Shown here in pieces: positions 1 to 64,000 of a stretch of 64,000 bases of DNA. Positions within the stretch are counted from its first letter, which is position 1. Each line of letters opens with the position of its first letter. The stretch is from positions 2,750-66,749 of the forward strand of contig CAZVXT010000003.1 in NCBI GenBank assembly GCA_964631145.1. Reading direction: 5' to 3'. The notes beneath the pieces were generated by a model. The model was not told where the DNA came from. It saw nothing but the letters and a program-made list of their open reading frames with translations, and ran no database searches. A program made the translations under genes and the position numbers. The DNA is from an uncultured Candidatus Saccharibacteria bacterium (GTDB lineage Bacteria; Patescibacteriota; Doudnabacteria; UBA920).

Positions 1-1
1 A

Positions 2-931
2 AGTAAAGGTGGAACTGCTGGATATGTCTGGCAAGACAATGCTGGCAACCTTCGCATTAACACTGCGGCGCCAAGTAACGCCAACGATACTGCCGGAACT
101 GTGGTCGGTACACAAACTTCTACTCGCGACACTAAGCAAGACATAACTGACTACACCGATTACACCGCTGCTTTGTTGATGGTAACCAATGCACCATTGC
201 ATACTTTTCGCTATATTAAAGATGTCCAAGGTTACGGTGACAATAGTGCGCTTGCAAAACAAAGAATTGGATTCATTGCCGATGAAGTGGCATCTGATTT
301 CATGTGGGGCAATGCTATCGATCAAGTATCAATCAATGGTATATTAATGGCTAGCGTAAAGGCTTTAGATCAGAAAATTTCAGACTTGCAAACTCAAGTA
401 GCAAACATTCAGGGGCAGCAACCTGGCGGACAACCTACTCTTTCTTCTAACACACCGTTAGTATTACATAACCACTTATACTTATCAGAAGATTCAGTCG
501 GTGAAGCCAAGATTTTGTCTGGCAGTACTAGTGTAAGAATTACTTTCTCTAAGCCTTATGAATATCAACCGATTGTTACCATTACTCCTGGTGGCAGAGT
601 GGGTTCTGAATATTGGGTAGCAGATAAGGATAATACTGGATTTACTATTTATATTGCAAACGGTATACAGACAGATGTTATGTTTGACTGGCATGCGTTT
701 GCTGGACCTCAGGCTAAATTAACAATTTCTGATGGTTCGACTACACCGATTACATTGGTAGTAGCAAATAATAATAATTCGGGGCAAGTGTTAGGAGATT
801 CAACTCCGTCTGCAACTGACAATACTGTTACGACTGATTCAACTTCAAATCCAAGTGCTCCATCTGTAGATCCAGCACCAGATAGTACACAATCTAATAC
901 TGCAGATCAAACATCACCACAAAACCCTTAA
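2..931 (+). CDS. Tail-fibre-like protein carrying an intramolecular chaperone (Peptidase_S74-like) domain; 5' partial, the frame is open back to the window start.
   Basis: Translation contains S-T-R-D-T-K ... RIGFIADEV ... VSINGIL ... VKALDQKISDLQ, matching the S74 chaperone pattern (SDxRxK, GxIAQEV, coiled coil). No stop occurs in frame from nt 2. Confidence 0.5.
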   Translation, partial: SKGGTAGYVWQDNAGNLRINTAAPSNANDTAGTVVGTQTSTRDTKQDITDYTDYTAALLMVTNAPLHTFRYIKDVQGYGDNSALAKQRIGFIADEVASDFMWGNAIDQVSINGILMASVKALDQKISDLQTQVANIQGQQPGGQPTLSSNTPLVLHNHLYLSEDSVGEAKILSGSTSVRITFSKPYEYQPIVTITPGGRVGSEYWVADKDNTGFTIYIANGIQTDVMFDWHAFAGPQAKLTISDGSTTPITLVVANNNNSGQVLGDSTPSATDNTVTTDSTSNPSAPSVDPAPDSTQSNTADQTSPQNP

Positions 932-956
932 AGGTTTGTGGTGATTTGATTTCAAA

Positions 957-982
957 AAACTCTCGCAATCGAGAGTTTTTAT
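957..982. terminator. Bidirectional rho-independent terminator between convergent genes.
   Basis: Hairpin actctcg-caat-cgagagt flanked by an A-run and a T-run. Confidence 0.5.
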
Positions 983-986
983 TATT

Positions 987-1589
987 CTAGCTTTGTTGAA
1001 ATTTATCCATTCCTACTTTGTTAGCTAAGTCTTCTACAGATTGCCAGTTTAGATTTTCAAAAAATGCATTAATGTAATCGGCTCTAGCCACTCCATAATC
1101 CATCATGTATGCATGCTCGTAAACGTCTAATGCAACCAGTGGAGTAGCATGCCAAATTGGAAAGCCATCATGCTGATCACCTAAATAATTAAAAAGCTTT
1201 CCTGTTTGCCAATCCCAGGCTAGCCAAACCCAGCCACGTGCTGCCAGACCTGTTGCCTTCATATCTTGTTGCCAAGATTCAAACCCTCCAAATTGTTTAT
1301 CTATTTCAGCGCCTATCCATCCTTGGGGTTTGCCACCTTGTCCAGATAAGTTTTCAAAATAAAGTTCGTGGCTTTTGATTGCGTCTAATGCAAAGCTGTA
1401 ACCAAGTTTTAGAGCTCTTAAATCACTATAAGTGGCATTTGCAGAAGTATAGTCAACTGTTTTTAATTTCTCTAAAATTTCATTTGCTTTTTTGACATAA
1501 CCTTCATAAAGTTTGTAATGCTCGGTCATTAGTTTTTCGGATAGTCCTTTGACTCCACTAATGCTGGCAAATTGTTTTGCTTGATACAT
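987..1589 (-). CDS. sodA: Fe/Mn superoxide dismutase.
   Basis: Motifs HYKLYEGYV and DVYEHAYMMDYG. Start is trimmed to MYQAKQF; the upstream ORF extension is basic junk. Confidence 0.85.
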   Translation of the reverse strand: MYQAKQFASISGVKGLSEKLMTEHYKLYEGYVKKANEILEKLKTVDYTSANATYSDLRALKLGYSFALDAIKSHELYFENLSGQGGKPQGWIGAEIDKQFGGFESWQQDMKATGLAARGWVWLAWDWQTGKLFNYLGDQHDGFPIWHATPLVALDVYEHAYMMDYGVARADYINAFFENLNWQSVEDLANKVGMDKFQQS

Positions 1590-1625
1590 AAAAGTAAGAT
1601 TTAATGGTAATTTAAAAGTAACAAA

Positions 1626-1660
1626 AAAGATACCGTATCGCAAACGGTATCTTTTTAATT
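1626..1660. terminator. Rho-independent terminator, readable on both strands.
   Basis: agataccgt-atcgcaa-acggtatct with T/A runs on either side. Confidence 0.55.
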
Positions 1661-1669
1661 TTTGATTTT

Positions 1670-2236
1670 TTATGCTTTTCCTAAAGTGTCTTTGCCGTGT
1701 TCCCAGTTTGCAGGGCATCTCTCGCCAGTTTGTAATGCTTCTACTACTCTAAGCATTTCGGTGATATTTCTTCCTACAGAATCTGCAGAAACAAGCATAA
1801 AACGAAGCTTTCCTTCTGGATCGATTACAAAAGTTCCTCGTTGAGCGCTTCCGTCATCGTCTAGAACATCATAAATATCTGCTAGTTCTTGGGTTGTATC
1901 TGCAATAATTGGATAGCTAACCTCTTTTAATCGTGCATCAGTTTCAAACCATGCTTTGTGTGCATACTCACTGTCTGTGCTTGCACCTAAAACTTCACAA
2001 TTTAGTTTTTGGAATTCTGGATATAGCTTTCCAAATTCTGCAATCTCAGTAGGGCAGATAAAGGTAAAATCTCTTGGATAAAAGAATAGCACTAACCATT
2101 TTCCTGAGTAGTCGCTAAGAGAGACCTTATGAAATTCTCCTTTATGATAACTTTGCATGTCTTTAAATATTGGAGCTGCTTGTCCAACTTTTGGTGCAAA
2201 ATCAAAGTCATTAAATTCTTCTATATTGTTTTCCAT
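1670..2236 (-). CDS. 2-Cys peroxiredoxin (AhpC/TSA family).
   Basis: FTFICPTEI active-site motif; 188 aa. Confidence 0.85.
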   Translation of the reverse strand: MENNIEEFNDFDFAPKVGQAAPIFKDMQSYHKGEFHKVSLSDYSGKWLVLFFYPRDFTFICPTEIAEFGKLYPEFQKLNCEVLGASTDSEYAHKAWFETDARLKEVSYPIIADTTQELADIYDVLDDDGSAQRGTFVIDPEGKLRFMLVSADSVGRNITEMLRVVEALQTGERCPANWEHGKDTLGKA

Positions 2237-2699
2237 AAAATATTATTAATTACATGTTTATAATAACTTGTTTTTCAAATATTTTGAAGTAACTAAGAAA
2301 TGAATTAACTACAGGTTTATATAACTTTTGAGTGAATTCCGCAGCCCTATATTATAAGTTAATTTTTAGAGCGAGGACTAGTGAAATAGTTATATAAACC
2401 TCGTTGTATATTCTTTAAAGATTATAAAATTCTTTTATAAGATAGATTTGACCAAAGTGGGGTAGAAGTGGTATATTGATGTTGTTAATTTAATTTTAAA
2501 ATTTTGTTGTTTGCCGTAATTCTTACTTTGGAAGAAGCGCAGAATGATTTTAAACTATGAACAAATTTTCCACTCTTTCTTTAAGAGAATCTAGTAAAAA
2601 TTTTATATTTAGACCAATGTCAGCACAACTGGCTGGTCTTTAATTTTTGCTAAAATTTGATGTTTAAAATACTGCAAGCAGCAAGTTTGTAAGGATTTT

Positions 2700-4244
2700 A
2701 TGTTATTAATTTATATTGCTATTGGATTAGCGGTTGGCGCTCTAATTGGATATTTTGGTCGCCAAACATTGATTTCCAAAAAAGTAGCTGGTGCAGAAAG
2801 AAATGCAGAGCGAATTTTGGAAGATGCAAAAAATAAAGAGAAAGAAGTTTTAATCGAAGCTAAAGCTAGAGCTTTAGAAATAACCGAATCTGCTAAAAAA
2901 GCAGAAGCGGATTTCCGGGCGCAAATTGTACGCTTTGAAGAGCGTATTGATCGCCGTGAAAAAGATTTGGACGTAAAAACTTCTCAGTTAGAGAAGCGAA
3001 ATAGTGAAGTCGAGCAAGAAAAGAAGGATTTACAAATTGCTCGAGACGAAGTTAAAGAGCTTAGAGCTAAGCAATTAGAAAACTTGCAAAAAATTGCTGC
3101 TATGACAAAGGAAGAAGCGGCAAAAGTTTTGTTAGATAATACAGAAAAGCAAATTAAAGAAGAAATGCTTGGATTGCACCGTAAGTTAATTGCGGAGGCT
3201 CATGAGACAGCAGACAAAGAAGCTCGCAAAATAGTTGCTCAAGCCATCGAACGCGTGGCAACTGAAGTTACTGCAGAAAGCACAACAACTACTGTTGATA
3301 TTCCTAACGAAGAAATGAAGGGTCGTATTATCGGAAAAGAAGGGCGTAATATTAGAACCTTTGAGCAGTTAATGGGTGTTGAAATTTTAATTGATGATAG
3401 TCCAGACTCTGTAGTTGTTTCTGGGTTTAATTCTATAAGACGTTACATTGCAAAGTTAACATTAGAAAAACTTTTACAAGATGGACGTATTCATCCTGCT
3501 CGCATTGAAGAAGGGTATGAAAAAAGCAAAGCTGAAGTTAACGAGCAAATTAAACGCGCTGGTGAAGATGCAGTTTACGAACTTGGTATTACATCATTTC
3601 CTCCAAAGCTTGTGCATCTGGTTGGGCGTTTAAAGTTTAGAACTTCATATGGACAAAACATTTTGCTTCACTCTGTAGAAATGGCAAAGATTGCATCTTT
3701 AATTGCAGAACAGCTTGGCGCTGATCAGCAGATAGTTAAGCAAGGTGCGCTTCTTCACGATATTGGTAAAGCGCTTGATCAAGATATGGAAGGAACTCAT
3801 GTGGAAATTGGTCGTCGTATTGCCGAGAAGTTTGGATTAGATGAAAAAGTTATTGAAGCTATCGAATCTCATCACCACGACACTGATGTGGCTGAGCATT
3901 CTACTCATCGTCAGCCATTATCTGTAGAGGCTATGATTGTAGATGCTGCGGATGGTATTTCTGGTTCTCGTCCTGGAGCTCGTAAAGACAGCTTTGAAAA
4001 TTATGTAAAGCGCTTAACAGATCTCGAAACTATTGCCAATTCCTTTGAAGGCGTAGAAAAGACTTATGCAATTCAGGGTGGTAGAGAACTTCGAGTTTTC
4101 GTAACTCCAACTGTGCTTGATGATTATGCTTGTCAAAAACTTGCTCGTAGTATTGCTAATCGTTTGCAGAATGAGCTTAAATTTCCTGGTGAAATTAGAG
4201 TTCAGGTAATTCGCGACTTTAGAGTAATCGAGTACGCAAGATAA
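2700..4244 (+). CDS. rny: Ribonuclease Y.
   Basis: N-terminal TM helix, coiled coil, KH domain (GRIIGKEGRNIR) and HD domain (LLHDIGK); 514 aa. Confidence 0.9.
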   Translation: MLLIYIAIGLAVGALIGYFGRQTLISKKVAGAERNAERILEDAKNKEKEVLIEAKARALEITESAKKAEADFRAQIVRFEERIDRREKDLDVKTSQLEKRNSEVEQEKKDLQIARDEVKELRAKQLENLQKIAAMTKEEAAKVLLDNTEKQIKEEMLGLHRKLIAEAHETADKEARKIVAQAIERVATEVTAESTTTTVDIPNEEMKGRIIGKEGRNIRTFEQLMGVEILIDDSPDSVVVSGFNSIRRYIAKLTLEKLLQDGRIHPARIEEGYEKSKAEVNEQIKRAGEDAVYELGITSFPPKLVHLVGRLKFRTSYGQNILLHSVEMAKIASLIAEQLGADQQIVKQGALLHDIGKALDQDMEGTHVEIGRRIAEKFGLDEKVIEAIESHHHDTDVAEHSTHRQPLSVEAMIVDAADGISGSRPGARKDSFENYVKRLTDLETIANSFEGVEKTYAIQGGRELRVFVTPTVLDDYACQKLARSIANRLQNELKFPGEIRVQVIRDFRVIEYAR

Positions 4245-4262
4245 AATTATATTAACTTTAAT

Positions 4263-4300
4263 AAACTTTGGTGTTAAATTTAATACCAAAGTTTTTTTTA
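4263..4300 (+). terminator. rny terminator.
   Basis: aactttggtgttaaatttaataccaaagtt followed by T8. Confidence 0.7.
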
Positions 4301-4319
4301 TTTTTTAAGGAGGAAAAAA

Positions 4320-5104
4320 ATGGCAAGACGAAAAAGCATCATTGTTGTTCTAGTATCACAGAGCAAGATTATTATGATCAAGCTCAAAAGCAATTATTAA
4401 AACATCACCCATTTTCTGACAAGGTTGTCAGTGCAATTATTAGCACATTAGAGCTTGGAGATTTTTGTGGTTGTAAACTGCTAGCAATTGGACAAGTAGT
4501 TGATTCTAAGTTTTTTTGGCAATATGTTTTGAACACTGGAAAGTTGTCCATCGATCAAGTTAGAGAAATAGCAGAAAGGCATTATTTAAGTTGGAAGTGT
4601 TTGTTAAGAATGACGGCAAAGGCAAAAGAAAAAAATCCTAAAGCCAATGGTATTTTTAAGATGCCATATAAAAAAGAAGACTTTGAACTAGTGTTAGCTA
4701 GGGGTGGTGACGAAGAAGTTTTGGCTTTAGGTATTCAATCCGGGTTGTATAAGCAGGAAGATATTATTAGTTTATTACAAGAAAATAACTATGGATTGGG
4801 TTGCGACTGTGTGCAAATCGCCATTATTGAAAGTAAGATAATGCCTTTGGTTGGCATATGGTTGCTTGATCGATATTCGGGTGATTATGCTTTGGGGGTG
4901 ATAAATCTGTATTTAGATATAGATCGTCCTAAAGGTGAGGATTTGGAAGATTATTTAGAATCTGCGGTAGAATTATTTCCTCATTATTCAGCAGCGATTT
5001 ATACTAAAGCTTTGCAAATCCCAAATAATCAATTATCAGATAGTTTTCTTGCTCAGTTGGTTAGAAATGGTGCACTCAATGTATCTGTTCCAGCAAGTGC
5101 TTAG
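4320..5104 (+). CDS. Hypothetical protein with an apparent frameshift near its start.
   Basis: A strong AAGGAGG ribosome-binding site sits 7 nt before ATG 4320, but that frame stops after 27 codons. The long ORF continues in the -1 frame from about 4331 across the run gAAAAAg. The ORF-track TTG start at 4268 lies inside the rny terminator hairpin. Confidence 0.4.
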
Positions 5105-5111
5105 CATTTTT

Positions 5112-5140
5112 GAAGCGTATATTGTACGCTTCTTTTTATT
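5112..5140 (+). terminator. Rho-independent terminator.
   Basis: gaagcgta-tattg-tacgcttc followed by a T-run. Confidence 0.6.
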
Positions 5141-5540
5141 TTGTGTAATTGTTATAATTGGTATTAGCAAGAAGTGCTTTTTAGTTTTAAAATTTATTTA
5201 TTGTAGAGCAACATAGTAAAGTTCATAAACCATCAGTTGTTGATTACTATTAATTATATTTATAGTTTTTGCTAGTTGGATAGGATTATTTTTTCTTCCT
5301 TTAGAAAACTGGCAATACGATGGTGTGATATTATACGCTGTTCCTTTATTTTGAGGCTTGGTATTTTATTTATTTGGAAGATATAAAGGGTGGGATAAGC
5401 CTTTGCATTCTTTATTGAAATATTTTTTGATATTGTTTATGTTAGCAGTCTCAATATGTATTATGCTTATTATATTTACTATTTTCTTTGCTATTTTGGG
5501 ATTATTTCACACTTCTTCTTACGGAGGTTTTATATAAAAT

Positions 5541-6351
5541 TATGACTAAAATATTGATAATCGGGGATATCATGGGTAAGCCAGGACGACTAGGTTTGCA
5601 AAAGATTATCCCAGAACTAAAAACTGAATACTCTCCAGATGTAATGCTGGCAAATGTAGAAAATTTAACTCACGGCAAAGGTATAATTGAAAAGCATATT
5701 ATAGAATTAAATAATTTGGGATTTGATGCTTATACTTCCGGTAATCACGTTTTTGATAGCGGTCCGCATGCAGAAGATTGCTTTGATAAATTTCCGCAAA
5801 TTATTCGCCCTGCTAATTATACCGGAATCAATAAACATCTTCCTGGATCTGGCTATTACCGTTTTGCCAAAAATGGACAGCAATTTTTGGTGATAAATCT
5901 GTCTGGACAGGTATTTATGAATGGTAAAGATAAATTTGAAATCACTAATGCATTTTTTGAATTTGATAAAATCTATCAAGATCAAGCCAGTAAAGATGAT
6001 ATAATTATTGTAGATTTGCATGCGGAGGCAACTAGCGAAAAACAAGCTCTTGCTTGGTATATTGATGGGCGCGCTCATGTTTTGTATGGTACTCATACCC
6101 ATGTTCCAACTAACGATGCAAAGATTTTGCCTAAGGGCTTGGCTACTCAAACTGATGTAGGGATGACAGGCGATCGAGATTCTGTGATAGGTGTGATTCC
6201 GGACAGTGCTTTAGTTTTATATTTACAAAACGCAAAACCAAAATTAGATATTGTAGAAGCCGGAATCGCAGTGGTTAATGCATTATATGTAGAAATAGAA
6301 AACGGACGTGCGACCAACACGAAAATTATACAAAAAGAAATAGAAGTTTAA
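5541..6351 (+). CDS. ymdB: YmdB-family metallophosphoesterase (2',3'-cyclic-nucleotide phosphodiesterase-like).
   Basis: MTKILIIGDIMGKPGR N-terminus and metallophosphatase motifs. The ORF-track start at 5488 is an N-terminal over-extension. Confidence 0.75.
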
Positions 6352-6369
6352 TTTTAATTTAAAATAAAA

Positions 6370-6894
6370 ATGCAATTTATTAAACCAGATCAAATAGTAT
6401 CACAAATTGGCTTAAGATCTACTAATGTGGTGGCAGACTTTGGTTGCGGAGCTGGGTATTTTAGCTTAGCGGCTGCAAAAATTGTGGGAGCAAGTGGCAA
6501 GGTTTATTCGATAGATATCCAAGATGCAAAATTAGCTGCAACGGCTTCTGCTGCATCGGGACATAATTTGCGCAATATACAGACACTACACGCTGATCTA
6601 GAAAAGACCTTAAACTTGGATGCTGGAACTTTTGATGCTGTAATGCTTGCTAGTATACTTCACGAAGCTAAAGATTTAGATACAGTAATTGCCAATGCAT
6701 ATCGATTATTAAAAACTGCAGGGTTGCTGCTTATTGTAGAATGGAAGACTCAATCTACTCCGTTTGGTCCAAGCTTGGAACGCAGAATTTCGGAGCCAGA
6801 TTTGCTGAGCAAATTAGAAAAAGCCGGATTTGGTATGCTTAAGCAGTTAAAAGCAGACTCTTATCATTATGCGGCTGTTTTAAAGAAGCATTAA
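6370..6894 (+). CDS. Class I SAM-dependent methyltransferase.
   Basis: VADFGCGAGYFS motif I; 174 aa. Confidence 0.7.
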   Translation: MQFIKPDQIVSQIGLRSTNVVADFGCGAGYFSLAAAKIVGASGKVYSIDIQDAKLAATASAASGHNLRNIQTLHADLEKTLNLDAGTFDAVMLASILHEAKDLDTVIANAYRLLKTAGLLLIVEWKTQSTPFGPSLERRISEPDLLSKLEKAGFGMLKQLKADSYHYAAVLKKH

Positions 6895-6941
6895 ATTGCC
6901 CTCTTGCATCAGTTATAAACTTTCGGTAAGATAATTTTATT

Positions 6942-7355
6942 ATGTTAACAAATATACATTTTTCCAATCTTTTGAAAAAAGATTACTGGTTAGAAATAGA
7001 TAGAGTAAGTTTACATTTTATAGATAAAAGTTTTTTGTATCTTGGAGCGGTTTTGGTGGTTTTAGGCGTTGGGGTTTTGGTTTGGAAATCTATATATAAA
7101 AATCAATTATTAAAACCATCGTTGTCTACAATAGGAAATACTTTGCTTGTAGTGGGTATACTAGAAATGCTATGGTTTTTGCTCAGAATTCAATTTATAT
7201 CTGTTTTGGGTACAAGGATTTCTGCATTAATTGTTGTGATTGCTGGAATCCTTTGGCTAATTAAACCAATAAAATACTTATTATTGCATTATAAATCAGA
7301 TTTACAAGATTATCATAAAAAACAACTCAAAGAAAAATACTTACAAATGAGATAA
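6942..7355 (+). CDS. Small membrane protein.
   Basis: Three to four hydrophobic helices; no recognisable motif. Confidence 0.4.
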   Translation: MLTNIHFSNLLKKDYWLEIDRVSLHFIDKSFLYLGAVLVVLGVGVLVWKSIYKNQLLKPSLSTIGNTLLVVGILEMLWFLLRIQFISVLGTRISALIVVIAGILWLIKPIKYLLLHYKSDLQDYHKKQLKEKYLQMR

Positions 7356-7358
7356 ATA

Positions 7359-7385
7359 AAAAGCACTATAAAGTGCTTTTTATAT
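7359..7385 (+). terminator. Rho-independent terminator.
   Basis: aaagcact-ataa-agtgcttt followed by a T-run. Confidence 0.65.
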
Positions 7386-7412
7386 TGACATTTGATTTAC
7401 AATTCTATATGA

Positions 7413-8375
7413 TTGATCAGTTTGATAGGAGGACTTATGATTGAATTAATTGTTATTCCAGCATTAGAGATTAAGGGATTTGGAGAGTTTTGTAAAACTT
7501 ATGGTCCAAATGCAATTGCTTTAGACGGTTTTGTAAAAGCATCTCCACAGAGAAGCTTTAAAAATCGTTGTATTAATTGGAATCACCATGACGGTGTTAG
7601 TCGTGCAGATACTTACGCAACCTGCGCACAAGCTTTAACAGGAATACGCCAACAAGCTATGTTAATGTTTAAACAAGATGGTGATACAAATGTAAAAGTT
7701 TATGTTAATGATTGTGATGAAGATGTTTGTTTGGCATGGGCTATTATCCATAATTTTCATTTACACAAATCTCCTTATAATCCACTTTTAAATCGTCTCG
7801 TTGAAATTGAAAATAGATTAGACGCCTCTATGGGTATATATCCATATGGTGTAGATTTACCAATGTTAAAAACTTTAGAGTGGATTTATCAGCCTTATAG
7901 AGAGTTTGTAAAAAATGGTGGCAAAAATAAATCTATTGCAAATGAATTTGCTTCTGTAATATTTTCAGTAGAAAATAGAATTAACTCTTACTTATTAGGA
8001 AATGCTGAAGAGTTACCAGTAGATGATAGTTATGATTTGGTTAAAGATTATAAAATTGGAAACTATAGAATAGGTCAAATTATTCAACATGGATCCCTCG
8101 CAAAAATGCTTGCATGCAAAGAAGGGATTCATATCGGCTTAACTATTCAGTCTAATACATTAGGTAAAAATAATGTTACTATCTGGTCTTCAACGCCATA
8201 CATTCCATGTAACATAGAAAAATTAAGCAAAAGATTTAATTTTTTAGAAAAACCTGTAATTGGAAGCTGGGGCGGTGGTGATAGCATATGCGCTAGTCCG
8301 CGTAACATAGGAACAAGTTTAAGCGCCGAAGTTATTTGGGAAGAATTAATTAAAAATATAAAAAGCAATTTATAA
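7413..8375 (+). CDS. Hypothetical protein.
   Basis: Long ORF with coding-like composition; no motif recognised. Confidence 0.45.
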   Translation: MISLIGGLMIELIVIPALEIKGFGEFCKTYGPNAIALDGFVKASPQRSFKNRCINWNHHDGVSRADTYATCAQALTGIRQQAMLMFKQDGDTNVKVYVNDCDEDVCLAWAIIHNFHLHKSPYNPLLNRLVEIENRLDASMGIYPYGVDLPMLKTLEWIYQPYREFVKNGGKNKSIANEFASVIFSVENRINSYLLGNAEELPVDDSYDLVKDYKIGNYRIGQIIQHGSLAKMLACKEGIHIGLTIQSNTLGKNNVTIWSSTPYIPCNIEKLSKRFNFLEKPVIGSWGGGDSICASPRNIGTSLSAEVIWEELIKNIKSNL

Positions 8376-8382
8376 AAATTTA

Positions 8383-8415
8383 CACGGTTTATATTAACCG
8401 TGTTTTATTTTTTCT
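8383..8415 (+). terminator. Rho-independent terminator.
   Basis: acacggtt-tatatt-aaccgtgt followed by a T-run. Confidence 0.65.
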
Positions 8416-8452
8416 TTATTTGGATTTTACCAGCGCTATATAATAATAAATT

Positions 8453-8863
8453 ATGATTAATAAGTTTGGAGTTGGAAAATTTGCAGAAGATTATGCTTTG
8501 TCTTTATACCAAAAGCAAGGATTTGTATTAGTTAAAAGAAATGAGTTTAACCATAAAGGTAAACAGTTGGGGGAAATAGATTTTATTGTTTACAAAAATA
8601 GGCAGCTTGTTTTTGTAGAAGTTAAAGCTAGAAGTAATATCAAATATGGAACGCCTCAAGAATTTGTAGATAAATATAAACAAAATAAATTAATTAAAAC
8701 TGCTAAATGGTTTTTGGCTACCCATCCTAATTTGCAAAATCTACAACCCCAATTTGATGTTATTGCAATTATGATTGACAAGAAAGCAGTTGAAGCTTTA
8801 GATATTGACAAAATAATCAAATCTGTTATAATAATTTCGAATACAGTTGAGGTAAATGACTAG
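8453..8863 (+). CDS. YraN/UPF0102-family endonuclease-like protein.
   Basis: Pattern GE(I/L)DFIV ... LVFVEVKAR ... FDVIAI typical of UPF0102. Confidence 0.6.
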   Translation: MINKFGVGKFAEDYALSLYQKQGFVLVKRNEFNHKGKQLGEIDFIVYKNRQLVFVEVKARSNIKYGTPQEFVDKYKQNKLIKTAKWFLATHPNLQNLQPQFDVIAIMIDKKAVEALDIDKIIKSVIIISNTVEVND

Positions 8864-8890
8864 ATGAGCCGAGCTCATCTTTTTATTTAA
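8864..8890 (+). terminator. Rho-independent terminator.
   Basis: gatgagc-cgag-ctcatc followed by T5. Confidence 0.65.
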
Positions 8891-9067
8891 ACGCACTTAT
8901 ATTTTTGGATTATTTTTATGTCAGCTGCTCCGCTCTTCGCTCTGTGTACTAGAAAGTACACATCGCTTGATGCTCTCAGCTTCCTCAAACTAATCACAAA
9001 AATATAACCGCTTAATATCCTTGCATTAACCTATAATTATAATTTATTAGATATTAATTCATTCAAA

Positions 9068-10246
9068 ATGAACGAACAATTAGAACAAGCTTTGCAACAA
9101 ATTGCAGAGGAAAAAGGAATTAGTCGTGAAGAAATACTCGCTATGATCGAGGCTTCTTTAGCTGCGGCTTTTCGTAAAGACTTTGGTAACAAAGATCAAA
9201 ATATTATTGTTGAATTTAATCCAGAAGATTTATCAGCAAAAATCTTTGATGAAAAAACTGTTGTCCCGATAGCGCAAGAAGAAATTGAAGATCAGCAAAA
9301 AGAAATTTCTGTAGAAGAAGCTCAATCCTGGAAACCTGGTGTAAAACCAGGAGATGTTATTAGACAAGAGATTACTCCAGAAGATGGTATGGAATTTGGT
9401 CGTATTGCCGCTCAAACTGCAAAGCAGGTTATTATTCAAAAACTTCGAGAAGCAGAACGTAACATGCAATTTTCTGATTTCAAATCTAAAGAACGCACCC
9501 TTATTAATGGTATTGTACAAAGAGTTGAAGGTGATACGGTACTTATTGATTTAGGCAAAGCAGTTGGTATTTTGTTCCCGTCAGAAAAAATTCGCAGTGA
9601 AAAATATGAAGTAGGGCAAAGAGTTAAAGTCTTAGTTTTACACGTTGAGCCAACAAGTAAGGGTCCAAAAATTACTTTGTCTCGTAGCCATCCTGATATG
9701 GTTCGTAAGCTTTTCGAATTAGAAGTTCCTGAAATATTTAACGGCACTGTAGAAATTAAGTCCGTTGCTAGAGAAGCTGGAAGTCGCAGCAAAATTGCTG
9801 TAACCTCCACTCAAGAAGGTATTGATCCTATTGGTTCTTGTGTAGGACAAAAAGGAACTCGTGTTCAAACAGTTATGGCAGAATTGGGTGGCGAAAAAAT
9901 TGATATTATCGAATGGGACGAAGATCCTGTAAAATTTATTGCTAATAGTTTGTCTCCAGCAAAAATCTTGAATGTACAGTTGGACTTTGAAGAGCAGTCT
10001 GCTAAAGTTGGTGTTCTTGAAGATCAATTGTCTCTTGCAATTGGTAAGTCTGGTCAAAATGTTCGCTTGGCTGCTCGTTTAACAAACTGGAAAATTGATA
10101 TTGCTTCTGAAGGTGGTAGCTCTGCTCCTGCAGAAGGCTCAGAAGTTGAAGAAAATAGCAGCATAGATGAATCTGCTCCATCAATCGCAGATCAAGAAAG
10201 CATTATGACTGAATTTACTGACGAACAAACAGAAACTAACGAATAA
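9068..10246 (+). CDS. nusA: Transcription termination/antitermination factor NusA.
   Basis: NusA N-terminal domain (ILAMIEASLAAAF), S1 and KH regions, acidic C-terminal tail; 392 aa. Confidence 0.88.
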   Translation: MNEQLEQALQQIAEEKGISREEILAMIEASLAAAFRKDFGNKDQNIIVEFNPEDLSAKIFDEKTVVPIAQEEIEDQQKEISVEEAQSWKPGVKPGDVIRQEITPEDGMEFGRIAAQTAKQVIIQKLREAERNMQFSDFKSKERTLINGIVQRVEGDTVLIDLGKAVGILFPSEKIRSEKYEVGQRVKVLVLHVEPTSKGPKITLSRSHPDMVRKLFELEVPEIFNGTVEIKSVAREAGSRSKIAVTSTQEGIDPIGSCVGQKGTRVQTVMAELGGEKIDIIEWDEDPVKFIANSLSPAKILNVQLDFEEQSAKVGVLEDQLSLAIGKSGQNVRLAARLTNWKIDIASEGGSSAPAEGSEVEENSSIDESAPSIADQESIMTEFTDEQTETNE

Positions 10247-10255
10247 TTTAATTTT

Positions 10256-11068
10256 ATGAAAAAATACTTTACAACTATTTTAGTAATTCTCATAGCCATT
10301 TTTGTCGGAATTAAATTTTATCGAAATGAATTCCTAAACAATAAAAGCGATTTTGTATATCCAACTAATAATTGCGTAGATTTTTTTACTTTCACAGATC
10401 GTGTTCATTCATTTATTCCAAATAGTGACTTGTCTTTAAGGCAATCTGGGGTGTTTACCTTTAAACGTAAATCCATGGAACCATATATATTGTATAAGTC
10501 AACTGATAATCAAGATATTACCATAAACAATTCGAATTTGGACGAAGTTTTGGCTAAAATTAATAATCGAGTTTCTGAATTAAAAGAATTAGGTTTTGAA
10601 CGAGATGTGTCTCAGGATGGATCACACCAAGCAGATTTAGCTCAGCCTTATAAAGCAAAATTATTCGGCTTTAAAAAGGATAATGACCATTACATGTTAA
10701 TCGTTGATAATATTGCAAGTGGTAACGCTGATGTAATTAAAGTAACTACACAGTGTGGTCGTCCAAATCTAGAAGACGATATGATCTTGGATAAAATAAT
10801 TCCTTTAATTAAAGATGCAAATAATCAATTGATTGGACCAGTGTCTGTTGTAGAAGGCTTATATACAGTAGGATTACACGCAGGATATAGTGGCGGTGGC
10901 GGTGTTATGGAATATTGGGTTAAAAACGGAGAAGATTTTCGTAAAATTTTGACTAGTCAAGATTATCCGCCTTGTGATTTATTGCAAAAAGAAAAAGTAG
11001 GTAAGGGCTTAGAGTGTTTATATTATAATGATAAGCAGTCTGCTGAAATCCAAAAAGTAAATTATTAA
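10256..11068 (+). CDS. Hypothetical secreted or membrane-anchored protein.
   Basis: N-terminal hydrophobic helix; no motif. Confidence 0.45.
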   Translation: MKKYFTTILVILIAIFVGIKFYRNEFLNNKSDFVYPTNNCVDFFTFTDRVHSFIPNSDLSLRQSGVFTFKRKSMEPYILYKSTDNQDITINNSNLDEVLAKINNRVSELKELGFERDVSQDGSHQADLAQPYKAKLFGFKKDNDHYMLIVDNIASGNADVIKVTTQCGRPNLEDDMILDKIIPLIKDANNQLIGPVSVVEGLYTVGLHAGYSGGGGVMEYWVKNGEDFRKILTSQDYPPCDLLQKEKVGKGLECLYYNDKQSAEIQKVNY

Positions 11069-11123
11069 TTTTTCTCTGAAGTAATACATAGATTTAATTG
11101 AAGAGAAATTTGAAAGGAAATTT

Positions 11124-11699
11124 ATGCCTTTAGTACCAATGGTTATAGAAAAGTCTCCGATGGGTGAACGCGCTTATGATATTTATAGTCGTTTGCTCAA
11201 AGAGCGTATAATTTTTTTGGGAGAACCAATCGATGATACAGTAGCAAATACTTTAATTGCTCAATTATTATTTTTGGATGCAGAAAATAGTAAAGAAGAT
11301 ATTAAGATTTATATAAATTCTCCTGGAGGTAGCGTAACATCTGCTATGGCAATGTATGATACTATCCAACACGTCAAAGCTGATGTTGCAACTATCTGTG
11401 TTGGACAAGCAGCTTCGGCAGGAGCGGTGCTTCTTGCTGCCGGAACTAAGGGAAAGCGTTTTGCTCTTCCTAATGCTCGTATTATGATTCATCAGGTTAT
11501 GGGTGGTGTAGAAGGACAGCAAACTGATGTAGAAATTCAGGCAAAAGAAATGCGTCGTATGAAAGATCAGTTAAATCAGATTCTAGCTAAGCATACTGGG
11601 CAATCTATAAAAAAAATCGAACAAGATACCGACCGCGATTATTTTATGACTCCTGATGAAGCTAAGAAATACGGACTAATTGATAAAATTATTCAGTAA
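11124..11699 (+). CDS. clpP: ATP-dependent Clp protease proteolytic subunit.
   Basis: [19 protein letters not shown] with the Ser/His/Asp triad context; 191 aa. Confidence 0.9.
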
Positions 11700-11702
11700 T
11701 AC

Positions 11703-11737
11703 TAAAAAGACTTTCAAATTTGAAAGTCTTTTTAAAA
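11703..11737 (+). terminator. clpP terminator.
   Basis: aaagactttcaaatttgaaagtcttt followed by a T-run. Confidence 0.7.
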
Positions 11738-11748
11738 TAGTTATCATC

Positions 11749-11777
11749 TTGACATCATCTAAAATATTAGATAATAT
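11749..11777 (+). promoter_or_regulatory. Sigma70-like promoter.
   Basis: TTGACA, 17-nt spacer, TAATAT. Confidence 0.5.
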
Positions 11778-12005
11778 GTAACGTTGCGGCAATTGTGCCG
11801 TCATAATAATTAACTAGCAAATAATAAAAATGCTAAAAGTATATTCAAAATTACATCACTTAGGCATTGAAAATACCGCTTTTGGTATCAGTTTTTTGCT
11901 GTGTTTATAATCGTTTTTTGAAATAAAAAACCAATATAAACTTCGGCAAAATGCCGGAGTTTTGTTATCCTAGATAGAAATTTCTAGAAAAAAATAGGAG
12001 GAAAT

Positions 12006-13772
12006 ATGAATTATACAAAACAGACTCTCAATCATTTTTGGATTGCAGCGATGAAGTATAAAAAATCAGTGATCATCATTATGAGCGGAGTGCTCATGTT
12101 TACCATGATAGATTTGGTTCGTCCATTCTTCATGAAATTGATGTATGATGCAATGATTAAATATACAACTTACGATAGCGAGGTTTTAATTTTGTTTTGC
12201 ATTTTTCTTGGATCAGGATGGTTGAGAATGATTTTCAATCGGATTACCGAAAGAGAAAATCATTTTTTTCAGCCTCGGGTCATTGCAGATTTAATTAATT
12301 CTAGCTTCGCATATCTTATTATGCACTCGCGGCAGTTTTATGCTGACAACTATGTCGGCGGATTACAGTCTAAAGTTAAAAAATTTGCAGGTGCATTTGA
12401 ATTAATGGCTGATCAAATCAGCTTTGATCTTTTTAGATCAGTGTTCTTATTAATCTTGCTTAATGTATTAACTTACGCTTGGAATACAACCTATGGGTTT
12501 ATTGTATCTGGTTGGTTGGTTTTTTACTTGTGGTTTACTTACAAATTTGCAATGAAAAAATTTCCGCACGATGAAGCAAATGCAACTCAAGATAGTTTGA
12601 TCAATGCTAAGCTTTCTGATGCTTTTGCAAATCATAATGTTATCAGAATGTTTGCTGCAGAAGCACGAGAAAAAAATAACTTTACTTCTTATACAGATAA
12701 GCTTTTTGAACTAAAAAGAAAAGCTTGGCGTATGGGGTGGATAGCAAATATTTATCAAGGTATTTCCATGTCAATCTTAGAAGTCATTGCTATGGGTTAT
12801 GCAATTCATCTGTATTATAGTCATTCTATGACAATGGGCGACGTGATCTTTTTGCAAAGTTATTTGGGTCGTATTTTTGACAACACTTGGGGGATGGGAC
12901 GTTACATCAGGCAAATTTATGAAAAAATTGCTGATGCAAACGAACTAACCGAAAAGTTAGAATCTCCACATGAAGTGGTAGATGCCAAAAATGCTCAACC
13001 ATTAGTTGTAAAAAATGCAGAAATTGAGTTTCGTAATGTAGTGCATTACTACCATAAAGATAATCCTGTTATAAATGGGCTAAGTTTAAAAATCCCTGCA
13101 GGAAGTAAAGTTGCTTTTGTCGGTTCTTCTGGAGCTGGAAAAACAACTTTAGTTAATGCCTTACATCGAGAGTTTGATATTATCTCTGGGGAGATTTTGA
13201 TAGATAATCAAGATATTTCTCAGGTGACAATAGAAAGCTTAAGAAGTAATATTGATATTATTCCGCAAGACACTAATTTATTTGCAGGGACTATTGCTTA
13301 CAATATTTGCTATGGTAATCCTAATGCAAGTTATGATGAAATGATTAACGCTGCCAAACTGGCTTACTGTGATGATTTCATTCAAAAATTGCCAAACAAA
13401 TATGACACCTTAGTAGGAGAGCGTGGAATTAAATTGTCGGGTGGACAAAGGCAAAGAGTTTCAATTGCTAGAGCCATCTTAAGTAATGCTCCGATTTTAA
13501 TTTTGGACGAAGCAACTTCAAGTTTAGATTCTGCGTCAGAATATATGATTCAGAAGTCTTTGCATCAGTTAATGCTAAATCGAACAACAATAGTTATTGC
13601 TCATCGGTTGTCCACAATCAAGGAAGCAGATTTAATTTGTGTTATAGAACATGGGCAAGTGGTAGAAATTGGCAGTCACCAAAAGTTAATAAACAAAGCT
13701 GCAAAATATGCTCAGCTTTGGGAAATTCAGGTAGGAGGATTTGAAAATAAAGATATAGCTCAATGTGCTTAA
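12006..13772 (+). CDS. ABC exporter with fused permease and ATPase (MsbA-like).
   Basis: Six TM helices; Walker A GSSGAGKTT; signature LSGGQRQR; Walker B ILILDEATS. Confidence 0.85.
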   Translation: MNYTKQTLNHFWIAAMKYKKSVIIIMSGVLMFTMIDLVRPFFMKLMYDAMIKYTTYDSEVLILFCIFLGSGWLRMIFNRITERENHFFQPRVIADLINSSFAYLIMHSRQFYADNYVGGLQSKVKKFAGAFELMADQISFDLFRSVFLLILLNVLTYAWNTTYGFIVSGWLVFYLWFTYKFAMKKFPHDEANATQDSLINAKLSDAFANHNVIRMFAAEAREKNNFTSYTDKLFELKRKAWRMGWIANIYQGISMSILEVIAMGYAIHLYYSHSMTMGDVIFLQSYLGRIFDNTWGMGRYIRQIYEKIADANELTEKLESPHEVVDAKNAQPLVVKNAEIEFRNVVHYYHKDNPVINGLSLKIPAGSKVAFVGSSGAGKTTLVNALHREFDIISGEILIDNQDISQVTIESLRSNIDIIPQDTNLFAGTIAYNICYGNPNASYDEMINAAKLAYCDDFIQKLPNKYDTLVGERGIKLSGGQRQRVSIARAILSNAPILILDEATSSLDSASEYMIQKSLHQLMLNRTTIVIAHRLSTIKEADLICVIEHGQVVEIGSHQKLINKAAKYAQLWEIQVGGFENKDIAQCA

Positions 13773-13780
13773 TCTAAATA

Positions 13781-13808
13781 GCGTTCAGTAAAATGAACGC
13801 TTTTTTGT
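13781..13808 (+). terminator. Rho-independent terminator.
   Basis: agcgttca-gtaaaa-tgaacgct followed by T6. Confidence 0.65.
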
Positions 13809-13860
13809 ATTCAAAAAACAACTCAGATTGTTTATAATAAGGTATAGTCAGAGTATAAAA

Positions 13861-14490
13861 ATGTTTGATAAAAATAACTTTACAATTGTTGATGTGGAAA
13901 CAACTGGAGCAAATGCCTATTTTGGTCGGGTTATTGAAATTGGCTTGCTAAGGGTAGAAAAAGGAGAAGTTGTAGAAACATATCAAACTTTATTAAATCC
14001 AGATCAACCTCTCCCAGAGTTTATTACAAAGATAACAGGGATAGAAGATTATGAGCTTATCAATCAGCCAAGATTTGAAGATATTGCTGAAGATTTGTTG
14101 GCTAAGTTTGAAGATGCGATATTTGTAGCTCATAATGCACAGTTTGATTATAGTTTTTTGAAGGAAGAGTTTAGAAGGGTCGGGCTGGCTTTTAATCTGG
14201 ATAGGTTGTGTACCGTAAAATTATCACGAGCTGTTTTTAAAAATTATAAGCGGCATAACTTAACTGAAATTATCGAGCGCCATGGCTTTATTTGTGAAAA
14301 TCGTCATCGTGCTTTTGATGATGCAAAGGTCTTATGGGATTTGATGCAGTTAATCCAAAAAGAAACAGAACCGCAGGCATTGCAAAAAATATACACTCAA
14401 TTGCTCACAAAAAGCCGTACCAAGAAAAAGGTAAATACAACAAATGAACTTACTTACGAAACTGATTCCGGAGAAATCATAGAAATATAA
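13861..14490 (+). CDS. DnaQ-like 3'-5' exonuclease (DNA polymerase III epsilon family).
   Basis: Exo I FTIVDVETTG, Exo II HNAQFDYSFL, Exo III HRAFDDA. Start trimmed to MFDKNNF. Confidence 0.8.
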   Translation: MFDKNNFTIVDVETTGANAYFGRVIEIGLLRVEKGEVVETYQTLLNPDQPLPEFITKITGIEDYELINQPRFEDIAEDLLAKFEDAIFVAHNAQFDYSFLKEEFRRVGLAFNLDRLCTVKLSRAVFKNYKRHNLTEIIERHGFICENRHRAFDDAKVLWDLMQLIQKETEPQALQKIYTQLLTKSRTKKKVNTTNELTYETDSGEIIEI

Positions 14491-14519
14491 TCTCAAAATA
14501 TTATAAGATTTATAAAAAA

Positions 14520-14552
14520 TAAAAGCCCGCTAATATGTAGCGGGTTGTTTTT
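14520..14552. terminator. Bidirectional terminator.
   Basis: aaagcccgct-aatatgt-agcgggtt followed by a T-run. Confidence 0.65.
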
Positions 14553-15376
14553 TAGCCAAAGCCAAAGTTACTAAATGTTTGTTCTGCTCCTTCATGGCAT
14601 AGACGGTCAAATAGATTTTTGAAATCTTCAAATTTAACTATATAAGGATGAAAATTATCTGCACTGGGTATTTTTAACTCGAGCAATTCCTCGTCTATGA
14701 TTATAATTGGGAAAAAGCCAAACCTGGTTTTTCTTTTTTCGTATAATTCTGTAAAAAACTCTAAAGTATTTTGATTATATTTAACAATTAAACTTGCAAT
14801 TGATAACCAAGATTTTTTGCCCGTAATAATTTGTATAGCTTCTCCTTCATTTACATGAAGTGTTGGGTTATCTTCTTTTGTGAAATTATTATCTATTTCT
14901 TTGGGGCAATTGACGCAAAGATGCACGTTGGTGCTTGCGAGCAGGATATTTTGTTGCAATGCATTTTTGTTATTTTCTGAAATCCAATCATATTTTTCAA
15001 ATTCTTTTGGAACTGAGCTGTATAATTTAACTATCAAAAATTTAACATTATTATAACTTTTGACTAATTCTTCTTTAACTTTTGTATGTTGGTCTAGTAA
15101 AAATTTTAAACTGTCTATATACTGATGTTTTGTATCATATATCTTGTATTCTACCGGCACTACTATTATCAAACTTTCGTATCTCTTCCAATATTCAATT
15201 TTATCTTCCTTACTATTTAGCTGTTTGATGGTAGTAAGAATATTAACAAAGTTATAATCTGCTTCGATGATTTGTTTTTCTTGATCTTCGACTAAGCTAA
15301 TCAGATTTTTTTTGACTTTACTGCGGTCTGATTTATTTCCAATAATTAAATATTGGTTTTGTAAATTTTTTGACAT
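14552..15376 (-). CDS. Hypothetical protein.
   Basis: 274-aa ORF with a CxxC pair (CVNCPKE); no family recognised. Confidence 0.45.
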   Translation of the reverse strand: MSKNLQNQYLIIGNKSDRSKVKKNLISLVEDQEKQIIEADYNFVNILTTIKQLNSKEDKIEYWKRYESLIIVVPVEYKIYDTKHQYIDSLKFLLDQHTKVKEELVKSYNNVKFLIVKLYSSVPKEFEKYDWISENNKNALQQNILLASTNVHLCVNCPKEIDNNFTKEDNPTLHVNEGEAIQIITGKKSWLSIASLIVKYNQNTLEFFTELYEKRKTRFGFFPIIIIDEELLELKIPSADNFHPYIVKFEDFKNLFDRLCHEGAEQTFSNFGFG

Positions 15377-15443
15377 ATTTATCCTCCTAATTTTTATTAT
15401 ATTTGAGTATACTAAAGACAGATTAATTGGTCAATTTAGATTT

Positions 15444-16058
15444 ATGTCAAAGCAAGCATTAAACCATTTTCAAAAGCATGATCCAGTGTTAGCAAAATTG
15501 GTTAAAGGTTTGGGAGAATTGCCTAAGTCAAGAAAGCTACGTAGTAGGTTAGAGTATTTGGTTGAAGCGATTATTTCTCAGCAGTTATCTGTTAAAGCTT
15601 CGGATACAATTTATAAAAGATTTCTAGGTTTATTTCCTAAAAGTAAATTTCCAAAGCCAGAGCAGATTTTAAAACTAAAAACACAACAATTGCGAGCTGT
15701 CGGTATCTCTAACCAAAAAGCAACATATATTTTTGATTTGGCAGAAAAAGTAGTAAACAAGAAAATAAATTTGCGCACATTGCATACTCTCTCAGACGAA
15801 GAAGTTATTCAAACTCTTATTCAGGTTAAAGGAATAGGGAGGTGGACAGCGGAAATGTTTTTGATGTTTAGTTTACAGAGACCAGATATATTTTCTGTTG
15901 GCGATTTGGGCTTGAAAAACGCAATAATCAGATTGTATGGATTGAAACAACCATTAACGGAAAAACAGCTCCATAATTTAGTTAAAAAATGGTCACCTTA
16001 TAAGACGATCGCCTCACGTTATTTATGGAAGAGCTTAAACAATGAGCCAGCAAAATAA
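15444..16058 (+). CDS. HhH-GPD DNA glycosylase (AlkA / 3-methyladenine glycosylase II-like).
   Basis: IISQQLSVKA ... VKGIGRWTAEMFLMF ... D (helix-hairpin-helix followed by G/P-rich loop and Asp). Start trimmed to MSKQALNHF. Confidence 0.7.
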   Translation: MSKQALNHFQKHDPVLAKLVKGLGELPKSRKLRSRLEYLVEAIISQQLSVKASDTIYKRFLGLFPKSKFPKPEQILKLKTQQLRAVGISNQKATYIFDLAEKVVNKKINLRTLHTLSDEEVIQTLIQVKGIGRWTAEMFLMFSLQRPDIFSVGDLGLKNAIIRLYGLKQPLTEKQLHNLVKKWSPYKTIASRYLWKSLNNEPAK

Positions 16059-16088
16059 AAATGCCAAGAATATTCTTGGCATTAATTT

Positions 16089-16502
16089 TTAGCAGTTGGC
16101 TGCTAATGATATCTCCGTTAAGTTTTCAATTGATAATTCAATGTCAATAAGCGCAGTGTTTTTGGTTTTTACAAAGTTGGCTTCTATGATCAAATGTGGG
16201 TTTATATCTTTTACAAATTCTATATCATCCCATAAGGTAAAACCTAGATTTATTCTATAAAATGTATAAAAGAATTTTTCTTGATCTAAGACCAAAATTT
16301 GACCGTGAACATAGTCGGCAGTAATAGCTTCATTTTCAATAATATATTGATAATAGTCTGGGCGACAGAGTATGAGCTTGTATTGCTGACTGCCAAACTT
16401 ATATAGTAAGTCTGACCAGCGAACTTTATTTTTTAGCTTGCATTGCAAGCTTAACCAGGTTTTTATTAGCTTTGAATTATTGATGTAATAATAGAGTTGC
16501 AT
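16089..16502 (-). CDS. Hypothetical protein.
   Basis: ORF only. Confidence 0.35.
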   Translation of the reverse strand: MQLYYYINNSKLIKTWLSLQCKLKNKVRWSDLLYKFGSQQYKLILCRPDYYQYIIENEAITADYVHGQILVLDQEKFFYTFYRINLGFTLWDDIEFVKDINPHLIIEANFVKTKNTALIDIELSIENLTEISLAANC

Positions 16503-16569
16503 GTTTCCTCCAAAACAATTTAGAAAAATATTGTATCTTACTCTCAGTATTTTGACAATGCCAAAATAA

Positions 16570-16595
16570 AAAACTGCTTTTCATAAAGCAGTGTG
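16570..16595 (-). terminator. Rho-independent terminator for the minus-strand gene 16600..17046.
   Basis: On the minus strand: actgcttt-atgaaa-agcagt followed by a T-run. Confidence 0.55.
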
Positions 16596-16599
16596 TTAT

Positions 16600-17046
16600 T
16601 TATATAGTATTGATAGGGTTATTTTTATTATCCAATACTGATAATACTCCTATTAAGTATTCTTGAGTTGGCTCATATTGCAATGTGAGATCTAGCCAGT
16701 ATTTTTGAGTATGCTCCCATATTGATTTTCTCAGCAAAGAGAAAGTCGTGTATTCTGAGAGTCCAGATTTGAAGTTTTGTGACAATAGTTCATTAATTCT
16801 ATTATTAGTAATTTTTGAAGAGATAACAATTTGTTTATAATTCTCCGAATGAAGGTTTGTTCTAAAATTTCTGTTAGAGATAAACAAATTGTTAATGCCA
16901 TTTAATTTTATGCTTTTATCAATGGTCAGATGATATTCGTATTCAAACCAATTGAGCATTGATTTGGATTTTACCATCTCCATTAATTTTGTAATAGCCA
17001 ATCTGTTTTCAGCATGTTGAAAGATCCCATGTAAAATTAAGCTCAT
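16600..17046 (-). CDS. Hypothetical protein.
   Basis: ORF only. Confidence 0.35.
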   Translation of the reverse strand: MSLILHGIFQHAENRLAITKLMEMVKSKSMLNWFEYEYHLTIDKSIKLNGINNLFISNRNFRTNLHSENYKQIVISSKITNNRINELLSQNFKSGLSEYTTFSLLRKSIWEHTQKYWLDLTLQYEPTQEYLIGVLSVLDNKNNPINTI

Positions 17047-17145
17047 AATTTCCTCCTTAACCGTGTATTTTGCCAGATAAATCGCGTTTGGACAAGTCTT
17101 ACAAAAATTAGCTTAATTTTGTGAAATTTTTTTAAAAAAACTCTT

Positions 17146-17175
17146 GACAAGTATCTATTTAACCATTAATATATT
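17146..17175 (+). promoter_or_regulatory. Consensus sigma70 promoter, probably the 16S rRNA promoter with a roughly 520-nt leader.
   Basis: TTGACA, 17-nt spacer, TAATAT. Confidence 0.55.
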
Positions 17176-17695
17176 TAAGGATTTAATTATCCACAAATTA
17201 AGGAGACTTTAAAAGACATACACCTCAATTTCAGCTAGATGTATCCAGAATTTTTTTGGAGATTATCTAGGTTCAAATTTATAGATATTTTATAGATTTG
17301 AGAAATGAGCACTACAAAGGCTACTTTGGGTGTTTTTTATTCTCCCAATTGTACTTTGACAACTTCATAGTGATTGAAATGTGTACGAAATTGTAGAACA
17401 GAAATTCTCTTGTAGAATTTCTCACAATATTAGTCGCCCATTATAAACAAGAGATCTATTGGATTTAGAGTTTGTATGGGAAATTGATTACGTCAAGTTT
17501 TTTGAGATAAATACTTCAAGCTTTGATAGTTAGCTTTAAATAAACTATCGCCAGTTCTCATGAGCACTATTCGCACGGTAGCAAATAGTGTGAGGACAAA
17601 CTCAGAACACATAGTTAAATTGTGTTAGCATAACCGAAACAAATCTGGCTTTGCCAGTTTGTTGAGGGGGGGCTGTCGCGAATAATTTCGCGACC

Positions 17696-19156
<1,461 letters not shown>

Positions 19157-19167
<11 letters not shown>

Positions 19168-19343
19168 TAAGGAATATTTCGCTTCTTGTTCGTTTTTCGA
19201 AACAGCAAGTGCGACAATAAAGCTAGTTTGTTTTAAACAAACAGCTCCGTTGGTCGTCGTTAATTTTTCCGAAAATTAGCGCATCTTTCAAAAGACTTGT
19301 AGTCGGTTCATTTCAGTCACTATGTAGTTGTGAAAAAATAAAA
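19157..19343 (+). repeat. Direct repeat copy 1 (attL-like); includes the last 12 nt of 16S plus 175 nt of trailer.
   Basis: Appears identical by hand alignment to 24074..24260. Confidence 0.8.
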
Positions 19344-19377
19344 GAACCTTTTTTCTAAAGCTAGAAGAAAGGTTTTT

Positions 19378-20343
19378 ATGTTTTTGGAAAATACCATAGA
19401 AACAAATACCAATGACGGAATTAAGCTTAACTCTGCTGGTGTCAAGTTAAGTGAATTACTTTCAGAGTTTCTGCAATATGCTCAGTACGAACTAATTTTT
19501 TCTACTCAAACACTTGCTAAATACAAGGAGTCGTTAGAATGGGTAATTCGGGACATTGGTGATATTGCCATAAATGAGTTAGATAGCAGTCATATTATAT
19601 TATTGAAGCAGAAAATTATGAACCGCGGTGCAGGAGAGTCTCGCGTTGCCTCAGTAGTTTTTGCTTTAAAAAGTTATTTAAAATTTATCAAAGAGTTTAA
19701 GCATTTAAAGGTTATGGACTATAAGAATATAAAGTCACCTAAGCGTAGTAGACGAGAGGTTATATTTTTAACTAATGAAGAAGTTCAGCAATTTATAGAT
19801 GCAATTAAAATTGACAACAAGTGTCGTAGAGGAAATAATAAGCAGCTTATAAATATGGATGGGTTAAGGTTTAGGGTCTTAGTCGAAGTTTTGCTAGGGA
19901 CAGGCATGCGCATCTCTGAAGCATTGAGTTTAAATGTTAGTAGTATAAACTTTGAAACATCTGAAGCGAAAATTATTGGTAAAGGTAATAAAGAGAGGGC
20001 TGTGTTTTTTAGCACCCGATGCTTAAAGTGGGTTAATTATTATTTAGAACAACGCTCGGATAATGAAGAGGCTTTATTTGTCACTAACCGTGGCACTCGT
20101 TTAAAGCGCGCAGATGTTAGTGGTTTCTTCCAGCGATATTCTAAGAAGGTTAACCTGTTAAAGAGAGTTACACCTCATATTTTACGTCACACCACTGCAA
20201 CCAACCTTTTGTTTAATGGTTGCCCTATTGTACATGTAAAAGAAATATTAGGTCATAATAGGCTAGAAACCACTTGTCGTTATTACTTAGGTGTAGATAA
20301 AAGAAGGGCAAAAGAAGCTCATGAGGCTTATTTAAGGTACTAA
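19378..20343 (+). CDS. Tyrosine recombinase / phage-type integrase.
   Basis: Box I TGMRISEAL; box II HILRHTTAT; catalytic LGHNRLETTCRYY tyrosine. Confidence 0.85.
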   Translation: MFLENTIETNTNDGIKLNSAGVKLSELLSEFLQYAQYELIFSTQTLAKYKESLEWVIRDIGDIAINELDSSHIILLKQKIMNRGAGESRVASVVFALKSYLKFIKEFKHLKVMDYKNIKSPKRSRREVIFLTNEEVQQFIDAIKIDNKCRRGNNKQLINMDGLRFRVLVEVLLGTGMRISEALSLNVSSINFETSEAKIIGKGNKERAVFFSTRCLKWVNYYLEQRSDNEEALFVTNRGTRLKRADVSGFFQRYSKKVNLLKRVTPHILRHTTATNLLFNGCPIVHVKEILGHNRLETTCRYYLGVDKRRAKEAHEAYLRY

Positions 20344-20533
20344 TAGTAATTTATTTAGCTTGAAATTGAATTTATTTGTACTATTTCACGACGTTTTTGC
20401 AATAAAAATAATATTATTTTGAAATAAATATCAGCGCGGGGGGGTAGGACGCGGGGTTTGGTCATTATTCTTCTTAAACATACTTTTAGTGCGCTAAGTT
20501 TTATTATTCAGAGCTGTATTGACAGGTGTACGT

Positions 20534-20562
20534 TTGACCAACCAAAATAATTTTGCTATAAT
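20534..20562 (+). promoter_or_regulatory. Sigma70-like promoter for the cargo genes.
   Basis: TTGACC, 17-nt spacer, TATAAT. Confidence 0.5.
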
Positions 20563-20612
20563 ACCTTCAAAGATACTTTCCGAAATTCATTGGAGTGAAA
20601 TTCATAAAATAA

Positions 20613-21224
20613 ATGACCATACAAACCAAAAAAATTAACACAAAATTAGTAAGAAATAATATCGACACACCTTTAGAAGTTTCTAGAAGTCTTTTTACTA
20701 CTGCGTTAGAAGAAAAATTATCAACTAGTTTTGGTTTGGCTAATTCAGATACCGTTGGTTTACCTCTGGGGAAGCATTTAATAACAGGTAGTACTTCCAT
20801 AGCGAGTTTAAACTCTAATTTAACTGGAGCTGTTGCTTTTCCAATTGATAGAGCGCCAGTATTATTTCCAGAAAGTATTGTAACTGAGTCTATTGTCACT
20901 GCTCCTGCATATTCATTTACTGATGATATGTTAGTAGTTATGTATGAGTCAATTGTTTCTCAGCAGTCTAATATTCTTTCTGGTACTTTGTGGGATGCAG
21001 AGGCTTTAAGCACAACTAAGCTTAAACTTGTAGAAGACGTTAACCTTTACTATAGTTTTAATTATGAAGGCTTAACATGGAAAGACTTCTTACCTCGCAT
21101 CACCCGGTTTGTAAAAGATGTCGTTAGAAATTTTAAAAAATTATTTGAGGTTGCAGTTTATTGGTTAAGCCATTTAGCAAAAATTTTCTTTGTTCAAAGC
21201 AAACCCACTGTATTATTGGCTTGA
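20613..21224 (+). CDS. Hypothetical protein (island cargo).
   Basis: 203-aa ORF downstream of a consensus promoter; no motif. Confidence 0.45.
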   Translation: MTIQTKKINTKLVRNNIDTPLEVSRSLFTTALEEKLSTSFGLANSDTVGLPLGKHLITGSTSIASLNSNLTGAVAFPIDRAPVLFPESIVTESIVTAPAYSFTDDMLVVMYESIVSQQSNILSGTLWDAEALSTTKLKLVEDVNLYYSFNYEGLTWKDFLPRITRFVKDVVRNFKKLFEVAVYWLSHLAKIFFVQSKPTVLLA

Positions 21225-21302
21225 TACGGAAATAAACACACCAATTAGTTGTATTTTTATGGTGTGTTTTTGTTTTGTATTAAATTATTAAATTTTAAAC
21301 CA

Positions 21303-21581
21303 ATGTCATTACATGTTACTTGTGTTAATAAACCAGACCGTTATAGTGAGCATGAACATATAACCCATATAGGTGGTTCTGGATGGCGAAAAACTCGAGA
21401 AGCTGTTGTCTATGAGATAAACAATAATATAAATTCTTATTACACTAAAGACCCATATACTGGACAAGTCGCTTGGGTTGGTGTAGTTAACCCCTCATAT
21501 GGAGACCCATATCTTCGAACTTATGCTGATGGAGACTGGAACGATAACTTGCTATCTCTTAATGAGTGTACCCTGTATTAA
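21303..21581 (+). CDS. Small conserved-looking protein, possibly DUF3892-like (recalled from memory, unverified).
   Basis: HEHITHIGGSGW ... REAVVYEI ... YLRTYADG ... DNLLSL pattern. Start trimmed to MSLHV. Confidence 0.4.
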   Translation: MSLHVTCVNKPDRYSEHEHITHIGGSGWRKTREAVVYEINNNINSYYTKDPYTGQVAWVGVVNPSYGDPYLRTYADGDWNDNLLSLNECTLY

Positions 21582-21644
21582 GGGTTTTATGGAATTGGCG
21601 CCCTATGTTTAAATGGGGCGCCTTCCCTATTAATTCAAACACTA

Positions 21645-22844
21645 ATGACTGATGTAAAAATTAACCCAAATACTCTTTGCGTTTGTGGTAGTGAAAAAAA
21701 ATTTAAGTATTGTTGTAGATATAAATATGCTGCAACTAATTTTCGAGTTCCCCAAGTACCAGTAGAAGTAGTGCAGTATTTTGCCAAAAAGAACCAAGAG
21801 CTCGAAACAATGAAAGCAATGGGAATACATATAAACTATGTTCGCCCTATTGTGCATCAAGGTGGAAAAATGTGGGTATTGGGTGACTGTGTATACAAGG
21901 GTCAGATAGGTGAGACCTTCCATGAATTTATCATTGGTGTTTTAGGTAGTACTTTGGGTAATGAATGGCTGCAGGCTCAGTTTGCTTTGCCAGAAAGCGA
22001 AAGACATTATATTGCTACTAGCTTTATAAAGTTTGAAGAGTGGAAGGCGAAAAATATATCAGTAACAGAAATAGTTATTAATGGACGAGCACATGCTACA
22101 TCTGATGGATGGACTAAAACTTTACTTGCTTTAGCTTTTGATATTGCTAGCTTGCAGCATACATTGCAATTGCCCAATAGTTTATTAGAGCGCCTTAAAG
22201 GCAAAGACTCTTACCAGGGGGCTCGTTATGAAATTGCAATTGCTGCAATTTTTGCAAGACTGGGTTGTAAAATTGAGTTCTTGGATGATGCTTTTCCTGC
22301 TCATTTAAAACACTGTGAATTTATTGCTACTCACAATGAAACTGGGGTTAAGGTTGCTGTGGAAGCGAAAAGTCGCCATAGGGAAGGCGTGCTGAATACA
22401 GCTGGAGAACAAGACGCAGAAAAAATTGTTAAGGGGGATGTTCGCAAGCTTGTAAAAAATGCTATGAAGCAAAACCCGAATGATGTACCGTTCATGGTTT
22501 TTGTGGATGTAAATGTTCCCATAGATGGTGCAGAGACATCCTTTGACAAAAAGTGGGTGCAAGACGTAATGAGTTTTATGACTAAACAAATTTGTTCACA
22601 AGAAGACCCGTCACCACATAATGGAGTCTTCTTCACTAACTATTCATTTCATTACCAAAATGAAGATGATGCAGTGAATGGTGAGAATTTAAGTGTAGTC
22701 CCTCAATTCTCAAGGTTTCCGTTACCTAACCCCGAGTTTTCTAGTATGCTATCGGCTGCACTTAGATATTATGGTAACATTCCGAATTTAGATGTCGATG
22801 ACGACTTAGATGAGAATGGTCGCTTGCGAAGTAGTCCTAACTAG
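21645..22844 (+). CDS. SEC-C-motif protein with a putative PD-(D/E)xK nuclease-like core.
   Basis: N-terminal CVCGSEKKFKYCC (SEC-C zinc motif). Central FLDD ... VAVEAKSRH resembles a D ... ExK signature. Confidence 0.45.
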   Translation: MTDVKINPNTLCVCGSEKKFKYCCRYKYAATNFRVPQVPVEVVQYFAKKNQELETMKAMGIHINYVRPIVHQGGKMWVLGDCVYKGQIGETFHEFIIGVLGSTLGNEWLQAQFALPESERHYIATSFIKFEEWKAKNISVTEIVINGRAHATSDGWTKTLLALAFDIASLQHTLQLPNSLLERLKGKDSYQGARYEIAIAAIFARLGCKIEFLDDAFPAHLKHCEFIATHNETGVKVAVEAKSRHREGVLNTAGEQDAEKIVKGDVRKLVKNAMKQNPNDVPFMVFVDVNVPIDGAETSFDKKWVQDVMSFMTKQICSQEDPSPHNGVFFTNYSFHYQNEDDAVNGENLSVVPQFSRFPLPNPEFSSMLSAALRYYGNIPNLDVDDDLDENGRLRSSPN

Positions 22845-23030
22845 ATGCTATAATATTATTACAATTTAATTGCCTAAACCCACTGTGCAAGCATGGGCAT
22901 GGCAGTAAAACCTAAAGTATATAGAACCCTCGTCCAAGGGCTTACTTTAGGTAATACAGGGAAACTTGTATTGGTGTCGTAAGACATCTCTTGGCGGGGG
23001 CTTTGTGTTTTCCGTCAAAGAAAGGAAAAA

Positions 23031-23261
23031 ATGTTTAATAAAATAACTATGTCCTTAATAGCTGTCTCAGCCTTACTCTTTAGCATTAGCTATGCTTTTG
23101 GACAGTATGTGGAAGCCAAAGACCATAACTTAGCTGTATTAAAGCCGTTATTGGACTTATGTTTCAGTGCTGAAGGCTTGACTACTGAAACTGTTCAGCA
23201 GTGTACAGAATTAAATAAAAAACAATTTATTTTTAAGTACCCTGTTTTACCTCATAAATAA
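23031..23261 (+). CDS. Small secreted protein.
   Basis: Signal-peptide-like N-terminus; 76 aa. Confidence 0.35.
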   Translation: MFNKITMSLIAVSALLFSISYAFGQYVEAKDHNLAVLKPLLDLCFSAEGLTTETVQQCTELNKKQFIFKYPVLPHK

Positions 23262-23339
23262 GCTACTTATTTTACCTAAAATTGTAAATATAAAGTGAGT
23301 AGTTTTTAAATTAACTGATATAATATAGATAACTGAATA

Positions 23340-23380
23340 ACCGACATACACCCCACTTTGGGGGTATTGTCGGTTTTTTA
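23340..23380 (+). terminator. Rho-independent terminator.
   Basis: ccgaca ... ccccactttggggg ... tgtcgg followed by T6. Confidence 0.55.
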
Positions 23381-23397
23381 ATTAAATAGGCTAGTAT

Positions 23398-23480
23398 TTG
23401 CAAGAAGAGTTCACTGATAACTGGATAGAGCCATAAGCTTGCAAAACTATCCAGCTATCAGTGAATTTTTATTTGTTTTG
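23398..23480 (+). other. Nested inverted repeats (19-bp arms) forming a large hairpin followed by a T-run.
   Basis: ttcactgataactggatag pairs with ctatccagctatcagtgaa; ttgcaag pairs with cttgcaa. Confidence 0.5.
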
Positions 23481-23822
23481 CTTTGCCCTATTAGTTTATC
23501 CGTAGCTAACAGGGCAGGGGTAAAGTAAGTAATACTTCGTCTCCCTCCAGTCTCTACAAGACAGCTTACGGACGTAAAAAGAGTAAGTGGCACGTGTGCC
23601 AGATAACGAAAACCTCATAATTGGCAAATTTTACGTATAAACATTGTATTTAGTGATAACTTCCAGCTGGGAGTGTGGCAGAGAAAGGCTGTAATTCCTT
23701 TCCCACCTATAGTAAGTAGTATAAATAATGAATAATGTATTGGTGTATATGTCTATTAGGAAGTGGCTTGTGGGTGGTGGGGGTTATGTATACTTATATA
23801 CTTATTATTAATATGTAGAAAA

Positions 23823-23990
23823 ATGAAAAACAAAAACTACAAGAAAACCCGGTTTAAGAAACTTATCCGTATTGCTCCAAAACAGTTAGAGTATGTGCGT
23901 GATATTAGAGCAGGTTATACATTAGCTGGTAGGCTAGATGAAATAATAAACTTTTACCGCAAGTATAAGAAAAATTCTCCTACTTCTTGA
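23823..23990 (+). CDS. Small basic protein, possibly a ribbon-helix-helix DNA-binding protein.
   Basis: KKTRFKKLIRIAPKQLEYVRDIRAGYTLAGRLDEII fits a beta-strand, helix, helix pattern. Internal start chosen. Confidence 0.3.
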   Translation: MKNKNYKKTRFKKLIRIAPKQLEYVRDIRAGYTLAGRLDEIINFYRKYKKNSPTS

Positions 23991-24073
23991 GAAAAACAGC
24001 ATTTTTGATATAATAAAGGAAATTAATGCTAGCATAAGAAACTAGCTTTTATTTCTTTCAACAAATAGTGAAC

Positions 24074-24260
24074 ACCTCCTTTCTAAGGAATATTTCGCTT
24101 CTTGTTCGTTTTTCGAAACAGCAAGTGCGACAATAAAGCTAGTTTGTTTTAAACAAACAGCTCCGTTGGTCGTCGTTAATTTTTCCGAAAATTAGCGCAT
24201 CTTTCAAAAGACTTGTAGTCGGTTCATTTCAGTCACTATGTAGTTGTGAAAAAATAAAAT
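24074..24260 (+). repeat. Direct repeat copy 2 (attR-like).
   Basis: Appears identical to 19157..19343. Confidence 0.8.
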
Positions 24261-24261
24261 T

Positions 24262-24286
24262 CACCCATTAGGGTGTTTTTTTGTTG
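24262..24286 (+). terminator. Rho-independent terminator.
   Basis: cacccattagggtg followed by T7. Confidence 0.6.
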
Positions 24287-24363
24287 CCTAATTTATCTGG
24301 ATATTATTTAAATTTAAAACAGATTTTATCTAATAGGTTGTATTCTTAAAATATAAAATATCA

Positions 24364-25479
24364 ATGGAGGATTTTATGAAGATAATGTTTGCTTGCTTAT
24401 TGAGTTATGTATTTGTTTTAAATATATTTGCACAAGCAGTAGGTGTAATGCCTTTAGTAGGTGTTAAGCAATATAATGGAACTTATGCAGGGAGTTTTGG
24501 CACAGGTATTTTTGGTTATAGCACTTTATACCGTGATAATCAGGATAATGGTTTAACAAGTGGATGTAGGGGTGATGGTTGTGGTCGTCACCCAGGAGTA
24601 GATATTCCTGTATCGTCAGGAACATCAGTTTATTCTGCTTTAAATGGACAGGTTGTTATTTCTCGCTGCGATCCCACATGGGGAGGTTTAATTGTCATCA
24701 AAGCCCGTAATCCATACACTTTAGATGAGCCTATAAATATAATTTATGGGCACCTTTCTAATAGAGTGACGCAAAATGGTAGTAGTATTGTTGCAGGGAT
24801 GTATGTAAACGCTGGCGATAAAATTGGTAATAGTGGCGGCAGGTCAGGCATCGATCCATGCAGTGGCAGATCTACTGGGGCTCATTTACATTTTCAAATT
24901 GATAAAAACATCGGAAGTTATGAACCATACTTTCCAAATTTAAACAGTTTAAATTACTCTGATCAAAACTATGAAGTTTCTAGTCGCACGTATAATCCAA
25001 TCGTCTTTTTACAAGGTGGTTATAAGTGGAGCTTCGGAGAAATTAATAACCGTGAGTTGTGGGACATTTTTAATTTTCAAAGCTTTGGTGTTTCTGGCGA
25101 TGCTTTGTGGTTAGACGGATCGCAGGATCCATACATACAACATGGAGGTTTTACTAACTGCGGGTTAAGTGTGAAATGTAGTAGCGGTTTAAGCATAGAA
25201 GCTTCGCAGGCAAAATACCTAACAATGGATATGTATAATCGATGTGTGAGTGGTTTGGGTAAAATTTATTTTACCACTAATCAAGAACCATTTTTTGATG
25301 AAATCAAAACTTTATCATATATAGTTGTTTCTACAGGAGCATTGCAGCCAAAAATTTATACACTCAACCATTATAAATGGCGTGGGTTAATTACTGGGTT
25401 GCGAATAGACCCTGCAGAAAATTGTTCTCCTGCTTTTGACCCTAATTATTTTGGCGAAATAAAACTATCGTGGCAGTAA
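24364..25479 (+). CDS. M23-family metallopeptidase (LytM-like) with a C-terminal extension.
   Basis: HPGVDI ... and ... GAHLHFQI zinc-ligand motifs; signal peptide. Confidence 0.75.
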   Translation: MEDFMKIMFACLLSYVFVLNIFAQAVGVMPLVGVKQYNGTYAGSFGTGIFGYSTLYRDNQDNGLTSGCRGDGCGRHPGVDIPVSSGTSVYSALNGQVVISRCDPTWGGLIVIKARNPYTLDEPINIIYGHLSNRVTQNGSSIVAGMYVNAGDKIGNSGGRSGIDPCSGRSTGAHLHFQIDKNIGSYEPYFPNLNSLNYSDQNYEVSSRTYNPIVFLQGGYKWSFGEINNRELWDIFNFQSFGVSGDALWLDGSQDPYIQHGGFTNCGLSVKCSSGLSIEASQAKYLTMDMYNRCVSGLGKIYFTTNQEPFFDEIKTLSYIVVSTGALQPKIYTLNHYKWRGLITGLRIDPAENCSPAFDPNYFGEIKLSWQ

Positions 25480-25579
25480 ATTATTATCAAGTATTTTTAA
25501 AGCCGGGATTTATCCTTGGCTTTTTATTTTTAGAATAATTTATATTTAAAATTTTCAGATTTACTCGATAAGTAATTTA

Positions 25580-26338
25580 TTGTATAATATGTTTATGATA
25601 TATACTTATTTATACACGTTTTTAAGTGTTGCGGTGGTCAGTGTTGTTTCTTTAATAGGTATTTTTACGATCGGTATAAATGAATCTTTCTTGCGTAAAG
25701 TTTTGCAGTATGTAATTAGTTTTTCTGCTGGAGCTTTGCTGGGAGATGTGTTCTTACATGTTTTGCCAGAGATGGGTCAAGATGGGTTTGCTATTAAATC
25801 CGGATTGTATTTATTATTAGGCATAGTAATATTTTTCTTATTAGAAAAATATATTTTATGGCACCATGATCATGGTGAGCATGAAGAGTCTGTACATTCT
25901 ACAACTTACTTAACTATATTCGGGGATGCTTTGCATAACTTTATTGATGGACTTATAATTGCTGCAAGTTTTTTGGTAAGTATACCACTTGGGATTACAA
26001 CTACTATTGCAGTTGTGTTCCACGAAATACCTCAAGAAATTGGACAGTTTGCAATTTTAATCCATGGTGGTTGGAGTAAAGCAAAAGCTCTTTGGTATAA
26101 TTTTGTTTCTGCGGTTACATCAGTGCTTGGAGCTGCGGTAGTGTTATTTTTAGCTCCACAGTTAAAAGATGCGCCTATGGCATTGTTGTCATTCGCAGCC
26201 GCTAGTTTTATTTATATAGCTATGTCAGATATTATCCCAGAATTACATAAAGAAAAAAATATAAAAAAATCTTTATGGCAAGTTTTTTCTTTTGTGATAG
26301 GGGTTATGGTTATGCTTTTATTAATTTATTTAGAATAA
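25580..26338 (+). CDS. ZIP-family metal transporter.
   Basis: His-rich loop HHDHGEHEE and HEIPQEIGQFAIL; several TM helices. Confidence 0.8.
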   Translation: MYNMFMIYTYLYTFLSVAVVSVVSLIGIFTIGINESFLRKVLQYVISFSAGALLGDVFLHVLPEMGQDGFAIKSGLYLLLGIVIFFLLEKYILWHHDHGEHEESVHSTTYLTIFGDALHNFIDGLIIAASFLVSIPLGITTTIAVVFHEIPQEIGQFAILIHGGWSKAKALWYNFVSAVTSVLGAAVVLFLAPQLKDAPMALLSFAAASFIYIAMSDIIPELHKEKNIKKSLWQVFSFVIGVMVMLLLIYLE

Positions 26339-26497
26339 ATGCTAAATACTAAAATAGAACCTAAAGGTGAACGTTGGTTTATTTGGACAATGGTATTTCT
26401 ATTGGTTTCTGGGGTGTCGTTGGTTAGTTATATTATGATTACAGATATCGGTAATACTCAAGTAACAGATATAACGGCTAGTTTTATTAAAGTAAGA
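26339..26497 (+). CDS. Possible 52-aa small membrane protein; below the ORF-track length cut-off.
   Basis: ATG immediately follows the ZIP stop codon; one TM helix; followed by a terminator. Confidence 0.25.
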
Positions 26498-26502
26498 CAC
26501 CG

Positions 26503-26538
26503 TTAATAAAAATCAGCCTCTAAGAGGTTGATTTTTTT
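26503..26538 (+). terminator. Rho-independent terminator.
   Basis: cagcctct-aa-gaggttg followed by T8. Confidence 0.55.
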
Positions 26539-26570
26539 TGTTAACTATGATATAATAACTATATAGTTAA

Positions 26571-27896
26571 GTGATTAGCAAAGCTAATAACGAAACAAAA
26601 ACAAAAATACAAATGAATAATCTTTACTCAGCTGTTGAATGGCAAAGTTTTTTTGACTTTTCTATTCCAACTTTTGCTAAATGGGGGAGAGGCGTTAGAA
26701 ATCATATAATCCCTCATGAGCAAAACAATTATCATCCTCACATATTAAGCCATCGTTTGTTGGCTTTGTTTTCGGTACTAGCAGTAACAATTAAAATTGC
26801 CAGTATTTCTTTTGTTGCTCTTGGTCCTGTAACAACAGCAGAGGCTTCTGTTATTTCTTCTGAAACTGTATTAAGCTTAACTAACTCTGCTCGTACTGAA
26901 AATTCTTTATCAGAATTAAAGATGAGTGGATTGCTTTCTAAGGCAGCGCAGAATAAAGCTGATGACATGTTGGCTAAACAATATTTTTCTCACAACACTC
27001 CTGAGGGAAATACACCTTGGACTTTTATCAAGACAGTTGGCTATAGCTATACTACAGCAGGAGAAAATTTGGCTATAGATTTTTCTGATGCTGAAAGTGT
27101 TCAAACAGCTTGGATGAATAGTCCAGGACATCGAGCAAATATTTTAAACAAAAACTTTAAAGAAATAGGAATAGGTATTGCTAAAGGAATGTTTGACAAT
27201 CATCAAACCACAATTGTTGTTCAGATGTTTGGAACTCCAATCGCACAGCAGTTAGATTTGAAGTCAGAGGTAACTCATGTTGAAGAAGCAAAGCCTGTAC
27301 AAAATGTAGAGGCTGATCAGCCTTCTGCTGTTGCAGTAAGCGAGAAGTCAAAAACAGTTTACACCGCTCCTCTTGTACCAAATACTGTTTCTCAACCAGT
27401 TGCTGATCGATCTCAAGATTTAAAAATAGTTGAAACAAAAACTTCTTTGCAAGGTGACAATTTTAATATAGAAGTTGACACTTTGGGCAACATTGCAAAG
27501 CTGATGGTCTTTTATGGAAACAAGTCAGTTATACTTCAACCTATTAGTAATAATTTATGGCAGGGTCAAATCAAGATGGCTAACATAGGACCATTTGATA
27601 ACATGTATGTTCAGGCTTCTGATATTAATGGTAATATGCACCAAGAACCAATAGCTCAATTTTCTTCTCATCTTACAGGTGTAAAACCTGGAGAAGTAGA
27701 GGGTGCAACAGTTACGGTTTTGGGTAATCATATTAATGTAGGATTTTTGGAAGAACGTGCATTTATGATTATGCTCGCTGGTTTATTGGTAGCACTGATT
27801 TTGGCTATCGCTATTAAGAGGCACATTCAACATTTAAGCTTGATAGCCAATACTTCTTTTGTGGCTATCCTTATAGCAATGCTAATGATGGTTTAA
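26571..27896 (+). CDS. CAP/SCP/PR1-domain protein, membrane-anchored.
   Basis: YFSHNTPEG ... GENLA ... SPGHRANIL (CAP motifs); N- and C-terminal TM helices. Confidence 0.7.
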   Translation: MISKANNETKTKIQMNNLYSAVEWQSFFDFSIPTFAKWGRGVRNHIIPHEQNNYHPHILSHRLLALFSVLAVTIKIASISFVALGPVTTAEASVISSETVLSLTNSARTENSLSELKMSGLLSKAAQNKADDMLAKQYFSHNTPEGNTPWTFIKTVGYSYTTAGENLAIDFSDAESVQTAWMNSPGHRANILNKNFKEIGIGIAKGMFDNHQTTIVVQMFGTPIAQQLDLKSEVTHVEEAKPVQNVEADQPSAVAVSEKSKTVYTAPLVPNTVSQPVADRSQDLKIVETKTSLQGDNFNIEVDTLGNIAKLMVFYGNKSVILQPISNNLWQGQIKMANIGPFDNMYVQASDINGNMHQEPIAQFSSHLTGVKPGEVEGATVTVLGNHINVGFLEERAFMIMLAGLLVALILAIAIKRHIQHLSLIANTSFVAILIAMLMMV

Positions 27897-27920
27897 ATTA
27901 TAAAATATAATTTTATTGAT

Positions 27921-27945
27921 AATATAAAAAAACTCCATTTGGAGT
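27921..27945. terminator. Terminator.
   Basis: aactcca-ttt-ggagtt followed by T7. Confidence 0.6.
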
Positions 27946-28022
27946 TTTTTTATTCTGGTGGGCGTGCCAGGAATTGAACCTGGGACCTCGTCATTATCAG
28001 TGACGCGCTCTAACCAACTGAG
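27946..28022 (-). tRNA. tRNA-Ile(GAT) with encoded CCA.
   Basis: Minus-strand cloverleaf with anticodon loop CTGATAA and T-arm GGTTCAATTCC. Confidence 0.85.
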
Positions 28023-28081
28023 CTACACGCCCAAATTAGATACTTGGGTATTTTAGCAATAATATCAAAAAAAATCAACGG

Positions 28082-28405
28082 CTAATTTTGTGGCATTGCT
28101 ATACTGGCAGTTCCAAAATCAAGCACTCCTCCCATCCATAAAACTGCTAAAATCATAAAAGCCAATCCCAATAGCTTGTAAAAAGTATAAGTACCTCCAA
28201 AGGTAGGGGTTATATACTGTTCAGCAAAATCTAATTTACCACTTTGGTATGTTATCCATACTGAGTATTTCATCAATAAAAAGCCAATAACAATTAGAAT
28301 AGGTCCTAATATAAATCTCATACTATATATTATATCATTTGATTTTAAAATATTTTTGATTTTGAAACAGTTTACTAGCATTTTCGATATACATAGTATA
28401 AGCAT
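28082..28405 (-). CDS. Small membrane protein.
   Basis: Three hydrophobic helices. Confidence 0.4.
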   Translation of the reverse strand: MLILCISKMLVNCFKIKNILKSNDIIYSMRFILGPILIVIGFLLMKYSVWITYQSGKLDFAEQYITPTFGGTYTFYKLLGLAFMILAVLWMGGVLDFGTASIAMPQN

Positions 28406-28428
28406 TAATATAATAAGGAGCTAAAATT

Positions 28429-28611
28429 ATGGCAAAATATGGAAAAGCTGCTCAAAATAAAATTGAAAAAGTAATGCATGAATTTAAGAAAGGTGATTTA
28501 AAAAGTGGTCGTAGTGGTAAGACGGTAAAAAATCCTAAGCAGGCAGTGGCTATTGGTATTTCTGAAGCTAAAGAAATGGGTGCTAAAGTACCAAAGAAGA
28601 AAAAACAATAA
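28429..28611 (+). CDS. Small lysine-rich conserved protein.
   Basis: 60 aa; KQAVAIGISEAKEMG motif; Shine-Dalgarno AAGGAG upstream. Confidence 0.5.
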   Translation: MAKYGKAAQNKIEKVMHEFKKGDLKSGRSGKTVKNPKQAVAIGISEAKEMGAKVPKKKKQ

Positions 28612-28627
28612 ATACAATTTATAATAA

Positions 28628-28655
28628 AAAACCCGCCTAATGGCGGGTTTTTTTA
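28628..28655. terminator. Terminator.
   Basis: aacccgcc-taat-ggcgggtt followed by T7. Confidence 0.7.
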
Positions 28656-28731
28656 TGGTGGACCCCAGCGGACTCGAACCGCTCACCTCCTCGGTGCAAA
28701 CGAGGCGCTCTACCAGATGAGCTAGGGGCCC
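28656..28731 (-). tRNA. tRNA-Ala(TGC) with G3:U70 and encoded CCA.
   Basis: Minus-strand cloverleaf with anticodon loop TTTGCAC and G3:U70 in the acceptor stem. Confidence 0.85.
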
Positions 28732-28778
28732 TTTTATATAAATTTCTAACTTACTTATTATAGCAAGGCGATTTAATT

Positions 28779-28807
28779 TTGACAATACTTGGATTATCTA
28801 TTATTCT
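28779..28807 (+). promoter_or_regulatory. Putative promoter for the pilM operon.
   Basis: TTGACA, 17-nt spacer, TATTCT. Confidence 0.35.
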
Positions 28808-28843
28808 AATTTTGAGAAAACCTTACAAGAAACAAAAAATAAA

Positions 28844-29854
28844 ATGTGGTTTGGAAAAGATAAATCTATTTTAGGTATTGATATTGGCACCTCTACTATT
28901 AAGATGGTCCAAATTGATCAAGATAAAAAATCCCTTAAAACTTACGGGATTGTTGATTTGATTGAGCCTATTACAGCTCAAACGAGTACAGAAGTTATTG
29001 ATCAAACAGCACAATTATTGTCTAGTTTGATATCAAAAGCTGGAGCAACTACTAGAAAGAGCGCTGTTAGTTTGCCAAATTCGGCAGTTTTTACTTCAGT
29101 TATAGAATTGCCAAAAATGGCAGATAGTGAATTAGAGCAAGCTTTAGGTTTTGAAGCAAAAAAATACATACCACTTCCTTTATCAGAAGTTTCTTTAACA
29201 TGGACAAATATCGCAGATGATGCGGCGACAAGTACAATGAAAATTTTGTTAATTGCCGTTCCAAAAATGACTAGAGATGTATTTTTGAAAATATTTCAGC
29301 AAGCAGGACTTGATTTAGAAGTTGTAGAGATAGAACCATTAGCACTTGTCCGCAGTTTAGTCACAGATATTTCAAAGAATGATGTTATAATTGATATAGG
29401 TGCAAAAGTTACTGCAATTAATTTTATTAAACAAGGTTTGTTGCAGTTAACAAGAACGATAAATGTTGGCGGCGATACTCTTACAGATAAAATTGCACAG
29501 AGCTTAAATTTACAATTTGATAGAGCAGAACAATTTAAGAGAGACTTTGGTTTAAATAATACAGAATTTTTACCAGAAACTTTAAAGCCTGTACTCTCTA
29601 GTATTAAGCAAGAAGTTAAGCAAGTTATAGATATTTACAAATCTCATAGTATAAATACTGATCGCATTGTTTTGGTTGGTGGTGGATCACAGATGCCAGG
29701 TATAACAGAATTTTTTAAAGATTTGGTACCAGAAGTGGTATTGGGAAGCGTTTTGTCCCGAATTAATTATGATTCAAATATTGAATCTCCTTTAAAAAGG
29801 TATAGTACTCAACTGCCAATAGCTATAGGTTTGGCATTGAGAGAAAACGACTAA
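28844..29854 (+). CDS. pilM: Type IV pilus assembly protein PilM.
   Basis: Actin-like ATPase fold with N-terminal ILGIDIGTSTIK. Confidence 0.8.
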   Translation: MWFGKDKSILGIDIGTSTIKMVQIDQDKKSLKTYGIVDLIEPITAQTSTEVIDQTAQLLSSLISKAGATTRKSAVSLPNSAVFTSVIELPKMADSELEQALGFEAKKYIPLPLSEVSLTWTNIADDAATSTMKILLIAVPKMTRDVFLKIFQQAGLDLEVVEIEPLALVRSLVTDISKNDVIIDIGAKVTAINFIKQGLLQLTRTINVGGDTLTDKIAQSLNLQFDRAEQFKRDFGLNNTEFLPETLKPVLSSIKQEVKQVIDIYKSHSINTDRIVLVGGGSQMPGITEFFKDLVPEVVLGSVLSRINYDSNIESPLKRYSTQLPIAIGLALREND

Positions 29855-29855
29855 A

Positions 29856-30440
29856 ATGGCAGATATTAATTTATTAAATCCAGAAAATTCTACATCTACA
29901 GCCCTCAGGGTTTCTACTGAGCGCATTTTTGAAAGACTTATGATGGCTTTAGTTATTTTGCTTATTGCTGCTTACGGGGTGTTTATTGGATTAAATTATT
30001 TAAATCAAAAGCAAATTGATAAAGAAGAGGCAACTGTAAAGTCTTTCCAGTCAGAAATTAGCAGCAATTCTAAAAGACAAGAGTTGATTACTAGGCAAGG
30101 GCAAGTAGAGGAAGTTAATAAGCTTTTGGCTAAACATATGTATTGGTCCAAGCTCCTGCCAGAATTATCTAGAGTGACTTTAAAGTCTGCTAATTATTCT
30201 GGTATGCAAGTTGCTGGGGATGGTAGTTTGGATTTGACTGTTACAACGCCAAGTTATTCTGATGCAGAAAAGTTTTTGCAGGTTTTTGATTTGCCTGAAT
30301 ATAACAAGATGTTTTCTAACGTCAAAATTATGTCTTTAAGCCGAACTCAAAAAGATCAACAACTCCAAACAATCATGAGAATTAAGCTAACAATCAATCC
30401 AGAATTATTCTCTAGTAAGCCTTTATATAACAATAATTAA
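29856..30440 (+). CDS. pilN: PilN-like protein.
   Basis: Single TM helix plus coiled coil; operon position. Confidence 0.6.
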   Translation: MADINLLNPENSTSTALRVSTERIFERLMMALVILLIAAYGVFIGLNYLNQKQIDKEEATVKSFQSEISSNSKRQELITRQGQVEEVNKLLAKHMYWSKLLPELSRVTLKSANYSGMQVAGDGSLDLTVTTPSYSDAEKFLQVFDLPEYNKMFSNVKIMSLSRTQKDQQLQTIMRIKLTINPELFSSKPLYNNN

Positions 30441-30447
30441 TAGCAAC

Positions 30448-31056
30448 ATGAGTACCTTTAAAGAAAGATTAAATAGCATGCCAAGGGCGCAGCTTGGAAA
30501 CCCGTTGATGCATATCATTGTTTTGGCAGTTATTGCTGGATTGTTTACTTGGTTTATATTGATTCCTAAATATCAAGCTTATAGTGCTAATAAAGATCGC
30601 TTGGATGGTATGCAAAAGCAAAGATTGTCTTTGCAAAATGACACCAAAGACCTAAATAGACTTATAGAGTCTTTAGATTCTTCTAAAGAAGATGTTAAAT
30701 TGTTGGATGAAGCATTGCCTTTATCTGACCGTGCAACTCGCACTAGCGTATTAATAGAGAATTATGCAATATCTTCTGGGTTGCAATTAGCTCAGTTAAA
30801 TGTAGATGGAATAGAAGATACTCTAAGTGCTGGTAATAAAAAAGATTTAACAACCCCTTACGATCAACAAAGAAAGCTAACACCTTCAAGGATGACTGTG
30901 TCTGTTACAGGTACAGTCGAGCAATTTAGAAATTTCTTAGAATTGTTAGAAAAATCTGGACGTATTATTGATGTTGAAAATTTGGATGTTGTAACTAGCG
31001 AATCATTAGTAAAGTTTACAGTTATACTTAATACTTATTCTTATCTAGCCCAGTAA
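30448..31056 (+). CDS. pilO: PilO-like protein.
   Basis: TM helix plus coiled coil; operon position. Confidence 0.55.
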   Translation: MSTFKERLNSMPRAQLGNPLMHIIVLAVIAGLFTWFILIPKYQAYSANKDRLDGMQKQRLSLQNDTKDLNRLIESLDSSKEDVKLLDEALPLSDRATRTSVLIENYAISSGLQLAQLNVDGIEDTLSAGNKKDLTTPYDQQRKLTPSRMTVSVTGTVEQFRNFLELLEKSGRIIDVENLDVVTSESLVKFTVILNTYSYLAQ

Positions 31057-31057
31057 T

Positions 31058-31333
31058 ATGACTAAAAAACAAATTTTTGCATTAATTGTAATCATTATAT
31101 CTTTTGGCGGAGCTATTGTTATGGCTTTTTTGACCTGGCGCCAGTTAACACCGCGTAATAAATTTTCACTTACTCAAAATGCAGTCACTCAATCTGGGAG
31201 CGCTATTTTACCAAAAGGTAATCAATTAGACTTTGATTCTTTAAAGAACTTCAATTCTAATAAAACGCTATTTCCTTATCCTGTGGTCAATCCTTCCGAA
31301 GTCGGTAGTACTTTAAATAATTTGATTAAATAA
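31058..31333 (+). CDS. Small membrane-anchored protein (PilP-like position).
   Basis: N-terminal TM helix; 91 aa. Confidence 0.4.
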   Translation: MTKKQIFALIVIIISFGGAIVMAFLTWRQLTPRNKFSLTQNAVTQSGSAILPKGNQLDFDSLKNFNSNKTLFPYPVVNPSEVGSTLNNLIK

Positions 31334-31334
31334 G

Positions 31335-33125
31335 ATGAATTCAACTAGTCCATCGGTTAAAACCTTTGGCAGTTTTGAACAATTTTTGCATGATCATGGG
31401 TTTTTGAATAAAACCCAGTATGATAAATTGATTAGTTTAAAATCTGCTAAATTTGGTTCAGCCTCTGAAATAATGGATCCAAGTAAATTATCAGATTTGC
31501 TAATAACTGAGAAATTACTTGAAGAAGAAGATGTTGCTAAAGCAAAAGCAGCTTTTTTAAATTTACCTTATATCGATCTCGCTAAAGAAACAGTGGTTGA
31601 TCAAGTTTTGGATTTGGTACCTTCAGAGTCCCGCAATTATTACAAAATGATTCCTTTTTCTTTGCAAGGAAAAGATTTAAAAATTGCTTTATATGACCCT
31701 TCTAATTTACAAGCGTTAGAAGCTTTAGAGTTTTTAGGTCAAAAAGATGATTATCAGATACATATTTATGTAGCATCAATGTCCGCTATTAATGCTTTTT
31801 TGCAAGGCAAAAAAAATATTAAAGATGTAGTAGTAGAAGCATTAGATGACCTAGGTGATAATGTTATAAAAGAAAAACCAGAACAAGAAAAGCCTCAAAA
31901 TACTCAAGTTCAAGAAGGTTCTTTAACTACTGATCAAGCTCCTATTATCAAAATCGTAGAAGTTATTTTATCTAATGCTATTGAAGCTAATGCTTCTGAC
32001 ATTCATATTGAGCCTTCTGAGACAGATGTAAGGGTGCGTTATCGCATTGATGGTATTTTGCATACATCACTAAGACTTCCAAAAAATGTTTTGTCTGCTA
32101 TCGTGTCTCGTATTAAAATTTTATCTAATTTAAAAATTGACGAAACTAGACTGCCTCAAGATGGTCGTTTTCATGCCGAGTTGGCGAAAAAATCAGTTGA
32201 TTTGCGTGTGTCTACTTTACCTTTGATGTATGGCGAAAAGATTGTTATGCGTATTTTGGATAAGACTGCTTCTGTTCCAACACTTGAACAATTAGGTATT
32301 AGAGGTAAGGCTTTATCGTGGGTAAAAGAAAATATAATGAAAACTCACGGCGTGTTTTTAATAACAGGACCTACTGGTAGTGGTAAATCAACAACTTTAT
32401 ATTCTATTTTGAGTTTGCGCAATACTAATGATGTAAATATTGTAACCTTGGAAGATCCAGTAGAATATTTTATCGAAGGGGTCAATCAAAGTCAGATTAA
32501 GCCAGAAATAGGATTAACTTTTGCAGCTGGACTGCGTAGTATTCTCCGTCAAGATCCTAATATTGTGATGGTTGGTGAGATCCGTGATGAAGAGACTGCA
32601 GAGTTAGCCGTGCATGCCGCATTGACTGGTCACTTAGTATTTTCTACACTTCACACTAACAATGCAGTAGGTGCTATTCCACGTTTAGCTAACATGAATA
32701 TCGAACAATTTTTGCTAGGCGCTTCTATTAATTTGGTTATGGCGCAGCGTTTGGTTAGAAGGTTGTGTGATAACTGTAAAAAACCTATAGAATTATCTGA
32801 TGTATTGAAAAAAGAATTAGATACTGCTTTGGCAACTGTGCCAAAAGAGTATTTGGATAACTTTGATCCAAAAACCTATAAAGTTTATCAAGCAGTAGGG
32901 TGTGATAAATGCGGTAATATCGGTTACAAGGGTAGGTTTGGGATCTATGAAGTATTGCCAATGTTTACAGAAATTCAGGACCTGATTTTTAGCAAACTTC
33001 CAGCTCATAAAATTTATGAAGCAGCTGCAAAATTAGGGATTATTACTATGAAACAGGATGGTTTGGTTAAAGTTGCTCGCGGCGAAACTAGTTTTGAAGA
33101 AATCGCTCGTGTAACAACAGAATAA
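31335..33125 (+). CDS. pilB: Type IV pilus assembly ATPase PilB (GspE family).
   Basis: Walker A GPTGSGKST; tetracysteine CDNC ... CDKC. Confidence 0.9.
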   Translation: MNSTSPSVKTFGSFEQFLHDHGFLNKTQYDKLISLKSAKFGSASEIMDPSKLSDLLITEKLLEEEDVAKAKAAFLNLPYIDLAKETVVDQVLDLVPSESRNYYKMIPFSLQGKDLKIALYDPSNLQALEALEFLGQKDDYQIHIYVASMSAINAFLQGKKNIKDVVVEALDDLGDNVIKEKPEQEKPQNTQVQEGSLTTDQAPIIKIVEVILSNAIEANASDIHIEPSETDVRVRYRIDGILHTSLRLPKNVLSAIVSRIKILSNLKIDETRLPQDGRFHAELAKKSVDLRVSTLPLMYGEKIVMRILDKTASVPTLEQLGIRGKALSWVKENIMKTHGVFLITGPTGSGKSTTLYSILSLRNTNDVNIVTLEDPVEYFIEGVNQSQIKPEIGLTFAAGLRSILRQDPNIVMVGEIRDEETAELAVHAALTGHLVFSTLHTNNAVGAIPRLANMNIEQFLLGASINLVMAQRLVRRLCDNCKKPIELSDVLKKELDTALATVPKEYLDNFDPKTYKVYQAVGCDKCGNIGYKGRFGIYEVLPMFTEIQDLIFSKLPAHKIYEAAAKLGIITMKQDGLVKVARGETSFEEIARVTTE

Positions 33126-33129
33126 CACT

Positions 33130-33555
33130 ATGGATATTATTACTAATAAAAAATTTTCATTAAGAAATGTCCCGTTTATAAGTCTGTATGGTAGGAGTGT
33201 TTGTTTGGTAGATGATGACGAAGAGTCTTTAAGTGTGTATGAATACAAACTTAAATCTGTTGATATAAAAGTTTTGCCTTATAAACATTTAAAAGATTTA
33301 TTATCTGATCATATGTCCTCAGAAACAGAAGTTGTAATATTAAATCCTTTAATAAATAATACCTTGTACGATTTAAGATGGATTGAAAAGCTCAAGCAAT
33401 TTTATAGCCCTAAACCTATCTTAACTATAAGTAAAGGCATGCAAGACTCTCAATTAGATGCTATTATGACTATAGGTGTAAACTATCATATTAATCGTGA
33501 TTTAGCTGGTCCGCAGGATTTATTGATAGCTTTAGAACAGCTTGTAAGAAATTAA
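33130..33555 (+). CDS. Degenerate receiver (pseudo-response-regulator) domain protein.
   Basis: VCLVDDDEE aligns to the CheY acidic pocket, but the phospho-acceptor position reads ILNPL (Asp replaced by Asn) and the conserved Lys is absent. Confidence 0.45.
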   Translation: MDIITNKKFSLRNVPFISLYGRSVCLVDDDEESLSVYEYKLKSVDIKVLPYKHLKDLLSDHMSSETEVVILNPLINNTLYDLRWIEKLKQFYSPKPILTISKGMQDSQLDAIMTIGVNYHINRDLAGPQDLLIALEQLVRN

Positions 33556-33564
33556 AATAAAAAC

Positions 33565-34635
33565 ATGTATAAAGCTAGCGAATTAGAATTAAATAAGTTA
33601 TTAGAAATTACTCTTGAGCGCAATGCTTCTGATTTGCATTTGCAAGTAGGAGAGCCGCCAATATTACGTATAGACAGTCAGCTTAATAGGTTGGAAGACT
33701 ACCAAGTTTTTAGTCAGGATGCAATTGAGGATTTGATTGAGGTAATGTTGAATGCAGAACAAAAGAAGAAGTTTTTAGAAGAAAAACAATTGGATTATTC
33801 TTATTCTTATAAAGAAAGTGCACGTTTCCGCGTTAATGTTTATATGGCTCAAGGTGTTTGGGCTGTAGCTTTTCGTTTGATACCGACTAATATCAAAACT
33901 TTAGAGGAATTGGGCTTGCCTCCAATGCTTAAAAAGTTTACAGAAAATAAACAAGGGTTGGTTTTGATGGTAGGTCCTACTGGTCATGGTAAGTCTACTG
34001 CTCTAGCCGCTATGATTAATGAGATTAATAATACTCGTAGTGAACACATATTGACCATTGAAGATCCTGTAGAATTTTTATTTACACATAAGCAATCTTT
34101 TATATCTCAACGTGAGGTTGGGTTGGATACTGTATCCTTTGATTCTGCGTTAAAATCTGCTTTACGTGAAGATATTAATGTTGTGCTGGTAGGTGAAATG
34201 CGTGACCTAGAATCTATCTCTGCCACTCTAACCCTAGCTGAAACAGGACATTTAATTTTTGCCACAATGCACACCAATGATGCAGCTCAAAGTATTGATC
34301 GTGTGGTGGATGTATTTCCAGCAGAACAGCAAGCGCAGATTCGTGCGCAGTTAGCAAATACTTTGTTAGGTGTTGCAAGTTTGCGTTTGTTACCTAAAGT
34401 TGGAGGAGGGCGTATACCGGCTACAGAAATTATGGTTGTCAATCATGCTGTGCGTAATGTTATTAGAGATAATAAAATTTACGAGATAGCAAACATTATT
34501 CATACAAGTATGGATGAAGGAATGATCCCTTTAGATAAAAGTTTGGCGCAATTAGTTCAGCAAGGTGTTATAGAACTTAGTGTGGCGCAAAATTATGTAT
34601 TGGATAATGATTACTTCATGTCCTTAATTGGTTAA
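33565..34635 (+). CDS. pilT: Twitching-motility ATPase PilT.
   Basis: Walker A GPTGHGKST; 356 aa. Confidence 0.9.
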   Translation: MYKASELELNKLLEITLERNASDLHLQVGEPPILRIDSQLNRLEDYQVFSQDAIEDLIEVMLNAEQKKKFLEEKQLDYSYSYKESARFRVNVYMAQGVWAVAFRLIPTNIKTLEELGLPPMLKKFTENKQGLVLMVGPTGHGKSTALAAMINEINNTRSEHILTIEDPVEFLFTHKQSFISQREVGLDTVSFDSALKSALREDINVVLVGEMRDLESISATLTLAETGHLIFATMHTNDAAQSIDRVVDVFPAEQQAQIRAQLANTLLGVASLRLLPKVGGGRIPATEIMVVNHAVRNVIRDNKIYEIANIIHTSMDEGMIPLDKSLAQLVQQGVIELSVAQNYVLDNDYFMSLIG

Positions 34636-34640
34636 TTTTT

Positions 34641-35846
34641 ATGAAATTTTCTTATCAAGCCAGAAACAATCAAGGTGAATTAAAAAAGGGTTTTGTCATT
34701 GCAGCAAATAGTGATAAAGCTGAACAGCTGTTGGCTAATAATGGCTTGGTTATTATTAGCCTTAATGTTCAGAAAGATAATTTGCTGCAAAAGATCGACT
34801 CTTTATTAAACCGAGTTAATTATAAGGACCTGGTAGTATTTTCTAGGCAGTTGTCCACGTTGGTAGCTGCTAGGGTGCCGATTTTGCAGTGTTTGCGTAT
34901 TTTAGAAAATCAAATTCCTAGTAAAGGACTTTTGGTAATTATTAGAAATTTAATTGCTTCTATAGAAAGTGGACAAAGTCTATCTTTGGCGATGTCTAAG
35001 CATCCTGAGGTTTTTGGAAATGTTTATATTAGCTTGGTTAAAAGTGGTGAAGCTTCAGGAAACGTTTCTGATTCTTTATCTTATTTAGCAGACCAGTTAG
35101 AAAAAGATTATGATTTGCGTTCTAAGGTTAGGTCAGCATTAACTTATCCTGGGTTTGTTTTATCAGCTTTGGGCGTTGTAGGAGTTTTGATGTTTAAATT
35201 TGTTTTGCCAAGCTTGGTATCTGTTTTGAAAGAACAAAATGCAGAATTACCTTTTGTGTCCCGTATTTTGATTCAGTTTACAGATTTTTTCCAAGTGTAT
35301 TGGTGGGTGGTCTTGATGATTATGCTTGGCGGGGCAGCTTTGATCAAAGTCTATATTTCAAGCAAGTCTGGGCGATATAATTGGGACTATGTAAAAATTT
35401 ATTTACCTGTTATTGGAGATATCTTACAAAAAGTTTACATGGCTAGATTTTCTAGAAACCTATCTACCTTGGTTTCTGGGGGGTTGCCAATTATTCAAGC
35501 TTTGCGTATTGTAGCAGATGTAATTAACAATGCGGTTTATAGAGATATTATGTTGCAAACTGCAGAACAGGTAACTAATGGAAAAAGCATTAGTGATTCT
35601 TTAGCAAAGCACGAACAGTTTCCTCCTTTGGTAACCCAGATGGTTAGAGTGGGGGAACAAACTGCAGAGCTTGATTCTATTTTGTTAAAGCTCGCTTTAT
35701 TCTTTGAAAAAGAAGTAGATACTAAAATCGCAACTCTTTCTAGTTTGTTAGAGCCTATCATTATGGTGATATTAGGATTAGGTGTCGGTGTGTTGGTTGC
35801 GGGTGTTCTGCTTCCAATTTATAACCTTGCAAGCTCTGTTAATTAG
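34641..35846 (+). CDS. pilC: Pilus platform protein PilC (GspF family).
   Basis: Two GspF repeats and TM helices; 401 aa. Confidence 0.85.
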   Translation: MKFSYQARNNQGELKKGFVIAANSDKAEQLLANNGLVIISLNVQKDNLLQKIDSLLNRVNYKDLVVFSRQLSTLVAARVPILQCLRILENQIPSKGLLVIIRNLIASIESGQSLSLAMSKHPEVFGNVYISLVKSGEASGNVSDSLSYLADQLEKDYDLRSKVRSALTYPGFVLSALGVVGVLMFKFVLPSLVSVLKEQNAELPFVSRILIQFTDFFQVYWWVVLMIMLGGAALIKVYISSKSGRYNWDYVKIYLPVIGDILQKVYMARFSRNLSTLVSGGLPIIQALRIVADVINNAVYRDIMLQTAEQVTNGKSISDSLAKHEQFPPLVTQMVRVGEQTAELDSILLKLALFFEKEVDTKIATLSSLLEPIIMVILGLGVGVLVAGVLLPIYNLASSVN

Positions 35847-35972
35847 TTGTTGATAACTGATTTGCTTATTTAACGCTCGCGTTGTGCTATAATATTTATA
35901 GGTATAAATTAATTTTAAGATGATCAGTATAATAATATTTATTATTAGCTGTGACTTCTTGGCCTAAGGAGA

Positions 35973-36389
35973 ATGGTGGTGAATAAAGTGAAAAATCACA
36001 ACCAAAAAGGGTTTACGTTAATTGAACTTTTGGTGGTAATCGCCATCATTGGTCTATTAGCTTCAGTAGTATTGTTGGCATTAAACTCTGCTCGTCAAAA
36101 ATCTCGTGACGCTAAGCGTTTAGCTGATGTTCGTCAACTTTCCAGCGCATTGGAACTCTATTTCAATGATAACAATGGATATCCGGCATCTCTATCTAGC
36201 TTGGTCACTAACTATATGGGACAATTGCCAACCTTCCCAACTCCAAGCGACAGCTGTAACACAGCTTCCTACGCTTATACTGGTACATCCGGTGCTAGCA
36301 CATATCAGTTATTGTTCTGTGTCTCTGCTCCAACTGGCGGTATTACCCCAGCTGGTACACACACCCTAACTCAAGCTGGTATTCAATAG
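35973..36389 (+). CDS. pilA: Major type IV pilin.
   Basis: Prepilin leader ... NQKG|FTLIELLVVIAIIG with Glu at +5. The true start may be GTG 35979. Confidence 0.85.
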   Translation: MVVNKVKNHNQKGFTLIELLVVIAIIGLLASVVLLALNSARQKSRDAKRLADVRQLSSALELYFNDNNGYPASLSSLVTNYMGQLPTFPTPSDSCNTASYAYTGTSGASTYQLLFCVSAPTGGITPAGTHTLTQAGIQ

Positions 36390-36399
36390 TTAGCTATAT

Positions 36400-36432
36400 A
36401 ATAAACAAGTCCTTCTTTGAAGGGCTTTTTAT
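36400..36432 (+). terminator. Pilin terminator.
   Basis: aagtccttc-tttg-aagggctt followed by a T-run. Confidence 0.55.
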
Positions 36433-36469
36433 TTACGCTATTTTTAACTTTAATATTTATTTAGTTGTT

Positions 36470-38470
36470 TTGCTGGTTTGGTTTGATATACTTGATTATA
36501 TGGAAAACATTTTAAATAAGCTACGATTACCATATAGGGAAGATACTTTGTATGGGATTTTATTTCTATTTGCCTTTATCGCTCCATTGGCTTTTAATCC
36601 TTGGCTACTGGAGGGGTATGAAACCACTCGCTTCGCACTAACTTTGATATTAACAGGGGCAGCGGTATTGGTTGCGGTTTATAATAATAAAAAAATCAGT
36701 ATTACTTGGTTGTCTATTTTTTGTGTGGGATTTTTATTAATTAATATCCTTAGTCTAATTACAAGTAAAGATGTAGTGATTAGCTTATTTGGTTTATACG
36801 GTAGATTTACTGGCTCGATACTATTTCTTATATGCTGGTTAGTGATGATTTTTTTATTTGCCTCAATTAAAGATTTTGGAAAATATAAAACCATTTATAA
36901 AATGTTAGTAGTAAGTGGTTCATTAGTTTCTGTACTAGGTATCTTGCATAGTTTTGGTATAGGGTTTTATGCTGGACCTGATAGTGGTGCTAGACCGATT
37001 GTTCCAGGTTTTATTGGCAACCAAAATTTTGCTGCCATGTATTTGTTAGGAATTTTTCCATTATTACTACCTTTATTTACTGAAAGTAAAAATTTTTATA
37101 CTAAGATTTATTATGCACTTACCGGGTTATTTATGGTGTGGGCAGTTATGGTATTTGCGAGCCGGGGCGCTATTTTGGCTTTGGCTGGAGCTTTATTGTT
37201 TGGATTGGGGTTATTGTTAATAAGAAAGACTTCGTGGCTATCAAGATTAATTGTTGCTGTTGTTTTAATTATTTCGGTTGTCTTTGGGTTTTTATTTTAT
37301 AGTACAACTAGATATGAAAATACAGCTGAAACTTTTACTAGCCAAGAGGTAAGTGCTCAAACACGCTTGGTGGTATGGACAAAGAGTGTAGAATTGATCA
37401 AGCAATATTGGTATTTAGGATTAGGACCAGGAAATTTCTTTATTGGATTTAAAACTTTTGGCGACAATATTTTACCCAGCAATGAAAGATTTGATGATGC
37501 TCATAATTTATATTTGCAATTGGCTTCTACCATAGGAATTTTTGGTTTATTATTATTCTTGGTTATCTTGTCCATTGGGTTCTATATAACTTTAAAACAC
37601 TATTGGAAGACTCAAGATTTGTGGTCATGGGGTTTTTGTTTAGCCTTTATAGGCTTGGCTATTAGTTATACTTTCAACCCTGTTAGTCTACCTAACTGGA
37701 TATTATTAGCTGTTTTGATTGGTATAGTAAGTGGAAATTATTTAGATGATATTAGAGCGCTAAGTATTCAAAACAAATTTTTAAAATTATTTATAATTGT
37801 TTGTTCTGCTTTGTTAATTAGCGCAGGAATTGGTTTTTATGGGAGTGAGTTGTTTGCCACTGCCACAGTTCATGCTTATAGGGCTAATCAAATAGAGTCT
37901 GCAAAAAAATATGGAAAGGCTGCTTTAATTCTTAACCCATTTAATAATACTGCTCGGGCATATTATACAGCTAGCTTAATTAAGACCAATTACGATCATC
38001 AAAAAATTAGAGGTTATATAGAAGATTTTTATAAATACCACAAGTTGTCTTCAGGAAATCAAAAAAATACAGCAGATTTGTATTTTATGCTGTACCGTAA
38101 AACTAATGATCAGGCTGATTTAGATAATAGTCTAAAGCATTTAGAAACATCTTTGCAGTTAGAACCTAATTATTCTCAGTTATTAATTAATTCAGGATAC
38201 TTGCTATATCAGGCGGGGAAGATTGATGAAGCAGAATTAAAGCTTAAACAAGCTGTGGGTTTAAGTAGTCAAGGGAAATTCTTTTATGCAGAGTTATTAT
38301 TGGCTCAGATCAATCTCGATCACGGTAAATTTGATCAAGCATTGTGGTATTTAGATCAAGCAAATAATATTCAACCAAATATTTTATTAAAGAAAGCTCA
38401 AGAAGACATTAAATCTAAAAAATTACCAAATAATAAACTTCCTATTTATTTGCCAGACGTAGATATATGA
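36470..38470 (+). CDS. O-antigen-ligase (Wzy_C)-like polytopic membrane protein fused to C-terminal TPR repeats.
   Basis: About 12 TM helices followed by TPR-like repeats (YYTASL ... LLYQAGKIDEAE ...). Confidence 0.6.
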   Translation: MLVWFDILDYMENILNKLRLPYREDTLYGILFLFAFIAPLAFNPWLLEGYETTRFALTLILTGAAVLVAVYNNKKISITWLSIFCVGFLLINILSLITSKDVVISLFGLYGRFTGSILFLICWLVMIFLFASIKDFGKYKTIYKMLVVSGSLVSVLGILHSFGIGFYAGPDSGARPIVPGFIGNQNFAAMYLLGIFPLLLPLFTESKNFYTKIYYALTGLFMVWAVMVFASRGAILALAGALLFGLGLLLIRKTSWLSRLIVAVVLIISVVFGFLFYSTTRYENTAETFTSQEVSAQTRLVVWTKSVELIKQYWYLGLGPGNFFIGFKTFGDNILPSNERFDDAHNLYLQLASTIGIFGLLLFLVILSIGFYITLKHYWKTQDLWSWGFCLAFIGLAISYTFNPVSLPNWILLAVLIGIVSGNYLDDIRALSIQNKFLKLFIIVCSALLISAGIGFYGSELFATATVHAYRANQIESAKKYGKAALILNPFNNTARAYYTASLIKTNYDHQKIRGYIEDFYKYHKLSSGNQKNTADLYFMLYRKTNDQADLDNSLKHLETSLQLEPNYSQLLINSGYLLYQAGKIDEAELKLKQAVGLSSQGKFFYAELLLAQINLDHGKFDQALWYLDQANNIQPNILLKKAQEDIKSKKLPNNKLPIYLPDVDI

Positions 38471-39282
38471 TAAAAAATACTCCTCAAGATTGCATGGGCA
38501 ATCAACCAATTACCACAAAGTTATGGATAGCGTTAAAGCTTTTAAGTAATCCTATAACTTTATTATTAGATAAGTTAGGTTACCTTAAAAACCCTATGTA
38601 TATTACAAGGCAAGGGGTCAAGTTTTTTACTCGAGGTAAAACAACTGATATAAATGATGCGGTTGTGGTTTTGTCAGGGCACGAATACCCTAAAGAGTTA
38701 TTAGGATTATCTGAGATGGGTCATCCTGTAATTTTAGATGTGGGAGGGCATATTGGCACTTTTACTATGTATATAAAAAACTTATATCCTCATGCAAAAA
38801 TTATTGCCATGGAACCTGTGTCTGATAACCGTGTTTTTTATAATCGTAATATTAAGCTAAATAATTATCAAAATGTCACATTGCTCCCGTATGCTTTATA
38901 TTCTCAAACTGGACAATTTTACATAGATTTATCTAATAAGCAATATGACGCTGTAAGTGTGCAAACCGAAAAACCAATCCATGATGATTATGTGACCATA
39001 GACGCCGTAAGTTTTGAAGATGTTATTAATAAAAATAATATTGCTCATATCGACTTGATGAAGTTAGATATTGAAGGAGCAGAATATGATTTATTAAATA
39101 CTCAATTACCAATAATGTCTAATACCGTTAAGCGAATTATTATGGAGTATCATCCCGCAGGAGATAAGGCAAAGCGAAATCAGCTTGTATCTTATTTTGA
39201 CCAAGCAGGGTGGGGATTGGTATATGAGACAAAAAATATTTTAGGGTTTGATAATAATAGATTTGTTGTAGAAAATGAATAA
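38467..39282 (+). CDS. FkbM-family methyltransferase.
   Basis: VILDVGGHIGTFT motif; overlaps the upstream gene by ATGA. Confidence 0.6.
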   Translation: MIKNTPQDCMGNQPITTKLWIALKLLSNPITLLLDKLGYLKNPMYITRQGVKFFTRGKTTDINDAVVVLSGHEYPKELLGLSEMGHPVILDVGGHIGTFTMYIKNLYPHAKIIAMEPVSDNRVFYNRNIKLNNYQNVTLLPYALYSQTGQFYIDLSNKQYDAVSVQTEKPIHDDYVTIDAVSFEDVINKNNIAHIDLMKLDIEGAEYDLLNTQLPIMSNTVKRIIMEYHPAGDKAKRNQLVSYFDQAGWGLVYETKNILGFDNNRFVVENE

Positions 39283-40570
39283 GTCTTTATTAAAATTTGT
39301 ATTACTCATTTTGCCATCAATATGTTGGTATTATTTGGGTTTGTTTATAACTATTTCTTTATGGTATCCAGAAGGCTTGTCTTCTGGATTGCTATATAGT
39401 CATATTATTAATTTTTCTATAATTTATATTTTATGGCTATTAGTCTGTTTTATTTTTACTCTATTTGACTTTGATATATTTTTAAATAGCTATAAAATTA
39501 TTGCTCGAATTATTAGTGTAATGTCTTTAAATGGAGTTATTGCAGTGGCTTATTTTTATTTTCAGCCTGCATTAACGCTAACTCCGCGCAGATTTTTATT
39601 AACCCATATAGCTATTACAACAATTGGTTTATTTATTTGGTATGCATTTTTGCAATTGATTTTGCCATACTTTAGTAAGCGTCTTATTTATATTTATGAA
39701 GGTGTAAATCAAGAACGATTTTTAAATTGGTTTGAAAAAGCAGAACTAACTAGTAGTTTTTGGAGGTTTGCTGGTGTCTTAAATAGCGACATGGGTCAAA
39801 ATCAAGAGTCTGGACTTGTGGTGGTTAATGCAGAAATTATAAATAATTCGCATGTTGCCAGCTCTTTGCTCTTATTAAAGCAAAAAGGTTGGGATATTAT
39901 TAAGCAAGAAGTTTTGCACGAACAATTGACCAGAAGAGTTATGGCTGATCATTTAAACGAGCAGTGGTTCTTGGACTTTGTTCGTTATGACAGGCATGTA
40001 ATATTTGATTTGATTAAAAGAATTGCTGATATTTTTTTTGGACTGATTGGCTTGGCTATTTTAGTAATTTTATATATACCGATAGCTTTAATAATCAAAA
40101 TATCCGATAAAGGGAGTGTATTTTTTGTGCAAGAGAGAGTGGGTTTGTATAATAAGACTTATAGATTGTATAAGTTTCGGACAATGAAAAACGGGCAAGG
40201 TGATACTTGGACTATGCACAATGATGACCGTATAACAACTTTTGGAAAGTGGCTTAGAAAGCTACGTATTGACGAGCTCCCGCAAGTGATTAATATTTTA
40301 AAAGGTGAAATGAGTCTTGTTGGTCCTCGTCCAGAGCAGCCTCATTTTGTAAATGAGTTAGCAGTCAAAATCCCTTTTTATAACCAGAGGCACTTTGTAA
40401 AGCCTGGTTTAACTGGGTGGGCGCAATTACATGTTTACGCTGCTTCTATAGAAGAAAGTCGTCAAAAGCTCGAGTATGATTTATATTATGTCAAACACCG
40501 CAGTGTTTTGTTTGATATAGAGATAGTATTAAGAACTATTTTTCATATTTTATCTTTAGCCGGTAGATAA
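39275..40570 (+). CDS. Polyprenyl-phosphate sugar phosphotransferase (bacterial sugar transferase family).
   Basis: KFRTM ... DELPQ ... GEMSLVGPRPE catalytic region; N-terminal TM helices. Confidence 0.8.
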   Translation: MNKSLLKFVLLILPSICWYYLGLFITISLWYPEGLSSGLLYSHIINFSIIYILWLLVCFIFTLFDFDIFLNSYKIIARIISVMSLNGVIAVAYFYFQPALTLTPRRFLLTHIAITTIGLFIWYAFLQLILPYFSKRLIYIYEGVNQERFLNWFEKAELTSSFWRFAGVLNSDMGQNQESGLVVVNAEIINNSHVASSLLLLKQKGWDIIKQEVLHEQLTRRVMADHLNEQWFLDFVRYDRHVIFDLIKRIADIFFGLIGLAILVILYIPIALIIKISDKGSVFFVQERVGLYNKTYRLYKFRTMKNGQGDTWTMHNDDRITTFGKWLRKLRIDELPQVINILKGEMSLVGPRPEQPHFVNELAVKIPFYNQRHFVKPGLTGWAQLHVYAASIEESRQKLEYDLYYVKHRSVLFDIEIVLRTIFHILSLAGR

Positions 40571-40590
40571 GCTAGTGTATAATTATATAT

Positions 40591-40971
40591 ATGTGGCAAA
40601 AACCTTGGTTTAAAATTATTATATTCTTGTTCGTATTAATTGTTTTGTTAGGGCTTTCTTGGTGGGGGTATGTAAATGGGCAAAAAGCTGCTAAGAGCAA
40701 GCAGGTTGTTAAGGATGTTAAATCCGTTATATCTGCTTTAGAATACTTTAAGGCAGATCAAAATCATTATCCTTCTATTGACGAGTACGCTGATAATAAT
40801 ATAATGAGAAATTACCTCAGCAATTTCCCTCCAGTACAATTTGTCTCGGATGTGTGTGATTCGAGTTATAATTATTACAGTTCGAATCCTCAAAGTTACG
40901 AGCTTCGCTTTTGTTTATCAAAATCTGTAAGCGGTTATAAAAAAGGTTGGAATAGTATAATGTCTAAATAA
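40591..40971 (+). CDS. Small membrane-anchored hypothetical protein.
   Basis: N-terminal TM helix; 126 aa. Confidence 0.4.
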   Translation: MWQKPWFKIIIFLFVLIVLLGLSWWGYVNGQKAAKSKQVVKDVKSVISALEYFKADQNHYPSIDEYADNNIMRNYLSNFPPVQFVSDVCDSSYNYYSSNPQSYELRFCLSKSVSGYKKGWNSIMSK

Positions 40972-40977
40972 ATTGAT

Positions 40978-41772
40978 ATGTGGTTTTTAATTTTATTTTT
41001 ATTTACCTTCGGGGTTATAATAGGTAGTTATTTAAATGTATTGGTCTTAAGACTGCCAATTGGCAAAAAAGCTAATGGCAGGTCTTTTTGTTTTGGTTGC
41101 AAGCATCAGTTATCTAGCTTGGATCTTGTCCCTGTTTTAAGTTATTTATTTTTAAAAGGTAAATGTCGTTATTGTAATCAAAAGATTTCTTCTAGATATT
41201 TAATAGTTGAGCTTGTTACAGGAACCCTTTTTGCTTTGAGTGCTTATATTCTTTTTCCCCATTCGCTCTATGATATAGTTTTTCTAGTTTTTGCATTGTA
41301 TGTTGTATGTGTTTGTATTGTGGTTTTTATAATAGACTTGGAACATTACTTAATTTTGGATAAAGTTATTTTCCCTAGTATTTTCATAACCGCACTATTT
41401 AAAATTTCATTAGTTGTTATAAGTTCTGGAAGTTTTTTTGAATTATTATACAAAACACTCTTTGCTTTATTAGTAGCACCTCTAATCTTTTATGTATTGT
41501 GGTTAGTTTCTAAAGGGAGGTGGATGGGGTATGGTGATGTAAAGTTTGCAATATTTATGGCTATAGTTTTAGGCTTTCCTGTGGTAACAGTAGGTTTATT
41601 TGGATCGTTCATTATGGGAAGTATTGTATCTGTAATTTTAATGATATTTTATAACAAACATTTGGCATCCAGAATTCCGTTCGGTACTTTTCTTGCGGTT
41701 TCGACTATCCTGTCTTTATTTTATGGGGAGCAAATTTTGGATTGGTATTTACGTATTATGCTTTTAAAATAA
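40978..41772 (+). CDS. pilD: Prepilin peptidase (A24 family).
   Basis: CFGC ... CRYC zinc motif and polytopic membrane domain. Confidence 0.85.
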   Translation: MWFLILFLFTFGVIIGSYLNVLVLRLPIGKKANGRSFCFGCKHQLSSLDLVPVLSYLFLKGKCRYCNQKISSRYLIVELVTGTLFALSAYILFPHSLYDIVFLVFALYVVCVCIVVFIIDLEHYLILDKVIFPSIFITALFKISLVVISSGSFFELLYKTLFALLVAPLIFYVLWLVSKGRWMGYGDVKFAIFMAIVLGFPVVTVGLFGSFIMGSIVSVILMIFYNKHLASRIPFGTFLAVSTILSLFYGEQILDWYLRIMLLK

Positions 41773-41867
41773 TCGCACACCTATATTAAAAATGGTTAGC
41801 GGTTTGATATTCAATCACTTTACGGTTGCCGGATTATTATAGTTATATGAACAGACAGTGTTATAAT

Positions 41868-42491
41868 ATGATTACTAATATGAGCGAGTTAAAAAGTAAA
41901 CTTATTAATCAAGCGGGATTTACAATTACAGAATTAATGGTTGTAATTGTAATTTTTATTACATTGTCCAGTGTGGTTATTTTGCAATGGAATAGTCAAA
42001 CTCCAAACCGATCTTTAAATATTGCTCAAAACGAGTTAGTAACAAATTTGCGAAAAGCACAAAGCTATACTTTGTCTTCACGTAATATAGCAACTAGTAA
42101 CCCAGCTAAATTTTATTTAGTTAGAGTTGCTACTGCAGAAAATACTTATACTATTAATGGAGTTGATAGTAATTATAATTATTATCCATCTATCGAAACC
42201 GTAAGTTTGCCTTCTGGTTTAGACTTTGGTTCGCTATCTTTATACGACCCTGCTAATGGTAGTACCACTGTTCCTGCGTGTGCGCTTTTAATATTTAGTG
42301 CACCATTTGGCAAACTATATTTGGAGGGTGCTGCAACTTGTGACTCTTCTATTACTACCACGTTACAAAATTTGGCTACATTAACTCCAAAAGCAGATAA
42401 ACAATTAACTATAACCATCCGTCATATTAAGCAAGGAGCAACACGAGCTGTAGTAGCTAGGGGGTTAACTGGAAGAATTGATAACAACTAA
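41868..42491 (+). CDS. Minor pilin / pseudopilin.
   Basis: ...NQAG|FTITELMVVIVIF with Glu at +5. Confidence 0.7.
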   Translation: MITNMSELKSKLINQAGFTITELMVVIVIFITLSSVVILQWNSQTPNRSLNIAQNELVTNLRKAQSYTLSSRNIATSNPAKFYLVRVATAENTYTINGVDSNYNYYPSIETVSLPSGLDFGSLSLYDPANGSTTVPACALLIFSAPFGKLYLEGAATCDSSITTTLQNLATLTPKADKQLTITIRHIKQGATRAVVARGLTGRIDNN

Positions 42492-42495
42492 TTAT

Positions 42496-43164
42496 ATGAG
42501 AAATCAAGCAGGACAAACTTTAATAGAAACCATGGTAGCAATGTTTATTTTAGTTATGGGTATTGCAGCTGCTGTGGGGTTGGCAAACTATGCATTATCA
42601 GCCAGCGGCTCTGTTAATAAACAATTGATAGCTATGGGTCTGGCTAGAGAAGGTATGGAAGCGGTAAAGAATATGCGAGATACAAATTGGTTGAAGACGC
42701 CTTTGTCAGCGACTTGCTTTGATTTTTATAGTCAAACAAATACTTCTAATTGTTATACAAACTGGTTAAACGGCACTGGTTATAGCGGTTATAATATTGA
42801 TCCAGGTACCACATCAACATATATCTTAAAATTTGATCAGGCAACAATTAGTTATTGGTCTTTGGTTCCTGAGGCTAATAAATTTGGTTTAAATTATTCA
42901 ACCTCTACTCCAGGCACAGGTTTTTATAATCCTGGTATTGGTGTTTTGTCTTCCGCGGCTACTTCAGATTTTTCCCGATCAATTACTATTAGCAAAGATA
43001 CCAGCTTTTCACCTTTTAATAATGCATCTCTAGGGGGGAGGGTTAAGGTTACAGTTAACGTATGGTGGAAGGACAAGCATTGCCCAGTCTCTGATACTGT
43101 ACCAAGTAGTACAAAATGCAAAGTAACGCTGAATACATACTTAACTAATTGGAAGAATTATTAA
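42496..43164 (+). CDS. Minor pilin-like protein.
   Basis: MRNQAG|QTLIETMVAMFIL with Glu at +5 and Gln at +1. Confidence 0.6.
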   Translation: MRNQAGQTLIETMVAMFILVMGIAAAVGLANYALSASGSVNKQLIAMGLAREGMEAVKNMRDTNWLKTPLSATCFDFYSQTNTSNCYTNWLNGTGYSGYNIDPGTTSTYILKFDQATISYWSLVPEANKFGLNYSTSTPGTGFYNPGIGVLSSAATSDFSRSITISKDTSFSPFNNASLGGRVKVTVNVWWKDKHCPVSDTVPSSTKCKVTLNTYLTNWKNY

Positions 43165-43167
43165 TGT

Positions 43168-43773
43168 ATGCATAAATTAGATTTCAAAATATCAAATAGG
43201 CAGTCAGGGTTTACATTAATGGAAATCATTATAGCAACTGCACTGTTTATTACTGTCGTTGCTTCTGTGATGTCATTGTTCAATTATGTATTGAAGATTA
43301 ACCGTAGAGTACAGGCAATGCGTCAGGTAACTCAAGGTTCCAGAAATTTTACCGAAGCAGTAGTTAGAGAAATACGCAATGGGCAGATCGATTATAACAG
43401 CACCAATTCTAATTGTCCTTCTGCTGGCTATCAATCTACATCAAACTCGTCTTTAGCAATTATTACTTCGTTAGGAGATAGGCTTTGCTACTATCTTAAT
43501 ACCAACACTCAACAGTTGATGTTAAGTAAAACTAGTAGTTCTTCCACCACAGAAGAATCGGTTAATCCTCCTAATTTTAAAATTAGACAAGGCACCTTTA
43601 GATTGATTGTTAGACCTGGTTCTAATCCAAAAGTTAATCCATATCCTGGAGTACAACCTATGGTAACCATTATAGCCAAGTTTGAAGTTCAATTGCCTGG
43701 TGCTATAGAAAGTATGGTTATCCCTTATCAAACAACAATTTCGGCAGATTCATATGACATCCCTCATAACTAA
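43168..43773 (+). CDS. Minor pilin.
   Basis: ...NRQSG|FTLMEIIIATALF with Glu at +5. Confidence 0.7.
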   Translation: MHKLDFKISNRQSGFTLMEIIIATALFITVVASVMSLFNYVLKINRRVQAMRQVTQGSRNFTEAVVREIRNGQIDYNSTNSNCPSAGYQSTSNSSLAIITSLGDRLCYYLNTNTQQLMLSKTSSSSTTEESVNPPNFKIRQGTFRLIVRPGSNPKVNPYPGVQPMVTIIAKFEVQLPGAIESMVIPYQTTISADSYDIPHN

Positions 43774-44548
43774 AAATAAAATCAATTATTCTAAACAGCA
43801 AGGTGTTTCGCTAATGCTTTCTATTTTAGTTTTATCTGCAATTACTGCCATAGCATTTTCTTTGGCAGCCATTGTATTGGTAGAACTACGTTCTTCAGGT
43901 GACGTGTTGCGAACAGAACCTGCATTATATGCTACCTTGGGAGCAAGCGAAGAGGCTTTGTTTCAATACAAGAGGTTTGTAAACGACCGCGAAGATGGAA
44001 GTACTGTAAATACTTTAAATATTGCAACTTGTTTTCCTGCAAATCAAAATATTTGCCAACTTGGGAATGTTGCTTTAACCTTTCCTGGAACACAACCTCT
44101 ACAGTTTGATAATACTCCACGAGTAGAGACTGTTTACGCTGGCACGGTAACCAAAATACCTTTATATACATTAAATAATTTTAATTTACAGTATGGTAAG
44201 ATCGTCTTACAAATTGTGCCAAATGGTACCACTGCTAGCTTAGCAGTCAATATGGTAAAGACAGCTATTGATGGCACAGTCACTGATCCATTATTTACTC
44301 CAAGCTATTCTATTACATCAGCATCTAGTCCGTTACAACTAACTTCATTTGTTGGAAACAATCAATATGATTTGGTTTTAGATAATACTGCTAACTCCAC
44401 TCAAAATATCTTAGTCAGTATCTCTAGTTATGATACTAATAGTACAACCCCAAAAGGTTTGCCATTTATTGGACAACAGGTTCTTAAAATTACAGCTGAT
44501 TATCTTGGGTTAACTAGGGTTTATACTATAAAGATTCCTATACCATAA
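43754..44548 (+). CDS. Pilus-associated protein (PilX-like?).
   Basis: N-terminus ...KQQG|VSLMLSILVL lacks Glu at +5; operon position. Confidence 0.45.
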   Translation: MTSLITKNKINYSKQQGVSLMLSILVLSAITAIAFSLAAIVLVELRSSGDVLRTEPALYATLGASEEALFQYKRFVNDREDGSTVNTLNIATCFPANQNICQLGNVALTFPGTQPLQFDNTPRVETVYAGTVTKIPLYTLNNFNLQYGKIVLQIVPNGTTASLAVNMVKTAIDGTVTDPLFTPSYSITSASSPLQLTSFVGNNQYDLVLDNTANSTQNILVSISSYDTNSTTPKGLPFIGQQVLKITADYLGLTRVYTIKIPIP

Positions 44549-44571
44549 AATAAACGAGCTATTTGTAACAA

Positions 44572-44608
44572 AATAAAAAACTCGACTTATGTCGAGTTTA
44601 ATTTTTTG
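44572..44608. terminator. Bidirectional terminator.
   Basis: aaactcgac-ttat-gtcgagttt followed by a T-run. Confidence 0.65.
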
Positions 44609-44975
44609 GGATTTTTAGTACTTGTCCAGGTTTCAGATCAAAAGGGGGTTCTAGTTTATTAAGAGTGGCTAATGCTGACCACTCAACTTTTACATCTTGA
44701 CTAATTGTGAATAAGGTATCTCCTTTTTTAACGGTATAATCGTGATAAATATTGTTGTCGCTAGAGTCTTCAGTCTTTACACCCAATACTTGAGGGTGGG
44801 AGATATTATCCGTTTGATTATGAATTAATAGCCATCCAACTCTTCCAATTAAGAACAAGCTTAATATGGTAAAAATGCCGGTTCCAATTTTGAAAAAATT
44901 AAATCTATCAGTATTTCTTCCTACGCCGAGGCTAAGTTTTTTAGAAAGTCTGATTTTTTTGTTTGTTTCTATCAT
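44598..44975 (-). CDS. LysM-domain membrane protein.
   Basis: YTVKKGDTLFTISQ ... LKPGQVLKIP; N-terminal TM helix. Confidence 0.7.
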   Translation of the reverse strand: MIETNKKIRLSKKLSLGVGRNTDRFNFFKIGTGIFTILSLFLIGRVGWLLIHNQTDNISHPQVLGVKTEDSSDNNIYHDYTVKKGDTLFTISQDVKVEWSALATLNKLEPPFDLKPGQVLKIPKN

Positions 44976-45068
44976 AAAGTCTATATAAATATTTTATCAA
45001 GTATCGGCATATATATCTATAATTTTGTGGGGATAAGTTTATATATTTAAAAAGTGCAAATTATATAA

Positions 45069-47111
<2,043 letters not shown>

Positions 47112-47204
47112 TTGAATAGCTTGATTTTTTATTAATAACGTGGTATAGTGGTATGTTTACTATAAAGTAAATGAATTTTGAATTTTTTAAGGAGGAATAA
47201 AATT

Positions 47205-47939
47205 ATGGGTTTATGGGATAAAGCTAAAGAAGTTTTTTTGGAAGAGGTGCCAAATACTAAACATCTTGAGCCAAAGGAACAAAAAGTAGAAGATTTTGAT
47301 ATTGACAAATTTCTAAAGGAATTGGACAAGCCACCTAAGGACAGAATAAATACAAAGCAGCAACCTGTGGTTGTTACTTCTCCAGTAATTTCTAAACCAG
47401 TCGTTACTTCGACGCCAGATTTAATTGGTAAAACCAGGGAAGAATATAAAAAATTGATTCAAGAAAAAATAAATTCTGTGATCACTCCTGGTTATAAAAC
47501 TTTTTTAAATAGGCTTGATGAGATGAGTGAGATAGATGGTATGCCAGAACAAGCTGCTTATAAAGCAGCTCTAAAAACATCTGGTATTTCTGTTCAAGAA
47601 ATTGAGCAGGTTCATACTCGGATTTTGTCTGTATTATCCGAGGAGAAGATTAGTTTTGAATCGCTTTGTGAACAGAGTCAGCAAACTATTGTTTACCAAT
47701 TCGCACAGACCGAAAAAGATTTAAATGACAAAATCTTGCAGAACAAGAAGACTATTGAACAGTTAAATCAAGAAAACAGTGATTTGTATTCTCAGATCGG
47801 TAGTCTGACTACTACAAGGACAGATGAGTCAGAAAAAGTTAGTAAGAGTTTGCAAACATTTTTGGATGCAATGACTGAAATCAAATCGCAAACAGAAGCA
47901 GATGCCAAAACTACATCCGAACATTTGGTGTCTAAGTGA
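47205..47939 (+). CDS. Hypothetical coiled-coil protein.
   Basis: AAGGAGG 9 nt before ATG 47205. Confidence 0.45.
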   Translation: MGLWDKAKEVFLEEVPNTKHLEPKEQKVEDFDIDKFLKELDKPPKDRINTKQQPVVVTSPVISKPVVTSTPDLIGKTREEYKKLIQEKINSVITPGYKTFLNRLDEMSEIDGMPEQAAYKAALKTSGISVQEIEQVHTRILSVLSEEKISFESLCEQSQQTIVYQFAQTEKDLNDKILQNKKTIEQLNQENSDLYSQIGSLTTTRTDESEKVSKSLQTFLDAMTEIKSQTEADAKTTSEHLVSK

Positions 47940-47944
47940 TAATT

Positions 47945-47975
47945 ATCAAACGCAAGGATACTTGCGTTTTTTATT
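47945..47975 (+). terminator. Terminator.
   Basis: aaacgcaagg-atac-ttgcgttt followed by a T-run. Confidence 0.7.
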
Positions 47976-48019
47976 TATCTTGACTATTGGTCATGCTGTG
48001 GATATATTGATCCTAGATC

Positions 48020-48115
48020 CCCCTAATCGTTTCGATGGTTAGGTGCGAGGGTTGGGTTATCTCAACCCTCAGCGCTTTATGGATCACCTGTGTATATAAA
48101 CACAGGTTTTTATTT
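48020..48115 (+). other. Two adjacent stem-loops followed by a T-run.
   Basis: gagggttg-ggttatct-caaccctc and acctgtgt-atataa-acacaggt followed by a T-run. Confidence 0.3.
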
Positions 48116-48200
48116 TATATTTATTTGCATGCCCAGACTACGAATATTGACATATATTATAAATACAGATATAATACTAAATTAAAAAATAGGAGGAGAT

Positions 48201-48980
48201 ATGTATTATCAAGGGATATCAGATCAAAAATTTCGAGAAATTATAGCAAGTGTGTATCAATACAAGTGCCAATATTGCTTACGTGTTTTTAACATAAATA
48301 ATTTGCAAGTTGATCACATTTATCCAAAAAGTCTTGGTGGTCCGAATGAATTATTTAATTACACTTTGTCTTGTGATTGCTGTAATAGAATAAAATCAAA
48401 TCAAATTTTACATGAAGCAGCTCAAAATTTTTTACAAATGTGGGCAACTATAAAATCTAAAGATATTTTAACAAAGATTAATTTATTGCTAAAAGTTCCT
48501 ATATACTCAACTAAGGGTGTCAAGAAATCGAGCTATAAATCAAATAAATTTCCCAAAGGGAGTTTTTTAAATCCACATGCTTATGGTAATTGCCAATACT
48601 TTAACGATGGGTTAATGCAACGTAATCACGAAAATCACTTTCGTGTTTATAAAAAAATGATTTTGTCTGAGTTTAGTGTTGATAGTGGTAATAGTTCAAT
48701 ATTGATTTTAGAATCTAAAATAAATATTGAATATTTTTTAAATCATTTAGAAATAAATTTTCGAGAATTTATAGATTTTTTAAAATGGATCAAATCGACG
48801 TATGTGAAACTTAAGGACGGAGAAATTGAAGCTTTATGTTTAAGAAATAAAATTACTTACAATCAAAAAGTTAAGGAGTTCTCAACCATCAAGATGGGTT
48901 ATATAGAGAGTATTCATATCGAGCTAAATTATATAAGTAGAATTTGGGCAAATAACTTTTTTGCAAGTATCCCAAATTAA
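48201..48980 (+). CDS. HNH endonuclease-domain protein.
   Basis: CQYC ... DHIYPKSLGG ... N ... CDCCNRIK (HNH with two CxxC pairs); an uncharacterised C-terminal half follows. Confidence 0.7.
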   Translation: MYYQGISDQKFREIIASVYQYKCQYCLRVFNINNLQVDHIYPKSLGGPNELFNYTLSCDCCNRIKSNQILHEAAQNFLQMWATIKSKDILTKINLLLKVPIYSTKGVKKSSYKSNKFPKGSFLNPHAYGNCQYFNDGLMQRNHENHFRVYKKMILSEFSVDSGNSSILILESKINIEYFLNHLEINFREFIDFLKWIKSTYVKLKDGEIEALCLRNKITYNQKVKEFSTIKMGYIESIHIELNYISRIWANNFFASIPN

Positions 48981-48994
48981 TTGTATTGATTTAA

Positions 48995-49022
48995 TAGCCT
49001 CTTTATTTAGGAGGCTTTTTTA
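48995..49022 (+). terminator. Terminator.
   Basis: agcctct-ttattta-ggaggct followed by a T-run. Confidence 0.55.
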
Positions 49023-49068
49023 TTTTTAAAAATCTTGAAATTTTCATAAATTTTCTTAAAAAACTCTT

Positions 49069-49098
49069 GACAAACCCTAAAACCTTGGTTATTATGAT
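49069..49098 (+). promoter_or_regulatory. Consensus sigma70 promoter, candidate 23S-5S promoter.
   Basis: TTGACA, 17-nt spacer, TATTAT. Confidence 0.5.
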
Positions 49099-50242
49099 TT
49101 TACGTTTAAACATTGACAACTTCGCAACAAATATGTCAAAAAACTATTTATTTTTAAATAACATGCGGCTCGTATAACTAGCTTATTTAAGTTGTATCGA
49201 GAACCGCTAATCTGCGGTTTTTTTGTTGCCAAGTCACATTAACAATTTGCCTCTATATATTTACTGCTCTCAGGTTGCTCAGCCATTCCATTATAACCTA
49301 GGGAAACAGGCCAGATGTCACACCGATATTAAGAGCAGTAGCTATATGGCGGTAAAGCAATAGCTTTATAGCCAAGTACATTAAAAACTAAATAGTGGTA
49401 ATTTATTCTCGCATTCAACCGGCGAGAATAAGTACTGTAAGTTTAATCTAAAAAGAACAAGACAAACATTGATCTTACTTATTTAAAGTAAGTTTAAAGA
49501 AAACCCAAAGCAGTTTGTTCATCATGTAAATGGTGTTTACAAATTGCTTGTCAAAATATCTGTGTAATCAAATTTGTTTACAAATTTGTGATTAAAACAG
49601 AGAAGGGTATATGGTGGATGCCTTGGTATTATGAGCCGATGAAGGACGCAGTTGCCGGCGATACGCTTCGGGTAGGTGGCAAACAACCTTTGATCCGAAG
49701 ATTTCCGAATGGGGAAACCCATGCATTTGAAGAATGCATGCCTTTGTGCCGTGGGGTACATTGAGCGGGAACCATGCGAAGTGAAACATCTCAGTAGCAT
49801 GAGGAAAAGAAAGAAAGTTGTCGTTAGACAATTCGATTCCCTTAGTAGTGGCGAGCGAAAGGGGAGCAATATAAATATTTATTGACTGCTTATTTACAAT
49901 TCATTTTTATGAAAAGTAAGATATGCAAGTAGTCAATAAATATTTATTAGCCCAAACTTAATTTGTGTTGTTTTCTGGACTAGTTTACTAGAAAGGAAAA
50001 CTTAAAGCTTACTGGCGTTGCAAGTTAAGCGTAATAAGAGAGGACATTGTAGAGCAGTAACTCTACAGAGGAATTTAAGTGTGCTATGTAGCAGAACAAG
50101 CCTGGAAAGGCAGACCAAAGAGGGTGATAGTCCCGTATAGCGAAACATCATACCGTTCCTGATCTTTATCTTGAGTACGTCCAGACACGAGAAATCTGGA
50201 CTGAAGTAACGTAGACTAATACGTAAGGCTAAATACTCATAA

Positions 50243-50283
<41 letters not shown>

Positions 50284-50915
50284 CACCCCGGAAGGGGAAT
50301 GAAATAGTCTCTGAAACCATATACTTACAAGGAGTGGAAGACCTAGGGCTCGCAAGAGATTCCAGGTTAACCGCGTGCCTATTGAAGAATGATCCAACGA
50401 GTTAGTTATATGCGGCTTAACTAAGTGTTATCAAACACGAAGTTGTAGTGAAAGCGAGGATTAATAGTCCGTATTAAGTTATATTCAGTTTTCGGCTTTT
50501 GCTGGATACTGAATATAATCTTAAATGTCGCATGTGCTAGACCCGAAACCCGAGTGAGCTACCCATGGCCAGGATGAACGTTGTGTAAAAGCAACGGGAG
50601 GTCCGAACCCACTAATGTTGCAAAATTAGGGGATGAGCTGTGGGTCGAAGAGAAATTCTAATCGAACCGGGTGATAGCTGGTTCTCCTCGAAATAACTTT
50701 AGGGTTAGCGTCACATGTTCTCTCCAGAGGTAGAGCACTGAATCGATCTCCGGTGCGCAAGCGTCGGATTCGAACCAAACTCCGAATTCTGAGAGATAAA
50801 TAGTGTGGCAGTTAGTCTATCGGCTCTAAGGTCGATCAGACGAATGGAGAAGAATCCACACCGCCGTTTAAGGTCCCCAAATCCTAGCTATAGTGCAAAG
50901 GATGTGGGATTGCTC

Positions 50916-50952
<37 letters not shown>

Positions 50953-51674
50953 TAAAGAAAGCGTAACAGCTCACTGGTCAAGCGATCCTGCGCCGACAAT
51001 ATATAGGGGCTAAGCTAGGTACCGAAGACGCGGGTTGCATAGTAATTTATTATTATGCAGCGGTAGAGGAGTGTTGTGTACAGGCTGAAGCCGGACTCGT
51101 AAGAGCCGGTGGACAGTACACAAGTAAGAATGTTGGAATAAGTAATATATATAGGGGTGAGAATCCCCTTCGCCGAATATCCAAGGTTTCCTGGGCAACG
51201 ATCGTCGTCCCAGGGTTAGTCGATCCTAAGAGCCGGCCTCAAGAGGTCGGTCCGATGGAAAACAGGGTTGATATTCCCTGACCAACTATGCGTTATCCAA
51301 GGCGGGACGCATCATGGTAGTTTGAGCGTACTGTGAGTATGTACGTCGTTGTATCCGTAGGGAGAAACTCTAGGTAAATCCGGAGTTTCAAAGTTAGCTG
51401 GCTTTCGCAAGAAAGTTAGCTAGTTGTAATCTCGAAGATATGAAGAAAGTTCGCAAGGACAATTCGAATGAACCAAGGTGCCAAGAAAAGCGTCGTGGTT
51501 ACGCGTGTAGCTGTCCGTACCGCAAACCGACACAGGTGGATGAGGAGAGAATCCTAAGGCGTCCGGATCAATGTTCGTTAAGGAACTCGGCAATACAGCA
51601 GGTGTACCTTCGGTATATACCTCGCCTGTTTGCATGCTGGGTAATAGATTTTTATATCAAAAAAAGTTTTGTAC

Positions 51675-51745
51675 GGAGTGGTAGCTTAGTGGTAAAGCGC
51701 TAGCTTTCAACTTAGAATACGAAGGTTCGAATCCTTCCTACTCCG
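51675..51745 (+). tRNA. tRNA-like element 1. It has a Glu-type CTTTCAA loop but a mispaired anticodon stem.
   Basis: Acceptor ggagtgg pairs with ctactcc (one G-U); D-arm gctt-agtggta-aagc; T-arm gaagg-TTCGAAT-ccttc. Only two to three of five anticodon-stem pairs form. Confidence 0.45.
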
Positions 51746-51895
51746 TCAAAATCATATGGGGTACAACTTATAAAAAACTTTTCAAGTTTTTAAGCTTATG
51801 GCACTTAAATGTCTGTTCGTCAGATAGTTTTCAAAATTATTTTGAAGACAAGTGTTAATTCACGCATTTAAGCAAGTAAGTATCCCGCCAATTTC

Positions 51896-51968
51896 GCGGC
51901 AATAGCTCAGCTGGAAGAGCGCTTAGCGTTCCGCTAAGAGGTCGTAGGTTCAAGTCCTACTTTCCGCT
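51896..51968 (+). tRNA. tRNA-like element 2. Ala-like body; anticodon loop CGTTCCG has G at position 33 and C at position 37.
   Basis: TAGCTCAGCTGGAAGAGCG D-arm; stem cttag pairs with ctaag; T-arm gtagg-TTCAAGT-cctac; acceptor has one C-U mismatch. Confidence 0.45.
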
Positions 51969-52037
51969 TTGGAAACATACTGGTTGTTTAAAAAGTTTGA
52001 CCGACTTGCATAATGAACAATTTGTTTCCATTCAATT

Positions 52038-52110
52038 CGGGTTGTAGCTCAACCAGGTAGAGTATTAGCCTTGGTGGCTAAAGTTATAGGTTCAAATCCT
52101 ATCAACCCGA
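52038..52110 (+). tRNA. tRNA-like element 3. Anticodon loop CTTGGTG (TGG, Pro-like) with U at position 37.
   Basis: Perfect acceptor stem cgggttg/caacccg; anticodon stem ttagc/gctaa; T-arm atagg-TTCAAAT-cctat. Confidence 0.5.
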
Positions 52111-52114
52111 TTTT

Positions 52115-52188
52115 TCCGCGGTATATCAATTGGTAGATTGTGCGATACGTACATCGCAAGGTTCTAGGTTCGATTCCTAGTCGCGGAG
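52115..52188 (+). tRNA. tRNA-like element 4 with an 8-nt anticodon loop (TACGTACA).
   Basis: Acceptor tccgcgg pairs with tcgcgga (one G-U); T-arm ctagg-TTCGATT-cctag; anticodon stem tgcga pairs with tcgca. Confidence 0.45.
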
Positions 52189-53095
52189 TTGAAGAGGTTA
52201 ATAAACCGTTAAATTAAATTTTGGCGAATTTCAAAAATTTAGCTTCTTCATTCAATTAAAAAATGATGTAAAACTATTCTCGATTGTATTTTAATCGAGT
52301 CTATTACCCAGCATGTTAAACAGGCCGCAGCGAAAGACCTCTCCCGACTGTTTATCAAAAACTTAGGTCCGTGCTAAAGCGCAAGCTGATGTATACGGGC
52401 TGATGCCTGGCCAGTGTCAGAAGGTCAAACCCCTTGGGGCAACCTCGGGGGCCAAGCCCTGATGAACGCCGGCGGTAACTATAACCGTCCTATGGTAGCG
52501 AAATTCCTTGTCGCGTAAGTTGCGACCCGCACGAATGGCATAACGAGTAGAGGACTGTCTTAACGAACACTCCGATGAACTTACAGTGGCGGTAAAGATG
52601 CCGTCTACCCGCAGCAAGACGGAAAGACCCTATGAAGCTTTACTATAGCGTGCTATTGAAATAATGTTTTCATTGTTTAGTATAGGTGGGAGACTTTGAT
52701 GCTAACGCGCCAGCGTTAGCGGAGTCGAAATGTGAAATACCACCCTGTGAATGTGTTGTTTCTAACTAACTCTTAACCTAAGTTAGGACAGTGGCTCGTG
52801 GGTAGTTTAACTGGGGCGGTTGCCTCCTAAATGGTAACGGAGGCGTTTATTAAGGTAGGCTAGGCGCGGATGGAAATCGCGCTGGTAGTGCAAACGCATA
52901 AGCCTGCTTGACTGCAAGAGTGGCGACTCGCGCAGGTGGGAAACCAGAAGTTAGTGATCCGATGCGTTCGAGTGGAAGACGCAAAGCCCAACGGATAAAA
53001 GTTACTCTAGGGATAACAGGCTGATCTTCTCCAAGAGTCCATATCGACGAGAAGGTTTGGCACCTCGATGTCGGCTCATCACGTCCTGGGGGTGA

Positions 53096-53132
<37 letters not shown>

Positions 53133-53631
53133 TGGTACGCGAGCTGGGTTCAAAACGTCGTGAGACAGTTTGGTCCTTATCTGCTGTGGGTGTACGAAAT
53201 TTGAGTGGTCACATCTCTAGTACGAGAGGACCGAGATGTATCGACCTCTGGTGTACCCGTTGTTCCTTCAGGAGCACGGCGGGGTAGCTAGGTCGAGTTT
53301 AGATAAGCGCTGAAAGCATATAAGCGCGAAGCTGTCCACAAGACTAGATTTCGTTGAGACTTCGGTCTCGAAAGGTTCGCAGGAGACTACTGCGTATTTC
53401 AATCAAAATAATTTTTTTGAAGGGCTTGCCTGGATAAAAAATTGTAGCGATTTTATAGGTTGCAGGTGTAAGGATAGTAATATCTTCAGCCGAGCAATAC
53501 TAATCAACCGAAAGTTTTAATCTTTATTACACTTTTGACAAGCAATTTGTGAATTGTTTATAGTACTTTTTAATTATCACTATCAGTTTTTAATAAATGC
53601 CCTCGGGCTTAAATCTTTATAGATAGAGATT

Positions 53632-53748
53632 TGGGCTGGGTGGCATTTACGGTGTGGTCCGACCTGATCCCATCTCGAACTCAGAAGTCAAACGCGCTCG
53701 TGCCGATGATAGTCTGGTGCATGCCAGTGCAAAAGTAGGTAGCTGCCC
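53632..53748 (+). rRNA. rrf: 5S ribosomal RNA.
   Basis: ...GGTGTGGTCCGACCTGATCCCATCTCGAACTCAGAAGTCAAACG ... GTAGGTAGCTGCCC. Confidence 0.88.
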
Positions 53749-53755
53749 TTATAAC

Positions 53756-53790
53756 ATCAAACTCTCCGAGCAGGAGAGTTTTTTGATACC
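53756..53790 (+). terminator. rRNA operon terminator.
   Basis: aaactctcc-gagcag-gagagttt followed by a T-run. Confidence 0.7.
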
Positions 53791-53817
53791 AAATTACAAT
53801 TTAAATGGAGGTAAATT

Positions 53818-54351
53818 ATGTATTTTATTATATTTGAACCAAATGGAACCATTGGCTCCATTTCGACCTATAATTCTTTAGCTGAGCAAATTGGTCAATC
53901 ATTTCCTAATGTTTCAATAATCGAAATTCAAAGTTTTGGAATCTTATGTGATATACCGCAAGAAGCATCTATCCGCGAAATGGAAAATAAGTTTGGAGTT
54001 GAGATAGAAAAAAATATGTCTTATAAAAAACTTAATCAAACCGGAAACAAAAGATACATTATCCAGCCAAAACATCTGAAGACAACTTCAAAGCCTGGTA
54101 GAGCAAGTCTTAATGAGTTAAAAGATTATACTGAACAACTCAAGCATAAGGTTTTAAGTTTTGTTGAAGGTATTGTTGTAATAAATCAACTCAATTTAAC
54201 TCAAAGTCTTTTAGTGGAAATACCTAATTCTATAAATATAGACACTGTAGCTAAAGAACTTGATGTTAAAGTAGAATTATATGTTCCTCAGCCAATTATT
54301 TTAGAAGGCAAAAGCTCTGACTTGGGTCGTTGGTTCCCGGATTTAGTTTAA
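53818..54351 (+). CDS. Hypothetical protein.
   Basis: 177-aa ORF with AGGAGG upstream. Confidence 0.45.
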   Translation: MYFIIFEPNGTIGSISTYNSLAEQIGQSFPNVSIIEIQSFGILCDIPQEASIREMENKFGVEIEKNMSYKKLNQTGNKRYIIQPKHLKTTSKPGRASLNELKDYTEQLKHKVLSFVEGIVVINQLNLTQSLLVEIPNSINIDTVAKELDVKVELYVPQPIILEGKSSDLGRWFPDLV

Positions 54352-54401
54352 GTTTTGATATAATAAACTTACAAACAATTTCAAAAATTTAGGAGGATTT
54401 T

Positions 54402-54830
54402 ATGAATAAATTAGCTGTACTAGCATGCGCTAGTATTTTTGGATTGACATTGATAGTTGGATTTTTGTTCGGACAAGTTTTAGAAGTTTCTCCAGGTCTT
54501 GCATTGGTAAGTAATACAGAAGGAGTATTCTTAACTTACACTACCGAAAGCAATCAAGAAAAAGAAGACGGAACAACTACAACTTGCTGTGATGAAAATG
54601 GAAATAACTATAGCTATAATCCTGGAAATAATTATTCTAGCGTTATAGTTTACAAACAGTTCTTTACAGGAAAAATTCGCAGACTAGTAAGTGTGGAGTC
54701 TTCAGAAATAACTGATAATACTTATTTATCTAGATTTGATGTGTATGAAAACCCAAAAAACTACAACAGTAAATCAGAAAAAGATTTAGTGGATGGTTTG
54801 CTAGCTGATTATAAACGCTTATCTAAGTAG
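54402..54830 (+). CDS. Small secreted hypothetical protein.
   Basis: Signal peptide; AGGAGG ribosome-binding site. Confidence 0.45.
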   Translation: MNKLAVLACASIFGLTLIVGFLFGQVLEVSPGLALVSNTEGVFLTYTTESNQEKEDGTTTTCCDENGNNYSYNPGNNYSSVIVYKQFFTGKIRRLVSVESSEITDNTYLSRFDVYENPKNYNSKSEKDLVDGLLADYKRLSK

Positions 54831-54863
54831 TTCTCAAAGATTATAGAACTGCTATAATTATAA

Positions 54864-54892
54864 GGCTTAAGAAAAACTTAAGCCTTTTTTAA
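54864..54892 (+). terminator. Terminator.
   Basis: ggcttaag-aaaaa-cttaagcc followed by T6. Confidence 0.7.
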
Positions 54893-54902
54893 TATCAATT
54901 TT

Positions 54903-55649
54903 ATGGACACTCAAATTGTAATTTTGGCAGCTGGTAAAGGGACAAGAATGGGTGGGGAAATCCCCAAAGTTTTAATACCTCTAGATGACCGTCCAGTTAT
55001 TTCTTGCTTGCTGGATAATATTAAAGACTTTGCTAAAGGTTCTGAGCCCGTGATTGTAGTTGGTTTTCAGGAAGAGTTGGTTAAAAAGACTTTAGGTGCT
55101 GGATACAATTATGTTACCCAGTTTGATCAGAAAGGTACGGCGCATGCAGTTTTATCTGCGCAGCAATCTGTTACTTCAGAAAATTTTGTTGTTTTGTATG
55201 GCGACATGCCATTTATTTCCTCAGAGTCTTTGATAAAATTAGAACAACTTCATCTTCATAATCAAGCAATGATATCTATGTTTACTTGCAAGGTTCCTAG
55301 CTTTGATTTTCCATATGAACCTTTTTCTGGCTACGGTAGAATTATTAGAAATTCTGATAACGAAATTCAAAAAATAGTTGAGTATAAAGATTGTTCGGAT
55401 ATTGAAAAAACTATATTAGAGGTTAATCCAGGAATTTATATGTTCAAATCAGCGTGGGTGTGGGATCAGTTAAAAAGAATTGGAAGCAGTAACTCACAAG
55501 GTGAGTATTATCTTACGGATATAATTGAACTAGCAATGAAATCCGGAGAACCAATTTTATCACTAGATATTTTGCCGGAAGAAGTTTACGGAATTAATAC
55601 ACCAGATCATTTAGAACATGCAAAAACTATTGTTAATAAAAAACAATAA
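54903..55649 (+). CDS. Sugar-phosphate nucleotidyltransferase (GlmU N-terminal / MobA-like fold).
   Basis: ILAAGKGTRMGG motif. Confidence 0.7.
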   Translation: MDTQIVILAAGKGTRMGGEIPKVLIPLDDRPVISCLLDNIKDFAKGSEPVIVVGFQEELVKKTLGAGYNYVTQFDQKGTAHAVLSAQQSVTSENFVVLYGDMPFISSESLIKLEQLHLHNQAMISMFTCKVPSFDFPYEPFSGYGRIIRNSDNEIQKIVEYKDCSDIEKTILEVNPGIYMFKSAWVWDQLKRIGSSNSQGEYYLTDIIELAMKSGEPILSLDILPEEVYGINTPDHLEHAKTIVNKKQ

Positions 55650-57003
55650 AATTTTTTCTTTAGCTCTAGCATTATTGCTTGGGGTATTAGGTTTTTTATT
55701 GTTTTACCGATTAGGTGGGCATCCATTTTTGGATTGGGATGAGAGTATTTATGCTCAAGTTGTCAAAGAAATGCTTAGCAGCCATCGCTGGTTATCGTTT
55801 AGTTATTTTGGGCAACCATGGTATGAAAAACCTCCTTTAATGTTATGGATTGTTGCTATATTTGTAAAATTATTTGGTAACTCTGAATTTATATATAGGC
55901 TTCCTGTATCAATATTCGCTTATTTAACTGTTTTATTATCTGCCTATTTTACTTGGCTACTAAGTAGGTCTAGGCAAGCCGTTTTATTATGCCTAGCATT
56001 TTTTTGTATTTCCTTGCCGTTTTTAAGTGCTAGCTATTTTTTGCAGTTTGATAGTTTGGTGGCGCTATTGATATTATTACAAATGATTTTATTTTATAAA
56101 ACATTTGAAAATAAAAATTATTGGCTTTGGTTGGGACTGGTTTTGGCATTATCAGTGTTAACTAAAAATATAGTCGGACTATTTTTATTGCCAGCTTTCG
56201 GCTTAATTTTGCTATTTAAAAAGCAACTAGTGCTTACTTTTAAAGAGAAGTATTTTTGGGTAGCGGTGCTGACGTTTTTTATTATTGCTTCTCCTTGGCA
56301 TATATATAGTACATACATCGCTGGTACTAGCTTTTGGCAAAACTATTTTATTTATCACGTTTTAGATAGGGCGACTACAAATTTGGAACATAATGGGCAG
56401 CCTTTTACAACATTTATTAGAATGATATTTATATATTATCCTATAAGTAGTTTTATTTTTGGGCTAGGGTTTGTGACATCAATTATCCAAGGAGTTAAGA
56501 ACAGGGATTGGTATTTTGCCATCATGCCATTTATAGTTTTATTGCTGTTATTTAGCGCTTCTAATACAAAATTACCAGCATATATTACTCCTGCTATCCC
56601 GTTTTTGGTAATTTCTGTTGCATGTAGCTGGACAAAATTAATAGAATATGTACCAAAATATATGCACACAGCAATTATTGTGGTATTAATTTTCATTTGC
56701 GTATATTTAGGATTGAATTATAATGCATTCAAAATATCAAAAGCAGAAAATTCTATTAGAGATTTAGATACTAAGAAAGTAGGTTTATTTTTAAAAAACT
56801 ATCACACAGACTTTGATATTTATGACACCAGATTAGAATATAAAAATTTGGCAATAGGTTATTACTCTGATCGTAAAGTTTCTAATCTAACTTTATCTAT
56901 TGATCAAAAAAATGAAATAAAAAAAATAGGAGCACGTGTGTTCCATATATCTAGTTTAGAAGTGTGGGCTTCAGAAAAAAGCTTGTATATTATTTCTCAA
57001 TAA
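55618..57003 (+). CDS. GT39/GT83 (PMT/ArnT-like) membrane glycosyltransferase.
   Basis: DWDESIYAQV ... YFGQPWYEKPPL; more than 10 TM helices. Confidence 0.7.
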   Translation: MQKLLLIKNNKIFSLALALLLGVLGFLLFYRLGGHPFLDWDESIYAQVVKEMLSSHRWLSFSYFGQPWYEKPPLMLWIVAIFVKLFGNSEFIYRLPVSIFAYLTVLLSAYFTWLLSRSRQAVLLCLAFFCISLPFLSASYFLQFDSLVALLILLQMILFYKTFENKNYWLWLGLVLALSVLTKNIVGLFLLPAFGLILLFKKQLVLTFKEKYFWVAVLTFFIIASPWHIYSTYIAGTSFWQNYFIYHVLDRATTNLEHNGQPFTTFIRMIFIYYPISSFIFGLGFVTSIIQGVKNRDWYFAIMPFIVLLLLFSASNTKLPAYITPAIPFLVISVACSWTKLIEYVPKYMHTAIIVVLIFICVYLGLNYNAFKISKAENSIRDLDTKKVGLFLKNYHTDFDIYDTRLEYKNLAIGYYSDRKVSNLTLSIDQKNEIKKIGARVFHISSLEVWASEKSLYIISQ

Positions 57004-57006
57004 TTT

Positions 57007-58266
57007 ATGAAAATAATTTTAGACCTACATATCCATTCCAAATATTCTCGTGCGTGTAGTAAAGATTTGGAACCAAAAAATTTGGAAATCTGGGCAAAAA
57101 TAAAAGGCATTTCAGTATTGTCTACTGGAGATTTTACGCATCCGGGTTGGCTTAAAATGTTAGAAGAAAATTTAGAAGAAGCAGAATTTGGCTTATTTAA
57201 GATCAAAAACTCTTCTACAAATATTAGGTTTTTATTAGGTGCTGAACTTGCTTCTATATACAAACAAGGAGACAAGGTGTGCAGGGTTCATAACTTAGTG
57301 TTTGCCCCTAGCTTTGTGATAGCGAAAAAATTTATTAAGAAGTTAGAAGATCGCGGAGTTAATTTAAAGTCTGATGGTAGACCGATTATGGGTGTACCAT
57401 GCGATGAGTTATTAAAAATTTGCAAAGATTCTGATGCTTCGATGCAGCTAATTCCTGCACATGCATGGACACCTCATTTTGGAGTTTTCGGCTCTCTATC
57501 AGGATTTGATAATTTAGAAGAAGCCTTTGGGAATTTGTCTTCAGAAATTAAAGCTATAGAGACAGGGTTATCTAGTGATCCTTTAATGAATTGGCAGATT
57601 CCATTTTTGGATAACATTGCTTTAGTTTCTAATTCCGATGCTCATAGCCTTCGAAAGTTAGGACGTGAGGCAAATGTTTTAGAAATCGCAGAGATGTCAT
57701 ATAAAAATATTTTTGATGCAATATATTCTCAAGATAAAAATAAATTTTTATACACGATAGAATTTTTCCCTGAGGAAGGTAAATATCATTTGGATGGGCA
57801 TCGAGATTGTCAATTTTCTTGTACCCCGGATAAAACTAGAAAATTGGGAGGGTTGTGTCCTGTGTGCGGCAAGAAGCTTCTACGCGGTGTAATGTCTAGG
57901 GTGGCTGATTTAGGCTCTCGTGATCTTGGGTTTGTACCTGCTAATGCTATACCATTTAAGTCTATTGTACCTCTTGAAGAAGTTATAGCAGATACTTATG
58001 GGGTTGGTGTCACAAGCAAAAAAGTTGCTGCTGCGTATAATACTTTAACTAAACGGCATTCAGAGTTTGAGATTTTATTAGATTTACCAGAAGAAGAACT
58101 GGTTAAAATTACAGAGCAGAATATTGCTCAAAGCATATTGCGAGTTAGGGAAGGTAAAGTTGTGCTGAAAGGTGGGTATGATGGAGAGTTTGGTAAAATT
58201 CAGATTTATTCTGCTGAAGAAAGGTCTAGTATGAATCTAAAACCCAAACAGCAAAGCTTATTTTGA
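57007..58266 (+). CDS. PHP-domain protein resembling endonuclease Q.
   Basis: N-terminal DLHIHSKYSRACS (PHP), C-terminal Cys4 (C ... C ... CPVCGKK); about 420 aa. Confidence 0.5.
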   Translation: MKIILDLHIHSKYSRACSKDLEPKNLEIWAKIKGISVLSTGDFTHPGWLKMLEENLEEAEFGLFKIKNSSTNIRFLLGAELASIYKQGDKVCRVHNLVFAPSFVIAKKFIKKLEDRGVNLKSDGRPIMGVPCDELLKICKDSDASMQLIPAHAWTPHFGVFGSLSGFDNLEEAFGNLSSEIKAIETGLSSDPLMNWQIPFLDNIALVSNSDAHSLRKLGREANVLEIAEMSYKNIFDAIYSQDKNKFLYTIEFFPEEGKYHLDGHRDCQFSCTPDKTRKLGGLCPVCGKKLLRGVMSRVADLGSRDLGFVPANAIPFKSIVPLEEVIADTYGVGVTSKKVAAAYNTLTKRHSEFEILLDLPEEELVKITEQNIAQSILRVREGKVVLKGGYDGEFGKIQIYSAEERSSMNLKPKQQSLF

Positions 58267-58322
58267 TTAGTTGATTTTTACTTTAGATTTTGATATAATA
58301 AGAAAAATTTAGGGGGTATAAG

Positions 58323-58529
58323 ATGAAATTTCATTTAATTTTGATTGGACTTGTGCCGGATGCTAGACCAATTAAAAACGCAAATAACTTAAGTGAAGCA
58401 ATTGTCGAAGGTCGGAAGCAGGCACAAAAAGCTCAGAGCAATAATCCAGTATATTCATCCTTTATTGTTGTGGCAGAACAATATCAAGAATCTTTAGGTG
58501 AACCATCTTTATTAGATGATGATAAATAA
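58323..58529 (+). CDS. Small hypothetical protein.
   Basis: 68 aa; GGGG-type ribosome-binding site. Confidence 0.35.
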   Translation: MKFHLILIGLVPDARPIKNANNLSEAIVEGRKQAQKAQSNNPVYSSFIVVAEQYQESLGEPSLLDDDK

Positions 58530-58536
58530 TATTTTT

Positions 58537-58572
58537 AGGCGAAACAATATAGTTTCGTCTATTTTTTATTTT
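58537..58572 (+). terminator. Terminator.
   Basis: ggcgaaac-aatatag-tttcgtc followed by a T-run. Confidence 0.6.
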
Positions 58573-58617
58573 TTGCTATAATTTATAGGTATTTTAAAGA
58601 AAGTAAGAAATTTTTAA

Positions 58618-60021
58618 ATGAAACGAACAAAAATTGTATGCACTATTGGACCGGCATCAGAGAGTCCAAAAATTTTAGAGCAACTTATAAAGAGTGGAAT
58701 GAATGTGGCGAGATTAAATTTTTCCCACGGCACTTATGATAACCATTTGCAGTTAATGAAAAATATTCGTGAAGTATCCGCCAAGTTAAAAACACCTGTA
58801 GCAATACTTCAAGATTTGCAAGGTCCAAAAATTAGAATCGGAAGTTTAGAAAAACCTTTTCCAATCAAAAAAGGTCAGACCGTGGTTTTGGGAAAAGAGG
58901 TTCCTCTTGATTATGATATTAGTAGTTCTGTGAAGCCAAGAGAGAGGATTTTAATTGAGGACGGAATTTTAGAATTAGTGGTAAAGTCAGTAAGTGGTAA
59001 AGAAATTACTTGTACAGTAGTTACTACTGGAGAAATCCGTTCTCATAAAGGTGTAAACTTGCCAGATAGTACAATAACTTTTCCAATTTTTACAAAGAAA
59101 GATATTAATGACTTAAAATTTGGATTGGAAAATGATGTAGATTTTGTTGCTCTTTCTTTTGTAAGAAATAAAAAAGACATCGATCAAATTAATAAATATA
59201 TAGACAAGTTTTTGCCAAAAGATAAAATGCGTCCCTTGGTTGTTGCTAAGATTGAGCTTGCAGAAGCGGTAGAAAAATTTGATGAAATTTTGGCAGTGAC
59301 CGATGCAGTTATGGTGGCTAGAGGCGATTTGGGTGTAGAAGTTGATGATTCACAAGTTCCGTTAATTCAGAAGTCTATAATTGCAAAATGCAATGCAGTG
59401 GCTAAGCAGGTAATTGTAGCTACTCAAATGTTAGATTCTATGATCCGTAACCCTCGCCCGACTAGAGCAGAAGTTTCGGATGTGGCTAATGCTGTTATTG
59501 ACCAAGCTGATGCTGTGATGTTGTCAGGTGAGAGCGCTTTTGGAAGCTTCCCTGTAGAAGCAGTTAGTGAAATGTCGCGTATTATTCAAGCAACAGAAAA
59601 TTCTCCATATGATGATGTGATGCGCGGTCCGTTTGATGGCGATAATATGGATGACTATAAAGCTTCATTAATAGCCGGCGCAGTCGAACAATTAGCGCTA
59701 GGTGTAGAAGCAGAAGCTATTATTGGAACTAGCGAAAGCGGTTATACTGCAAGATTTATCTCTCGCGAACGTCCTGTGGCACCAATTATTTTGATGACAG
59801 ATCGAGCAAAAGTATACAGGCAAATGTGTTTGGTTTGGGGTGTTACTCCTTTGTTCGTAGATAGTTTAAAAGCTCTAAAAAATGTTGAAGGTCTATTAAA
59901 CCATTTTGTTTCTGAAGCTAAAAAACTTAAGTTAATTAATAAAGGTCAAAAAGCTGTTTTGGTTGCAGGTAGTCCTTTAGGTGAGCGTATGAATTTGGTG
60001 CAAGCTATTACGGTAAAATAA
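58618..60021 (+). CDS. pyk: Pyruvate kinase.
   Basis: MKRTKIVCTIGPAS ... NVARLNFSHG ... MVARGDLG. Confidence 0.92.
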   Translation: MKRTKIVCTIGPASESPKILEQLIKSGMNVARLNFSHGTYDNHLQLMKNIREVSAKLKTPVAILQDLQGPKIRIGSLEKPFPIKKGQTVVLGKEVPLDYDISSSVKPRERILIEDGILELVVKSVSGKEITCTVVTTGEIRSHKGVNLPDSTITFPIFTKKDINDLKFGLENDVDFVALSFVRNKKDIDQINKYIDKFLPKDKMRPLVVAKIELAEAVEKFDEILAVTDAVMVARGDLGVEVDDSQVPLIQKSIIAKCNAVAKQVIVATQMLDSMIRNPRPTRAEVSDVANAVIDQADAVMLSGESAFGSFPVEAVSEMSRIIQATENSPYDDVMRGPFDGDNMDDYKASLIAGAVEQLALGVEAEAIIGTSESGYTARFISRERPVAPIILMTDRAKVYRQMCLVWGVTPLFVDSLKALKNVEGLLNHFVSEAKKLKLINKGQKAVLVAGSPLGERMNLVQAITVK

Positions 60022-60053
60022 AAATTAATCGAAGCCATTTTATTAGATAAAAT

Positions 60054-60092
60054 AAAAAACGCGGATAAAATTTTCCGCGTTTTGGTTTTTTA
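60054..60092. terminator. Bidirectional terminator.
   Basis: aaacgcgga-taaaattt-tccgcgttt followed by a T-run. Confidence 0.7.
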
Positions 60093-60563
60093 ATTACTTG
60101 CTGCAATATTCAAACCAATTTGTTTTGCTTGCTCTGTGGTAATTACTCTTATTCCCTGATCTGTTAAGATGTTTCTTAATAAGTTTCTTTCATTTTTTAA
60201 GCGATCTATTAAATTATTATCTCTTATTTTTAAGTCTTGAGATTTTAAATTTTGAAATTTTTCCCATTCAAAAAAATCATATAAAACAGATGAGCTAAAT
60301 GAGTCACTCGAACTTATTAATACTTGTTTTGAAGTTTTAACATGTGTTAATCTGTAGCGAAAAGCTCCGCCACCAACTTTATTTATTATAAAGATGTCTC
60401 CGGTATGGTATTTTGACAACGGATTAACAGAGTCTTTTCCCCAATCCGCACCACCTAATGCTATCATTTGTTTTGGCTGACCTTTGTCATAAATTGGATT
60501 GATTCCAATATCTTCACCACTAATTAATCTATAACTAATATTAAAATACATAATTTCCTCCAA
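60090..60563 (-). CDS. Hypothetical protein.
   Basis: 157-aa ORF; GGAGG ribosome-binding site. Confidence 0.4.
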   Translation of the reverse strand: MEEIMYFNISYRLISGEDIGINPIYDKGQPKQMIALGGADWGKDSVNPLSKYHTGDIFIINKVGGGAFRYRLTHVKTSKQVLISSSDSFSSSVLYDFFEWEKFQNLKSQDLKIRDNNLIDRLKNERNLLRNILTDQGIRVITTEQAKQIGLNIAASN

Positions 60564-60640
60564 ACTTAATTTTTATTCCCTAACATAAATAGAAAATAAT
60601 TGTATTAATTTTATCATATATCATAGTATTTGTCAATCAA

Positions 60641-60668
60641 TAAAACCGCTTATATAAGCGGTTTTATT
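60641..60668 (-). terminator. Terminator for the gene 60687..61100.
   Basis: aaaccgctt-atat-aagcggttt. Confidence 0.6.
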
Positions 60669-60686
60669 GTATAAAATGAGTATGGG

Positions 60687-61100
60687 TTATTTACGACGTT
60701 TTATATTTACTAAGATTAATCCTGTGATAATACCTCCGCTCATACCCATGGTGAGATCTTTCATTGTGTCATAAACACTTGGTTGCATATGGCTTCCTAA
60801 AAAGAAGTCTCCTGCGTATTCTGCTAGTTCCCACATTACAGCAGCTAAACATACAAAAGCAAGAATGATTAAAATTTCTATGGCTCTGGATTTGGTAATA
60901 ATGTGTTTTTGGTCTATGTGTTCTAGAAAAAAATAACTAGATATTGCAATAGCGCATCCACCCAAAAAATGCATAGGTGTATCAAACCATCTCCATACAC
61001 TGTATATGCCAATTGTGGTTACAAAAACATGAAAAGAAAATACTAACAGAGGAGCAAAGCCCATGGCAAAGTAAGATTTTAGATCTTTTTTGATTTGCAT
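60687..61100 (-). CDS. Small membrane protein.
   Basis: Four hydrophobic helices. Confidence 0.45.
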   Translation of the reverse strand: MQIKKDLKSYFAMGFAPLLVFSFHVFVTTIGIYSVWRWFDTPMHFLGGCAIAISSYFFLEHIDQKHIITKSRAIEILIILAFVCLAAVMWELAEYAGDFFLGSHMQPSVYDTMKDLTMGMSGGIITGLILVNIKRRK

Positions 61101-61119
61101 TATTTGTTAATAAAATAAT

Positions 61120-61428
61120 TTATTTTTCTTCTTCTGATTGTTCGTCTTTTTCGCTCTCTTCCACAGCTTGTTCGGTGTTAGCGATTTTGCTTTCATCGGC
61201 ATGAGCAGTTAAATGTTGAGATTTAACTTCGGTGTTGAAGATGTCGATAAATTCTTGATTAGCTTTATCGTCTATAAAGTGTTCTGCTAGCTTTTTTGGA
61301 TCTAATCCTGCAGTGCGTGCAACGGCAGTAACAAGTCTAGATAATGTTGCATTGCTTTGATTTTGTTCGTACATCAAACTTTCAAGAATTTGACGCTTGC
61401 TTAAGTTGTTTAGTTGAGATTTTGCCAT
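61120..61428 (-). CDS. Small protein with an acidic C-terminal tail.
   Basis: 102 aa ending ...EESEKDEQSEEEK. Confidence 0.4.
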   Translation of the reverse strand: MAKSQLNNLSKRQILESLMYEQNQSNATLSRLVTAVARTAGLDPKKLAEHFIDDKANQEFIDIFNTEVKSQHLTAHADESKIANTEQAVEESEKDEQSEEEK

Positions 61429-61476
61429 AATATCCTTTCTATGATTATGAGTTGTCTTGTTAAATATTGATTAAGT

Positions 61477-61498
61477 TAATGGCGGAGAAGGTGGGATT
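61477..61498 (-). repeat. Partial duplicate of the tRNA-Ser 3' end (21 of 22 nt match); att-like remnant.
   Basis: tggcggagaaggTgggattc here versus tggcggagaaggGgggattc at 61677. Confidence 0.55.
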
Positions 61499-61676
61499 CT
61501 CCTCCCTCACGCTAGTCTCCTCAACACATTCGTTTATTTTACTCATTGTGTTTCGTCGACTTACGCTACGGTAGGCTCTGACGCTTTCAACTTGCCACTG
61601 GCAACTTGAAAGCTATTTTCTCATCCCACATTTATCACCAATAATTTTCATACCACTAATGTGGTATAAAAATTAC

Positions 61677-61764
61677 TGGCGGAGAAGGGGGGATTCGAAC
61701 CCCCGAACCCTTGCGAGTTACTCGCTTTCCAAGCGAGCGCACTAGACCACTATGCGACCTCTCC
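61677..61764 (-). tRNA. tRNA-Ser(GGA) with a long variable arm and encoded CCA.
   Basis: Anticodon stem ctcgc/gcgag with loop TTGGAAA; T-arm ggggg-TTCGAAT-ccccc. Confidence 0.85.
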
Positions 61765-61862
61765 ATAAATATAAATCTTCATAATTCTAGCATCTTTTAG
61801 ACTATTTGTCGAGGTCGTCTTGGTTTGCTTCAAATCCAATTTCTTGGTTAAATGAATATAGA

Positions 61863-63650
61863 ATGGCAGAAACAGATCTACAAATTATTAAGGATAAACT
61901 AGATATTATTGATGTAATTTCTGGCTATATTCCAGTCAAAAAAAGCGGCACAAACTACAAAGCAGTGTGCCCTTTTCATAATGAAAAGTCTGCAAGTTTG
62001 ATGGTTTCTCAAGCGAAGCAAATTTGGCACTGTTTTGGTTGCGGTCTTGGAGGAGATATTTTTGGATTTGTTATGCGTTATGAAAATCTAGAATTTATTG
62101 ACGCACTCAAGGAGCTTGCTGATCGTGCAGGGGTGGAGCTAAGCAGACAACCTTCTGGTAGTACAGATGCTCAAAAGCAATTGGTTGCTCAGCTGTCTAG
62201 GATTAATAATTTTGCCGCTAGCTTTTATGAAAAGCAACTTTCTGCTCCTAATGGCAAGCCTGCATTAGAATATTTGCATTCACGCGGTCTTAATCCGGGC
62301 ACTATTGCTAAATGGCGAATAGGTTTTGCACCAAATAGTTATGACCAATTACTAAAAGCACTATCTACTAAAAAAGTTTCTGAAGGCTTAGGTTTGCAAG
62401 CCGGGATTTTGTATAAATCTGAAAAAGGAAAAGTATTTGATCGCTTCCGCGGTAGAGTAATGTTTCCAATTTATGATATTAATAGTTCTGTGGTAGGGTT
62501 TACTGCACGTGTTTTGCCTGGATCCGATAGCAATACTGCAAAATATATTAATACTCCAGAAACGGCTTTGTATAACAAAAGCAAAATAATGTTTGGTTTG
62601 AATTTTGCTAAAGATCAGATTAGAAAAAAGAATCAGGTTGTAGTTGTAGAAGGGCAGATGGATTGTATTTCATCACACCAGTCTGGTTTTGACACAACAG
62701 TTGCTACAAGTGGAACTGCTTTAACTATGCAACAACTAAAGCTTTTAAAAAGATTTACTAATCAAATTATTTTTGCATTTGACGGAGATGAAGCAGGGCA
62801 AAATGCATTATATAGAGCAGTGCTTTTGGCAGTACCTTTGGATTTTGATATTCGAGTGATTAGTAGTAAAAATTACGGAGCAGCAAAAGATCCAGATGAA
62901 GTAATCAAAAAATCACCTGCTACATGGCAAAAATTAATTGATGGAGCTTTAAGAGTTTTAGATTATTATTTGCAATTAGCCCAGGATAATTTTGCCTTGG
63001 GAAGCATAGAACAAAAGCGTTATATTACAGATTATATATTGCCAATTATTAGATTGATAAAGGATCCTTTGCAAGCTGATCATTATACGCAAAAAATTAA
63101 TCAAGACTTTTCTATTAGCATTACTGCTTTAAATACTGCTCTTAAGCAGGAGAGTGATCAATCTTACAAAACTTTGTCTAGGGCAGAAGACTCTCTTGTA
63201 GTTTCTGATAAATCTAGTACTGAACATGTTTGGGAAAAGGAGATTATCGGGGGACTTTTGGTAATTCCGGACTTTAAAAACTTAGTAATGAGCGAGGGTT
63301 TGTCGACAGATTATTTTAGCGACGATGCTAAACCATTATTTTTGAGCATTACCGCCAATTTAGGTGGTCAAAATATTCAGAATTCTGTATTTGCAGGCGA
63401 GGCAACTTTTGTGGTAGAATCTTTATTAGAAAACCTAAACAACAATCAACTGGCGTTAATGCGCGAGTTAAAAAAGAGCTTTTATTTATTTAAGCGAGCT
63501 GGTCTTAATAAAGAATTGACCGCAATAACTATCGCTTTAAAACAAGCTGAACTCAACAAAAATTTAGAAGCTATAAAAGAGCTGGGCGTTGCTTTTAATA
63601 CCAAAAGCACAGAACGCTTTCAACTAGAAAACAAGCTCAACGCGGCTTAG
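61863..63650 (+). CDS. dnaG: DNA primase.
   Basis: Zinc ribbon CPFHNEKSASLMVS ... CFGCG; Toprim EGQMDCIS. Start trimmed to MAETDLQ. Confidence 0.9.
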   Translation: MAETDLQIIKDKLDIIDVISGYIPVKKSGTNYKAVCPFHNEKSASLMVSQAKQIWHCFGCGLGGDIFGFVMRYENLEFIDALKELADRAGVELSRQPSGSTDAQKQLVAQLSRINNFAASFYEKQLSAPNGKPALEYLHSRGLNPGTIAKWRIGFAPNSYDQLLKALSTKKVSEGLGLQAGILYKSEKGKVFDRFRGRVMFPIYDINSSVVGFTARVLPGSDSNTAKYINTPETALYNKSKIMFGLNFAKDQIRKKNQVVVVEGQMDCISSHQSGFDTTVATSGTALTMQQLKLLKRFTNQIIFAFDGDEAGQNALYRAVLLAVPLDFDIRVISSKNYGAAKDPDEVIKKSPATWQKLIDGALRVLDYYLQLAQDNFALGSIEQKRYITDYILPIIRLIKDPLQADHYTQKINQDFSISITALNTALKQESDQSYKTLSRAEDSLVVSDKSSTEHVWEKEIIGGLLVIPDFKNLVMSEGLSTDYFSDDAKPLFLSITANLGGQNIQNSVFAGEATFVVESLLENLNNNQLALMRELKKSFYLFKRAGLNKELTAITIALKQAELNKNLEAIKELGVAFNTKSTERFQLENKLNAA

Positions 63651-63764
63651 AAACAGAAATAAAATTGCAATTAAATAGTATAAACAATAGCAGAGAAGAA
63701 ATTCTCTTGCCTTTTACTGTTTAATTAAAAATATTGCTTTGTGTTATTAATTATTATTTTATAA

Positions 63765-64000
63765 ATGCCTGCGAAGAAAAAAGAAATTAAAAAGGCTGCA
63801 ATGCCTAAAAAGATAGCGAAAAAGGCTGTTCCTAAACCAGTCGTAAAAAAAGTTGTAGCTAAAAAAGTTGCTAAACCAGTCGCAAAAAAGCCGACTGTGG
63901 CAAAGCCTATTATAAAATCTGTAACTAAAACTGCGGTTAGCAAGCAAGTATTGTCTCCAGCAAAAAAACGAACTAGTAAAAAACTTCCTGCGAAACGCAA
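63765..64000 (+). CDS. Start of a gene with a Lys/Ala/Pro-rich basic N-terminus; 3' partial.
   Basis: MPAKKKEIKKAAMPKKIAKKAVPKPVVKK ... with no stop to the window end. Possibly an rpoD N-terminal extension (dnaG-rpoD synteny) or a histone H1-like protein. Confidence 0.4.
   Translation, partial: MPAKKKEIKKAAMPKKIAKKAVPKPVVKKVVAKKVAKPVAKKPTVAKPIIKSVTKTAVSKQVLSPAKKRTSKKLPAKR

Follow-up and report, generated by a model that had tools for sequence, protein, structure and literature searches.

A small integrative element that probably targets the tail of the 16S rRNA gene and restores the pre-16S unit in a candidate-phyla bacterium

Our analysis of a 64-kb stretch of DNA (the window) indicates that it very probably contains a small integrative mobile element that encodes a Xer-like integrase, targets the tail of a 16S rRNA gene, and restores the pre-16S unit. 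The mobile unit would consist of positions 19344-24072 plus one copy of a direct repeat, R, giving 4916 bp (Table 1). A preliminary description of this sequence had proposed a site-specific island at the 3' end of a stable RNA gene, a proposal now borne out by the identical repeats, an empty site, and relatives at other 16S ends. Throughout, int denotes the integrase gene, O the core of the site, M the trailer, and P arm the right arm of the element before O.

R is an exact direct repeat of 187 bp. The preliminary description considered its two copies identical, and base-by-base alignment agrees at 187 of 187 positions; the coordinates given for the first copy were correct, whereas those given for the second (24074-24260) were one base off. 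A repeat of this length and exactness cannot be a chance occurrence within 64 kb. On the left, identity begins at CACC, as GGAT/CACC in copy 1 and GTGAA/CACC in copy 2; on the right, it ends directly after ...AAAATAAAA. The repeat opens with the last 10-12 nt of 16S rRNA, CACCTCCTTTCT, in keeping with the earlier assignment of the terminal 12 nt of the gene to copy 1, and the remaining 170 nt past O are the 16S 3' trailer. It had also been remarked that 187 bp is long for an attachment core; the length stands, but the repeat is not all core, being made up of the core CACCTCCTTTCTAAGGA and the complete 16S 3' trailer. We infer that copy 1 is borne by the element, and that copy 2 combines the remnant of the host's original 16S tail with the native trailer. 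No tRNA or tmRNA was found at either element junction.

Table 1. Features of the element and its target, in window coordinates.
Feature	Positions	Strand	Evidence and remarks
Host 16S leader segment, 5' strand of long-range pre-16S processing stem	17354-17381	+	Pairs with 19309-19336 in R
16S rRNA gene, integration target	17699-19168	+	Rfam RF00177, 1405.6 bits, full-length match 17699-19166; tail CACCTCCTTTCT to 19168
R copy 1 (attL): 16S tail and full 3' trailer	19157-19343	+	Exact 187-bp repeat; folds at z = -5.55
Core O (CACCTCCTTTCTAAGGA), putative strand-exchange site	19157-19173	+	Invariant in 22/22 aligned family members
Trailer segment, 3' strand of pre-16S processing stem	19302-19336	+	Conserved block CACTATNTAG...; leader-trailer duplexes
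Element hairpin and T-run abutting int ATG	19342-19377	+	Terminator-like, 16 pairs; replaces native terminator after trailer
Xer-like tyrosine recombinase (integrase), 321 aa	19378-20343	+	PF00589, 1.5e-38; phrog_1 integrase, 2e-43
Sigma-70-like promoter before cargo ORFs	20534-20562	+	TTGACC-17-TATAAT with TG, 11/12 matches
Cargo ORF, 203 aa	20613-21224	+	Called as gene in L001; no match in Pfam, PHROGs, NCBIfam, PADLOC
Cargo ORF, DUF3892, 92 aa	21303-21581	+	PF13031, 9.4e-18; phrog_8224, 8.3e-18
Cargo ORF, 399 aa, N-terminal SEC-C/SWIM-type zinc motif	21645-22844	+	PF02810, 5.5e-5, residues 9-24
LOOT RNA (RF03000), cargo small RNA	22871-22988	+	80.2 bits vs gathering 46.4; model positions 1-121, full-length
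Small ORF, 76 aa, hydrophobic N-terminus	23031-23261	+	ORF list; no family match (Pfam)
Structured non-coding stretch	23262-23762	+	MFE -141.3 kcal/mol, z = -4.95; inverted repeat 23402-23473; no Rfam match
Small basic ORF, 55 aa, right end of element	23823-23990	+	Called as gene in L001 at 4510-4677; longer frame 23763-23990, no family match (Pfam)
Outward-facing promoter-like site in P arm, reading across O and trailer	23987-24014	+	TTGAGA-16-TATAAT with TG, 11/12 matches
Last 27 nt of P arm	24046-24072	+	Resembles 16S leader strand, can pair with R end; moderate support
R copy 2 (attR)	24073-24259	+	Exact repeat; contiguous with downstream genes in empty-site contig L003
Native intrinsic terminator of stand-alone 16S unit	24262-24275	+	CACCCATTAGGGTG then T7; directly after R in empty site

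The search for an empty site that the preliminary description had suggested was successful. Contig L003, from the sister sample SRR12712865, has the 16S end, a single R, and then the downstream genes, and matches window positions 19027-19343 followed by 24073-28010 at 100% identity, such that it represents a precise empty site in the same strain. Because the empty-site strain has no integrase gene, that gene is dispensable. A second contig, L001 (4946 nt), equals window positions 19314-24259 and has identical first and last 30 nt; such termini are compatible with a circle, with a tandem copy, and with a graph that branches where R ends, and L001 is a faint hint of an excised, circular attP form of the element. 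The same contigs raise a rather unlikely alternative, that in this strain the element occurs solely as a free, plasmid-like circle carrying the 187-bp R, that the chromosome is always empty, and that the assembler joined the two. An integrated element and an empty chromosome with an R-sharing circle give the same de Bruijn graph, the 30-nt (k-1) terminal overlap of L001 amounts to one cycle of 4916 nt, and an empty site does exist. Nonetheless, the break in L001 falls precisely where R ends, a position more suggestive of a graph branch than of an isolated cycle, and relatives are integrated beside full 16S genes at 32 loci from two independent collections; integrated relatives include contigs of several hundred kb with tandem arrays and attL/attR pairs. 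Even if there were an artefact of this kind in the source sample, it would leave the nature of the element unchanged.

The trailer within R contains one strand of the pre-16S processing stem. The duplex of leader and trailer in the window has an energy of -36.0 kcal/mol, as compared to -24.4 +/- 2.0 kcal/mol for shuffled leaders. We compared 16 loci: in most of them, a clear pairing joins the 3' block of M to a stretch of the host leader that lies 110-350 nt before the 16S gene, and the duplexes have compensatory differences between loci. In most of 88 distinct sequences, an invariant GGTCG precedes a hairpin whose stems covary freely. In relatives, a hairpin with GAGG ahead of the int ATG is equivalent to the terminator-like hairpin of the window element. 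Because R carries the 3' trailer that pairs with the 16S leader, with a terminator to follow, integration would restore the whole pre-16S unit.

The integrase gene starts 35 nt past the end of R copy 1, at the target-proximal end of the element. A tyrosine recombinase had been recognised between the repeat copies, and its identity is upheld by the Pfam match and by the catalytic residues: in a 33-sequence alignment, R178, K202/K205, R270, H293 and Y303 are invariant, and H267 is nearly so. By sequence it is nearest XerA, XerC and XerD. We rejected its assignment to these resolvases using the NCBIfam equivalog cut-offs (185 vs 220, 181 vs 335, and 168 vs 330 bits, respectively), and its assignment to the integron integrases for the same reason (85 vs 265 bits for TIGR02249; 58 vs 435 for NF011946). 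No separate arm-binding domain was matched in Pfam or NCBIfam. A recombinase-in-trio (RIT) element was also rejected, the 64-kb window having a single recombinase of the integrase family. Some relatives have two or three recombinases, in orientations unlike those of RIT elements.

The crossover cannot be mapped in the window element because its two R copies are identical, and its position rests on relatives. In six attL/attR pairs (L019, L104, L110, L120, L152 and L169), similarity opens exactly at CACCTCC and runs rightwards for 18 to about 113 nt, with unrelated left flanks, which places strand exchange in the anti-Shine-Dalgarno tail; in three copies of O, the sequence past CACCTCCTTTC is unrelated. 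To judge from these boundaries, strand exchange most likely takes place inside CACCTCCTTTC, around the heptamer CACCTCC. The relatives also make it improbable that RecA inserts and removes the element by homologous recombination across the 187 bp, with the integrase playing no site-specific role at the 16S tail. Perfect identity over 187 bp is enough for Campbell-type recombination, and the unmappable crossover in the window is compatible with this mechanism. In relatives, however, identity falls to 18-31 nt at O, with trailers that have diverged and acquired indels, and the insertion point remains the same; similarity invariably starts, on its left side, at CACCTCC; arrays whose trailers are 73-79% identical remain stable; and modules homologous to R lie upstream of the family integrases (O-M linkage in 80% of members).

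A site-specific role for the integrase at the 16S tail fits the distribution of its relatives, of which there are 1947 at E <= 1e-20. Examining their sites, as had been suggested, showed that many adjoin 16S 3' ends in genomes and metagenome contigs. We considered the 95 copies for which 420 nt or more was available upstream; the other 44 of 139 copies lay less than 420 nt from a contig start. CCTCCTTTC is found within 450 nt upstream of the integrase, on the same strand, in 76 of the 95 copies (80%), including 32 at true 16S ends, while 1.02 Mb of sequence contains hardly any other instance of the 10-mer ACCTCCTTTC. The family is abundant in the genomes of candidate-phyla bacteria (Patescibacteria), where 16S is a stand-alone transcription unit, and relatives hold the same 16S-end spot in many of them. 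It is nearly absent from viral contigs, with one relative of >40% identity in IMG/VR. For 44 family members, mostly outside the candidate phyla, it is a P arm and not 16S that precedes O-M-int; no rRNA or tRNA was found within 7 kb of these in the loci checked.

Relatives differ completely in cargo and range in length from 1.8 kb (L169) to about 17 kb. Two element types occur in swapped rank in the tandem arrays of two genomes whose 16S genes are 81-90% identical; the corresponding elements are 96.6% identical in integrase and 94.6% in O-M (L007 vs L006), and 88.8% identical in O-M (L009 vs L064). The integrases of L059 and L064 are pseudogenes, and unit boundaries are repeatedly marked by P arms, promoters and O. 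In L036, integrase-less units bounded by repeated P-arm and O sites lie upstream of O-M-int. It would accord with the adjacency of integrase relatives to 16S in many candidate-phyla genomes, and with the GC content of the element (35.3% vs 34.9% for the window), which equals that of the host, if a Xer-type recombinase and its neighbours were a fixed locus normally present after 16S and the empty site a rare deletion between duplicated trailers, but the disparate cargo and lengths, the reordered element types, the pseudogenes and the recurring boundaries make this very improbable.

P arms form an imperfect inverted repeat (GAAA-CACCTCC-TTTC). A promoter site with at least 10 of 12 matches, 58-107 nt before O, is present in 27% of P arms (n = 60), as compared to 2.3% of random windows. 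The duplex of P arm and R in the window, at -15.6 kcal/mol, is not better than those of shuffled arms (mean -19.1 kcal/mol); across the family, 28 of 54 units outperformed every shuffle.

We propose that the integrase recombines the element site (P arm, core O, trailer M) with the host 16S 3' tail. The element would bring a full 16S 3' trailer between O and int, including the strand that pairs with the leader, with its own terminator-like hairpin standing after this trailer copy. Following integration, the 16S gene and the processing stem would be intact and the transcript would be terminated, while the remnant of the host's original tail, its trailer and its terminator would be pushed to the far end, at attR. 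The P-arm promoter may drive int only once P, O, M and int are joined.

Between the R copies, the element carries the recombinase, four or five ORFs without known function, and a LOOT RNA. The cargo module had been described as having its own promoter and the element as containing structured non-coding DNA; both have counterparts in Table 1. No solved relative of the 399-aa cargo protein was found. By its position, the 55-aa basic ORF is a candidate directionality factor. PHROGs matches in the element were limited to the integrase, the DUF3892 ORF (a family of unknown function) and a weak match to the SEC-C motif. We rejected a prophage or phage satellite, given that the element is 4.7 kb long and has no phage structural, packaging or replication genes.

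To our knowledge, the stable-RNA genes described so far as targets of integrative elements encode tRNA or tmRNA. A full-text literature search turned up no natural integrase described as targeting the 16S rRNA 3' end, and the family using this target is apparently large and undescribed. In 2002, Williams reportedly set out a scheme for islands and prophages that integrate at the 3' ends of tRNA or tmRNA genes. The present elements resemble such islands in having a tyrosine recombinase gene beside the target-proximal att site, flanking direct repeats that hold the 3' end of a stable RNA, a replacement end that keeps the gene intact, tandem accretion at one site, and precise empty sites. They differ in that the target is a 16S rRNA gene, in that restoration extends beyond the gene end to the whole 3' trailer with its processing-stem strand and terminator, and in the short, Xer-like integrase that lacks an arm-binding domain match in Pfam or NCBIfam. 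The tycheposons of marine bacteria (PMC10872708) are likewise cargo elements that form variable islands, with an XerD-like tyrosine recombinase beside a stable-RNA gene; they have tRNA genes at their borders and measure 4-200 kb, whereas the elements described here are anchored at the 16S tail and measure 1.8 to about 17 kb. As in integrons, a tyrosine recombinase sits at a primary site and units, some of them integrase-less in L036, are stacked in one orientation; unlike in integrons, the integrase falls below the integron model cut-off, most stacked units have their own integrase, and the site mimics the 16S tail, with no attI/attC pair. The candidate core, a short spacer between imperfect inverted repeats, and the kinship of the recombinase to XerA, XerC and XerD recall Xer/dif recombination and the Xer-exploiting elements (IMEX), although here the recombinase is encoded by the element itself and scores under every Xer equivalog cut-off, and the 16S tail takes the place of dif as target. 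The rDNA-specific R1 and R2 retrotransposons of eukaryotes use target-primed reverse transcription to insert inside 28S genes, inactivating the copy that they enter. They offer an analogy, in that an extremely conserved rRNA-gene sequence serves as a safe, universal target; their mechanism is unrelated, and here the rRNA gene is rebuilt.

The anti-Shine-Dalgarno sequence is among the most conserved sequences in bacteria. With this sequence in the target, the family could reach a wide range of hosts and be of use as a source of landing-pad recombinases. Since each element is physically linked to the standard phylogenetic marker, its host can be read directly. Some contig breaks and unusual neighbours around 16S genes in candidate-phyla assemblies are likewise explained by these elements; for 31% of integrase copies, a contig start is less than 420 nt away. 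The elements also reveal a constraint on mobile DNA: one strand of the RNA processing stem belongs to the host, and the element has to rebuild the stem. No 23S gene was found within 7-10 kb in 158 related loci, which suggests a testable link between the elements and unlinked rRNA genes. More tentatively, and with less than even probability, a very large recombinase family, spread over several phyla, uses the 16S tail to anchor a platform on which elements accrete much as in an integron. Units with and without their own integrase would stack at CACCTCC, and attP, comprising promoter, leader-like strand, 16S tail and trailer, would be a miniature pre-16S RNA, such that the cell's rRNA-processing machinery would mature or control the attP transcript, and hence int expression. 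If this is true, the integrase would naturally serve as a landing-pad enzyme of broad host range, directed at the most conserved sequence of bacteria, and the elements would exploit the stand-alone 16S gene and contribute to the separation of 16S from 23S in candidate-phyla bacteria.

The two copies of R, the 187-bp direct repeat that flanks the element, are identical throughout, and the sequences to their left are unrelated (GGAT, within 16S, at one copy and GTGAA at the other). Given where the Rfam match to the 16S rRNA gene ends, R starts with the final 10-12 nt of 16S, CACCTCCTTTCT. The preliminary description had reported an exact direct repeat starting at the 16S tail with a recombinase between the copies, and this is what we found; the 187-bp identity stands, and only the position of the second copy needed correction, by one base. 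By exact look-up of the downstream M23 peptidase, we retrieved a Logan contig (L003, run SRR12712865) in which the 16S 3' end is followed by a single R, the native terminator, and then M23 peptidase, ZIP and CAP genes. Positions 4-320 of this contig correspond to 19027-19343 of the window and positions 134-4071 to 24073-28010, with zero mismatches. Hence, relative to the window, whose occupied arrangement is known from assembled contig sequence, one R and the 4729-bp interior have been precisely lost in the same strain background. An unbroken unitig-type contig running from 16S through R into the downstream sequence requires that the element junction k-mers be absent from the run, so the empty site in L003 is real; the preliminary description had named such a site as a check on insertion, and its flanks match at 100%. 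Logan records the integrase in one contig only (L001, run SRR12712864), which equals positions 19314-24259. The first and last 30 nt of L001 are identical, the sole terminal repeat among 171 loci, and fit a 4916-nt cycle at k = 31; the contig is cut exactly at the end of R, as a graph branch would also give. We take L001 as weakly suggestive of a circular or tandem form.

Features of the element and of the rRNA genes in the window
Feature	Position	Evidence or remark
16S leader segment pairing with trailer	17354-17381	pairs with 19309-19336
16S rRNA gene, full-length	17699-19166	Rfam match
R, first copy	19157-19343	exact, 187 bp
Terminator-like hairpin of element	19342-19377	abuts int ATG
int, tyrosine recombinase, 321 aa	19378-20343	PF00589, 1.5e-38
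ORF, 203 aa	between R copies	without family match
DUF3892 ORF	between R copies	
ORF, 399 aa	between R copies	SEC-C zinc motif at N-terminus
LOOT RNA, full-length	22871-22988	RF03000, 80 bits; cargo, directly 3' of the 399-aa SEC-C ORF
Two small ORFs	between R copies	
Strongly folding non-coding DNA, ~500 nt	23262-23762	z = -4.95 versus shuffles
Terminator-like hairpin	near 23340-23380	within the folding DNA
27-nt inverted repeat	23402-23473	within the folding DNA
Promoter-like site	23987-24014	element right end; reads across O and trailer
R, second copy	24073-24259	exact, 187 bp
Intrinsic terminator	24262-24275	follows R in the empty site
tRNA-Ile and tRNA-Ala	27956-28731	- strand, between 16S and 23S/5S
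23S rRNA match	49590-53524	spans 3935 nt; model has 2925 positions
tRNA-like genes	51674-52189	three or four, same strand, apparently inside 23S gene

Across 33 aligned relatives, the catalytic residues of the recombinase do not vary. The enzyme is Xer-like, yet falls under every curated cut-off (XerA, XerC, XerD and integron integrases), and its closest solved relatives are XerA, XerC-like and XerD proteins. At E<=1e-20 it has 1947 relatives. The 120 best share 52-65% identity with it, and the few with a named source come from Patescibacteria assemblies. A separate match is chain 14 of PDB 9i5v, a 401-aa P. gingivalis ribosome protein deposited as 'RaiA', residues 7-280 of which align with the integrase (E = 1.8e-23). 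This protein seems to join a recombinase-like domain to a ribosome hibernation factor, and we regard it as a curiosity; the accompanying paper models 34 residues of 'RaiA' and is silent on the recombinase domain (PMC12123416).

Our survey of the family drew on 158 loci, 78 from contigs of a one-genome-per-species collection and 80 from JGI metagenomes. Of the integrase copies, 95 show at least 46% identity and have 420 nt or more of upstream sequence; in 76 of them, CCTCCTTTC occurs on the same strand no more than 450 nt upstream. In 32 of the 76 it marks the true end of a 16S gene, which answers the question, raised in the preliminary description, of whether relatives of the integrase use rRNA 3' ends. 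For 44 of all 139 integrase copies, the contig starts less than 420 nt away, a pattern that assembly breaks within 16S would be expected to produce. Elsewhere in the 1.02 Mb of loci, the 10-mer ACCTCCTTTC hardly occurs, and the motif lies 138-294 nt from the int start codon in 43 of the 44 copies with an intact reading frame.

Both ends of the element are present in six loci (L019, L104, L110, L120, L152 and L169), such that attL (16S, R, int) can be compared with attR (P arm, R, terminator), the P arm being the right-end DNA of the element to the left of O, the short core at the start of R. In all six, similarity between the ends begins exactly at (AT)CACCTCC and continues rightward as identity for 18 to about 113 nt before giving way to diverged homologous sequence; the left flanks are unrelated, one being 16S and the other element DNA. 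In three O copies (L036:558, L170:16319 and L005:5287), unrelated sequence follows immediately after CACCTCCTTTC. Taken together, these pairs and copies leave about 11 nt of the 16S tail in which the exchange can occur. Where O lies outside 16S, AAA or GAA usually stands before CACC; with the TTTC after the heptamer, this forms an imperfect inverted repeat (..GAAA-CACCTCC-TTTC..), a layout that may correspond to a simple core of the Xer or Cre type whose spacer is 7 bp. We propose that the site on the element, in which P arm, O and the 16S 3' trailer M are joined, would recombine with the host CACCTCCTTTCTAAGG site, with exchange predicted within CACCTCCTTTC. A minimal element, at 82-1921 of L169, has 1839 bp between two core copies and consists of trailer and integrase only. 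As a separate observation, L005 has another CACCTCCTTTCTAC motif at 5287-5320, accompanied by a complementary hairpin and 36 nt upstream of the 16S 5' end, such that its 16S gene has tail-like motifs on both sides.

An alternative possibility is that crossover occurs at the 3' end of the trailer, in which case the trailer beside 16S would always be that of the host. Tandem arrays bear on this. On five contigs, a single 16S gene is followed by two or three integrases spaced 13-22 kb apart. Each integrase has a core before it and, in most cases, also its own trailer copy (73-79% identical). Two Doudnabacteria genomes, with 16S genes 81-90% identical, carry the same two element types in swapped ranks: the first integrase after 16S in one (L007) and the third in the other (L006) share 96.6% identity, with O-M 94.6% identical, and O-M is 88.8% identical between another first-ranked copy (L009) and a second-ranked copy with a decayed integrase (L064). 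The swapped ranks place the trailer at the integrase-proximal end of each element, with insertion upstream of it, at O. We therefore reject crossover at the trailer 3' end, since the trailer travels with the integrase across ranks and attL/attR similarity always begins at CACCTCC. Over longer distances, trailers are more similar within a host clade than are their integrases, which points to host-directed adaptation or gene conversion.

The sequence from O to int is a conserved structured module across the family, comprising a hairpin with a TTTTCGAAG loop, an invariant GGTCG and then a second hairpin (stems vary freely, with pairing kept in most of 88 distinct sequences), a block GACGTAAACGGTTTTGTA and, last, a block TCACTATTTAGC(C/T)GTTAAAG. 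Almost no structure emerged when RNAalifold was run on 22 MAFFT-aligned O-M sequences, because the alignment does not match up the hairpins; hairpins folded singly were informative. The last block pairs with a host 16S leader segment that lies 110-350 nt before the start of the gene. In the window, this pairing has an energy of -36 kcal/mol versus -24.4 +/- 2.0 for shuffled leaders, and clear leader-trailer helices of 20-30 bp occur in most of 16 loci, with some between-locus differences compensatory (e.g. AGUGA/UCACU versus AGCGG/CCGCU). These helices emerged from a windowed scan; whole-length leader-by-trailer duplex energies did not discriminate. The leader-trailer helix is a long-range processing stem of pre-16S rRNA, and R ends just beyond it. 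A native terminator follows R in the empty site, and a terminator-like hairpin of the element lies before int in the occupied site; the equivalent hairpin in relatives contains GAGG, which could serve as a ribosome-binding site. The stem and terminators indicate that the 187-bp repeat is a short crossover core plus everything that a stand-alone 16S transcription unit requires for its completion. Occupied and empty strains are thus predicted to share one mature 16S 3' end, with cleavage in the leader-trailer stem and little read-through into int. The logic of gene rebuilding is like that of tRNA islands, extended here to the rRNA trailer. The preliminary description had considered 187 bp long for an att core, a concern that dissolves with a short core and a ~170-nt 16S trailer.

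The 16S genes of these loci are unlinked: across all 158, the surrounding 7-10 kb contain no 23S gene, and in the window 16S (17699-19168) lies 30 kb from 23S/5S (49590-53751), both on the + strand. Unlinked 16S probably makes the site tolerable, and occupancy is predicted at stand-alone 16S genes only. Separately, the extra sequence in the overlong 23S match holds tRNA-like genes for Glu and Pro and two with odd anticodon loops.

GC content is 35.3% in the element and 34.9% in the window, and Rfam matched nothing in the folding non-coding DNA. We considered other identities for the element and its target. A defence-system cargo is rejected, since PADLOC recognised no defence genes in the element, its matches being weak and to the SEC-C motif only. 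A phage origin is likewise rejected: PHROGs gave no phage genes in the element, and IMG/VR, from which the family is nearly missing (a single relative of >40% identity), lends no support. A tRNA or tmRNA as the true target is rejected because ARAGORN found none at the junctions, nor in 50 related loci save three unrelated tRNAs.

The promoter-like site in the P arm has family-wide counterparts: sites with at least 10 of 12 matches occur 58-107 nt before O in 27% of P arms versus 2.3% of random windows. The P arm of the window ends in 27 nt that are similar to the 16S leader strand and could pair with the end of R, though the duplex is no stronger than those formed by shuffled arms; across the family, P-arm-to-trailer complementarity exceeds all shuffles in 28 of 54 units. 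This suggests, as a lead rather than a result, that the joined P-O-M is a miniature pre-16S transcript driving int only in the circular or tandem form.

A P arm precedes O-M-int in 44 family members, mostly from Acidobacteria, Deltaproteobacteria and a single Arenicellales chromosome. The window's element has only one recombinase, unlike some relatives: outside the candidate phyla, extra tyrosine recombinase genes flank O-M-int (L018, L026, L036, L037-L049, L070, L077 and others). The upstream one has the same orientation as O-M-int and stops 100-200 nt short of O; a further one commonly lies downstream on the opposite strand. The loci checked have no rRNA or tRNA within 7 kb of these O-M-int units, and a scan of 149 kb around family members outside the candidate phyla turned up no rRNA or other RNA genes. 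On the Arenicellales chromosome (L036, OZ242007.1), ~150-nt P-arm copies at 420-566, 4083-4229 and 6604-6751 each end in CACCTCCTT. Small related ORFs, rather than trailer and integrase, follow the first two P arm and O copies, such that integrase-less units bounded by the three copies are stacked upstream of O-M-int, resembling an integron cassette array. Arrays of this kind may be anchored on a distant 16S gene, or the integrase-adjacent O may be their own acceptor site.

The preliminary description interpreted the element as an integrative island at the 16S 3' end that restores the gene, and the empty site, the family-wide linkage and the attL/attR pairs all support this. Full-text literature searches, which covered few of the subscription journals, gave no account of a natural integrase with the 16S 3' end as its target, so an earlier account may exist elsewhere. 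Judged from sequence, the element would belong to the known kind that targets stable RNA genes, with 16S as a new target. What is new is the class of target, the large integrase family and the need to rebuild an RNA processing stem, the last being the unusual requirement.

Follow-up and report, generated by a model that had tools for sequence, protein, structure and literature searches.

The closest described system to the 399-aa protein analysed here, compared by published description only, is Rugutis, a lactococcal single-gene anti-phage protein of 359 aa with an N-terminal SEC-C motif (PMC11381338; Grafakou et al. 2024). [quoted passage not shown] 2025). The two proteins share a SEC-C motif within the first ~20 residues, a gene located on mobile DNA and a confident predicted structure without a close PDB relative, and the single-gene action of Rugutis is matched by the single-gene organization of the 399-aa family. 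They are also similar in length (359 aa for Rugutis, compared to 399 aa here and mostly 350–400 aa in the family). They differ in host phylum, i.e., Bacillota in the case of Rugutis and Patescibacteria in the case of the 399-aa protein. When the 399-aa protein and an Agrobacterium relative were searched against PLSDB with tblastn, no match was returned on Lactococcus plasmids.

A wider comparison is offered by the PD-(D/E)xK nucleases, including the Mrr/type IV enzymes, the CdiA-CT toxins and the nuclease effectors HamA (Hachiman), SduA (Shedu), NucC and Cap4, with which the 399-aa protein is predicted to share a helix–strand–strand–strand–helix–strand core whose helix 1 carries a glutamate, strand 2 an acidic residue and strand 3 an E-x-K motif. 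Members of these nuclease families are often located in defence islands. The SEC-C zinc knuckle itself (C-x-C-x8-C-C/H) is the same as that of SecA, YecA and YchJ, although in those proteins it is C-terminal and the remainder of the protein is unrelated, whereas in the 399-aa protein it is N-terminal. A second gene of the locus encodes a DUF3892 protein, and this domain has been linked to defence operons and conflict systems (bioRxiv 10.1101/2022.04.27.489752; bioRxiv 10.1101/2025.01.14.632903), having been proposed in the literature to represent an RNA or ribosome sensor.

The locus forms part of the window, i.e., the whole stretch of 64,000 nucleotides that was analysed. Our main reading, to which we assign a probability of roughly 60%, is that positions 20534–22844 represent the cargo of an integrative element and comprise three independent genes, and that the 399-aa protein is a lone metal-dependent defence nuclease. 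The features of the region are as follows:

19154..19343, no strand: left direct repeat copy (attL-like), from repeat search and pairwise alignment
19378..20343, + strand: tyrosine recombinase/integrase, Xer-like (Pfam Phage_integrase, E 1.5e-38; phrog_1 integrase)
20534..20562, + strand: promoter-like site TTGACC, 17 nt, TATAAT, with TG extension (TGcTATAAT); consensus match only
20613..21224, + strand: 203-aa ORFan, from the ORF list; self-hit only
21303..21581, + strand: stand-alone DUF3892 protein, 92 aa (PF13031, 64.9 bits)
21597..21622, + strand: G+C-rich hairpin GGCGCCC, 12-nt loop, GGGCGCC, read from sequence
21645..22844, + strand: 399-aa protein with SEC-C and a predicted PD-(D/E)xK nuclease core (Pfam, alignment, AlphaFold, Foldseek)
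22846..22854, + strand: putative extended -10-like element TGcTATAAT, read from sequence
22871..22988, + strand: LOOT RNA (Rfam RF03000; 80.2 bits versus a gathering score of 46.4)
23031..23261, + strand: 76-aa ORF with hydrophobic N-terminus, from the ORF list; no family match
23763..23990, + strand: 75-aa ORF with weak coding signal (codon score 0.005–0.095)
24070..24259, no strand: right direct repeat copy (attR-like), from repeat search and pairwise alignment

The boundaries of the 4.9-kb element (19344–24259) are bracketed by a perfect direct repeat of 188 nt (19156–19343, identical to 24072–24259), as established by repeat search and pairwise alignment; the repeat search reported 190 nt at 99% for the copies listed above, the match being perfect from 19156. 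The left copy opens with CACCTCCTTTC, the 11 nt with which the 16S rRNA closes at 19166 (its anti-Shine-Dalgarno end), and the remaining ~177 nt represent the spacer downstream of the 16S rRNA. The integrase gene is located directly inside the left copy, and the 3' side of the right copy is occupied by a terminator-like hairpin (24262–24275), followed by a resident M23-peptidase-like gene. Between the repeats are found the tyrosine integrase, the three cargo genes, a LOOT RNA and two small ORFs. The integrase scored below all NCBIfam equivalog cut-offs examined (XerA, 185 of 220 bits; XerC, 181 of 335; XerD, 168 of 330) and by these cut-offs does not qualify as a chromosomal XerC/XerD dimer-resolution recombinase. 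The region thus combines a tyrosine integrase with direct repeats that flank the element and lie where a stable-RNA gene ends, as expected of an integrative element, and the original prediction that the genes are island cargo is substantiated by a repeat and an integrase that delimit the island, evidence which goes beyond that on which the prediction was based.

The element would have recombined into the 16S rRNA gene at its extreme 3' terminus, and this gene would have been kept intact because the element supplies a duplicate of the final 11 nt of the 16S rRNA, together with ~177 nt of spacer. In this respect it resembles the islands that tyrosine integrases direct to the 3' ends of tRNA and tmRNA genes: common to both are an integrase adjoining the RNA gene, flanking direct repeats, a replacement 3' end that keeps the RNA gene intact, and defence-type cargo. 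It differs from such islands in targeting a 16S rRNA gene at its 3' end instead of a tRNA gene, in the length and perfection of its repeat (188 nt), in its very small size (4.9 kb) and in the presence of a LOOT RNA.

The match to this LOOT RNA is full-length (model positions 1–121) and starts 27 nt past the stop codon of the SEC-C gene, within the element and 17 nt downstream of the putative -10-like element. LOOT is situated directly downstream of the SEC-C gene in the window and at one other locus (L017), and 2.3 kb away from it at a second locus (L013). Three roles for this RNA were considered and rejected. A functional pairing with the SEC-C gene was discarded because LOOT was not found at the other ~38 SEC-C loci and no SEC-C relative was present near any of 37 LOOT RNAs from metagenome loci; a role as attachment site, because no repeats flank LOOT in L013 or L017 and it lies inside the repeats in the window; and the status of a usual neighbour of 16S rRNA, because no 16S 3' end was found near any LOOT locus. 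The 76-aa ORF starts 42 nt past the LOOT RNA, and the 75-aa ORF, judging by its codon score, may not be a gene.

The three cargo ORFs and the promoter-like site preceding them are located where the original prediction had placed them, and the motifs that it had singled out (HITHIGG, YLRTYADG, DNLLSL, CVCGSEKKFKYCC, FLDD and VAVEAKSRH) are all present in the translations. The promoter-like site matches the consensus at 11 of 12 positions and lies ~50 nt upstream of the 203-aa ORF; sites of this kind are not enriched in the region (25 versus 19.7 ± 5.0 in shuffles), and this one is plausible as a promoter by virtue of its position only. The 203-aa protein, originally described as having no recognizable motif, indeed matched no family when compared with Pfam, NCBIfam, PADLOC and PHROGs, and its only hit among 5.8 billion proteins was to itself, while the codon usage of its ORF is coding-like (in-frame score 0.30, compared to 0.345 ± 0.09 for the long genes of the window).

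The second protein, of 92 aa when counted from the ATG (the mechanical ORF begins at TTG 21249), had originally been likened to DUF3892, and this proved correct: it matches PF13031 over profile positions 1–70 of 71 (E 9.4e-18; cut-off 22.3 bits) and also matches phrog_8224. It has 116 homologues of ~94 aa at 50–60% identity. At four loci, close relatives adjoin LexA-like peptidases, HTH and DUF2188 genes, E1/ubiquitin-like systems, type III restriction-modification genes and recombinases. The protein is a clear member of the DUF3892 family of small conflict-system proteins, and the neighbourhoods of its relatives agree with the published defence links, although the usual partners are absent in the window. 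It would represent a separate small conflict-associated protein.

The 399-aa protein carries, as originally proposed, a SEC-C zinc knuckle (residues 9–24; PF02810, 23.4 bits versus a cut-off of 20.4) with all four zinc ligands, i.e., C12, C14, C23 and C24. PF02810 is matched by 36 of 37 aligned relatives, and many relatives lack SEC-C and begin near profile position 65. Residues ~30–188 constitute a conserved domain without a recognizable structural relative. Residues ~190–340 are predicted to form a PD-(D/E)xK nuclease core, in which E196 belongs to helix 1, E225 lies at strand 2, strand 3 carries E240-x-K242 and strand 4 carries D288/N290. The AlphaFold model (pLDDT 86.9, pTM 0.85) displays this helix–strand–strand–strand–helix–strand order across residues 190–288, and its top Foldseek matches are HindIII, FokI and Hjc, which supports the restriction-endonuclease-like fold that had been suspected. 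E196, E225, E240 and K242 are invariant in an alignment of 37 sequences and are kept at 24–28% identity, including in one viral-contig and one plasmid relative. The D...ExK signature originally read into the sequence holds in part: the predicted core contains E240-x-K242, but the aspartates of FLDD vary across the aligned family and do not represent a conserved catalytic residue. Both the core fold and the acidic residues with the (D/E)-x-K motif that characterize PD-(D/E)xK nucleases are thus found in the model and the alignment.

Compared to named PD-(D/E)xK families, the protein nevertheless stands apart: it fits none of them by sequence profile, its strand-2 acidic residue is predicted to be Glu rather than Asp, its N-terminal 190 residues (SEC-C and the domain of unknown fold) have no counterpart in those families, and its family lacks a partner helicase, cyclase or immunity gene. 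In PADLOC-DB v2, its only matches extend over ~27 residues and link its SEC-C motif to the E2 and E1-E2 models (E ~1e-4), and nothing matches the 203-aa or DUF3892 proteins. The original statement that none of the three proteins belongs to a nameable system calls for a qualification, i.e., Rugutis, whose N-terminal SEC-C architecture is shared by the 399-aa protein (PMC11381338).

According to the main reading, the 399-aa gene would be the functional centre of the cargo, with the DUF3892 and 203-aa genes as independent passengers. Its product is probably a stand-alone defence nuclease, both the defence function and the nuclease activity being predictions; it would act as a single-protein metal-dependent PD-(D/E)xK nuclease with E196, E225, E240 and K242 as its predicted active site. 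The N-terminal domain would keep the protein inactive until an invader is sensed, whereupon the activated protein would cut nucleic acid, either that of the invader or, in abortive infection, that of the cell itself. For the SEC-C knuckle, we propose a docking function. A bolder and rather doubtful version of this reading regards the family as a broad, Patescibacteria-centred counterpart of Rugutis, i.e., a one-protein abortive-infection nuclease that would sense a phage packaging protein, carried on a hitherto undescribed class of very small, LOOT-bearing integrative elements of candidate-phyla bacteria that would be able to attach at the 16S rRNA 3' end.

The 399-aa protein could instead represent a solitary, constitutively active Mrr/type IV restriction enzyme that cuts foreign DNA bearing particular modifications, an explanation that we consider unlikely. 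Restriction-modification genes of type I, II or III repeatedly adjoin members of the family, just as hsdRMS adjoins mrr in E. coli, and hhalign aligns the family YEIAIAAIFARLG helix with the FEVIVLDVLHRLG helix of Mrr; this alignment of the family with E. coli Mrr, however, covers 26 columns at a probability of 1.6% and is not significant. Similarly, matches to Mrr_cat (PF04471) are present in 4 of 37 relatives but are weak and below threshold (E ≥ 0.022), and the window protein has none. Furthermore, a fold search revealed no resemblance of the N-terminal domain to any known fold that binds DNA or modified bases, and Rugutis, the sole characterized protein of similar architecture, is abortive-infection-like and triggered by a phage protein (PMC12184496).

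The distribution of the family points to an accessory, mobile character. More than 900 homologues of full length were found, and grouping at 50% identity gives 882 clusters (E ≤ 1e-30). A survey of 185,579 species genomes detected relatives at only 38 loci, the hosts being mostly Patescibacteria, with a few Actinomycetes, Solirubrobacterales, Blastocatellia and others. Only eight plasmids in PLSDB carry a relative (tblastn). A phage origin of the gene was rejected on the basis of zero matches in 50,697 phage records and two distant matches among 2.9 million viral contigs (IMG/VR). No conserved neighbour was found among 132 flanking ORFs at 39 loci, and the family consequently has a single-gene organization.

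Individual neighbourhoods include a relative fused into a type I restriction-modification operon (L017), one adjoined by a type III system (L001), one adjoined by a cytosine-5 methylase and an integrase (L013), one adjoined by a diversity-generating retroelement, a resolvase, an integrase and a primase-polymerase (L004), and one on Caballeronia plasmid p2 together with an integrase and a type I restriction-modification system. Serine recombinases and DNA methylases are the commonest neighbour families, followed by ApeA-HEPN and IS200, and four loci have tRNA genes no more than 320 nt away from the relative. Neighbours are ordinary or unannotated in most of the 39 loci, and the association with defence and mobile genes is an enrichment and not a rule. 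These genomic contexts make a defence role plausible, and to this extent the original proposal of a defence or addiction candidate stands; its addiction component does not, as no adjacent partner gene is conserved across ~40 SEC-C and four DUF3892 loci.

The nearly ubiquitous mobile contexts (integrases, serine recombinases, IS200 and tRNA genes) could also be taken to indicate that the nuclease serves the element itself, in homing, recombination, the exclusion of competitors or as a stabilizing addiction toxin, and among the longer relatives, in which SEC-C is otherwise the only fusion partner, HicA/HicB toxin-antitoxin domains are fused to one member or lie next to it. This explanation is improbable: the family travels with unrelated recombinases (tyrosine and serine) and no fixed partner, and is therefore not the machinery of one element, no conserved antitoxin candidate was found, and its members are very rare on viral contigs and absent from the phage records, as detailed above.

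The original prediction regarded the three genes as one co-transcribed defence or addiction module with interdependent products, e.g., a sensor, an adaptor and a nuclease, or a toxin and an antitoxin. The genes share a strand, are separated by gaps of 78 and 63 nt and follow one good promoter-like site, and relatives of two of the three proteins are located in defence neighbourhoods. The 203-aa protein is, however, an ORFan, and a G+C-rich hairpin, without a T-run on its 3' side, separates the DUF3892 and SEC-C genes. Neither a DUF3892 nor a 203-aa homologue was present within ~8 kb of SEC-C relatives at 43 fetched loci (~40 distinct), and no SEC-C relative was found near the four close DUF3892 relatives. 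Because of this lack of co-occurrence in other genomes, the notion of a single module is largely refuted and retains very little probability; the trio is not a conserved module and consists of unrelated cargo. That the 399-aa protein is an ordinary Patescibacteria housekeeping factor for DNA repair or RNA processing, present in the island by chance, is the least credible explanation of all, for although the family is large and conserved at 40–50% identity across many Patescibacteria, and the SEC-C of SecA, YecA and YchJ belongs to housekeeping proteins, its few loci among the species genomes are spread patchily across phyla, their neighbourhoods vary and abound in restriction-modification and recombinase genes, and the window copy lies within a repeat-bounded insertion.

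The element indicates that mobile DNA can exploit the end of a 16S rRNA gene in the manner of tRNA-targeting islands, regenerating the anti-Shine-Dalgarno sequence, and it places the orphan LOOT RNA on mobile elements. If the family is related to Rugutis, its conserved E196, E225, E240 and K242 site would offer this experimentally validated system a directly testable effector mechanism where there is now no explanation, and if the counterpart reading is true, the family would supply Rugutis with its missing effector mechanism. Patescibacteria possess tiny genomes, and their phage defences are poorly charted. If the main reading is true, a single-gene, island-borne nuclease family of at least 880 clusters would be among the commoner accessory defences of these bacteria.

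The window is a chromosomal stretch of low G+C content from a bacterium of Patescibacteria-like character (candidate phyla radiation), Patescibacteria being the source of the closest relatives of its proteins. Its RNA genes comprise a 16S rRNA gene, a 23S rRNA gene located 30 kb from it, a 5S rRNA gene and one LOOT RNA. A direct repeat of 190 nt, perfect over 188 nt, is present in two copies (19154-19343 and 24070-24259). Its identical part starts at CACCTCCTTTCT, i.e., the anti-Shine-Dalgarno end of the 16S rRNA gene; its first 11 nt correspond to the final 16S rRNA bases (gene end 19166) and are followed by ~177 nt of downstream spacer. The features of this region are as follows:

17699-19166, 16S rRNA gene
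19344-24259, element (4916 bp, one repeat copy counted)
19378-20343, tyrosine recombinase gene directly inside the left repeat copy (Phage_integrase, E 1.5e-38)
20613-21224, 203-aa ORF
21303-21581, 92-aa DUF3892 ORF (length from the ATG)
21645-22844, 399-aa SEC-C ORF
22871-22988, LOOT RNA inside the repeat-bounded element (80.2 bits vs 46.4)
24262-24275, terminator-like hairpin immediately 3' of the right repeat copy, presumably part of the resident locus

The point at which the 188-nt repeat starts suggests that a 4.9-kb element encoding an integrase uses the 16S rRNA gene's 3' end as its attachment site. The tyrosine recombinase of this element is Xer-like, yet falls under all Xer equivalog cut-offs. 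The element contains the integrase, the three ORFs that the original prediction had regarded as island cargo, all of which indeed lie within its boundaries, the LOOT RNA, a 76-aa ORF and a doubtful 75-aa ORF. The order of RNA gene, repeat, integrase, cargo and repeat is shared with islands in the 3' ends of tRNA genes, although the element described here targets the 16S rRNA gene instead, which would stay whole since a replacement 3' end comes with the element.

The rRNA genes do not form a linked cluster (17699-19166 and 49590-53751, with the 30 kb lying between 16S and 23S). The genes for tRNA-Ile(GAT) and tRNA-Ala(TGC), whose usual place is the 16S-23S spacer, stand alone at 27956-28731 on the opposite strand, ~9 kb downstream of the 16S gene. 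The 23S rRNA match (49590-53524) covers 3935 nt against a 2925-nt model and encloses four tRNA or tRNA-like genes (Glu, Pro and two with odd anticodon loops), especially at 51674-52189, suggesting that the 23S gene either carries a large insertion or is split and contains tRNA genes. Within the element, a stretch of ~500 nt (23262-23762) is devoid of ORFs of at least 50 aa and of Rfam family matches, while it holds a 27-nt inverted repeat (23402-23428 / 23447-23473, 85% complementary) and a hairpin (23330-23384). Extended -10-like TGcTATAAT sequences occur at 20554-20562, before the three cargo ORFs, and at 22846-22854, before LOOT; a third such element, a TG-extended TATAAT, is located at 24006-24014, where the 75-aa ORF ends, and faces the right repeat.

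The three cargo ORFs correspond exactly to the original prediction, and the promoter-like sequence (TTGACC, 17 nt, TATAAT) is present at 20534-20562, with an additional TG extension. As such sites are no commoner in the A+T-rich region (25) than in shuffled sequence (19.7 +/- 5.0), it is a plausible promoter by position only. The small protein, which the original prediction had likened to DUF3892, is a clear member of that family (64.9 bits; cut-off 22.3), and the SEC-C motif of the 399-aa protein is located at residues 9-24 (23.4 bits vs 20.4, with 4/4 zinc ligands). The 203-aa protein, described as lacking a recognisable motif, matched nothing in four profile libraries and returned no homologue among 5.8 billion proteins; its ORF has coding-like codon usage. 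Between the DUF3892 and SEC-C genes lies a G+C-rich hairpin.

The proposal that these genes constitute a single module was not upheld. Relatives of the DUF3892 and 203-aa proteins were absent, by tblastn, from all 43 fetched loci (about 40 distinct) that encode a relative of the SEC-C protein, and a SEC-C protein was found in none of the neighbourhoods of four close DUF3892 relatives; the trio is therefore no module. Those four DUF3892 relatives adjoin LexA-like S24 peptidases, an HTH gene with DUF2188, E1/ubiquitin-like systems, type III restriction-modification genes, a serine recombinase and conjugation genes, contexts in line with a function in conflict or mobile elements. DUF3892 has been tied to defence operons under CapH/CapP-like regulators (bioRxiv 10.1101/2022.04.27.489752), and it has also been proposed to fold like double-stranded-RNA-binding domains or ribosome hibernation factors, and from this to sense RNA or ribosomes (bioRxiv 10.1101/2025.01.14.632903). 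The usual DUF3892 partners are absent from the window.

An AlphaFold model of the 399-aa protein, built with a 37-sequence alignment, is confident (pLDDT 86.9, pTM 0.85) and displays the restriction-endonuclease-like core that had been suspected, with residues 190-288 folded in the order helix, three strands, helix, strand. The positions of the invariant residues match this fold:

E196, first helix
E225-F226, start of strand 2
E240-x-K242-S243, strand 3
D288-x-N290, strand 4

All are kept in relatives as distant as 24-28% identity, found on a viral contig, on a plasmid and in a Blastocatellia genome. By this model the protein has a restriction-endonuclease fold with a conserved acidic/lysine site. 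Of the proposed nuclease signature, VAVEAKSRH represents the true E-x-K, since E240-x-K242 is kept in these distant relatives, but the FLDD aspartates vary in the alignment.

Homologues of the 399-aa protein are numerous, with >900 full-length matches of 40-50% identity and, in an exhaustive profile search (E <= 1e-30), 882 clusters at 50% identity. Many start near profile position 65 and hence lack the SEC-C motif, which marks SEC-C as an accessory module. The family is accessory, with a patchy distribution: 38 loci were found among 185,579 species genomes, for the most part from Patescibacteria with a few from Actinomycetes, Solirubrobacterales, Blastocatellia and others, along with eight plasmids from rhizobia and Caballeronia and two distant relatives among 2.9 million viral contigs, while 50,697 phage records yielded none. 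No fixed neighbour gene emerged from 132 flanking ORFs at 39 loci, where the commonest families were type I/II/III DNA methylases (about 8) and large serine recombinases (4), followed by ApeA-HEPN, IS200 transposase and LexA (2 each). For example, the relative is the last gene of a type I hsdR-hsdM-hsdS operon in locus L017, faces a type III system in L001, is flanked by a cytosine-5 methylase and an integrase in L013, and on Caballeronia plasmid p2 has an integrase on one side and a type I system on the other. In L004 it lies amid a diversity-generating retroelement, resolvase, integrase and primase-polymerase; L004 and L005 (about 3000-5700) belong to one Patescibacteria-like genome, and the retroelement comprises a reverse transcriptase plus bAvd. 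A tRNA gene is located <=320 nt from the relative in four loci. Relative P0347 (456 aa) bears HicB-like and HicA toxin-antitoxin domains ahead of its core domain, representing either a true fusion or read-through of adjacent genes.

LOOT was ruled out as a partner of the SEC-C gene, being present in 3 of about 41 SEC-C loci, while no SEC-C relative was located near LOOT in any of 37 LOOT loci. Among 60 ORFs flanking LOOT at 20 metagenome loci, 22 Pfam families were matched at E <= 1e-5, all of them types that characterise mobile elements or defence, including serine recombinases (4 loci), cytosine-5 and N4/N6 methylases, Mrr_cat, ResIII, SNase, ParB, AAA_25 and a P22-type portal; translation, biosynthesis and other core-metabolism families were not encountered. 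In three LOOT loci a recombinase gene directly adjoins tRNA-Glu or tmRNA, with LOOT about 0.4-1.8 kb past the distal end of the recombinase gene. The large serine recombinase genes concerned (L155, 55-1717; L100, 1666-3238; L046, 5674-7635) have ends that overlap tRNA-Glu/tmRNA, consistent with LOOT-bearing elements integrated into these RNA genes. In 11 of about 15 judgeable loci, LOOT is followed within ~65 nt by the start of a co-oriented ORF, and in the window the 76-aa ORF starts 42 nt downstream. Taken together, the neighbourhoods, the layout of recombinase and RNA genes and the close downstream ORF make LOOT resemble an RNA that travels on integrative elements of these bacteria and possibly serves the downstream gene as a leader.

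Members of the family of the 399-aa protein are each encoded by a single gene, are patchily distributed across phyla and carried on integrated elements and plasmids, and recur among restriction-modification and recombinase genes. The 399-aa protein would be a metal-dependent nuclease that defends its host, in which residues 30-188 may form a sensing or autoinhibitory domain and the SEC-C knuckle could act as a docking module. SEC-C is a zinc-binding interaction module in SecA, YecA and YchJ, with which the 399-aa protein is compared by motif identity only. Our best reading is that of a putative stand-alone defence nuclease on a mini-element targeting the 16S rRNA gene, the nuclease probably being, by analogy, of the kind represented by Rugutis, the lactococcal single-gene anti-phage protein with an N-terminal SEC-C motif.

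Follow-up and report, generated by a model that had tools for sequence, protein, structure and literature searches.

The window, by which we mean the whole 64-kb stretch of DNA analysed, carries a pilus operon of 16 kb (Table 1). The translated sequences of PilB, PilT and PilC are typical of each protein. Equivalents of the upstream machinery genes were called as T2SSE and T2SSF in a related locus (L055), and the synteny of this upstream part is kept in all long loci. No secretin gene was found in the 16-kb operon, in keeping with an envelope that lacks an outer membrane, as an earlier note on this DNA had proposed. LPS genes were likewise absent from the window proteins scanned.

Table 1. Features of the pilus operon, with positions in the 64-kb window.
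Feature	Position	Strand	Evidence
PilM, PilN-like, PilO-like, 91-aa membrane protein, PilB, receiver-like 141-aa protein, PilT, PilC	28844..35846	+	Pfam PilM_2 and PilO; translations
Major pilin, 138-aa precursor, 125 aa mature	35973..36389	+	N_methyl E 6.6e-11
Terminator-like hairpin and T-run, 3′ of the pilin gene	36407..36437	+	consensus match only
Wzy_C polytopic enzyme with 13th TM helix and C-terminal TPR, 656 aa	36500..38470	+	Wzy_C and TPR matches
FkbM-family SAM-dependent methyltransferase, soluble	38467..39282	+	TIGR01444, PF05050
Polytopic polyprenyl-phosphate glycosyl-1-phosphate transferase, initiating	39275..40570	+	Bac_transf, TIGR03025
p126, membrane-anchored pilin paralog, 126 aa	40591..40971	+	hhalign against mature pilin family
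Prepilin peptidase PilD	40978..41772	+	A24_N_bact E 2.9e-29; Peptidase_A24 E 4.4e-11
Four minor-pilin-like genes	41826..44548	+	N_methyl matches; composition; synteny

Domain and ORF calls gave the order pilin, Wzy_C with TPR repeats (hereafter Wzy_C-TPR), FkbM, phosphotransferase, p126 and PilD. The earlier note had placed three overlapping glycan genes between the pilin gene and pilD, and this was borne out: their domains were confirmed, and the overlaps read from the sequence are 4 nt (ATGA, 38467–38470) between Wzy_C and FkbM and 8 nt (39275–39282) between FkbM and the phosphotransferase. All genes that it named are present, but the pilin paralog p126 had been missed. Wzy_C is indeed the next gene after the pilin, but not immediately so, since approximately 110 nt separate the two. 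This gap contains the terminator-like hairpin, a stem of nine pairs (36407–36427) followed by TTTATTT, which from its sequence is probably an attenuator. The Wzy_C open reading frame begins with TTG at 36470; the database protein of 656 aa starts at the ATG at 36500.

The Wzy_C domain (PF04932) was matched at residues 219–364 with 72.2 bits against a cutoff of 31.7, and the TPR repeats follow it in Pfam. The AF2 model of the enzyme reached a pLDDT of 88 and a pTM of 0.87. Using Foldseek, the membrane part matched the ligase WaaL (7tpg_B) over 440 columns with a TM-score of 0.57 normalised to the target, and profile comparison with 7tpg gave an E-value of 1.8e-14. WaaL was the sole non-TPR match of the enzyme, whether by structure or by sequence. 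The model, Foldseek and hydropathy all point to a polytopic fold of the WaaL type, in which a large loop on the outside joins TM9 and TM10.

The active site was judged by two Arg and one His, i.e. R215/R288/H338 of E. coli WaaL and R224/R298/H349 of PglL, which are essential for the activity of both enzymes (PMC3643930). R222, R289 and H335 of the Wzy_C-TPR enzyme align with R191 of CmWaaL, the Arg of vRLKIW and the His of EHAHN, and they are invariant in 65/65 sequences. They are among seventeen outer-face residues that are 100% invariant in the 65 sequences, and hydropathy places every invariant residue in a predicted outside loop. As aligned and modelled, the enzyme thus has a WaaL/PglL-type active site on its outer face. 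The least conserved region is the TPR part, a canonical superhelix of about 200 aa that the 13th TM helix is predicted from hydropathy to place outside the cell. Neither PglL_A (PF15864) nor Wzy_C_2 (PF11846) matched the enzyme at E ≤ 0.01, and both matched a control protein (P0096). An invariant loop motif, GN[PQ]NF, lies in a region with no alignment to WaaL and aligns with the PglL_A motif region (QQPN) of a PglL-type protein, a resemblance at the motif level only.

The product of the next gene matches TIGR01444 with 95.8 bits (cutoff 37.7) and PF05050 with an E-value of 3.2e-14, and no hydrophobic (TM) segment was found in it. We infer from this family assignment that its substrate is a sugar hydroxyl. 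The phosphotransferase covers the full Bac_transf profile (PF02397) with 213.6 bits and has four N-terminal TM segments. Its score against TIGR03025 (279 bits) is slightly below the cutoff of 295.55. The cassette in the window lacks a glycosyltransferase. In connection with this module the earlier note had also listed a nucleotidyltransferase and a GT39 glycosyltransferase at 54.9–57.0 kb. Both genes exist, and they encode a GlmU N-terminal-domain-like protein and a generic PMT_2/ArnT-like GT-C; a DNA ligase gene, an HNH gene and 23S–5S rRNA genes lie between them and the pilus operon, and no linkage to the pilus glycan module was seen.

For the comparison of related loci we counted the 65 with a complete pilin-to-pilD interval; the host is an ultrasmall, uncultivated bacterium of the Patescibacteria/CPR, and relatives of its lineage are labelled Doudnabacteria. 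Co-occurrence of the ligase-TPR fusion with pilA, the check proposed earlier, was strongly positive: 60 of the 65 loci have the Wzy_C-TPR gene in the slot that separates the major pilin, alone or together with p126, from pilD, and five cleanly lack it. The gene is found there in 54/54 loci from GTDB and in CP064996.1, a complete genome. Sequence identity among the proteins drops to about 22–30%, and recurrence in dozens of genomes at such low identity (~25%) argues that the arrangement is not due to chance. Because most of this synteny was passed down in a single lineage, the 60 loci cannot be counted as that many independent observations. In six metagenome loci, five of which belong to the 65 complete intervals, p126 is followed directly by pilD, and no gene remnant was found in these six. 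Such clean absence from otherwise identical operons is more in line with an enzyme that modifies than with a part of the core machinery. Among the roughly 90 loci fetched, no case of the family outside a pilus operon was found.

A variable glycan cassette is present in 16 of the 65 complete loci, each time directly 3′ of the Wzy_C gene. It contains FkbM or class-I methyltransferases (Methyltransf_11/23), GT2, GT4 and GDP-mannose 4,6-dehydratase in varying combinations, with the phosphotransferase last. Gene order varies as well (e.g. in L095 and L012), and such loci sit on separate branches of the tree. The recurrence of methyltransferases in the cassettes is consistent with a methylated sugar, in agreement with the earlier note. 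Adjoining glycan genes are absent from 44 of the 60 enzyme-bearing loci, so that the donor would have to be supplied from another part of those genomes. The module and all 65 loci lack a flippase gene of the Wzx or PglK type.

The major pilin carries the class III motif KG|FTLIELLVV followed by a hydrophobic helix, and its mature form is 22% Ser+Thr. Its C-terminus follows the pattern FC[LIV][GS]AxTGG...HTLTxAGIQ, with conservation of 90% or more for each of G123, I124 and Q125 among 51 orthologs. This conserved ...GIQ end rules out the TfpO rule, in which a C-terminal Ser/Thr is the acceptor. Nor do the conserved Thr residues mark an acceptor site, as Thr108 and Thr120 are equally conserved in operons without the Wzy_C enzyme. 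The disulfide loop, on the other hand, is hypervariable, with a mean of 34% Ser+Thr across the 51 orthologs. The four minor-pilin-like genes (20–22% Ser+Thr) are syntenic in all long loci, and their products are possible further acceptors. The p126 family aligns with the mature pilin family over 113 columns (hhalign probability 99.1%, E 1.3e-18). Despite this homology, a G|FxxxE cleavage/methylation motif was not found in p126. All 65 complete loci encode the protein, the ones that lack the Wzy_C gene among them.

Relatives of the enzyme also occur next to pilins or in a pilus locus elsewhere. In a proteobacterial-type pilSR-pilA-X-pilBCD locus, two pilin genes are followed by a full-length homolog (hhalign probability 99.1%, 557 columns); another comes after a pilin in an Ectothiorhodospiraceae genome, and a third is located inside a Tad pilus locus. 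Of ten more distant Wzy_C(-TPR) relatives, seven were found in loci for polysaccharides or in unrelated ones.

These observations suggest that the Wzy_C-TPR protein is probably an accessory, pilus-dedicated O-OTase-like enzyme that takes a small methylated glycan from undecaprenyl-PP and attaches it to pilin. We infer as follows what the donor is, what becomes methylated, and which acceptor and site are used. By family membership, the phosphotransferase would load a sugar-1-phosphate onto undecaprenyl phosphate at the cytoplasmic face, and the soluble FkbM enzyme would then O-methylate the lipid-linked sugar. Different glycans would be built from the same slot in sister genomes, by GT2, GT4, further methyltransferases and GDP-mannose dehydratase. 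A putative flippase encoded elsewhere would bring the lipid-linked glycan outward. There, the TPR domain may bind the acceptor, and Ser/Thr of the membrane-anchored major pilin, and possibly of minor pilins, would receive the glycan from the enzyme before these subunits enter the fibre. The most plausible target would be the Ser/Thr-rich hypervariable disulfide loop. The pilin O-glycosylation proposed in the earlier note is partly supported, by synteny, adjoining cassettes, the catalytic Arg/Arg/His and the outward TPR; the pilin is a candidate acceptor, and the module does not include a flippase.

Three other explanations were weighed. First, the enzyme could be a ligase whose acceptor is not pilin but, for example, a wall polymer, a lipid anchor or a surface protein such as that of an S-layer. 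In that case the three genes would make a pilin-independent envelope glycoconjugate, and co-transcription with the pilus genes would reflect co-regulation only. Wzy_C enzymes act on many acceptors, and some distant relatives fit such a role: one adjoins an SLH protein, glycosyltransferases and a MurJ-like flippase, others adjoin ABC-transporter glycan genes or Wzz/Wza. The lack of donor genes beside the enzyme in most loci and a pilin acceptor site that could not be pinned down agree with it too. We nevertheless consider this reading unlikely, given the fixed position between pilin and pilD even at about 25% identity, the confinement of the family to pilus operons among the roughly 90 loci fetched, and the homologs beside pilins in unrelated Proteobacteria. 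Moreover, the only candidate acceptor genes conserved nearby are those of the pilins and p126.

Second, a Wzy-type polymerase could make an exopolysaccharide or capsule coupled to pili, comparable to EPS and type IV pili in Myxococcus. The Wzy_C Pfam family does include polymerases, a phosphotransferase with glycosyltransferases is how a Wzy-dependent pathway starts, and the top NCBIfam model for the phosphotransferase is an "EPS" subfamily. However, neither the window module nor any of the 65 pilin-to-pilD intervals contains a Wzx flippase, chain-length regulator or export gene, and the window cassette offers no glycosyltransferase for building a repeat unit. The Arg/Arg/His set is that of ligases and O-OTases (PMC3643930), the enzyme stands alone in 44 loci, and a protein-binding TPR domain would be unexpected in a polymerase, all of which makes this explanation very improbable. 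Third, a catalytically dead scaffold of the secretin-less pilus machine, with a TPR like that of PilF/PilW/Tgl or TadD, would agree with weak TPR matches to Tgl (E 8e-5) and PilW (E 3e-4) and with the homolog in a Tad locus, the usual place of the TPR protein TadD, but it is hardly credible when the outer-face residues including Arg/Arg/His are invariant and the TPR is the least conserved part, six otherwise identical operons lack the gene, and glycan genes cluster next to it.

Returning to pilin glycosylation, we compared the enzyme with known systems. Pilin-specific O-OTases are usually encoded beside their own substrate (PMC3643930, PMC12645811). TfpO/PilO of Pseudomonas aeruginosa 1244 and Acinetobacter and TfpM of Moraxellaceae are also Wzy_C enzymes, encoded on the same strand 3′ of the pilin that they modify; they use lipid-linked glycans and are accessory in strains or lineages, like the Wzy_C-TPR gene (PMC9829042, PMC12645811). 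The Wzy_C-TPR gene shares the position downstream of the pilin; in the window it follows after a gap of 110 nt, and it keeps this place in 60/65 loci, sometimes with p126 in between. However, TfpO and TfpM are 420–470 aa long and lack a C-terminal outside domain (PMC9829042), whereas the enzyme here has 656 aa and a TPR. They target a C-terminal Ser/Thr where the Patescibacteria pilin ends in ...GIQ, and they borrow O-antigen or capsule units, whereas here the initiating transferase and tailoring enzymes are encoded within the pilus operon. The PilO/TfpO-like logic assumed earlier therefore does not hold, on account of both enzyme size (656 aa against 440–470 aa) and pilin C-terminus.

PglL (Neisseria) and PglS (Acinetobacter baylyi, substrate ComP) are larger Wzy_C O-OTases (520–620 aa) that carry one more domain at the C-terminus, in the periplasm. 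Their targets for glycosylation are internal sites of pilin or of proteins resembling it, and the PglS gene adjoins that of ComP. Arg/Arg/His is common to all of them, and GN[PQ]NF aligns with the PglL_A motif region; unlike PglL and PglS, which belong to diderm proteobacteria, the Patescibacteria enzyme belongs to a pilus operon that lacks a secretin gene, has no PglL_A/Wzy_C_2 match and carries a canonical TPR superhelix. TPR motifs at the C-terminus are found in the O-OTases WsfB and PglL (PMC2943079). WsfB and WsaB, of Paenibacillus alvei and Geobacillus stearothermophilus, are S-layer Wzy_C O-OTases of monoderm bacteria; the TPR motif is C-terminal in WsfB and sits on a separate protein, WsaA, in the case of WsaB (PMC2943079). 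Their clusters include the initiating phosphotransferase WsaP and glycan O-methylation, resembling the module described here (PMC2943079). They differ in acceptor (S-layer protein), in the long polymer supplied via an ABC transporter and in lying outside pilus operons. The closest solved structure, WaaL (7TPG), shares the twelve-helix core, the outside catalytic loop and Arg/Arg/His, but it transfers to lipid A-core, sits in LPS loci and has neither the 13th helix nor a TPR domain. An O-antigen ligase proper does not fit, since none of the roughly 90 loci fetched has the gene outside a pilus operon, in an LPS core/O-antigen locus. In eukaryotes and actinobacteria, TMTC1-4/PMT proteins combine a polytopic lipid-linked-sugar transferase with a non-cytoplasmic TPR thought to engage protein substrates. 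They serve as an analogy only, with another fold class and a polyprenyl-monophosphate sugar donor, and we do not claim homology.

No surface machine of Patescibacteria is better conserved than the type IV pilus. Cultivated Saccharibacteria use these pili to bind hosts and to move, and pilin glycosylation has been guessed there only from a predictor (PMC12206443). If the module glycosylates pilin, a mechanism known from Gram-negative pathogens would extend to a distant bacterial branch. A mostly conserved in-operon O-OTase-like gene, with cassettes that differ between close relatives, would offer a testable route to pilus surface variation. In this very large group of uncultivated bacteria, such variation could affect host range, immune-like recognition and the evasion of phages.

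Taken together, and much more tentatively, the Wzy_C-TPR proteins beside pilins may form a cross-phylum O-OTase class for type IV filaments that has so far gone unrecognised. Such a class may be the fifth, beside PglL, PglS, TfpO and TfpM, and may have members for T4aP in Patescibacteria and Proteobacteria and possibly for Tad pili. Its outward TPR domain may recognise an internal pilin site, in Patescibacteria a swappable in-operon cassette may diversify the surface of the pili that these episymbionts use for host contact, and the uncleavable paralog p126 could be a membrane-resident partner. The O-OTase classes characterised so far are all proteobacterial save the S-layer enzymes, and the module would widen this set. 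Should it accept methylated sugars or new sequons, the new architecture could also be of use in glycoengineering.

The window is low in GC (about 33%). The MAGs most closely related to it come from Patescibacteria, and many carry the label Candidatus Doudnabacteria. From 28.8 to 44.5 kb every gene lies on the forward strand and belongs to a type IV pilus operon, in which no secretin gene was found. An earlier note had described three overlapping genes immediately after the major pilin, and their content was confirmed by domain scores and sequence. The first encodes a Wzy_C domain (72 bits, cutoff 31.7) followed by TPR repeats, the second matches the FkbM methyltransferase model TIGR01444 (95.8 bits, cutoff 37.7) and the third the phosphotransferase model Bac_transf (213.6 bits). 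In the database the Wzy_C protein begins with the ATG at 36500 and has 656 aa; its gene overlaps the FkbM gene by ATGA (38467-38470), and the FkbM and phosphotransferase genes share 8 nt (39275-39282). The order of the genes holds, but they do not directly adjoin the pilin, from which a gap of ~110 nt with a terminator-like hairpin (36407-36427) separates them. A promoter scan gave no excess of sites (28 versus 32 expected from shuffled sequence). The three genes are also not the complete list, as a 126-aa pilin-like gene, here called p126, had been overlooked before PilD.

Features of the window with coordinates and strand
Feature	Position	Strand	Remark
MsbA/PglK-like ABC exporter	12006-13772		
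16S rRNA	17699-19166		
LOOT RNA family match	22871-22988		Rfam
tRNA-Ile and tRNA-Ala	27956-28731	-	separate from the rRNA genes
Operon 5' part	from 28.8 kb	+	PilM, PilN-like, PilO-like, 91-aa membrane protein, PilB, receiver-like protein, PilT, PilC
Major pilin	35973-36389	+	
Wzy_C-TPR gene	36500-38470	+	between major pilin and PilD
FkbM methyltransferase	38467-39282	+	between major pilin and PilD
Phosphotransferase	39275-40570	+	between major pilin and PilD
p126	40591-40971	+	between phosphotransferase and PilD
PilD	40978-41772	+	
Four minor pilins	3' of PilD, to 44.5 kb	+	
LysM gene, then DNA ligase	beyond minor pilins		LysM gene divergent
HNH endonuclease ORF	48201-48980		free-standing
23S rRNA	49590-53524		
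tRNA match	51675-51745		Rfam, in 23S insert
tRNA-Glu	51896-51968		Rfam, in 23S insert
tRNA-Pro	52038-52110		Rfam, in 23S insert
Fourth tRNA	52114-52189		ARAGORN, in 23S insert
GlmU-N-terminal-domain-only nucleotidyltransferase	54903-58266 unit		first gene
Generic PMT_2/ArnT-like GT-C	54903-58266 unit		overlaps nucleotidyltransferase by 32 nt
TIGR00375-family protein	54903-58266 unit		third gene

To characterize the Wzy_C-TPR enzyme, an AF2 model was built from a profile of 17 homologs. The model is confident (pLDDT 88, pTM 0.87), and Foldseek aligned it over 440 columns with WaaL (7TPG; TM-score 0.57 normalised to the target), the only solved relative besides TPR proteins. WaaL was also reached by profile search (E 1.8e-14), and by profile only, as the membrane domain searched as a single sequence against the PDB gave no match. 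R222, R289 and H335 align with the Arg/Arg/His residues essential in WaaL and PglL (PMC3643930). Across 65 full-length family members these three never vary, and the same is true of R102, P169, G173, N174, S221, W293, G307, G309, D332, D333, N336, G346, F392 and P394. Hydropathy and the positive-inside rule predict that the N-terminus is inside and that 13 helices cross the membrane; this topology places all invariant residues in outside loops and the TPR domain (roughly 200 residues) in the extracellular space. The Pfam models PglL_A and Wzy_C_2 did not match the enzyme. Its loop motif GN[PQ]NF could be aligned to a bona fide PglL-type protein, where it falls in the PglL_A motif region.

Related loci were collected from GTDB species representatives (54 loci), the complete genome CP064996.1 (one locus) and a metagenome scan with a degenerate DNA pattern for p126 (35 loci). 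ORFs were called for each locus and matched to the window proteins. Where the pilin-to-pilD interval is complete, p126 occurs in 65/65 loci, the Wzy_C-TPR gene in 60/65, the phosphotransferase in 16/65 and FkbM in 8/65; 44 of the 60 with the Wzy_C-TPR gene carry it alone, with no glycan genes at its side. Thus the co-occurrence of the ligase-TPR fusion with pilA, proposed earlier as a check, is borne out. No member of the family was found outside a pilus operon among the related loci retrieved, and at least 150 representatives (50% identity level) match at full length with E <= 1e-79. In six metagenome loci pilD directly follows p126 and no remnant of a Wzy_C gene is present. We therefore class the enzyme as accessory and p126 as core.

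Any glycan genes present follow the Wzy_C gene directly on its 3' side, usually with the phosphotransferase last. The content of this cassette varies and includes FkbM, class-I SAM methyltransferases, GT2, GT4 and GDP-mannose 4,6-dehydratase. The neighbour-joining tree computed for the enzyme groups loci with a cassette into one main clade, which includes the window. Isolated cases elsewhere in the tree have a different gene order (Wzy_C-PGT-FkbM in locus L095, GT4 on the opposite strand in L012), which indicates repeated gain or remodelling beside the Wzy_C gene. Variable glycosylation islands typically show such a pattern, which argues that the product of the phosphotransferase is the substrate of the Wzy_C-TPR enzyme. 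For this argument we used positional adjacency alone, since the phosphotransferase never occurring without the Wzy_C gene (16/16 loci) is not significant against the 60/65 background. As the cassette of the window contains no glycosyltransferase, its simplest product would be a single methylated sugar, unless enzymes encoded elsewhere extend it. The ABC exporter was considered as the missing flippase and set aside, its architecture being its sole support.

The pilin is the putative acceptor. Ser and Thr make up 22% of the mature pilin and 20–22% of the minor pilins, versus 10–12% of the cytoplasmic operon proteins. The disulfide loop of the pilin is hypervariable with a mean of 34% Ser+Thr (51 orthologs), and we suggest it as a candidate acceptor region. 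The earlier comparison with TfpO does not extend to the acceptor site: TfpO and TfpM follow a C-terminal Ser/Thr rule (PMC9829042), which is excluded here by the invariant ...GIQ end of the pilin. Thr108 and Thr120 show (near-)complete conservation as Ser/Thr; because they are equally conserved in operons without the enzyme, they are uninformative on glycosylation and were discarded as evidence for acceptor residues.

Reviews distinguish four O-OTase classes, TfpO, TfpM, PglS and PglL, each of which was characterised in Proteobacteria; the genes of the pilin-specific enzymes adjoin those of their substrates (PMC9829042, PMC12645811). TPR motifs at the C-terminus are on record for PglL and for the S-layer O-OTase WsfB of Gram-positives; the WsfB cluster likewise combines an initiating phosphotransferase with glycan O-methylation (PMC2943079). 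In a study of Saccharibacteria pili, pilin glycosylation was reported as a GlycoPP prediction only (PMC12206443), and our literature search found no description of a Patescibacteria pilin O-OTase or of Wzy_C-TPR with pilin. Pilin O-glycosylation with a methylated sugar, as the earlier note proposed, is the best-supported reading; it is borne out in part, and we regard it as fairly probable. It draws on the position, the accessory distribution, the adjacent variable glycan genes, the catalytic conservation and the topology, whereas the note was wrong on the TfpO-specific details and on the recruitment of genes at 54.9–57.0 kb.

These latter genes, GlmU-like and ArnT/PMT-like, were rejected as parts of the module since ligA, the HNH gene and the 23S-5S rRNA genes stand between them and the pilus operon and their annotations denote general functions. 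They belong to a separate three-gene unit, which could represent an independent polyprenyl-phosphate-sugar glycosylation step.

Beyond the tight Wzy_C-TPR family the score drops from 332 to 101 bits, and we examined the genomic context of ten Wzy_C(-TPR) proteins past this gap. Seven lie in polysaccharide or unrelated contexts; the architecture by itself does not imply pilin glycosylation. The other three, homologous to the enzyme over all or part of its length, come from type IV filament loci outside the Patescibacteria. P0046 (L060 8001-9836), whose alignment spans 557 columns and takes in the GNxNFAAM motif as well as the TPR domain, follows the two pilin genes of a proteobacterial-type pilS-pilR-pilin-pilin-X-pilB-pilC-pilD locus. 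P0038 (L061 6001-7878) lies 3' of an MSHA-like pilin ending in Ser in an Ectothiorhodospiraceae genome, and P0080 (L099 2619-4658) between tadBC and rcpC-secretin. Pilin adjacency of Wzy_C-TPR genes has arisen in very distant lineages, and these three proteins may be members of an undescribed O-OTase class. Elsewhere, the Wzy_C-TPR gene of P0031 (L056 8001-10079) overlaps the end of two multihaem cytochrome genes, with further cytochromes, a phosphotransferase and a GT4 nearby; P0031 might glycosylate extracellular cytochromes.

Profile-profile comparison (hhalign) showed that p126 is paralogous to the major pilin over its full length (probability 99.1%, E 1.3e-18). The homology rests on this comparison, as a homolog search with the p126 sequence returned p126 itself only and a poor single-sequence AF2 model (pLDDT 56) was discarded. 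The protein is membrane-anchored, has a hydrophobic N-terminus and lacks the G|FxxxE cleavage/methylation motif of prepilins; a role as a normal fibre subunit is ruled out. As it is also present in complete operons without the Wzy_C gene, p126 is not simply a partner of the enzyme; it may serve the pilus machine as a pilin-like component that cannot polymerise. One relative (L038 7032-9992) carries an insertion between p126 and the Wzy_C gene that encodes a 986-aa LCAT/lipase-like protein with Ig-like domains.

The entire pilus operon lies within the 30 kb that separate the unlinked 16S and 23S rRNA genes. The 23S rRNA gene, about 600 nt downstream of the HNH ORF, exceeds the Rfam model in length by about 1 kb; its stretch 51300-52500 covers only model positions 1465-1961, and an insert of about 700 nt lies at about 51640-52200. 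The location of tRNA genes in this intervening sequence suggests that the 23S rRNA is cut into fragments by tRNA processing. Finally, the LOOT RNA match scored 80 bits (gathering score 46.4).

Follow-up and report, generated by a model that had tools for sequence, protein, structure and literature searches.

Four tRNA-like elements nested in a helix 63 insertion of a patescibacterial 23S rRNA gene

RESULTS

A long insertion in helix 63

The window, that is, the whole stretch of 64,000 nucleotides that was analyzed, belongs to a patescibacterial (Saccharibacteria-like) genome and carries a 23S rRNA gene at 49590..53524 on the plus strand. The gene matched positions 1-2925 of the Rfam model LSU_rRNA_bacteria (RF02541, 2268 bits) and, with 3935 nt against the 2925 positions of the model, was about 1 kb over the bacterial model length. 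In a sub-window alignment to the LSU model, approximately 684 nt replaced the 10-nt loop of helix 63 (H63). The replaced loop is part of a hairpin at model positions ~1751-1777, immediately 3' of the CUUCGG hairpin (H62), and because this hairpin directly follows H62, the insertion was placed at the tip of H63. The alignment bore out the H63 placement and the flanks AAGGAACTCGGCAA and GACTGTTTATCAAAAAC proposed in the initial annotation, and the long closing stem with the geometry of RNase III-excised intervening sequences was likewise recovered, with 24 bp composed of a 16-nt perfect core and 8 pairs beyond a 1x2 internal loop. The features of the insertion are listed in Table 1.

The insertion folded with -240.8 kcal/mol (z = -10.45), and in this fold all four tRNA-like elements formed their acceptor and T arms, with the closing stem also recovered. 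Together with Rfam E-values between 1e-8 and 1e-11, computed over the entire window, this z value indicates that neither the elements nor the fold arose by chance.

Table 1. Features of the H63 insertion and its closing stem (positions in the window)
Feature	Position	Strand	ARAGORN	Description
5' arm, extended H63 closing stem	51624..51648	+		GCCTGTTT-G-CATGCTGGGTAATAGA; inverted repeat I1
Leader	51649..51674	+		contains AAAAAAAGTTTTGTAC; motif AAAGTTTTGT also upstream of nested tRNAs in relatives
Element 1	51675..51745	+	51674-51747, 'tc'	good cloverleaf; 6-nt loop UUUCAA (51705-51710); without CCA
Spacer 1, hairpins	51746..51895	+		without ORF; unlike all other loci compared
Element 2	51896..51968	+	UUC	loop CGUUCCG (51927-51933; G33, C37); without CCA
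Spacer 2, 13-bp hairpin	51969..52037	+		51970-51982 / 52018-52030; inverted repeat I5; fold
Element 3	52038..52110	+	52037-52111, UGG	perfect stems; loop CUUGGUG (52070-52076); without CCA
Element 4	52115..52188	+	52114-52189, 'cgta'	degenerate cloverleaf; 8-nt loop UACGUACA (52146-52153); without CCA; model R1 match at 52115-52188
3' spacer, hairpins	52189..52299	+		inverted repeats; fold
3' arm, closing stem	52300..52325	+		TCTATTACCCAGCATG-TT-AAACAGGC

Group I introns with a homing endonuclease are common rRNA insertions of candidate-phyla bacteria. Here, even with a threshold of E <= 1, the Intron_gpI model did not match the insertion, and the only ORF there was an 87-aa frame beginning in the upstream 23S sequence (51440-51703). 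Such an intron or endonuclease was rejected, as the insertion had neither a ribozyme fold nor a LAGLIDADG or GIY-YIG ORF. The closing-stem arm sequence CATGCTGGGTAAT had no copies in the 64-kb window beyond the two arms. The leader motif, compared across loci L022, L023, L007, and L015, was not enriched elsewhere in the window. On both grounds, and within the 64 kb covered, a multi-copy mobile element with terminal inverted repeats was rejected. An ORF of 177 aa downstream from the 5S gene was discarded as a comparison anchor, since no homologues were found and its short-read contigs end at the rRNA.

tRNA-like elements within the insertion

Four tRNA-like elements on the same strand were detected inside the insertion by ARAGORN, in agreement with the initial annotation, whose T-arm sequences, and the 4 nt separating elements 3 and 4, were also reproduced. 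Elements 1, 2, and 3 scored 63.6, 51.6, and 63.5 bits on the tRNA model RF00005 (gathering score 29), within the range of the ordinary tRNAs of the window. Element 4 fell below the RF00005 threshold and gave only a sub-threshold tRNA-Sec match (22.4 bits, E 0.07). The covariance model therefore accepted three of the four elements, and a fully canonical fold was obtained for none; the aberrant anticodon arms, previously folded by hand, were confirmed in all four by the Rfam alignment and ARAGORN. Of the 84 stem pairs in the four elements, 81 were standard, and the T-loop was canonical in every element. In none did a 7-nt anticodon loop combine U33 with a purine at position 37. The CCA end was encoded by none of the four, compared to all three ordinary tRNAs of the window and all nine nested tRNAs of relatives (Fisher's exact test, p ~5e-4).

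The loop of element 1 is closed by a C31.C39 mismatch or bulge, and the element has A3-U70 and GTCA at its 3' side; its alignment to RF00005 showed a deletion in the anticodon stem. A tRNA-Glu identity was rejected, as the body and the loop (UUU-CAA versus UUUGCAN) were closer to the Ala type, and the element might be an Ala-type module that lost G35 and G3:U70. Its nearest counterpart was the 6-nt-loop element of L022 (68% identity), which differs by six compensatory pairs. Element 2 has a C5.U68 acceptor mismatch, and its loop was left unaligned to RF00005; outside the anticodon arm it was 83% identical to the tRNA-Val of L023, whereas the arm itself had diverged.

Element 3 carries the anticodon UGG with U37, and C1-G72, A73, G35, and G36, of which we take C1-G72 and A73 to be bacterial tRNA-Pro identity features. 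It is nearly a normal tRNA-Pro, odd only in U37 and the missing CCA. Element 4 has A33, a 3-bp D stem, and D and T arms resembling tRNA-Trp. The best phage match, 71% over 139 nt, was to the adjacent Pro-Trp tRNA pair of Vibrio phage VPp1; it hints at a derivation of element 4 from tRNA-Trp. A phage origin of the array was rejected, the similarity to phage being generic at the tRNA level. The ancestry proposed for individual elements is soft throughout, as it is based on 67-83% identity of short tRNAs.

Closing stem and cargo in related loci

The same closing stem recurred in no fewer than 10 independent Saccharibacteria-like assemblies (NCBI, JGI, ENA, and Logan), a label taken from the annotation of L007 and from synteny with type IV pilus genes. 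Its 24 pairs were 100% paired in nine loci, with nine compensatory pairs and an invariant 10-bp core. The enclosed cargo was hypervariable, ranging from 376 to 1338 nt; it contained tandem repeats, and its interior was not conserved. Eight of 10 syntenic loci had the insertion; in relatives L029 and L032 H63 was short and without it, so the insertion is dispensable and sporadic, as are known intervening sequences.

Within this stem, Saccharibacteria-like loci contained nested tRNAs for Ile-GAU and Gln-UUG (L007), Ala-UGC (L015), and Thr-GGU (L017), a 6-nt-loop tRNA-like element like element 1 (L022), and an 8-nt CGUA-loop element like element 4 accompanied by Val-GAC (L023). Two further nested tRNAs were present in a Harrisonbacteria 23S gene (L004, identical to L016), in an unrelated H63 insertion with a different stem. 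G3:U70 was present in the nested tRNAs of L017 and L004 that have Thr or Phe anticodons.

No tRNA-like element was present in six of the eight insertions of the unbiased sample, and such elements are thus not required for handling the insertion. A covariance model built on 15 nested and ordinary tRNAs found no degenerate tRNA-like remnants in the tRNA-free insertions L019, L021, L024, L026, and L027, which lends no support to the idea that every insertion once had tRNAs. The nearest relative, L021 (LigA 74% identical), has an insertion without tRNA-like elements, so the array may be neutral cargo.

Genomes were also scanned for the 23S motif followed by 91-151 nt and a T-loop, with T prefixed to the motif for metagenomes. 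Twelve of the 14 loci retrieved by the genome scan were chance matches, tRNA-His of Actinomycetota and others, none within 23S; the same scan of viral contigs gave no match. As judged by sequence comparison, the array is one case of a recurrent feature of Patescibacteria, a conserved H63 scaffold with fast-changing cargo.

DISCUSSION

Processing and origin of the elements

The elements kept the acceptor, D, and T arms and lost the 7-nt loop with U33 and purine 37 as well as the encoded CCA. We give even chances to the interpretation that they are tRNA-derived modules in which the shape recognizable by RNase P and RNase Z was kept while decoding features were lost; the four would accordingly be non-decoding. 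The cloverleaves sit between the two 23S parts of one precursor, and no plus-strand terminator-like site was found within the insertion. Transcription would run through the insertion, with the four modules made as part of the pre-23S from a promoter-like site at 49067-49095. RNase P would generate the 5' end of each module, and RNase Z would cut 3' of each discriminator, because CCA-less precursors are substrates of RNase Z. The long closing stem might be a target of RNase III or simply a tether for the two 23S halves. The modules would probably be cut from the pre-23S. This would leave a mature 23S in two pieces of ~2.0 and ~1.2 kb, divided at H63, and free the cloverleaves as tRNA-sized, non-decoding RNAs. 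The genes rnpB, rnz, and rnc were not found in the 64-kb window.

Most likely, the modules began as ordinary tRNA gene copies in the internal spacer, as are found intact in relatives; by analogy, their origin may follow the same logic as that of the tRNA genes of the 16S-23S spacer. The initial annotation had viewed the elements as RNase P/Z processing signals, or alternatively as captured tRNA pseudogenes. The insertion and the elements of the first view were borne out, but the elements cannot be essential to the handling of the insertion, since most insertions of the unbiased sample lack them. The second view fits the apparently intact CCA-bearing nested tRNAs of relatives as well as punctuation does.

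A possible, though somewhat unlikely, explanation is that the elements are pure relics, tRNA copies decaying neutrally in a tolerant spacer, with cutting by RNase P or Z incidental and no selection involved. Fast turnover of the mostly tRNA-free cargo, the lack of tRNA-like elements in L021, the below-threshold score of element 4, the acceptor mismatch of element 2, and the absence of CCA from all four are in line with neutral decay. The distribution of the defects is not: they cluster in the anticodon loop and the 3' end, whereas nearly all stem pairs and all T-loops are intact. In three elements, the triplet after the discriminator has no trace of CCA and looks randomized, unlike the stems, provided that the ancestors bore CCA. 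Moreover, L022 holds a module with the same loop length as element 1, from which it is separated by the compensatory pairs described above.

It is quite improbable that some of the elements are working tRNAs, expressed from within the rRNA gene, e.g., element 3 as tRNA-Pro(UGG), which could function given a CCA-adding enzyme. The scores of 51-64 bits of elements 1-3 on RF00005, the identity features of element 3, and the standard-loop, CCA-bearing nested tRNAs of relatives (L007 Ile, L017 Thr, and L023 Val) speak for this explanation. However, G33 and C37 in element 2, the 6-nt loop of element 1, and the 8-nt loop with A33 of element 4 are unfit for decoding; from established knowledge of tRNA structure, such loops are incompatible with normal decoding. 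The CCA, absent here, is encoded by every other tRNA gene seen in the lineage, and the body of element 2 is Val-like and not Glu-like.

The insertion could also be retained as a giant H63 expansion segment, a bacterial counterpart of the eukaryotic ES27L displaying tRNA-shaped domains at the surface, which we consider very unlikely. Both occupy the same helix, and the invariant 10-bp core of the stem is a candidate binding site. Against retention, the cloverleaves, several of them with CCA in relatives, are substrates for the universal RNase P, and a cargo that ranges from 0 to 1338 nt, includes tandem repeats, and lacks a conserved interior fits a structural role poorly. An assembly chimera joining a tRNA cluster into the 23S gene is hardly credible: metagenomic rRNA genes are often misassembled and the short-read contigs of this sample are interrupted at the rRNA, but perfectly complementary arms bracket the insertion and extend H63 from both sides, the same stem encloses other cargo in at least 10 independent assemblies, and the two Harrisonbacteria assemblies, L004 and L016, are identical.

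Implications

A tRNA-like array inside a bacterial 23S gene seems new, as the initial annotation supposed; the searchable literature yielded no account of one. It is surprising to see tRNA genes and tRNA mimics harbored by an rRNA gene, a class among the most scrutinized in microbiology. If the cloverleaves of the proposed processing modules are excised, this would be bacterial tRNA punctuation, implying a 23S split at H63, and it would explain part of the long insertions without intron or ORF in rRNA surveys of candidate phyla. The series from intact through aberrant-loop to absent elements would illustrate tRNA capture, expression at the rRNA level, and loss of decoding in tiny genomes. In practice, tRNA censuses and completeness estimates may count or miss nested genes, and pipelines that mask rRNA may conceal real tRNA genes.

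A bolder proposal, which we regard as unlikely, is that Patescibacteria use the H63 insertion as a dedicated expression site yielding tRNA-shaped RNAs 1:1 with ribosomes, some from sole essential tRNA genes and others conserved non-decoding mimics. If so, Ile-GAU, Val-GAC, and Thr-GGU in relatives would be examples of sole essential tRNA genes, and the mimics would comprise the 6-nt-loop UUUCAR type (window and L022) and the 8-nt-loop CGUA type (window and L023). Such mimics could act in trans, e.g., as decoys that draw anticodon nucleases or tRNA-binding enzymes, or toward the host cell, and the G3:U70 nested tRNAs of L017 and L004, with their Thr or Phe anticodons, would be candidates for deliberate mistranslation.

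Comparison with known systems

Intervening sequences excised from 23S rRNA by RNase III occur in Salmonella, Campylobacter, Leptospira, Coxiella, and others. Their classical sites are helices 9, 25, and 45 (see also PMC11270868). Like them, the present insertion replaces the tip of a variable helix, has a long end stem, is sporadic, and lacks an intron ribozyme. It differs in its position in H63, in its length (376-1338 nt compared to ~100-200 nt), in holding tRNA genes or cloverleaves where the others are empty or have a small ORF, and in that excision is predicted here.

The tRNAs of the 16S-23S spacer, such as Ile-GAU and Ala-UGC, are transcribed together with the rRNA, and RNase P and 3' processing release them. 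Ile-GAU and Ala-UGC were also found in H63 insertions of relatives; in contrast, the spacer described here lies within the 23S gene, and its four copies lost the standard loops and CCA.

Insertions in rRNA genes of candidate-phyla-radiation bacteria were reportedly noted by Brown et al. in 2015. Tsurumaki et al. (2024) described unexplained insertions of 500-1000 bp with no intron and no ORF, gave the insertions of Saccharibacteria as mostly <=250 bp, and nowhere mentioned tRNA (PMC11270868); their survey covered the same organism group as the window. The eukaryotic ES27L has the H63 site and a similar length in common with the insertion, and differs in being retained and functional on the ribosome without tRNA-like domains.

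In tRNA punctuation, known from animal mitochondria, the t-elements of plant mitochondria, and the mascRNA of MALAT1, the systems are organellar or nuclear and cleavage was shown experimentally, whereas here it is predicted, and the elements are not required here, as most related insertions are without them. What these systems share with the H63 array is cloverleaves, in the array only apparently non-decoding, that would direct cuts by RNase P and RNase Z and lie between functional RNA segments.

Insertion at the tip of 23S rRNA helix 63

The window is a bacterial segment of low GC (~30%) with unlinked rRNA genes, 30 kb separating 16S and 23S. The 23S rRNA is 3935 nt long versus 2925 positions in the bacterial model, and in a sub-window alignment 684 nt stood in place of a 10-nt loop. 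The replaced loop is part of the hairpin at model positions ~1751-1777, directly 3' of the CUUCGG hairpin, which corresponds to the tip of helix 63 (H63). The initial annotation had proposed that the insertion ends pair with each other, and the two arms were indeed complementary, with a 16-nt perfect core and 8 extra pairs past a 1x2 internal loop. The whole insertion folded with -240.8 kcal/mol (z = -10.45), and the predicted structure contains the closing stem as well as the acceptor and T arms of all four tRNA-like elements. Within it, no plus-strand terminator-like site, no intron ribozyme, and no ORF except an 87-aa frame were found. A second 23S insertion, poor in GC (about 31%) and consisting of about 150 nt and a further 25 nt, was located in domain I (LSU model positions ~275-300).

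Features located in the window
Feature	Coordinates	Remarks
RNase Y	2700-4244	
YmdB	5488-6351	
RNase T-family exonuclease	13828-14490	
16S rRNA	17699-19166	Rfam
Tyrosine-recombinase (Phage_integrase) ORF	19378-20343	immediately after 16S
ORF	21645-22844	no Pfam match
LOOT RNA (RF03000)	22871-22988 (+)	Rfam, 80.2 bits (threshold 46.4); directly 3' of ORF 21645-22844
tRNA-Ile(GAU)	27956-28032	standard loop, own promoter-like site, terminator hairpin, CCA encoded
tRNA-Ala(UGC)	28656-28731	standard loop, own promoter-like site, terminator hairpin, CCA encoded
HNH endonuclease ORF	48201-48980 (+)	Pfam HNH, E 1e-10; just upstream of 23S promoter
Promoter-like site	49067-49095	strong, upstream of 23S
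23S rRNA	49590-53524	Rfam
Second 23S insertion	~49878-50027, ~50047-50071	
87-aa frame	51440-51703	starts in upstream 23S sequence
H63 closing arms	51624-51648, 52300-52325	
Invariant stem core	51633-51642, 52306-52315	
Element 1	51675-51745	
Element 2	51896-51968	
Element 3	52038-52110	
Element 4	52115-52188	
Promoter-like site	53535-53564	strong, 23S-5S spacer; TTGACA-18-TATAGT, 11/12, as if 5S had its own promoter
5S rRNA	53636-53751	Rfam
tRNA-Ser	61677-61764	standard loop, own promoter-like site, CCA encoded

Four tRNA-like elements with non-standard anticodon arms

With ARAGORN, the insertion yielded four tRNA-like genes, all on the same strand, and the remaining 63 kb just three tRNA genes. 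Elements 1, 2, and 3 scored 63.6, 51.6, and 63.5 bits with RF00005 (56.9-77 for the ordinary tRNAs of the window); element 4 fell under the family threshold, its sole match being tRNA-Sec (22.4 bits, E 0.07). Across the four, 81 of 84 stem pairs were standard and the T-loops canonical, and the anticodon arms were non-standard, covariance alignments and ARAGORN folds giving the same result as the earlier hand folds. Element 1 has a shortened arm (loop UUUCAA, closing pair C.C), element 2 the loop CGUUCCG (G33, C37) and an acceptor mismatch C5.U68, element 3 the loop CUUGGUG with U37, and element 4 an 8-nt loop, UACGUACA, and a 3-bp D stem.

CCA, a feature that the initial annotation had not listed, was encoded in none of the four elements; the 3' triplet TCA of element 1 is one substitution away, and elements 2-4 lack any trace of it. 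The ordinary tRNA-Ile(GAU) and tRNA-Ala(UGC), normally spacer tRNAs, were located between 16S and 23S on the strand opposite to the rRNA genes.

A conserved scaffold with variable cargo

H63 bears a conserved double-stranded scaffold at its tip, and tRNA genes are among its cargo in relatives. Since the gene order LysM-LigA-23S-5S-NTP_transferase is conserved, LigA homologues provided a tRNA-blind sample of ten further 23S loci, picked regardless of tRNA content. Eight carried an H63 insertion (376-1338 nt) and two, L029 and L032, a short hairpin. tRNA modules were present in two of the eight insertions, and a covariance model from all modules gave no tRNA-like match in the remaining ones. The L022 module (6-nt loop UUUCAG, A3-U70, CCA) resembles element 1; in L023, a standard tRNA-Val(GAC) comes after a module that resembles element 4 in its 8-nt loop including CGUA. 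In the closest relative by LigA (L021, 74% identity), the anchor motifs lie 705 nt apart; the insertion there is roughly 630 nt long and tRNA-free. A further type of insertion module, ~97 nt long and made up of two GC-rich hairpins, occurred in at least four tandem copies in L019 (16069-16570, array broken by an N-filled assembly gap) and once each in L021 (7320-7410) and L027 (16420-16500), and was absent from the window. The syntenic relatives have no HNH endonuclease ORF at the corresponding position.

One stem, GCC....(G)CATGCTGGGTnAATGG / CCATTnACCCAGCATG(nn)....GGC, is common to all Saccharibacteria-like insertions; 24 of its 24 pairs were standard across nine loci, with two-sided changes in nine pairs. 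None of 500 shuffled controls reached this degree of covariation, and slid controls were only 26-44% paired. The flanking pairs covary and the central 10 bp (CATGCTGGGT/ACCCAGCATG) are invariant in the window and at the same positions in the eight other loci, a conservation pattern suggesting that a nuclease or protein may recognise this sequence specifically. Outside the stem, similarity between loci was confined to tRNA modules.

Public collections were scanned with a pattern (23S motif, then T-loop 91-151 nt downstream) that is narrow, so that its matches do not measure nested tRNA frequency: it returned two real cases among GTDB genomes and, among metagenome contigs, L015, L017, and a second record of the Harrisonbacteria locus (L016). 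In a Candidatus Saccharibacteria contig (L007), the nested genes are tRNA-Ile(GAU) and tRNA-Gln(UUG), each encoding CCA. The two tRNAs found in a Candidatus Harrisonbacteria genome (L004) have anticodons that begin with A34 (AUA, AAA). L015 carries a tRNA-Ala(UGC) with G3:U70 and CCA, but C37, and L017 a tRNA-Thr(GGU) with CCA. Because the Harrisonbacteria stem differs from the Saccharibacteria-like one, at least two lineages of insertion carry nested tRNAs at H63. The acceptor A1-U72, G2-C71, G3.U70, containing the alanine identity pair G3.U70, is common to nested tRNAs of L017 (1612-1687), L004 (3396-3474), and L015 (3149-3224). Two of them have non-alanine anticodons (L017 GGU 'Thr', L004 AAA 'Phe') and, if charged, would place alanine at Thr or Phe codons.

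Possible ancestry of the elements

Ancestry assignments are tentative, drawn from sequence likeness. With the anticodon arm set aside, element 2 and the L023 tRNA-Val are 83% identical; the arm itself differs. Element 3 resembles the L007 module (75%) and has C1-G72, A73, G35, and G36, which form the bacterial tRNA-Pro identity set. Element 4 has the D arm (CAATTGGTAGA), variable arm, and T arm in common with a tRNA-Trp and adjoins Pro-like element 3, the same Pro-Trp adjacency as in Vibrio phage VPp1. Both elements (52038-52188) align as a unit with the tRNA-Pro/tRNA-Trp pair of VPp1 (KJ936628.1, 29707-29866; 71%, 139 nt); the likeness is probably at isotype level, but it is odd that the two are neighbours in both cases. 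Element 1 and the L022 module have the leader AAAGTTTTGT and loop UUUCAR in common, differ in six compensatory pairs, and their loop resembles the Ala loop UUUGCAN minus one G.

Possible processing and alternative explanations

The insertion would be co-transcribed with 23S and cleaved at the cloverleaves by RNase P and by RNase Z, which acts on CCA-less precursors in bacteria like Bacillus subtilis. The closing stem may act as an RNase III site or clamp, the mature 23S would be in two pieces, and the released tRNA-shaped RNAs would be non-decoding. The RNase Y, YmdB, and RNase T-family genes of the window point to a Firmicutes-like RNA-processing toolkit.

The cloverleaf shape may be kept by selection: the stems have stayed intact, with defects concentrated in the loop and at the 3' end, and the 6-nt-loop type is seen more than once. 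Against this, most related insertions lack a tRNA-like element and cargo turnover is quick. The elements could instead be neutral relics, an unlikely but serious explanation. Still-working tRNAs are improbable, element 3 being the most plausible candidate, and a retained ES27L-like expansion is very improbable. Two observations practically exclude an assembly chimera: the stem continues H63, and it recurs in no fewer than 10 independent assemblies.

Comparison with known systems

A 2024 survey of candidate-phyla rRNA insertions (PMC11270868) left 500-1000-bp insertions without ORF or intron unexplained, and the word tRNA is absent from it. Nested tRNAs are mentioned neither in a 2026 study of Patescibacteria tRNA introns nor in a paper on Saccharibacteria rRNA operons, and a full-text literature search found no published description of tRNAs nested in bacterial 23S H63. 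Each component is already known, from intervening sequences to spacer tRNAs and tRNA punctuation; what appears to be undescribed is their combination, in which a helix-63 insertion of bacterial 23S houses nested tRNA genes and tRNA mimics.
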